DNA from: an uncultured Defluviitaleaceae bacterium
Lineage (GTDB): Bacteria; Bacillota; Clostridia; Lachnospirales; WQUN01
Assembly: GCA_964446745.1 (NCBI GenBank)
Contig: CAYURR010000005.1
Coordinates: 343-24,342, forward strand
Reading direction: 5' to 3'
DNA length: 24,000 nucleotides
The position numbers and the translations under genes were made by a program. The notes under the pieces are model-generated. The model saw nothing but the letters and a program-made list of their open reading frames with translations. It searched no databases and was not told the origin of the DNA. The number at the start of each line of letters is the position of its first letter. The stretch's first letter is position 1. Below are positions 1 to 24,000 of this stretch, piece after piece.

Positions 1-83
1 ATAAAGCCGATAAGGTAAAACACAACAAAACCTAAAATAATCAGGCCGGCGCCCTTTGGTGAGTAGTCTTTGCCTTTGTCCAT
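1..83 (-). CDS. 5' end of a small hydrophobic (membrane) protein, truncated by the window edge
   Basis: ATG at 83-81 has an AAGGAGAA SD 8 nt upstream. It translates MDKGKDYSPKGAGLIILGFVVFYLIGF... and stays open to position 1. It lies directly downstream of the kinase gene on the same strand. The ORF track omits it because it leaves the window. Confidence 0.35.
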   Translation of the reverse strand, partial: MDKGKDYSPKGAGLIILGFVVFYLIGF

Positions 84-95
84 ACATCTGATTCT

Positions 96-132
96 CCTTA
101 TATAATTTATTTGTAGGTGTAATTATATAAGG
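96..132. repeat. Perfect 12-nt inverted repeat CCTTATATAATT-N13-AATTATATAAGG
   Basis: Read directly: 96-107 is the exact reverse complement of 121-132. On the minus strand the arm at 96-107 contains the SD (AAGGAG) of the gene starting at 83. Both arms carry TATAAT-like hexamers. Confidence 0.6.
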
Positions 133-167
133 ATGTGGGTTTTAGATGGAAATTTGTGTCTGAATGT

Positions 168-1490
168 TCAATTTTCGTCCGAAAGTGCGGTTTTATATCC
201 GGTCATCATAACTGCTGCCTTGAACCAATTGTTTTCATAAGCATTGCTTACTGTGCCGTGATACTTTTCTGCAACGCGTCGAATGCTTATCATTCCGATC
301 GCATGGTGTTCTTTGTCTTTTTTGGTGCTTAGAAAAACGCCGTTTTGGACTATAGGGGCAATTGAATAGCCATTTTCAAGCATTATCATGAGTATGCTGC
401 CCTTACGTTTTATCTCCAATTTTACAAGCCTCAAACCTTCACTATCGGCCATGGAAGCGGCTTCAATGGCGTTATCCAATAAGTTACCCAGTAAAGCGCA
501 AATGTCCAGCTTGTTTACAATCAAATCATTATTTATAAAACCATCCACGGAAAACGTTACATTTTGCTGATACGCTTCCAGTGCCTTTTGGTTGATAACA
601 GCGTTTGCGCTTTCGTTTCCTACATCCACTATAGACGATGCTGCCAGCTGATTTTCATATTCTTTGATACTGCGAAGTGCGTTGTCATCATTCTTTTCGG
701 CAGCTAAAAGCCGCCATTGTATCAAGCTGTGTTTTAAATCGTGGCTTAGTATTTTTATTCGTTCATCAGATGCTTGTTTTTGCAGTAGAAACTTTTCCAT
801 CATTTCATTTTTAGCGGCCAAAAGGTTAGCCTCGTTGGCCAAGTAGAAGTACTTGCATATAAAATAGTAAATAAAATATAACAGTAACCAAACGATAAGC
901 AATCCCAAGATGAACACAACTGTATAACTATCTCGTTTGGATTCATCAAACCAAATATCGAGTGTAAAAATGAACGTGCCAAATAAAAAGATGATTAAGG
1001 CTACAACAAGGCATCCTGACCAATATTTTTTCGGAAGATATTTTTTACCATTAGAATCAAAATGTATAACGACCAGAGCCAGAAGTCCATAAATAATATT
1101 GGCAAGTATTGCACTTAATAAAAATGATATAGGATGAAAATACTCTTTGGTGTTCCAAACCATGTTATATGAAACTATCGACATGCTAATTAAATTAGCA
1201 AATTGAGTCATTATGCAACTCATAATACCGAAGAAAATACGTTCTTTTATACGCCCGCCCATAAATAATACAGGATAAATAATAATCACAATGAAGAGCG
1301 AAACAATATTAAAATTGCCCATAAACAAAAGCATAGATGATAGCACAGCTAAAACAAGAATGATACCAACAAGATATACTTTCTTGATTTTTGGCTTTAA
1401 GCCGATAGTTTTGTAATAGAATAACGTCGAGAGACAGCCGTTTGTGAAGCAGCTGAGCAATAATGTGGATATAATAAATGTATCGTTCAT
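168..1490 (-). CDS. Sensor histidine kinase, AgrC/ComD-like (HPK10, GHKL ATPase), polytopic N-terminal sensor
   Basis: 440-aa ORF. The N-terminal ~200 aa contain about 6 hydrophobic segments. H-box ILSHDLKHSL, N-box GNLLDNAIEA, G-box region HHAIGMISIRRVAEKYHG. It starts 4 nt after the stop of the LytTR regulator gene. Confidence 0.9.
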   Translation of the reverse strand: MNDTFIISTLLLSCFTNGCLSTLFYYKTIGLKPKIKKVYLVGIILVLAVLSSMLLFMGNFNIVSLFIVIIIYPVLFMGGRIKERIFFGIMSCIMTQFANLISMSIVSYNMVWNTKEYFHPISFLLSAILANIIYGLLALVVIHFDSNGKKYLPKKYWSGCLVVALIIFLFGTFIFTLDIWFDESKRDSYTVVFILGLLIVWLLLYFIYYFICKYFYLANEANLLAAKNEMMEKFLLQKQASDERIKILSHDLKHSLIQWRLLAAEKNDDNALRSIKEYENQLAASSIVDVGNESANAVINQKALEAYQQNVTFSVDGFINNDLIVNKLDICALLGNLLDNAIEAASMADSEGLRLVKLEIKRKGSILMIMLENGYSIAPIVQNGVFLSTKKDKEHHAIGMISIRRVAEKYHGTVSNAYENNWFKAAVMMTGYKTALSDEN

Positions 1491-1494
1491 ATTT

Positions 1495-2244
1495 TTATAT
1501 ATGCTCCTGCAAGAATAATAGATATTTATCCCTTGACACCTTTTTCACCTCGCGTTTTATACCCAGAGGCACACGCGCCCCGCCGGTCAGTATAAAATAG
1601 TCATCATCCAGTTCCTGAACATGATTAAAATTTACTATGAAATTGCGCATCAGAGGGTAGAAATTGGCGAAGTCAAGCATTTGCCCATACTCGGATAATG
1701 GTTTTACGAGCAGTTCGTATTCGGAGACAACGGTCTTTAATATTACTCTTCTGTTCTTTTCTCTTTTTAAATAAAGTATGTTGTCTTTCTGAATGGTTAG
1801 ATCATCCAGAACACCGGAGTTTCTATATTTAAACGTAACATTTTCTGAACCGCTGGCTGAGTTGGCCAGCTTTTTTAGTATACTGGATACAGCCTCAGTG
1901 ATCTCAGTTTCCAGATTATTTTTGAAAATATACCGGTAGGCACCATATAAATATCCCTCTCGAGACTGATGCTCCATTAACGTTGTAAACAGTAATAGAA
2001 ATCCTGTATTTATCTCTTGAAGCCTTGCTGCTACTTGAAACCCGCTCACATCAGGCATCTCAACATCCAGGAATATAATTTGATATAACTGCTTACCTTT
2101 TTCAATATGATCGATCAAGGCTTTTCCGCTTGCATACTTATGAATATCTGCTGCTTGTCCTCTGTCAGAAAATTCTTTATACAGTATGCGTTCAAATGTA
2201 TCCAAAAAATGGATATCATCATCACAGATGGCTATTTTAAACAT
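1495..2244 (-). CDS. LytTR-family response regulator (receiver domain plus LytTR DNA-binding domain)
   Basis: Receiver motifs IAICDDD and IIFLDVEMPDVSGF. The C-terminal LytTR pattern reads ILYLKREKNRRVILKT...FYPLMRNFIVNFNHV. The ORF track starts at 2250, but GAAGG abuts that ATG and sits 6 nt before the ATG at 2244, so 2244 is preferred. Confidence 0.9.
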   Translation of the reverse strand: MFKIAICDDDIHFLDTFERILYKEFSDRGQAADIHKYASGKALIDHIEKGKQLYQIIFLDVEMPDVSGFQVAARLQEINTGFLLLFTTLMEHQSREGYLYGAYRYIFKNNLETEITEAVSSILKKLANSASGSENVTFKYRNSGVLDDLTIQKDNILYLKREKNRRVILKTVVSEYELLVKPLSEYGQMLDFANFYPLMRNFIVNFNHVQELDDDYFILTGGARVPLGIKREVKKVSRDKYLLFLQEHI

Positions 2245-2318
2245 ATACATCCTTCTTTTAAGAATCTATACTTTGTTATATAAATATATACTATCGCATA
2301 TAGCAAAGTAAATATATA

Positions 2319-3098
2319 TTAAGTATCGCAATCATCTGCGCAAGCGCAATATATATTTATGGCAGTTGAAACATATTGAGCAAGATTACCTTGTCCGAAC
2401 CGATTGATAAACGCAGTAAAGCGTTCGTCGCTTATATATAGCTCACCTAAATAACTAAGCATTTTCTTGTCACAGTAATAAAAATGCTCCGATATATACA
2501 TTTGCCATTGCCTTACTAAATTCTGAACCTCTCTGCACTCAGGAGGGTTATGCTGATACATTGCAATAGATTCAAAAAAGGATTGTGCGGTAGATAACAT
2601 ATTTTCAAGCTGTTCCTGCTGTTTTTTGAGGCTGCTTTTGGAGTGAAGAGCTTCAAATTCATTGTAACTATCCGTTTTACCCCATCGCTGAATAATTTCT
2701 TCTCTAAACTGGGCTTGCAAATCCAATATCTTTGAATTAGAAAACATATCAAATGAAAAATTATCCGAACCTTCAATTTCTTTATGAATAAGATCAATTA
2801 GGCCATCTAACCGTTCCCTTTGAGCTTGCAGTATGTGAAGATGATTTTTTAAAGCCTCCCGGCGATTATAGGCTGCGCTGTTTATTAACTGTTTAATCTC
2901 CTTTAAGGCAAAACCAACCTCACGAAAAAACAGGATTTCTTGTAGGCGGCATAAATCTGCTTCGGTATATAATCTGTATTTTGCGTCTGTGACGATAGAC
3001 GGCTTTAAAAGACCGATCTCGTCGTAATAATGCAAGGTCCTGATTGTTATACCTGTTAAATTAGCTACTTCATGCACGGCTAAACGTTTTTCATTCAT
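2319..3098 (-). CDS. MerR-family transcriptional activator with a TipAS antibiotic-recognition domain (Mta/TipAL-like)
   Basis: N-terminal MerR HTH (VHEVANLTGITIRTLHYYDEIGLLKPS) and a coiled-coil linker. The C-terminal TipAS pattern reads QRWGKTDSY...CREVQNLVRQWQMYISEHFYYCDKKMLSYLGELYISDERF. The likely start is the ATG at 3098 (MNEKRL), which overlaps the upstream gene's stop as ATGAATGA. Confidence 0.9.
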   Translation of the reverse strand: MNEKRLAVHEVANLTGITIRTLHYYDEIGLLKPSIVTDAKYRLYTEADLCRLQEILFFREVGFALKEIKQLINSAAYNRREALKNHLHILQAQRERLDGLIDLIHKEIEGSDNFSFDMFSNSKILDLQAQFREEIIQRWGKTDSYNEFEALHSKSSLKKQQEQLENMLSTAQSFFESIAMYQHNPPECREVQNLVRQWQMYISEHFYYCDKKMLSYLGELYISDERFTAFINRFGQGNLAQYVSTAINIYCACADDCDT

Positions 3099-4002
3099 TC
3101 CAAAAATCCTCTGTCGCATCTAAAATTTCTTTGGCCGGATGCAATGTGGCTTCGACAATATTTATACCCGTCTTTTTCAAGTAGTGTTTCACTAAGTGAT
3201 ACCCGCAAGCATAGCCGGCACAATACGGTAATCCTACCGGCTCGTAATTCTGCATCACTGCCATCTGATCACCATAGAGATATGCGGTTATGTTTTCAAG
3301 TCCCTGTACATCCAGGCTTTTATATATTATTGGCTTGATATGACCGTTTAAGGATTCTATTGTTGTCTTTGAAACCCATGGCCCGACCTTTTCCTCTCCA
3401 TATAAATAAGCGGCAAAATTTTCCGCAAGCCCTTCATTTACTATCATTTCAGCAAGCGTGATGTCGTTTCTCCATTTAATAAACTGGAAGCGAACGTTAT
3501 GGTTGGTTTCATGGGCGAGTGCTACCGGTAATTGGCTTATTGTATAATCGTTTGGCACAAGCCAACAAAAAATATATCCGGGAATACCGCCGTCACCGCA
3601 GTAACCATCATTCAATATAGTATAAGGGCTTTCAGCATTAGCAAGCAAAATAGTAAACAGATACTCTTGAACAGGAAGTTCAATGCCATGTGCCGTAAAA
3701 CAGTCTAGCGACTTTTTTATAGACAGCTCGCATTTATCCCATAGCTCGTTTGATGATATTTGCTCAATGTTTACGCTTTGTGTTTCATCCACTTTTGCGG
3801 GGGCTAAATGACCGAGCATGGAGCTCGCCATGATGACATCGTACCCATTGGGGGTGGCTGCTTTCATTGGTATATGATAACAAGCAAATTTCTTTTCAAA
3901 CGGCATCATCAGCTCATAACGGTAGATATCATTTCTCTTTTCAAATGGGGCAGCCATCATTTTTGAATAAACCCCATCTGAACGTATTGCGTTTATCTTC
4001 AT
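3091..4002 (-). CDS. HExxH putative Zn-dependent protease-like protein (DUF2268-like)
   Basis: 303-aa ORF with the metalloprotease motif HETNH (LAHETNHNVRF) followed by GLAENFAAYLYGEE. No signal peptide. Its 3' end overlaps the MerR start by 8 nt, which suggests translational coupling. The DUF2268 family name is from memory and was not searched. Confidence 0.6.
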   Translation of the reverse strand: MKINAIRSDGVYSKMMAAPFEKRNDIYRYELMMPFEKKFACYHIPMKAATPNGYDVIMASSMLGHLAPAKVDETQSVNIEQISSNELWDKCELSIKKSLDCFTAHGIELPVQEYLFTILLANAESPYTILNDGYCGDGGIPGYIFCWLVPNDYTISQLPVALAHETNHNVRFQFIKWRNDITLAEMIVNEGLAENFAAYLYGEEKVGPWVSKTTIESLNGHIKPIIYKSLDVQGLENITAYLYGDQMAVMQNYEPVGLPYCAGYACGYHLVKHYLKKTGINIVEATLHPAKEILDATEDFWNE

Positions 4003-4027
4003 ATGGTTTACACCTCTCTTTTTCTTT

Positions 4028-4058
4028 ATTGTACACTATGACGTAACGTGATAGTCAA
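4028..4058 (-). promoter_or_regulatory. MerR-type promoter with a 19-bp spacer and an internal dyad operator, driving the DUF2268-like/MerR operon
   Basis: Minus strand reads TTGACT (4058-4053), then the 19-nt spacer ATCACGTTACGTCATAGTG, then TACAAT (4033-4028). Across the -35 and spacer lies the near-perfect dyad ACTATCACGT-T-ACGTCATAGT, with one mismatch per arm. A 19-bp spacer with a central palindrome is the established MerR-family promoter architecture. Confidence 0.65.
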
Positions 4059-4069
4059 GATCTATAGTA

Positions 4070-4098
4070 TTGACATATATAATAAGTATACGTATAAT
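4070..4098 (+). promoter_or_regulatory. Consensus sigma-A/sigma-70 promoter for the SRPBCC-MarR operon
   Basis: TTGACA (4070-4075), a 17-nt spacer, then TATAAT (4093-4098), both perfect hexamers. It lies 52 nt upstream of the ATG at 4151 and back-to-back with the divergent MerR-type promoter. Confidence 0.65.
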
Positions 4099-4150
4099 AG
4101 GCCTCGTCACATAGATAGACAAATCAAAAACACAAGAAAGAGGTAAATTT

Positions 4151-4561
4151 ATGGAATTCAGTTTCAAGGTGAGGGTTAATGCAGCGAAGGAAAAAATATG
4201 GCAATATTATGAGGATATTCAAAAATGGTACACATGGGAGGCGGATTTAGAGGATATTACATTAGATGGCGGCTTTCAGACGGGTTCAACAGGAAAAATG
4301 AAGCTGGCCGGTATGCCTGCTTTGGATTATACGTTAACGAGTGTTGTAGAAAACAAGGAGTTCTGCGACAAAACAGTCACGCCGATTGGGGAACTGTATT
4401 TCAACCATCAGATTATAGAGGAAGGTTTGGGGACTTATATTCAGCATAGCGTTCGATTGGATACGGAAGATGTAACGACCGAAAAGCTCGGATTTTTAAA
4501 GCAAGTCTTTGCCGACGTACCGGATTCCATGATGCTGCTTAAAAGGGAAGTAGAAAAATGA
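4151..4561 (+). CDS. SRPBCC-superfamily (START/polyketide-cyclase-like) ligand-binding protein
   Basis: 136 aa. The N-terminus FKVRVNAAKEKIWQYYEDIQKWYTW and the size are typical of SRPBCC/AHSA1-like small proteins. SD AGAAAGAGG lies upstream. The stop overlaps the MarR start as ATGA. Confidence 0.7.
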   Translation: MEFSFKVRVNAAKEKIWQYYEDIQKWYTWEADLEDITLDGGFQTGSTGKMKLAGMPALDYTLTSVVENKEFCDKTVTPIGELYFNHQIIEEGLGTYIQHSVRLDTEDVTTEKLGFLKQVFADVPDSMMLLKREVEK

Positions 4562-5016
4562 TCCCTTTTCCATCAAAAGACAAAGATAACTCTGAAGCAT
4601 CTACGGGCTTGGTATTCATGCGAACCTATAACAAGTGGCATGGGGAAATCAAACGCCGTTTAAAGGGCATAGGCATAACTCACCCGCAATTTGTTGTACT
4701 AACCACCTTGGGCTATTTGGCGCAGTTTCACTATGAGATAACACAGGTCATGATCGCTTCTATGGCGGGCATGGATGTGATGTCCGTATCACAGATCTTT
4801 GTGCTTATAGAGAAGAAAGGCTGGGTAGAGCGAAAGCCGCATTCCAAAGATACTCGGGCAAATTCTGTGTTTTTGACACAGGCGGGCTTGGAAAAAATGG
4901 TACAAGCTTTGCCCATAGTAGAAGAGGTAGACGTCATTTTTTTTGGTTCGTTAGGGCACAAGGAACAGGACTTTAGGCATTATTTGGACATGTTAGTAAA
5001 GTACAAGTTTGAATGA
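4558..5016 (+). CDS. MarR-family transcriptional regulator
   Basis: 152 aa. Winged-helix region ITHPQFVVLTTLGYL...ITQVMIASMAGMDVMSVSQIFVLIEKKGWVERKPHSKDTRANSVFLT. A 4-nt ATGA overlap with the SRPBCC gene. Confidence 0.85.
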   Translation: MIPFPSKDKDNSEASTGLVFMRTYNKWHGEIKRRLKGIGITHPQFVVLTTLGYLAQFHYEITQVMIASMAGMDVMSVSQIFVLIEKKGWVERKPHSKDTRANSVFLTQAGLEKMVQALPIVEEVDVIFFGSLGHKEQDFRHYLDMLVKYKFE

Positions 5017-5039
5017 ACTAAAGATGAGGAGATAACAAA

Positions 5040-5593
5040 ATGCTTAAACTAAATCGGGAACAAATAAAATCATTGGTGCCGCTTTATTAAGACCATATCT
5101 CCCAAGAACTTGAATACGCATACAGGGGAGAGGCTCCATTTGGACCAGTGAAAATAGATGTATATGCAGATAACATTACTAAACCGAATACGATGCTTCT
5201 AATTGACGGCTTTGCGGGGACAGCCCTGTATGGCGATGCGCAAAACAATGAAACCAACCAAGAAATCAGAAAAATATTACTGGTTTATACATTTCAAAAA
5301 TATATAGGCTGACAGGAAAAAGTCCCAAGCGGATATAACATGATTATGGTGGATAGATCATCATATGAATCCATAAAGAGCCATTACCCTAATTTTTCAT
5401 GGAAACCGGAAGGCAATAAGTTTGGATGGTTTTTACTCAAAGACGGCGCGGTAGTGAGCGAATGCACTTCCGTATGTATTTGATTCCCGTTTGGTGATGC
5501 TGGGACTTCAAGGAGGGCTCAAAAGAATTGGCGAAAAAGTTAGGTTTTGAGATAGTCGAGAAACGACGGCCGATATTTCTAAAGAAAAAATAG
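5040..5593 (+). pseudogene. Decayed GNAT-family (PF12746-like) N-acetyltransferase
   Basis: A good SD (GAGGAG) precedes the ATG at 5040, giving MLKLNREQIKSLVPLY. An in-frame TAA follows at 5088. The same frame then reads DHISQELEYAYRGEAPFGPVKIDVYADNITKPNTMLLIDGFAGTALYGD and stops at 5308. Further fragments sit in other frames: FGWFLLKDGAVVSECTSV, and the C-terminal AKKLGFEIVEKRRPIFLKKK ending at 5593. The catalytic core between them is missing or frameshifted. Confidence 0.6.
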
Positions 5594-5635
5594 TAGTCAT
5601 AGCAAATAAGTATTGAGGGGAGTGCTTTATATATT

Positions 5636-7537
5636 ATGAGTTTTAGCAAAACCACGAAGCGGATATTTATTGTTTCTCTTATCAGTATCGTGATTTTAGT
5701 TTTCATCGGGTGTATAGTCACATACATAAAAAATCAACCGGGCGAAAATAAGTCCGAAGCCGTGAATAGTATAGAGACAATCATAAACACAGAAAGCGCG
5801 GAAGTAAAAGTAGATGAGTTTATATATGGAACTTGGGTGGTAAATAATTTTTTGGGTTTTGATGCTATTACTAAGGATGATGCGGAATGGCCGGACGGTG
5901 AAAAGATTGTCGGTAAGACTGTTATCATTGGCAATGAACTGTTTTCCACAAAAGACTTTGGCGATGAATACGATAAATATGCCGTTGAAATCGAAAATCC
6001 GTCATATAGAATAGGAGAGGTGTTGACAGGCGAAGCATTTTCGCTGCGTGTATCGCAGTCAACGGCGGATCAATCCATCTCAAAGCTGAGCAATGAAGCT
6101 ATTACATTAATAAACGCGCTATCATCTGACACTCAGATATCTGGTCCGGCGTTATATATGATCGATAATAATCGGCTATTGATTTCGCTAAACTGCGATT
6201 ATTTTGAGCTTGAAAGGCTGCCGATGGGCACAGTTGCTGCCAGTGGAATCGAAACGCTCATAGCCCCGACATTTGAGTTTGACAATGTATTGAGTTTTTC
6301 GGGTGACGGGTTTGCGAATGTAGTAAAGGACGGAAAATGGGGAGTCGTAAATGCGGATGGAAAATTGGTTCTGGAGACTGTTTACGAATATACTCCCGGA
6401 GAGGTATATGAAGGGTTTTTTAATGGGCTTACTGTGGTTATGCAGAATGGAAAATACGGATTTGTAAATGAAGAAGGTAATATAGTTATACCTCTGGCAT
6501 ATGATTATTGCAGCAATTTTAAAAATGGTTTCGCCGATGTGCGTAAGGACGGAAAGTATGGCGTAATTGATACCAATGGCACTGTGCTTGTACCAATTGA
6601 ATATCAATCACTAAGTCTTTTACCAACAAGCTTAGCCATTGCGGCAAAGGACGTTAAGTGTGGCGTAATCGATATGACAGGGAATGAGGTTGTACCCTTT
6701 ATTTACGATAATATTTCTGCACTCCCATTTGATTCAAACTACTATAACCATCTCTTTGCCATCTGGCAAAACGGTAAGGCTGCCCTGGCGGATATAGACG
6801 GGAATCCATTAACGGACTTTGTTTACGAGCACATAGACTTTTTCTCTGAAGAACGTGCACTTGTAAGAAAAGAAGATGGTAAATGGGGATATATTGACAA
6901 AAATGGCGTCGAGATTATCCCGGCGGTTTATGAGAAGGCTTCGCAGTTCTATCATGGTCTTGCCAGCGTAACTGAGGATGGCGTGGATAGTTTTATTGAT
7001 ACAACCGGAACGGTCTCATTTGTAGGTAATGCATTGGGATTTTATGATAGTTATAATCTTGCCCTACGAAGTGACGACAATGGCAAATGGGGAGCCATAG
7101 ACCGTACCGGAAAGCTTGTCGTCCCCATTGAATATGACGATATAAATATCTATGACGAAGTGCTTATATGGGTCAATGACAGGACAGAACAGCGTTCCGG
7201 TTATTATGACAAGGATGGTAACATCGTTGTGCCCTTGAGGCAGAATAGCACCGGAAAAGGCAGTAAACCTGCCGAAGGATTGATAGGGATTGAAAAAGAT
7301 AATAAATGTGGCTATGTAGACTATGCCGGTAATAGCGTTGTTGAATTTGAGTATGATGCTGTGGGCGAATTCAATGGTGGGTTTGCTCCGGTGCAAAAGG
7401 ATGATGTATGGGGCTATATAGACAAATCCGGGCAATACGTCGTTATGCCTGAATATGATCAGGCACAAAGCTTTTCAAATGGGTGGGCTTGGGTTCAAAA
7501 AGATGGTAAATGGGGTATATTGAGGATAATACAATAA
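5636..7537 (+). CDS. Membrane-anchored WG-repeat (KWG) protein
   Basis: 633 aa. The N-terminal TM/signal anchor is IFIVSLISIVILVFIGCIV. About 12 tandem repeats of ~35-40 aa follow, of the type (D)GKWG(V/Y)(I/V)(D/N)xxGxxV(I/V)PxxY(D/E), for example KWGVVNADGKLVLETVYE, KYGFVNEEGNIVIPLAYD and KWGYIDKNGVEIIPAVYE. Confidence 0.85.
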   Translation: MSFSKTTKRIFIVSLISIVILVFIGCIVTYIKNQPGENKSEAVNSIETIINTESAEVKVDEFIYGTWVVNNFLGFDAITKDDAEWPDGEKIVGKTVIIGNELFSTKDFGDEYDKYAVEIENPSYRIGEVLTGEAFSLRVSQSTADQSISKLSNEAITLINALSSDTQISGPALYMIDNNRLLISLNCDYFELERLPMGTVAASGIETLIAPTFEFDNVLSFSGDGFANVVKDGKWGVVNADGKLVLETVYEYTPGEVYEGFFNGLTVVMQNGKYGFVNEEGNIVIPLAYDYCSNFKNGFADVRKDGKYGVIDTNGTVLVPIEYQSLSLLPTSLAIAAKDVKCGVIDMTGNEVVPFIYDNISALPFDSNYYNHLFAIWQNGKAALADIDGNPLTDFVYEHIDFFSEERALVRKEDGKWGYIDKNGVEIIPAVYEKASQFYHGLASVTEDGVDSFIDTTGTVSFVGNALGFYDSYNLALRSDDNGKWGAIDRTGKLVVPIEYDDINIYDEVLIWVNDRTEQRSGYYDKDGNIVVPLRQNSTGKGSKPAEGLIGIEKDNKCGYVDYAGNSVVEFEYDAVGEFNGGFAPVQKDDVWGYIDKSGQYVVMPEYDQAQSFSNGWAWVQKDGKWGILRIIQ

Positions 7538-7540
7538 AGA

Positions 7541-7580
7541 AAAGCACAGGGAGCGTTAATGCCCTCTGTGCTTTTCTTTG
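7541..7580. terminator. Bidirectional intrinsic terminator between convergent genes
   Basis: The stem pairs 7541-7554 (AAAGCACAGGGAGC) with 7561-7574 (GCCCTCTGTGCTTT): 13 pairs with one mismatch and one G-U. The loop is GTTAAT. T-rich runs follow on both strands (TTTTCTTTG on plus, TTTTCTTTATTG on minus). The DUF2992 stop (7558-7556) lies in the loop. Confidence 0.6.
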
Positions 7581-7975
7581 CGTTTCTCTTGACGCAATTC
7601 AAACTGCCGTTGCTTTTCTTCTTCTCGTTGTTTACGAGAACGAGATTTTCGTTCAAGTTTTCCTTGTTCCTTCTGAAGCTGTAGCGCTTGTTGTGCTTTT
7701 GTACCTATACCGGTATTTACTATCTGCTTGTTTATTAAACGCTGCATTCGCTTTGGGTTTATACGCTTTGGCGCTGTTGCAGCCATTTCAATGGATGGAC
7801 TAAACCTAAATCTACTCCAATTGGCCAGCAAGAAGTCACAGACCTCATAATCCTTTGGCTCGGCTCCGAATGTGATTTTACAAACCTCATATAGCCCATT
7901 ATACTCACGCTCATAAAGACCTATCCAAAATACGGAATTAAACAGAATAGTAAGCTTAGCTACAGTTGTACCCAT
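7556..7975 (-). CDS. yjdF: DUF2992/YjdF-family protein
   Basis: 139 aa. The N-terminal half reads LTILFNSVFWIGLYEREYNGLYEVCKITFGAEPKDYEVCDFLL...RFSP...KRINPKRMQR, followed by a Lys/Arg/Glu-rich tail. This matches the B. subtilis YjdF family pattern as remembered. The SD AAAGGAGGGG lies 6 nt upstream. Confidence 0.8.
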   Translation of the reverse strand: MGTTVAKLTILFNSVFWIGLYEREYNGLYEVCKITFGAEPKDYEVCDFLLANWSRFRFSPSIEMAATAPKRINPKRMQRLINKQIVNTGIGTKAQQALQLQKEQGKLERKSRSRKQREEEKQRQFELRQEKRKEKHRGH

Positions 7976-8093
7976 GGAAAACCCCTCCTTTAATGTTCTG
8001 ATTGCAAAGAAGGGACAACCAAAGGAGGCAGGTTACTGACAACATCTCTGTTGCTCCCGGACTACCTACCGGGACGTGTTTTTATCTTTGCAT
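7976..8093 (-). promoter_or_regulatory. Structured 5' leader: candidate yjdF-class (azaaromatic) riboswitch with an anti-SD element
   Basis: Minus-strand leader. The closing helix pairs UGCAAAGA (8093-8086) with UCUUUGCA (8011-8004). It encloses the hairpins UCCCGG-N8-CCGGGA and CAACA-GAGA-UGUUG (a GNRA loop), plus AACC-N10-GGUU. The loop of the last hairpin contains CCUCCUUU (8029-8022), a perfect complement of the SD AAAGGAGG (7992-7985). The context, directly upstream of a DUF2992/yjdF gene, is where the yjdF motif is known to occur. Confidence 0.5.
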
Positions 8094-8108
8094 CTTGCTA
8101 CAACAAAA

Positions 8109-8137
8109 GCATACTGCAAAATATATACGAATTCAAC
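8109..8137 (-). promoter_or_regulatory. Putative promoter for the leader and yjdF gene
   Basis: Minus strand reads TTGAAT (8137-8132), a 17-nt spacer, then TATGCT (8114-8109), about 15 nt upstream of the leader's closing helix. Confidence 0.4.
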
Positions 8138-8312
8138 ACCTGATCTAATAAAAAGTGTAAGCCCTAATCTGCGAATTTTTCTTGTAAAGGTGTTTTGTTC
8201 ATGATAGATTAACGGTATATTCTAATTGAGTACATACGGTACTTGCTATGTATAGCTTATTTTATGATGTCAAGCCATAAGGGCGATTCTGCGTAATGGC
8301 AAGAAAGGAACG

Positions 8313-9668
8313 GTGTTTGTAACTATGAACGACAAGCGCATAAAGGTATTGGGGGAGGCCCCTGTGGTCAAGGCCATTTTGCAAATGGCAATACCCGTCG
8401 TGCTCGGGATGATGGTGCAGGTATTGTACAACTTGGTGGATACTTTTTTCATCGGTAGGCTCGGCGACCCGAACCAGTTAGCGGCTGCAAACATTACCAC
8501 GCCGGTGTTTATGATCATGATGTCTATCTCGGGTATCATCGGTACGGGTGCGGCATCGTACATCTCCCGCTGTCTCGGCGAGCAGGATTACGAGCGCGCT
8601 CACAAGACACTCTCGACCGGTGTTGCTATAGTTGTGGGATTGGGGATCATCGTTACGGTGCTGGGCTTGATCTGCATAACCCCGCTGATGAGGGCACTCG
8701 GTGCGAGCGAACAGACCCTGCCGTTTGCTCATGATTATTCATTTGTATTGTTGCTGGGCAGTATCCTGATCATGTGCAGCTTTACGTTTGGGCAGCTTTT
8801 GCGCAGCGAGGGGGCCGCTATGCCTTCAATTACCGGTATGGCGCTCGGTACGGTTACGAACATTATCTTAGACCCTATATTCATATTCGTGCTCGGCATG
8901 GGCATACGCGGCGCAGCGATAGCTACCGTACTGGGAAATGCGGTGGGGGTAGGGTACTACATCTTTTATTATGCATCCGGCAAATCTACGGTAAAGATCT
9001 CCGTTCGAAACATCAGCGGCGACAGGAAAATTTGGGGACAGATATTTGGCATCGGTACGCCGGCATCGGTCAGCCAGCTTTTAATGAGTGTCGCCATGAT
9101 CATACTGAACAACTTGGCGGCATCCTACGGTGATGTGGTGGTGGCCGGGATGGGTGTCGCGAACAAGATCATGACGATCGGCACTTTTGTGTTCATGGGC
9201 TTCGCTGGTGGATGTCAGCCGCTTGTGGGCTACAACTACGGCGCAAAGAACTACCCGCGTGTCAATGAGGTAATAAAAAAGGCCATGCTGATGATGGTCA
9301 GCATTGGCCTTGTACTATTTGCTTTATTTGGTGTGTTTGCGAAGGGATTGATCGGAGTATTCGCGAGCGATATGCCGCAGGTCGTGGACGAGGGCGTTCT
9401 AATCCTACGTGCGCTGATGTGGTCGCTGCTGTTCGTGGGTTCTCAGATGCTTGCCATGACCACGGTGCAGGCGTTCGGTAAGGCAAAGGCCTCTCTGTTT
9501 CTGTCGGTAGCTCGGCAAGGGTTGTTCTTTATCCCTCTGTTATTTATATTGAACACGCTGTTTGGGTTTAGAGGTCTGATCTATGCGCAGCCGGTTTCGG
9601 ATGCACTATCGCTAACGCTTTCTCTGACAGTGCTACGGTTTATCCTCACGAAAGCGGAGAAAGAATAA
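8313..9668 (+). CDS. MATE-family multidrug/toxic-compound efflux transporter
   Basis: 451 aa with about 12 hydrophobic segments. The N-terminus GEAPVVKAILQMAIPVVLGMMVQVLYNLVDTFFIGRLG is the typical MatE signature. The start is either GTG 8313 or ATG 8325 (MNDKRIKV), and the SD spacing is imperfect for both. Confidence 0.9.
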   Translation: MFVTMNDKRIKVLGEAPVVKAILQMAIPVVLGMMVQVLYNLVDTFFIGRLGDPNQLAAANITTPVFMIMMSISGIIGTGAASYISRCLGEQDYERAHKTLSTGVAIVVGLGIIVTVLGLICITPLMRALGASEQTLPFAHDYSFVLLLGSILIMCSFTFGQLLRSEGAAMPSITGMALGTVTNIILDPIFIFVLGMGIRGAAIATVLGNAVGVGYYIFYYASGKSTVKISVRNISGDRKIWGQIFGIGTPASVSQLLMSVAMIILNNLAASYGDVVVAGMGVANKIMTIGTFVFMGFAGGCQPLVGYNYGAKNYPRVNEVIKKAMLMMVSIGLVLFALFGVFAKGLIGVFASDMPQVVDEGVLILRALMWSLLFVGSQMLAMTTVQAFGKAKASLFLSVARQGLFFIPLLFILNTLFGFRGLIYAQPVSDALSLTLSLTVLRFILTKAEKE

Positions 9669-10326
9669 AGTCCATCAGCTTTTTGATATCCTGAAAACCA
9701 GGTACCACGAGATCGGCCTCGTGCAGGATAAGCGGATCGCCGATTCCGACAACGGACATCTTTGCGTTACGAGCGGCCTTGATGCCCTCGAACGCATCCT
9801 CAAATACCACGCATTGATCTGTCGGTATGCCGAGCTCTGTCGCCGAGTACAAAAATACCTCGGGGTCGGGCTTGGCCTTTGCGACATTGTTTCCGTCGAC
9901 GAGTACGTCGAACAGATCTGTAATATTTAAACGGCTAAGGATGATACCCGCGTTCTTGCTCACAGAGCCCAACGCGATCCTTAAGCCGTTTTCTTTTAGG
10001 GTTTTGATAAACGACTTTACACCGGGCAGAAGCTCGTCCTGTGTAATAGCGGATATGAGCTTGACATATTCGGTGTTCTTCTCGGTTGCAAGCTCGATCC
10101 TTTGGATCTCCGGCATGGAGCGTATCGCGGGGTCGTCACTCAGCGAGAGTACGATGTCCAGCGATGCCATACGGCTCACACCCTTTAGGCGCTCGTTATC
10201 GGCCTCTGTAAACCGGATGCCGAGCCGGTCGGCCATGGCCTTCCAGGCTATGAAGTGGTATCTTGCGGTATCGCATATCACACCGTCTAAGTCAAAAATA
10301 GCCAATTGAAACCTACTATTATTCAT
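9646..10326 (-). CDS. pgmB: Beta-phosphoglucomutase (HAD superfamily)
   Basis: The true start is the ATG at 10326 (MNNSRFQLAIFDLDGVICDT); the longer track ORF to 10611 is an out-of-frame run through the EamA gene. It has the DxDG nucleophile motif, LKGVSRMASL, KAKPDPEVF and FEDAFEGIKAA. The start overlaps the EamA stop by 8 nt (ATGAATAA). It is linked to a GH65 phosphorylase. Confidence 0.9.
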   Translation of the reverse strand: MNNSRFQLAIFDLDGVICDTARYHFIAWKAMADRLGIRFTEADNERLKGVSRMASLDIVLSLSDDPAIRSMPEIQRIELATEKNTEYVKLISAITQDELLPGVKSFIKTLKENGLRIALGSVSKNAGIILSRLNITDLFDVLVDGNNVAKAKPDPEVFLYSATELGIPTDQCVVFEDAFEGIKAARNAKMSVVGIGDPLILHEADLVVPGFQDIKKLMDFILSPLS

Positions 10327-11218
10327 GATGGGCTTCGCCCTCCTTTGAAAGAATAACGGACAATATAATGATCGCGCCGCCGATAGCCATGTTGATGGTC
10401 GCGGATTCAAAACCGAATAGAACCGAGAAGCACGCGCCGAACACACCCTCGAGCGAAAGTAGGATCGCAGCCTGTGACGATGATGTATGCTTCTGCCCAT
10501 AGGTCTCGAGCAGGTAACACAGGAACGTGCTGACCACGCCCAAATACAGCACAGGCAATAGTCCTGCGGAAAAGTCGACCTGCGAAATGGTATTGATCTC
10601 GAATATGCCAAAGTAGATCAGAGACAATACTGCAGCCGTGGCCATCTGCAGAAGCAACAGCGGTTTTAGCGGGATAGATTTTGCCACGATGTCGAGATAT
10701 GCGATATGTACCGCGAACAGTACCGCGCAGAGCAGTGTAAGGATATCGCCGAGATTGAAGCTGATCCCCGAGCCCGGCACATAGGTGAGCACGATCATAC
10801 CCGCGAGGCACAGTGCCGTGAGCACAAAAGCGCGTACCTTAGGGCGCTTTCTCAGCAGTATCCAGCTTGCAAACGGAACCAGGATCACATAGACGGCGGT
10901 GATCAAGGAATTGTTCGATGGGGTGGTGAAACGGAGGCCGACGGTCTGTGCGAGAAACGAGACAAATAGCAGCGCGCCGGCCATTACGCCGCGTATTAGG
11001 TCGGCTTTGTTTACCTTAAAAGCTTCTTTGCGAAAGAAGATACCGATGATCAGTGTCGCGAGCGTAAAACGCGTAGCCATGATAAAGCCCGCACCGAAAT
11101 TTGCATTTATAGCGTTCTGGGCGGCGATAAAGCCGCCGCCCCACAGTAACGATGCAAATATCAGTGCGGACATAGCCAGAAATTTAGTACGTTTGTTGTC
11201 TGTCCTTGTGTCCTTCAT
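10319..11218 (-). CDS. EamA/DMT-superfamily transporter (10 TM)
   Basis: 299 aa with two EamA-like halves and hydrophobic throughout. SD AAGGA overlaps the GH65 stop, 8 nt before the ATG. Confidence 0.85.
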   Translation of the reverse strand: MKDTRTDNKRTKFLAMSALIFASLLWGGGFIAAQNAINANFGAGFIMATRFTLATLIIGIFFRKEAFKVNKADLIRGVMAGALLFVSFLAQTVGLRFTTPSNNSLITAVYVILVPFASWILLRKRPKVRAFVLTALCLAGMIVLTYVPGSGISFNLGDILTLLCAVLFAVHIAYLDIVAKSIPLKPLLLLQMATAAVLSLIYFGIFEINTISQVDFSAGLLPVLYLGVVSTFLCYLLETYGQKHTSSSQAAILLSLEGVFGACFSVLFGFESATINMAIGGAIIILSVILSKEGEAHHE

Positions 11219-11229
11219 CTAATCTGTCC

Positions 11230-13568
11230 TTATCTGATAACGCGTTCGGCGTTATTAATTAAAATTGTGAGCGGCTCGCCCGAGAGCAATTCCACGTCTA
11301 CGTTATTTCTATCTTTCTCACCCGATGTAATATTTATCTTCATCAAGCGTCCGTTGAACCAAAGCTTGAATGTAATGTGATCCCATTTCTCCGGCAGGCT
11401 CGGGTCTATGCAAAGCATGGAGTTATGATTGATGCTCACGCCGCCAAAGCCGAATACGAGCACCTTCCAGACACCACCCGCGTTTGCGGCATGTATGCCC
11501 TCGCGTGTGTTGTGCTGCAGATCATTGAGGTCGATATACGCCGCGCGGCGCAGATATTTGTATGCCATATCCGTACGGCCTACACGCAGCCCCATGATCG
11601 AGTAGATACTCGGTGACAATGACGAGCCATGCAATGTGCGCTTCTCGTAATAGTCGTAATTCACACGTTGGGTCTCCGAATCAAAGCGATCTCCCAGCAG
11701 ATACATGAGCATAACGACATCGGCTTGTTTGATCAGCGTTGTCTTGCGCACGGACATCTCCTTCAGGATCGCGGGCCTAACGGGCATGTCGTTTTCATTA
11801 TATTTCTCGATCACTACGTCGAGATAATCCGTAAAATATCCCTCGAACTGCTCGAACAGCTTGCCGTCCTTTGCCATCGGCAGATACACATGATCATGCA
11901 CATGCCGCCAGAACGAGAGCTCCTCGTCTGTGATCGTAAGCTTAGCGACTAGCTCCGCATAGCGCTCGGGGTAAGTAGCCTTTAACAGGTCGATGATCTC
12001 GAACCCGAGCTCGATGGAGTACATAGCAAGATAATTTGTATAGCAATTATTGTTTACTGGCTCGTGCCACTCGTCGGGCCCCGTAACCTGTGTGATTTCG
12101 TAGTGCTGCTTTGCTTCGTTATACTCAAAGCGTGTGCTCCAGAAACGTGCGGTCTCTAAGATGATCTCCGCACCCTTGTCGAGCATGAATCCGATGTCGC
12201 CGGTCGCTTTGAAATATTTATATAAGCCCACCGCGACGGCCGCCGTGATATGGTGCTCATACTGCGCAACATAACAGCGATAGCAACTGCCGTCCGGCAT
12301 GATCGTCCAATCCGGGCATTCCTCATCACCTGTATCGGCAGATTCCCATGGATACTTAGCACCCTTGTAGCCGTTGTCGGCGGCATTTCTGCGTGCCGCA
12401 TCGAGCAGGAAGTAGCGGTAAGATACGAGATTACGCGCGGTCTCTGGGAACACATGCGTAAAGAACGGCAACATGAACAGTTCCGTATCCCAGAATGCGT
12501 GTCCACCGTATTCCTCGCCGTGCAGAAGCTTCGCGCCCACGTTTACATGGCTGTCGTGCTCGCTGCCTGTGGACATGAGTTGATAGATATTGAAACGTAT
12601 CACGCGGTTTAGTTCGAAGTCGTTGCCTATGTCGATATCAGCCATATCCCACATCTTGGCGTATACAGATGTATGCTGCTCGAGCTCTGTGTCGATCGTC
12701 GTATGATCGAGATGCTCCATACCCGTTAGCACCGCGTGCTTAATGGGCTTTGAATATTTGCCGTCGAAATCCCGCTCCGCATAGATGCTCATGATCTTAT
12801 GTATCTCGATTGTCTCGTTTTGTTTTAGGTCGCAGTCACAAAACTCTACGGCCTGCTCGCCAAAGCGGGAGTACATGCGGTTCTTGCGGATGTTATTGCC
12901 CGATGCGTCGCAAAGCAATACGCGCGTGCCGATGCCCACATGCTGTCCGAAGTCACGTGTCTTTACCTCCACATAGATCCCGTCGCTTGCGTCCGCGTTC
13001 TCTACAAGCTCCGTGTGCTTGACCTTAAAGCGTGGCGCATCAGCGAAGTTTAATACGCTCGCGTCGATGATGCTCTCGCATTCCAATATGCCGTCATAGT
13101 TCAGCGCCGTCACAAACATCTTGATCGCACCGAAATGTACATTGCTGCGGCTAAGAAAGCGCATGGTCTCAATCCGTGTCTCGTTGCCCCAACGGTCTTT
13201 TACGACCATGTGGCGATAGAGGACGGATTTTTTCATATCCAGCACACGCGAGAACGATAGTATCTCGGAGCGGTCGACTCCCAGAAGCTCCTTGTTTACA
13301 TATAACTTCGTCGGAAGCCAATTCGGCAGGTTCGCGAGCTCGCGCATAAAGGTCTCAGACTTGTCGAACACACCGTTTATAAACGTACAGGGTAATTCGA
13401 TATGACTGCCTTCCTCAAACGCGCCACGCACGCCCATGTAGCCGTTGGCCATCGCGAATACGCTCTCGTACTGTAGATTTTTTGAAATGTCGTATGTTTC
13501 TTGCTCGATCAGGTACGCTTCGTCGCTTATCAGAGCACGAATATGGGGTGAAAAAAATTCTGCTTTCA

Positions 13569-13569
<1 letters not shown>
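11230..13569 (-). CDS. Glycoside hydrolase family 65 alpha-glucoside phosphorylase (maltose/kojibiose/nigerose-phosphorylase-like; specificity unknown)
   Basis: 779 aa from the ATG at 13569, with SD AAGGAGG 8 nt upstream and a TGATG overlap with the GH2 stop. The catalytic-acid region reads HGEEYGGHAFWDTELFMLPFF. The phosphate-site-like motif is KRTLHGSSLSPSIY. It is co-operonic with beta-PGM, the classic GH65 phosphorylase partner. Confidence 0.9.
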
Positions 13570-16837
<3,268 letters not shown>

Positions 16838-16858
16838 TAATATTTTTCTATTCGAATC

Positions 16859-18532
16859 TTACTTAGTTTTAAGCTTCTCGCTCATTTCCTTATATGTGGC
16901 TGTCAGGTAGTTGTTGACGGTTTGAATGCCGATCTTGTCTGCTTCGGCGAGCATCTCGTCGTAGATCTTGTTGAACTCGGCCTCGTCCTTTGCGAGTGCG
17001 ACGCGTGGGATGTACTCATCTACAAGCGAACCAAGGTTGTTGTAGATCACGCGTTCGTCGGTGTCGGCCTTCGGGTAGCACAGGTCAACGATGTTGGACC
17101 AGTTGGCTTTCTTTGTTGCGTCCATGAAGATCTGCTTTGTAGCATCAGATGCTGCATCATAGAAATATGTGGACTCACGGATATAGTCTGTCGCTGATAC
17201 TAGGAAGCCAATTTCCTTGAACTCGCTCGGGAAGGTGCCTGCCTCAAGCGCATTCTTCGGGCGGTCTAACAGCTTGAAGCCGCCGTCGCCGACCTTTTCC
17301 CAGTCTGTACCCTCAACACCGAGCTTTGTTACGATCTGGTTCTCGGGTTGCTTTGCCCAGTGCAGGAACTTGATAGCGGTTTCGGGATCCTTGTTCTTGC
17401 GGCTGATGAAGAAGCCCGACCAGCCCGATACGCCGATGGTATAGTTCCATGCATCCGTGAGCGGCAGCTGTACAAAGCTCGCCTCCGGTACAGCCTTTTG
17501 AACGTTTGCGGTGAAGCGTTGCTCATCGTTACCCGCATAGTGGGAGACCATGAACGCCTTGCCGTTGTTTACATACTGCATGGTCTGCTCGTCGCTCGTG
17601 TACGCGAAGTTCTCGTCCAAGATCAAATCGTTCTGCGCGAGCTCAAACAGCAGCTTCAGGTAATCGCGGTATTTTGGGGAAGAAAGCGAGTATACATAGT
17701 TGCCGGATGCATCCTTGGGCATGTACGGATCATATCCGACAAACTGAGCAAGGCCGCTGTATTCACGCATGTTCAGGACCAGCGGGATCATGTCCGGGTT
17801 CTTTTCCTTTACGGACTTCAGCATGTTGATGAAGTCGTCCTTTGAATTGACCTTTGGTGAGCCGATAGCCTTGTAGATATCGTCTCTCATGTGCAACTGA
17901 CCGAAGTTCGGGCCGTTTGTGTCGCTCGATAGGATCTCGTCGATCGTGTTGAACTCATTCTTCAGCATGTAATACTTGCCGTCCTTTGAGTAGTTCGCGT
18001 TCAACAGCTTGACGGTCTCGGGTATCTGCCAGCTCGGTGTGTACTGCGAGATAAGCTCGTCGAGCGGATAGCAGAGATCGGGATCGGAGAGCTTGTTCAG
18101 CTTTGCGGAGCTGCCGACCATGATAACGTCCGGCAGATCGCCCGATGCGATCAACAGGTTCAACTGCTCGCTGTCTGTGGACTTGGTCATGTCGAAGCTC
18201 ACGCCTGTGAGACGCTCGACCTCGTTCGGTATGATCCCGTCTTCGAGGCTGTCATACTCGAGCCAGGTTACATCGGCAAAGAACGAGAACTTGACCTTGT
18301 TGTTCGGATCCGGGAACTCCGAATTGGACTGTGTAGCGTCAGCGGTGGTTGTTTCCGCGGTCGTGGTCTCAGCTTCGGTGTTGGTTTCGGTTGTTGTTTC
18401 CGTAGTGGCTTCTGCTGCTGTGGAGCCGCCTGCGCTTTGCGGTGTCGAGGCATTGCCGCCGGTTTTGCTGCCGCAAGCTGCCATGGACACAAGCATCAAC
18501 GTAGCGAGTGCACTTGCTAAAAATCGTTTCAT
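16859..18532 (-). CDS. ABC transporter extracellular solute-binding lipoprotein (large LplA-type sugar SBP)
   Basis: 557 aa. The lipoprotein signal is MKRFLASALATLMLVSMAAC with a lipobox Cys, followed by a Thr/Glu/Ala-rich linker and then an SBP fold. SD AAAGGAGG lies 8 nt upstream. It is adjacent to two permease genes. Confidence 0.9.
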   Translation of the reverse strand: MKRFLASALATLMLVSMAACGSKTGGNASTPQSAGGSTAAEATTETTTETNTEAETTTAETTTADATQSNSEFPDPNNKVKFSFFADVTWLEYDSLEDGIIPNEVERLTGVSFDMTKSTDSEQLNLLIASGDLPDVIMVGSSAKLNKLSDPDLCYPLDELISQYTPSWQIPETVKLLNANYSKDGKYYMLKNEFNTIDEILSSDTNGPNFGQLHMRDDIYKAIGSPKVNSKDDFINMLKSVKEKNPDMIPLVLNMREYSGLAQFVGYDPYMPKDASGNYVYSLSSPKYRDYLKLLFELAQNDLILDENFAYTSDEQTMQYVNNGKAFMVSHYAGNDEQRFTANVQKAVPEASFVQLPLTDAWNYTIGVSGWSGFFISRKNKDPETAIKFLHWAKQPENQIVTKLGVEGTDWEKVGDGGFKLLDRPKNALEAGTFPSEFKEIGFLVSATDYIRESTYFYDAASDATKQIFMDATKKANWSNIVDLCYPKADTDERVIYNNLGSLVDEYIPRVALAKDEAEFNKIYDEMLAEADKIGIQTVNNYLTATYKEMSEKLKTK

Positions 18533-18559
18533 TACTTCATCCTCCTTTAATTATGTATA

Positions 18560-19483
18560 TTAACCCTTTACCGCGCCTAACATAATGCCTTTAACGAAAT
18601 ATTTCTGCAAAAACGGATAAACCATTATGATAGGCAGGACCGCTATAACCATTGCGGCCATCTGCACGGATTGGGACGTTACTGTACGGTACTTCGAAGA
18701 CTGCATCAGAGCTGCCGCGGACGATGTATCGACCTGGTTTTTCATGATAACGTCACGCATTAGAAATGCGAGTGAGCGCAAGCTCTTGTTTGCCGTGACA
18801 TAGAATGCGGTATCGGACCATGCGTTCCACTGAGAGACCGCCGCGAATAAGGCGAGTGTCGCCAAGAGTGGCTTAGTGAGCGGTAGAATGATACGCAGAT
18901 AGATCGTGAGCTCGTTCGCACCGTCGAGCATAGCGGATTCGTGCAGCTCGGCGGGCAATTCGCGGAAGAAGGATATCGCCAATATACAGTAATAGATGCT
19001 AAACATCGGCGGTATGACGTAGACGGTAAAGGTATTGAGCATGCCGAGCCCGCGCAATGTGAGGTAGTAGGGGATCAGGCCGCCGCTGAAGTACATGCAT
19101 ACGAGCAAAAATGTGTTGTAGAATTTCTTGAACAGCAAATTCGGAAACGACATACCATATGCAACGAGGCATGTAAAGAACACACAGAGACTGGTACCGA
19201 TGAGTGTCTTGGACACCGAGACCAAGATCGCGAGTATCCACTTCGAATCGGTCAGAAACTGCATGTAGTTAGAAAATGTGAACGCGCGCGGCCAGAGATA
19301 GATGCCGCCCATGGATGCGTCGATACCGTCATTGAGGGACAGCACGACCGTTAGGTAGAACGGGTACGCGGTGATAAAGAACACGACTGTCATAAACACC
19401 AAGATGAACGTATCGAGAACGCGGTCCTCGACCGTGGGCTTGATGCGGTTTTTTATTGCCGTTACGGACATGGGATTCACCAA
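18560..19483 (-). CDS. Carbohydrate ABC transporter permease (LplC-type, BPD_transp_1)
   Basis: 307 aa with 6 TM segments and an EAA-like loop region (ESAMLDGANELTIYLRIILP). The start is uncertain: TTG 19483 as in the track, or ATG 19471 (MSVTAIK). Confidence 0.88.
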   Translation of the reverse strand: MVNPMSVTAIKNRIKPTVEDRVLDTFILVFMTVVFFITAYPFYLTVVLSLNDGIDASMGGIYLWPRAFTFSNYMQFLTDSKWILAILVSVSKTLIGTSLCVFFTCLVAYGMSFPNLLFKKFYNTFLLVCMYFSGGLIPYYLTLRGLGMLNTFTVYVIPPMFSIYYCILAISFFRELPAELHESAMLDGANELTIYLRIILPLTKPLLATLALFAAVSQWNAWSDTAFYVTANKSLRSLAFLMRDVIMKNQVDTSSAAALMQSSKYRTVTSQSVQMAAMVIAVLPIIMVYPFLQKYFVKGIMLGAVKG

Positions 19484-19496
19484 CCTTTCGCGTTAT

Positions 19497-20414
19497 CTAA
19501 AATAGTGAGGAGCCGACGAGCTTCTTTGAGCAATAGTTGGCCGAGAGTACGAGCACCAGCGACACGAGCGACTGGAACAGACCCGCAGCGGCCGCGTATG
19601 AATAACGCCCGAGTCCAAGGCCGCTTTTGTATATGTACACGTCGAGTATTTCAGATTTACTTATGTTCATCGTATTACCGAGCATCATGGCCTGATCGAA
19701 GTTCGCACCGGAGAGTAAACCTCCGATCGAGAGGATCAACAGCACCGAGATCGCACCCTTGATGGATGGCAGTGTGATGTGCCAGATGCGCTGCAAGCGG
19801 CCCGCGCCGTCTATCTGCGCACTCTCGTATAGTGAAGGGTCGATGCCTGTGATCGCGGCGAGGTAGATGATCGCGCTCCAGCCCATTTCCTTCCAGGTCT
19901 CGCTAAAGATCGCGAGCCCGTAGTAATACTTTGGATCGGTCAGCAGGGGGATGGGCTTTTTGATAATGCCGAGGGTCATCATGGCCTCATTAAACGCGCC
20001 CGAGGATGTGGAAAAGAACACAAACATGATACCCGAGACGATGATCCATGAAATGAAGTGGGGTAGGTAGCTGACGGTCTGGACGATACGCTTATACTTC
20101 TGCTGGCGCATCTCCGATAACATGATCGCGAAGATGATGGCTGCAGGGAATTGAACAAGCAGTTTTCCGACGCTGATAAATAGGGTGTTGGTCAAAAGGG
20201 TGCCGAATTTCCGGTCGAACAGGAATTCCTTAAAGAACTTCAAGCCAACAAATTCGCCTGTAAAGATGCCCAGAAAACCGCTCTTGATGTCATAGTTTTT
20301 GAACGAGATGAGCACACCGGTCATAGGCACCACGCTGAAGATGATCAGGAAAATAAGCCCCAACCAGATAAACAGATGCATCACGGCCTGCTTTTTAAAA
20401 GTCCTGATGAGCAA
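19497..20414 (-). CDS. Carbohydrate ABC transporter permease (LplB-type)
   Basis: The EAA loop reads ESAQIDGAGRLQRIWHITLP, with 6 TM segments. The track ORF runs to ATG 20444, and another ATG sits at 20432. Neither has an SD, whereas GGGAGGG sits 7 nt before the in-frame TTG at 20414, so that start is preferred. The start remains uncertain by up to 30 nt. Confidence 0.85.
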   Translation of the reverse strand: MLIRTFKKQAVMHLFIWLGLIFLIIFSVVPMTGVLISFKNYDIKSGFLGIFTGEFVGLKFFKEFLFDRKFGTLLTNTLFISVGKLLVQFPAAIIFAIMLSEMRQQKYKRIVQTVSYLPHFISWIIVSGIMFVFFSTSSGAFNEAMMTLGIIKKPIPLLTDPKYYYGLAIFSETWKEMGWSAIIYLAAITGIDPSLYESAQIDGAGRLQRIWHITLPSIKGAISVLLILSIGGLLSGANFDQAMMLGNTMNISKSEILDVYIYKSGLGLGRYSYAAAAGLFQSLVSLVLVLSANYCSKKLVGSSLF

Positions 20415-20457
20415 ACAAAATCCCTCCCTCATGAAATATTCCATATAATTGATATAG

Positions 20458-20486
20458 AATATATTCCAAGAGGAAGGGATTGTAAA
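20458..20486 (-). promoter_or_regulatory. Putative promoter of the ABC/GH operon
   Basis: Minus strand reads TTTACA (20486-20481), a 17-nt spacer, then TATATT (20463-20458), in the 60-nt gap between the AraC stop and the first permease gene. Confidence 0.4.
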
Positions 20487-20504
20487 TGAAAAAACCCGAA
20501 CGAC

Positions 20505-21434
20505 TTACACATTTCCGACATCAACAATATCTGTCAGCTGTGTGAGCAAGCGCATACGCACGAGCGAAGGCGGTTCGTTTTCAAACTTTTTCATCGTATG
20601 TGAAAAGTAATTGGCATTCTTAAATCCGACCATCAGTGCGATGTCTTCGAGCGCGAGTGCGGTGTTTAGCATGAGCTTTTTAGCCTTTGCGAGACGGTAA
20701 CGCGCGATGTACTCGACCAAATGCTCGCCCGTAAGCTTTTTGAACACACGGCTCGTGTGATCGGGGCTTAATCCCACATGTTCTGCGATGTCCGACACCT
20801 GCAGCGCCTCGCCAAAGCGCTCAGACACAAATTCCTTAATCCGAGCGACGATCTCATGATGATATGATGACATATAACTCTGAGCATTCACATTTACAGT
20901 CTCGGCATAGATCGCATCGAGTATCGTCAAAAGCAGCGCCTTTGCGGTGAGCTCCCAACCCGCGTAATGCTGCACATAGGCCCGGTACAGCGATTTCATG
21001 GCGTTGCGGGCCTTTTCCGGGTTTTTCATCGCGATGTGCTCGGGAAAGGTGTAGCCGTTTTCGAATACGGGATTGTTTCGCACATGCTCCCTGTCGAGCT
21101 CCATGCCAAACAGGCGGATGTAATGTTTATTGATATCATAGTAGTCCGCGAGCATATCAAAGTCCTCCCTGTAGAAGAAATCAAAATGCACGAAGTAGAT
21201 GTTTGCGCAGGTGTCTACCCAGAAGTTGTGGGAGGTATCGGGCGGTATCAGACATATGCTGTTGGGTTTTATCGTGTGCTTCCTGCCGCCCAGACTTAGA
21301 AACGCCTCGCCCGACATGCACATCATCAACTCGTGATCGTATATCCTGCGGGGCTGGTGCTTCCAAGAATCGTTGTGCTGCAAGCCCACCTCGCGCACGC
21401 ACGGGTTTATCTCTGTAATGCGGTGGTGATGCAT
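20505..21434 (-). CDS. AraC-family transcriptional regulator (cupin-like sensor domain plus HTH_18)
   Basis: 309 aa from the ATG at 21434 (MHHHRITEINP), with SD AAGGAGG 6 nt upstream; the track start at 21482 lacks an SD. The N-terminal AraC-binding/cupin region reads YDHELMMCMSGEAFLSLGGRKHTIKPNSICLIPPDTSH. The C-terminal double HTH reads VSDIAEHVGLSPDHTSRVFKK...IALMVGFKNANYFSHTMKKF. Confidence 0.9.
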   Translation of the reverse strand: MHHHRITEINPCVREVGLQHNDSWKHQPRRIYDHELMMCMSGEAFLSLGGRKHTIKPNSICLIPPDTSHNFWVDTCANIYFVHFDFFYREDFDMLADYYDINKHYIRLFGMELDREHVRNNPVFENGYTFPEHIAMKNPEKARNAMKSLYRAYVQHYAGWELTAKALLLTILDAIYAETVNVNAQSYMSSYHHEIVARIKEFVSERFGEALQVSDIAEHVGLSPDHTSRVFKKLTGEHLVEYIARYRLAKAKKLMLNTALALEDIALMVGFKNANYFSHTMKKFENEPPSLVRMRLLTQLTDIVDVGNV

Positions 21435-21470
21435 GGGGGACCTCCTTGGGGGGGGATGTGTGTGATGTTT

Positions 21471-21480
21471 ATTATAGCAC
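21471..21480 (-). promoter_or_regulatory. Extended -10 element (TGcTATAAT) upstream of the AraC gene
   Basis: Minus strand reads GTGCTATAAT, about 37 nt upstream of the AraC ATG. No good -35 is present, which is acceptable for extended -10 promoters. Confidence 0.4.
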
Positions 21481-21580
21481 AAAATCTACGGAAGGGTTCT
21501 GCGATGGGGGAGTTAACTAATACTTGATAACATACATAAGGATGTAACAAAATTGTAATGAATATTCTGTATACAATGCC

Positions 21581-21609
21581 TTGACATGCATGGGTCTAAT
21601 TGTTAGTGT
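21581..21609 (+). promoter_or_regulatory. Putative promoter of the reverse transcriptase gene
   Basis: TTGACA (21581-21586), a 17-nt spacer ending in TGT, then TAGTGT (21604-21609), giving an extended -10-like TGnTAGTGT. It lies 28 nt upstream of the ATG. The SD GGAGGA (21625-21630) is 6 nt before the ATG. Confidence 0.4.
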
Positions 21610-21636
21610 GTTCAATAAAACACTGGAGGAATAGCA

Positions 21637-24000
21637 ATGGATATATCTGAGCAACTTGAAAGAGCATACAAAAAGCTTAAGGCCAGTGTCTATTTTGATA
21701 AGACGCAGTTGATACTTCGTGATAAAGTCGTGGAATATGAAGAAATTAATGATTTACCAAGACGGTTTTATGAAATTGCGGCTATTCTAACAAATGATGA
21801 TAACGAAAAATGGAAGCAGTATCAAAATGATTTATTAGGTACTATTGATGTTCTTGAGTTTCCTAAAAAGTTATCCAAAGATAATAAGGGCAAAATTATT
21901 GTCAATGAATCAGCCGATGAGGTCGTGGTAGATGAACTACAACATTTTATTGATATTGACGTTGAAGGACAAATTTTGGGTGTTTTCTGGATTTTGACTA
22001 TTGGTATATTATTGGATAAAGAAGTCTATGAGCATTCATATGGAAACCGATTAAAAAGAAACCTGATAAAAGAAGATACCAATCAAACAACATTTTCACC
22101 TTACCTTTTCAAACCATATTTTGAACAATACGAGAGCTGGCGTAATAATGCACTGTCGTACGCAGAAAAGTGTATTGATAACAAACAAGATGTCTTTATA
22201 TTTACTATGGATTTTAAAAGGTTCTTTTATAGCGTCAAGATAACTGAGGATCAATTTGACAACTTTTTTGCAAATTATAGTGAAGGTAGTAATGAGGAAA
22301 AGGCAAACTTACTTGCGATTAAAAGAATAAACAAGTTTGTATTTAAAGTTATGAAAAGATATTCTAAGGAAGTAAAATGGGAGCATAACAAGGATGTTTT
22401 TTTACCTATCGGATTTTTTCCTTCGAATATTATATCAAATTGGTACTTGGGTGAATTTGATTCTGCTATTTCCAATCGATGGAATCCGGTTTATTATGGC
22501 AGATATGTAGATGATATTATAATTGTTGATAAAATAGAGAAAAATAGTGAAATATATAAAAAAGCAAAAGATAATAGTCTTACACAAGAGGAGGTTATAA
22601 ATTATTTTCTTTGCCGTTGCCGCGCGAATAGTAATTCTATATGTGAGATGAATTTGGGGCTGCTTGTTGAATTATCAATAAAAGAAAAAAAGATACTGTT
22701 TGATAATGATCAATTGAAAAAAGTAGCTTACAAAATAAATAATAGTGTTTTGCATAATAAAAATGCCCGAATTGTTGTTCAAAACGATAAAGTAAAGGTG
22801 TTTTATTTTAAAGCAGGGGGTTCTAAGGCAGTAATAAATAATTTTCGCAAAACAGTTAATGAAAATAAAAGTGAATTTAGGTATATGCCTGATGATAATG
22901 CGATTTTGCATGATTGTGAGTATAGCGAGATTTATGAGCTAAAAAGAGATGACTCTGTAAACAAATTTCGAAGTATAGATAGCGTTTCAATTAATAAATA
23001 TTCGCTGTCAAAGTTTTTAGGGAAATATCGTAGCGTTAGTTGTCTGATAAAGGACAAAAGAGAAAGTAAATTTGAGAGTGATATTCTAAAAATATTTACA
23101 ACTAAGGTTATTGTTGACGGTTTTATATTTTGGGAGCGAGTAATTGAAATATTAATTTTAAATGATAACTTTGAGTTGGCATTTGAATTTATTAAGAAGA
23201 TAGTAATAACATGTTCTAAAATTCGTATATCAAATCATCCCAATTCAGAAAAGCTTCAAAGCACCATGATAAAACATCTGCATTCGTCATATGTAAGGGT
23301 GCTGTCTTTGAGCTGGGGAGCGAAAGCGGAAAGAAATGTAATCAAGGTAAGTAAACTAATACAAGATAATATACTTGTAAATTTACATAGCAGCTTCGAA
23401 AAGGCTGAAATGCTTAGGTGTAGGCAAAATTACTGCGTTTCGAGAATGTGCAACAAGTACGTTTTACCTTCTCTTATCGATATTATTATTGGAACAACGG
23501 ATGAGTACATTAGTAATTTCAGAGAAGATTTTAATGACAAAAGTCAAATTAATTTGTCTGATTTCAACAGTTTCATTAAATATGCAAAACACTTTAAATT
23601 GAAAAATGAATATATTTATTACCCCTATCTAATAACTTTACAAGAATTAGAAATGTGCTTGTATATTAAACAAATATATAAAAAGATACAAACGGCTTCT
23701 CTCGATTTAGAACGTTTAAAAAAATTGTATGTATCAATAAATTACCGAACTAAAGGTAGCGGTCAACTAGAAAATGTATCTAAGGCAAATATTACATTTC
23801 CTAATAATGCTAAAGAAATAAAACTGCATGCCAACCAAGTAAGATCAGATAATAAATTAAGTGGTACATACAGCATAGCAATTGCGAATGCAAAACTCGA
23901 GAGCTCTAATTTATTAGGTGTGCTAACAGACAAGCCTATTCGATCTTATAAACGCTATCAAAAGCTTGCAAGCATAGTGAAACAGGCGATTAAGGAAAAA
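21637..24000 (+). CDS. Large stand-alone reverse transcriptase, UG/Abi (defence-associated, DRT-like) class; 3' end lies outside the window
   Basis: Translated by hand, since the ORF track omits it for lack of a stop in the window. An in-frame TAA sits at 21616 and the first ATG at 21637, followed by 788 sense codons to position 24000 in ~25-30% GC DNA. The N-terminus is MDISEQLERAYKKLKASVYFDKTQLILRDKV. RT motifs: SYGNRL (aa 134-139), motif A FTMDFKRFFYSV (Asp192, nt 22210-22212), motif B-like LPIGFFPSNIISNWYLGEFD (aa 256-275), and motif C YVDD (aa 290-293, nt 22504-22515). A helical region of more than 400 aa follows. Confidence 0.85.
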   Translation, partial: MDISEQLERAYKKLKASVYFDKTQLILRDKVVEYEEINDLPRRFYEIAAILTNDDNEKWKQYQNDLLGTIDVLEFPKKLSKDNKGKIIVNESADEVVVDELQHFIDIDVEGQILGVFWILTIGILLDKEVYEHSYGNRLKRNLIKEDTNQTTFSPYLFKPYFEQYESWRNNALSYAEKCIDNKQDVFIFTMDFKRFFYSVKITEDQFDNFFANYSEGSNEEKANLLAIKRINKFVFKVMKRYSKEVKWEHNKDVFLPIGFFPSNIISNWYLGEFDSAISNRWNPVYYGRYVDDIIIVDKIEKNSEIYKKAKDNSLTQEEVINYFLCRCRANSNSICEMNLGLLVELSIKEKKILFDNDQLKKVAYKINNSVLHNKNARIVVQNDKVKVFYFKAGGSKAVINNFRKTVNENKSEFRYMPDDNAILHDCEYSEIYELKRDDSVNKFRSIDSVSINKYSLSKFLGKYRSVSCLIKDKRESKFESDILKIFTTKVIVDGFIFWERVIEILILNDNFELAFEFIKKIVITCSKIRISNHPNSEKLQSTMIKHLHSSYVRVLSLSWGAKAERNVIKVSKLIQDNILVNLHSSFEKAEMLRCRQNYCVSRMCNKYVLPSLIDIIIGTTDEYISNFREDFNDKSQINLSDFNSFIKYAKHFKLKNEYIYYPYLITLQELEMCLYIKQIYKKIQTASLDLERLKKLYVSINYRTKGSGQLENVSKANITFPNNAKEIKLHANQVRSDNKLSGTYSIAIANAKLESSNLLGVLTDKPIRSYKRYQKLASIVKQAIKEK

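Follow-up and report, generated by a model that had tools for sequence, protein, structure and literature searches.

We have assigned the reading frame at positions 21637-24000 of the window (the whole stretch of 24,000 nucleotides that was analysed; all features below are given in its positions and on its + strand) to the 5' part, codons 1-788 of 1041, of an RT-nitrilase gene. On the basis of its translation, its identity to a public contig (L001) and its PADLOC profile, this gene is classed as UG5-large (the DRT11 family), which belongs to the class 3 UG/Abi reverse transcriptases (RTs). It is a divergent new member of an already known and tested family and not a new system. We consider it quite probable that it is a horizontally acquired single-gene anti-phage system, which would act by the mechanism that its tested relatives suggest. 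An earlier sequence-only reading had presented the gene as an unannotated candidate system, but the family was described in 2008 and 2022 and members of it were validated in 2022 and 2026 (PMC9226505, PMC13436386); re-filing a "giant unknown RT" under a named and tested defence family saves follow-up effort.

Reading frame and complete product

The frame starts with ATG at 21637, with a Shine-Dalgarno sequence GGAGG (21625-21629) located 7 nt 5' of it, and its 788 codons are free of stops and still open at the window end. With the local base composition one stop per 11 codons is expected, and a run of 788 codons without one has a probability of about 1e-32. The remaining five frames contain 29-130 stops, and the longest open run in 500 shuffled sequences was 121 codons. 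The long stop-free frame with a proper start, which was the point of departure of the sequence-only reading, was therefore borne out. Downstream extension, which had been recommended as a check, could be carried out with contig L001, which is identical to the window over an overlap of 2623 nt. This contig adds 253 codons, giving a complete product of 1041 aa with the gene end extrapolated to window position 24762, and covers 197 nt of the sequence 3' of the gene.

Assignment to the UG5-large family

The PADLOC model RT_UG5-nitrilase (PDLC03780) matched the window part with E 9e-140 and the full protein with E 5.8e-232 (771 bits), the latter match running end to end, from position 24 to 896 of the 907-position profile. 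UG5_small followed with 261 bits and Drt1a, matched in two local segments, with 73. The same model is also matched by the validated DRT11 of S. meliloti and by an E. coli plasmid homologue. A profile search ranked DRT1 (9yfd) first among PDB sequences (E 9e-18), in an alignment that includes the two catalytic centres; no NCBIfam model covers the protein. Features found here that define UG5-large are the profile match, the RT motifs, a C-terminal nitrilase with Glu, Lys and Cys, and a length of about 1000 aa that includes an inter-domain extension separating RT from hydrolase. A downstream TM protein, which is optional in the family, was not found; this feature is non-defining, as DRT11 too lacks a TM protein.

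These profile matches agree with the proposal that the gene belongs to the UG/Abi lineage of defence-associated RTs, but its finer placement has to be corrected. A class 1 (AbiA/AbiK-like) reading had been favoured, whereas the profile assignment is UG5-large, which was put by Mestre et al. in class 3, whose RTs carry a C-N hydrolase (PMC9226505; PMC13436386), and a nitrilase is present; AbiK, AbiA, Abi-P2, Drt7 and Drt8 gave no PADLOC profile match at E <= 0.01. The shortlist of UG1, UG10, UG7 or an unclassified clade omitted UG5-large, and only UG1/DRT1, itself another UG group, is related (73 vs 771 bits). Class 1 RTs (AbiK, AbiA, Abi-P2, DRT7, DRT8) do resemble the present protein in having a helical domain after the RT, in a distant fold similarity to AbiK and, by analogy, in a presumed protein-primed, untemplated DNA synthesis; they differ in that the protein found here carries the nitrilase defining class 3 (PMC9226505), whereas class 1 RTs are fused to HEAT-like repeats and lack a hydrolase.

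RT domain and candidate priming serine

All RT motifs quoted in the sequence-only reading were located in the translation: SYGNRL at aa 134-139, FTMDFKRFFYS containing Asp192 of motif A (codon 22210-22212), LPIGFFPSNIISNWYL at aa 256-271 and the catalytic YVDD at aa 290-293 (22504-22515), with LPIG at aa 256-259. The palm/fingers core was placed at aa 161-303 (22117-22545) according to RVT_1, conservation, the DRT1 alignment and the fold match. D192 and YVDD are kept in at least 70 of 71 UG5-large family members; a set of 39 relatives shows no variation in them or in LPIG, and 70-72 of the 73 aligned ORFs of a wider set have these motifs. The YVDD aligns with that of DRT1 (D324/D325) in the profile search of PDB sequences, and the RT fold of the AlphaFold2 model matches DRT9, AbiK, DRT4 and group II intron RTs (Foldseek). 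The proposed profile check gave a divided result: Pfam RVT_1 reached 29.2 bits on the window protein, just below its cut-off of 29.6, whereas the PADLOC UG/Abi match was strong.

The sole stretch with pLDDT <50 in the AlphaFold2 model is a flexible loop at aa 412-419 (22870-22893), whose motif S-[E/A]-F-x-x-[L/M]-P begins at Ser412 (codon 22870-22872). In the family alignment an equivalent serine is found in all 71 true family members, including DRT11 (Ser385), and likewise in DRT5L and DRT5S. It lies at most two positions from the priming Ser402 of DRT1 in two alignments, and HMMER left the loops unaligned. By analogy with DRT1, Ser412 is a candidate protein-priming residue. We tentatively propose, rating it a serious possibility though somewhat short of even, that the invariant serine of the loop following the RT core may be the priming residue across the UG5 family, including DRT5L and UG5-small, as the positional counterpart of DRT1 Ser402; a looser second reading joined to this proposal is that the RecQ-type helicase recurring as a neighbour in the Bacillota clade of the present gene might be a functional partner or a decoy. 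The RecQ link, if true, would recall that DRT1 depends on a phage helicase, Dda. A family-wide priming serine would run contrary to the published remark of the DRT1 authors, who stated that Ser402 is non-conserved in other class 3 RTs (PMC13275509), and the same remark counts against our explanation of the present gene.

Middle domain and nitrilase

Secondary structure of the AlphaFold2 model shows a helical middle domain at about aa 454-705 (22996-23751), leading from the RT to the nitrilase. As modelled, this domain is the counterpart of the extension that class 3 RTs have between their domains (PMC9226505) and, in DRT1, of the alpha-helical repeat domain (PMC13275509). The following nitrilase (C-N hydrolase) domain, recognised by PADLOC, Pfam and Foldseek, is cut by the window end after its N-terminal 77 or so residues (23770-24000). 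PADLOC RTasNitrilase matched aa 757-1019 with E 2e-29, Pfam CN_hydrolase matched aa 773-844 with 16.5 bits, under the curated cut-off, and Foldseek matched the model to nitrilase/amidase folds with TM 0.67-0.70. The failure of RVT_1 and of CN_hydrolase to reach the curated Pfam cut-offs counts against the explanation preferred here. The model itself (pLDDT 85, pTM 0.87) has an RT fold plus a nitrilase fold, and the structure prediction suggested in the sequence-only reading thus returned both a helical middle domain and a C-terminal enzyme domain.

Of 71 relatives, at least 70 retain the nitrilase residues E796, K863, C902 and E904, and C902 aligns with C1116 of DRT1; all four residues are encoded past the window end, on L001, as is a conserved C-terminal tail (K1011, P1014, P1015). 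The effector predicted from sequence and model is the C-terminally fused nitrilase, which lies largely just past the window end. It had been called unknown from the window, but the first 75-77 or so nitrilase residues are inside it and the remainder is on L001. The substrate of the nitrilase is no easier to find from this locus.

Comparison with known systems and proposed mechanism

Tested members are only 21-28% identical to the protein, which counts against our explanation, and the nearest homologue is about 51-57% identical. DRT11, from pSymA of S. meliloti RMO17 (WP_040120558.1), is the UG5-large solo-gene member that was validated and named in 2026 by Sanchez-Nieto et al. (PMC13436386). 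It protects against phages at low MOI only, requires both the YVDD and the nitrilase Cys, has no need for a TM gene or an upstream RNA and tolerates upstream deletion, and RNA-seq revealed no ncRNA for it (PMC13436386). Our protein resembles DRT11 in the order RT-linker-nitrilase, in matching the same PADLOC model end to end, in size (1041 vs 1005 aa), in the conserved YVDD and nitrilase K/C/E residues, in the serine loop (NENKSEFRYMP here, ERASEWRAMP in DRT11), and in being encoded by a solo gene with no TM partner and, as far as Rfam and RNA folding show for ours, no ncRNA signal. It differs in that identity is just 21% for the RT (BLASTP E 1e-24) and 28% for the nitrilase (E 1e-34), that the family tree puts it in a deep clade apart from DRT11, that its host is of a Clostridia lineage and not an alphaproteobacterium, and that the toxin-antitoxin/Abi genes flanking DRT11 were not found here.

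For DRT5L, a UG5-large protein, biochemical tests come from Neville et al. [quoted passage not shown] It is of the same family as our protein, aligns over the full length (E 2e-67) and has the same Ser-containing loop motif; identity is 25%, and DRT5L is in a proteobacterial clade near two of the relatives collected (L062, L056). DRT1 (UG1, PDB 9yfd) primes on Ser402; its DNA adducts drive the formation of filaments that are dormant, and activation depends on Dda of the phage (PMC13275509). DRT1 is likewise a class 3 RT-nitrilase fusion whose two active sites both align with those found here, and it shares the helical domain between RT and nitrilase, a Ser in a flexible loop at a nearly equal distance past the palm, and a conserved C-terminal tail after the nitrilase. 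It is, however, about 190 aa longer than our 1041-aa protein (1200-1300 aa being the size for DRT1/UG1), and DRT1 is the only system for which filament assembly, a lid formed by the C-terminus and triggering by Dda are known; the restriction of filaments and lid to DRT1 counts against carrying its mechanism over to our gene. The RT-nitrilase plus TM system of E. coli E101 was validated as anti-phage by Rousset et al. 2022, according to PMC9226505 and PMC13436386. This system, too, is built on an RT-nitrilase fusion from the UG5 radiation; its location is a P2/P4 hotspot, and for defence it requires a downstream TM gene, which was not found here.

The mechanism we propose is as follows. From DRT1, DRT5L and DRT11, the RT would need no RNA template, and DNA synthesis would start on a side chain of the protein itself, plausibly Ser412 in the flexible loop, the product being a short, semi-random ssDNA covalently attached to the protein. 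The DNA adduct would drive the formation of nitrilase-mediated oligomers, as in DRT1, which would be competent yet held dormant until the nitrilase is set free by some function of phage replication. It would then hydrolyse some essential metabolite, and the infected cell would stop or die before phage release (abortive infection). Because of its minimal solo-gene architecture, the gene could be used for testing a single-polypeptide mechanism across the UG5-large family. It is of modest value as a test case, as a divergent UG5-large gene whose Clostridia lineage is poorly sampled and whose clade has no experimental representative.

Genomic location and relatives

The gene is sharply foreign in composition: nowhere in the window is the AT content higher than at 21637-24000 (GC 0.29-0.32), and the gene as a whole has GC 0.313 and GC3 0.27, while the adjacent genes have GC 0.50 and GC3 0.62-0.71. 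It sits between an AraC-regulated sugar locus (GH2/GH65/ABC), of which the divergent AraC gene is its upstream neighbour, and a convergent gene whose end is separated from it by a 93-nt spacer. Both the AT-richness and the picture of a lone RT gene, foreign in composition to its surroundings and beside a metabolic operon, as given in the sequence-only reading, hold in view of these values and neighbours, the operon being one for sugar utilisation. The AraC protein has no homologue of >42% identity besides itself. Adjacency to the AraC regulator and the sugar genes may suggest that the RT-nitrilase has been domesticated for a function other than defence (e.g., in metabolism or stress) and is co-regulated with the sugar locus, and no nitrilase substrate is known anywhere in the family. 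We regard this as extremely unlikely, on the basis of the difference in GC3 from the neighbouring genes, of the lack of synteny with sugar genes in 70 relatives, of the location of some relatives in type I R-M operons, beside CBASS Cap15 and beside AbiE, and of the defensive function of three tested relatives (PMC13436386, PMC13275509, PMC9226505).

Another alternative is that the gene is an orphan or decaying UG5-large gene, unable to work alone, whose partner (a TM protein or a RecQ-type helicase) has been lost or was never there. A TM gene is required for defence in the E. coli system (PMC9226505), and a RecQ-type helicase gene adjoins the RT-nitrilase gene in seven relatives of the same clade; no TM partner gene is present in the flanks (the divergent AraC gene upstream, the 93-nt spacer and convergent gene downstream), nor is a RecQ gene found at this locus. 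In addition, a VEHIK-VEHIK tandem duplication of 5 aa (15 nt) occurs in the nitrilase domain directly after the conserved GVEH motif, and no defence island was found around the gene, which is thus isolated from other defence genes. The absence of both partners, the location outside a defence island and the duplication all count against a functional single-gene system. On the other hand, the frame of 1041 codons is intact with all catalytic residues kept, a TM gene is present in only 31 of 299 UG5-large members (PMC9226505), DRT11 and DRT1 function as single genes (PMC13436386, PMC13275509), and no RecQ gene occurs within 1.5 kb in either of the two tree-nearest relatives (L002 and L005). We therefore judge the orphan explanation unlikely.

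Two candidates from the survey of relatives were rejected on inspection. One relative (L037) appeared to carry two RT-nitrilase genes, but its second ORF is unrelated by BLAST and contains a chance Y.DD match. Neighbouring genes with 8-10 TM in two others (L023, L024), taken as possible defence partners, look like polysaccharide flippases beside an epimerase.

Non-coding sequence

The intergenic region in common with the divergent AraC gene (21435-21636) was analysed by sequence inspection, RNA folding and Rfam. The spacer had been estimated at about 150 nt, which agrees with the 154 nt to the longest AraC ORF; to the AraC ATG, the distance is 202 nt. Folded as RNA, this region is no more stable than shuffled sequences (z = +0.58), and Rfam gave no match at gathering score and no intron, retron or DGR family even at E <= 1. 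These results bear on the possibility that the enzyme is a templated RT copying an ncRNA or mRNA into cDNA, as class 2 DRT2/DRT9 do, with the nitrilase acting downstream of the cDNA. DRT9 is among the closest RT-fold matches, and absence of an ncRNA is not provable from sequence alone. Nevertheless, with no Rfam match, no excess structure in the 202-nt upstream spacer and just 93 nt downstream before the convergent gene, and with DRT11 having no ncRNA by RNA-seq and tolerating upstream deletion (PMC13436386), this possibility appears very unlikely.

An origin of the RT in a retroelement, whether selfish or diversity-generating (group II intron, retron or DGR), is already refuted by the results. 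The palm is weakly similar in sequence and fold to DGR, retron and intron RTs; against this, the UG5 profile is ahead by hundreds of bits with retron and DGR profiles far below, and searches of the locus with Pfam, Rfam and for repeats found no Cas1, maturase, intron, retron or DGR features, the only repeats being short ones of chance level and none of them TR/VR-like or msr/msd-like. The sequence-only reading had correctly set aside group II intron, retron, DGR and CRISPR RTs.

Inspection by eye of the intergenic region points to a promoter-like site, TTGACA (21583-88) followed by a 17-nt spacer and TAGTGT, where a promoter scan gave only weaker sites; the AraC ATG is preceded by a Shine-Dalgarno sequence AAGGAGG, also read by eye.

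The full-length gene

The frame starting at window position 21637 on the forward strand runs without a stop to the window end at 24000, giving 788 codons in translation, and its ATG is preceded by GGAGG located 7 nt upstream. With the local base frequencies (A 0.38, T 0.31, G 0.18, C 0.12), about one codon in 11 should be a stop, which puts the probability of 788 open codons at about 1e-32; the longest open run in 500 shuffles was 121 codons, and the remaining five frames over 21637-24000 carry 29-130 stops. The sequence-only reading was therefore correct in taking this frame as a real gene with a Shine-Dalgarno sequence and ATG, and the RT motifs that it quoted (SYGNRL, FTMDFKRFFYS, LPIGFFPSNIISNWYL and YVDD) were all found in the translation, as was its placement in the lowest-GC (most AT-rich) region of the window.

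A protein search found an identical public protein (P0001; 100% identity, 1041 aa), encoded by a public contig of 3582 nt (L001) whose 2623-nt overlap with the window shows no difference; codons 1-788 thus fall inside the window, and the gene end would be window position 24762. In L001, the stop of the full 1041-aa frame is followed by a 93-nt spacer and the end of a convergent gene on the opposite strand (C-terminal peptide GRYPTFEDGLKCCGIIDAILESDREKRYVLCS), presumably resembling a Gfo/Idh/MocA-type oxidoreductase. A GC-rich hairpin in this spacer (L001 3386-3480, which would be window 24763-24857; -28 kcal/mol, z = -2.2, with 5 of 200 shuffles equally stable) is plausibly a two-way terminator; a simple terminator scan assigned no terminator there. 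In the nitrilase domain, just beyond the end of the window, 15 nt are perfectly duplicated in tandem (GTTGAACATATAAAA twice; L001 2723-2752, which would be window 24100-24129), so that the conserved GVEH motif is immediately followed by VEHIK-VEHIK; the extra five residues are absent from relatives in the alignment.

Assignment to the UG5-large family

The full protein matches the PADLOC RT_UG5-nitrilase profile end to end (E 5.8e-232, 771 bits, positions 24-896), and the window fragment alone matches it up to profile position 681 of 907 (E 9e-140). The broad assignment to the UG/Abi defence lineage made in the sequence-only reading thus holds, but its placement in class 1 (AbiA/AbiK-like) does not, because a nitrilase-fused UG5-large protein belongs to class 3. 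Its candidate families (DRT1/UG1, DRT7/UG10, DRT8/UG7-like or an unclassified clade) were also mistaken: the same protein scored 261 bits with UG5_small and only 73 bits with Drt1a, and the AbiK, AbiA, Drt7 and Drt8 profiles gave no match in the PADLOC search. In Pfam, RVT_1 (aa 161-303) and CN_hydrolase (aa 773-844) both stay slightly under their cut-offs, which is consistent with a divergent family.

Mestre et al. (2022, PMC9226505) use class 3 for large UG/Abi RTs linked to either a C-N hydrolase or a phosphohydrolase, and UG5-large for RTs that carry a nitrilase fused at the C-terminus. Of 299 UG5-large members, 31 have a transmembrane (TM) gene downstream (PMC9226505), and Rousset et al. 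(2022) validated an E. coli system of UG5-large plus TM gene, in which the TM gene is required (as reported in PMC9226505). A solo UG5-large gene of Sinorhizobium meliloti was subsequently validated and named DRT11 (Sanchez-Nieto et al., 2026, PMC13436386); its protection is confined to low MOI and disappears on DD>AA or Cys>Ala mutation, RNA-seq found no ncRNA, and deletion upstream had no effect (PMC13436386). DRT11, taken from pSymA, matches the same PADLOC model as the present protein, with identities of 21% in the RT and 28% in the nitrilase, and DRT5L, which aligns from end to end, shares 25% identity (E 2e-67). Because DRT5S is labelled UG5S in the supplement of Neville et al. (2026, PMC13275509), we regard DRT5L as UG5-large. 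The present gene is, by sequence comparison, a divergent further member of UG5-large, a family already named and tested.

In a search with a profile of 39 homologues, the best solved relative was DRT1 (PDB 9yfd, E 9e-18), whose alignment spans RT and nitrilase and places D324/D325 on YVDD and C1116 on C902. The catalytic residues are intact: across the 39 close homologues, and across a broader sampling of 71 true members of the family (Bacillota, Bacteroidota, Proteobacteria and archaea), D192, YVDD, E796, K863, C902 and E904 show little or no variation. An AlphaFold2 model of the full protein is of high confidence (pLDDT 85.2, pTM 0.87), with a helical domain (aa ~454-705) separating the RT-fold and nitrilase-fold parts. 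In Foldseek, nitrilase/amidase folds were the matches of the C-terminal third (TM 0.67-0.70), and the N-terminal third matched DRT9, group II intron, AbiK, DRT4, DGR and retron RTs. The effector is a fused nitrilase seen in the full product on L001; neither it nor the named and tested status of the family could be known from the window alone.

The rejection of a group II intron, retron or DGR in that reading is supported, because no such RNA family was matched in Rfam even at E <= 1 and repeats around the gene are at chance level; folding of the upstream spacer was no better than that of shuffles.

Ser412 and possible mechanism

DRT1, DRT5S and DRT5L synthesize DNA without a template, the product being covalently bound to the protein, and DRT1 primes on Ser402 in a loop unresolved by cryo-EM (Neville et al., 2026, PMC13275509). 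DRT1 forms tetramers and dormant filaments driven by DNA adducts, its nitrilase site is covered by a domain-swapped C-terminal lid, and its activation requires the T4 helicase Dda (PMC13275509). By analogy with DRT1 only, the present protein may be supposed to form oligomers driven by DNA adducts, to have a C-terminal lid and to be triggered by phage replication proteins; the tail C-terminal to the nitrilase (K1011, P1014, P1015), which 63-72 of 73 aligned ORFs retain, is in line with a lid.

Ser412 is present in 71/71 true members, within the motif S-[E/A]-F-x-x-[L/M]-P, and opens the sole stretch of the AlphaFold2 model with pLDDT <50. Its equivalent is found in DRT11 (ERASEWRAMP), DRT5L (ENRSSAFRLPEE) and DRT5S (EANSSDFLLLPVDD). 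In a sub-profile, DRT1 K373 aligned with K385, and the invariant Ser lies 27 residues on from this aligned Lys, as against 29 for DRT1 Ser402; MAFFT placed the two serines two columns apart, anchored by a shared Pro-acidic pair, loop alignments being weak. Neither of the two UG5 papers puts forward a priming residue; we hypothesize that Ser412 may be one. Counting against this hypothesis, the DRT1 authors described Ser402 as not conserved in other class 3 RTs (PMC13275509).

Relatives and their neighbours

Relatives are encoded at no fewer than 507 loci in species-representative genomes, and a protein collection search gave 901 matching proteins; BLASTP puts the nearest homologue at ~51% identity, and the multiple alignment puts it at 57%. 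A rough neighbour-joining tree joins the protein to two MAG sequences (L002, L005) within a clade made up mostly of Bacillota, distinct from the clades of DRT11, the E. coli plasmid homologue and DRT5L relatives. Type I R-M hsdS and hsdR lie on either side of the relative in three loci (L039, L064, L067), a CBASS Cap15 two-TM effector adjoins it in L065 (6439-7062), and an AbiEii/AbiEi pair adjoins it on the E. coli plasmid (L081, 1660-3349); these are typical defence-island settings, in contrast to the window. Small TM proteins occur near relatives in L058, L044 and L079. A complete RecQ-type helicase (DEAD, Helicase_C, RecQ Zn-binding, RQC and HRDC domains) is directly adjacent on the same strand in seven loci of the Bacillota clade, upstream of the RT in L004 (8109-9926), L026 (3410-5353), L009, L033 and L037 (8102-9925) and downstream in L046 and L010; one is fused to a UvrD-type helicase. 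This adjacency could reflect a hotspot or a functional link, the latter being set beside the dependence of DRT1 on a phage helicase. The window has no RecQ gene.

Genomic context

The gene has GC 0.313 and GC3 0.27, against GC 0.50 and GC3 0.62-0.71 in adjacent genes, and composition shifts near 21480 and near 24790. It is a lone foreign gene rather than part of an island, in agreement with the earlier description of a single gene in a foreign patch beside a metabolic operon. A transmembrane partner fits neither upstream nor downstream, and PADLOC found nothing defence-related among neighbouring window genes except a generic MerR helix-turn-helix match. The 5' neighbour is a divergent AraC-family gene of a sugar locus on the reverse strand (9646-21434), which includes two ABC permeases, a 557-aa solute-binding protein, a GH2 beta-galactosidase, a GH65 phosphorylase, an EamA transporter and a HAD hydrolase; a MatE gene is also among the genes past AraC. 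The nearest named relatives of the GH65 protein (Vallitalea, Lachnospiraceae), called kojibiose phosphorylase, have 56-64% identity, indicating that the host belongs to a poorly sampled Clostridia lineage. The longest HAD ORF (9646-10611) overlaps the EamA ORF (10319-11218), and its true start is therefore probably further downstream.

The window is a compositional mosaic, with GC 0.36-0.41 and GC3 0.34-0.40 at 1-8200 and GC 0.50 and GC3 >0.62 in the sugar block at 8300-21450; the RT gene is therefore not the sole low-GC segment. The left 8 kb encodes a WG-repeat protein (633 aa), MarR, DUF2268, MerR-TipAS, a LytTR/GHKL regulator-kinase pair and DUF2992 (7556-7975, reverse strand). Immediately 5' of the DUF2992 gene is a strong match to the azaaromatic (yjdF) riboswitch aptamer (7995-8095, reverse strand; Rfam RF01764, 93.9 bits, cut-off 45).
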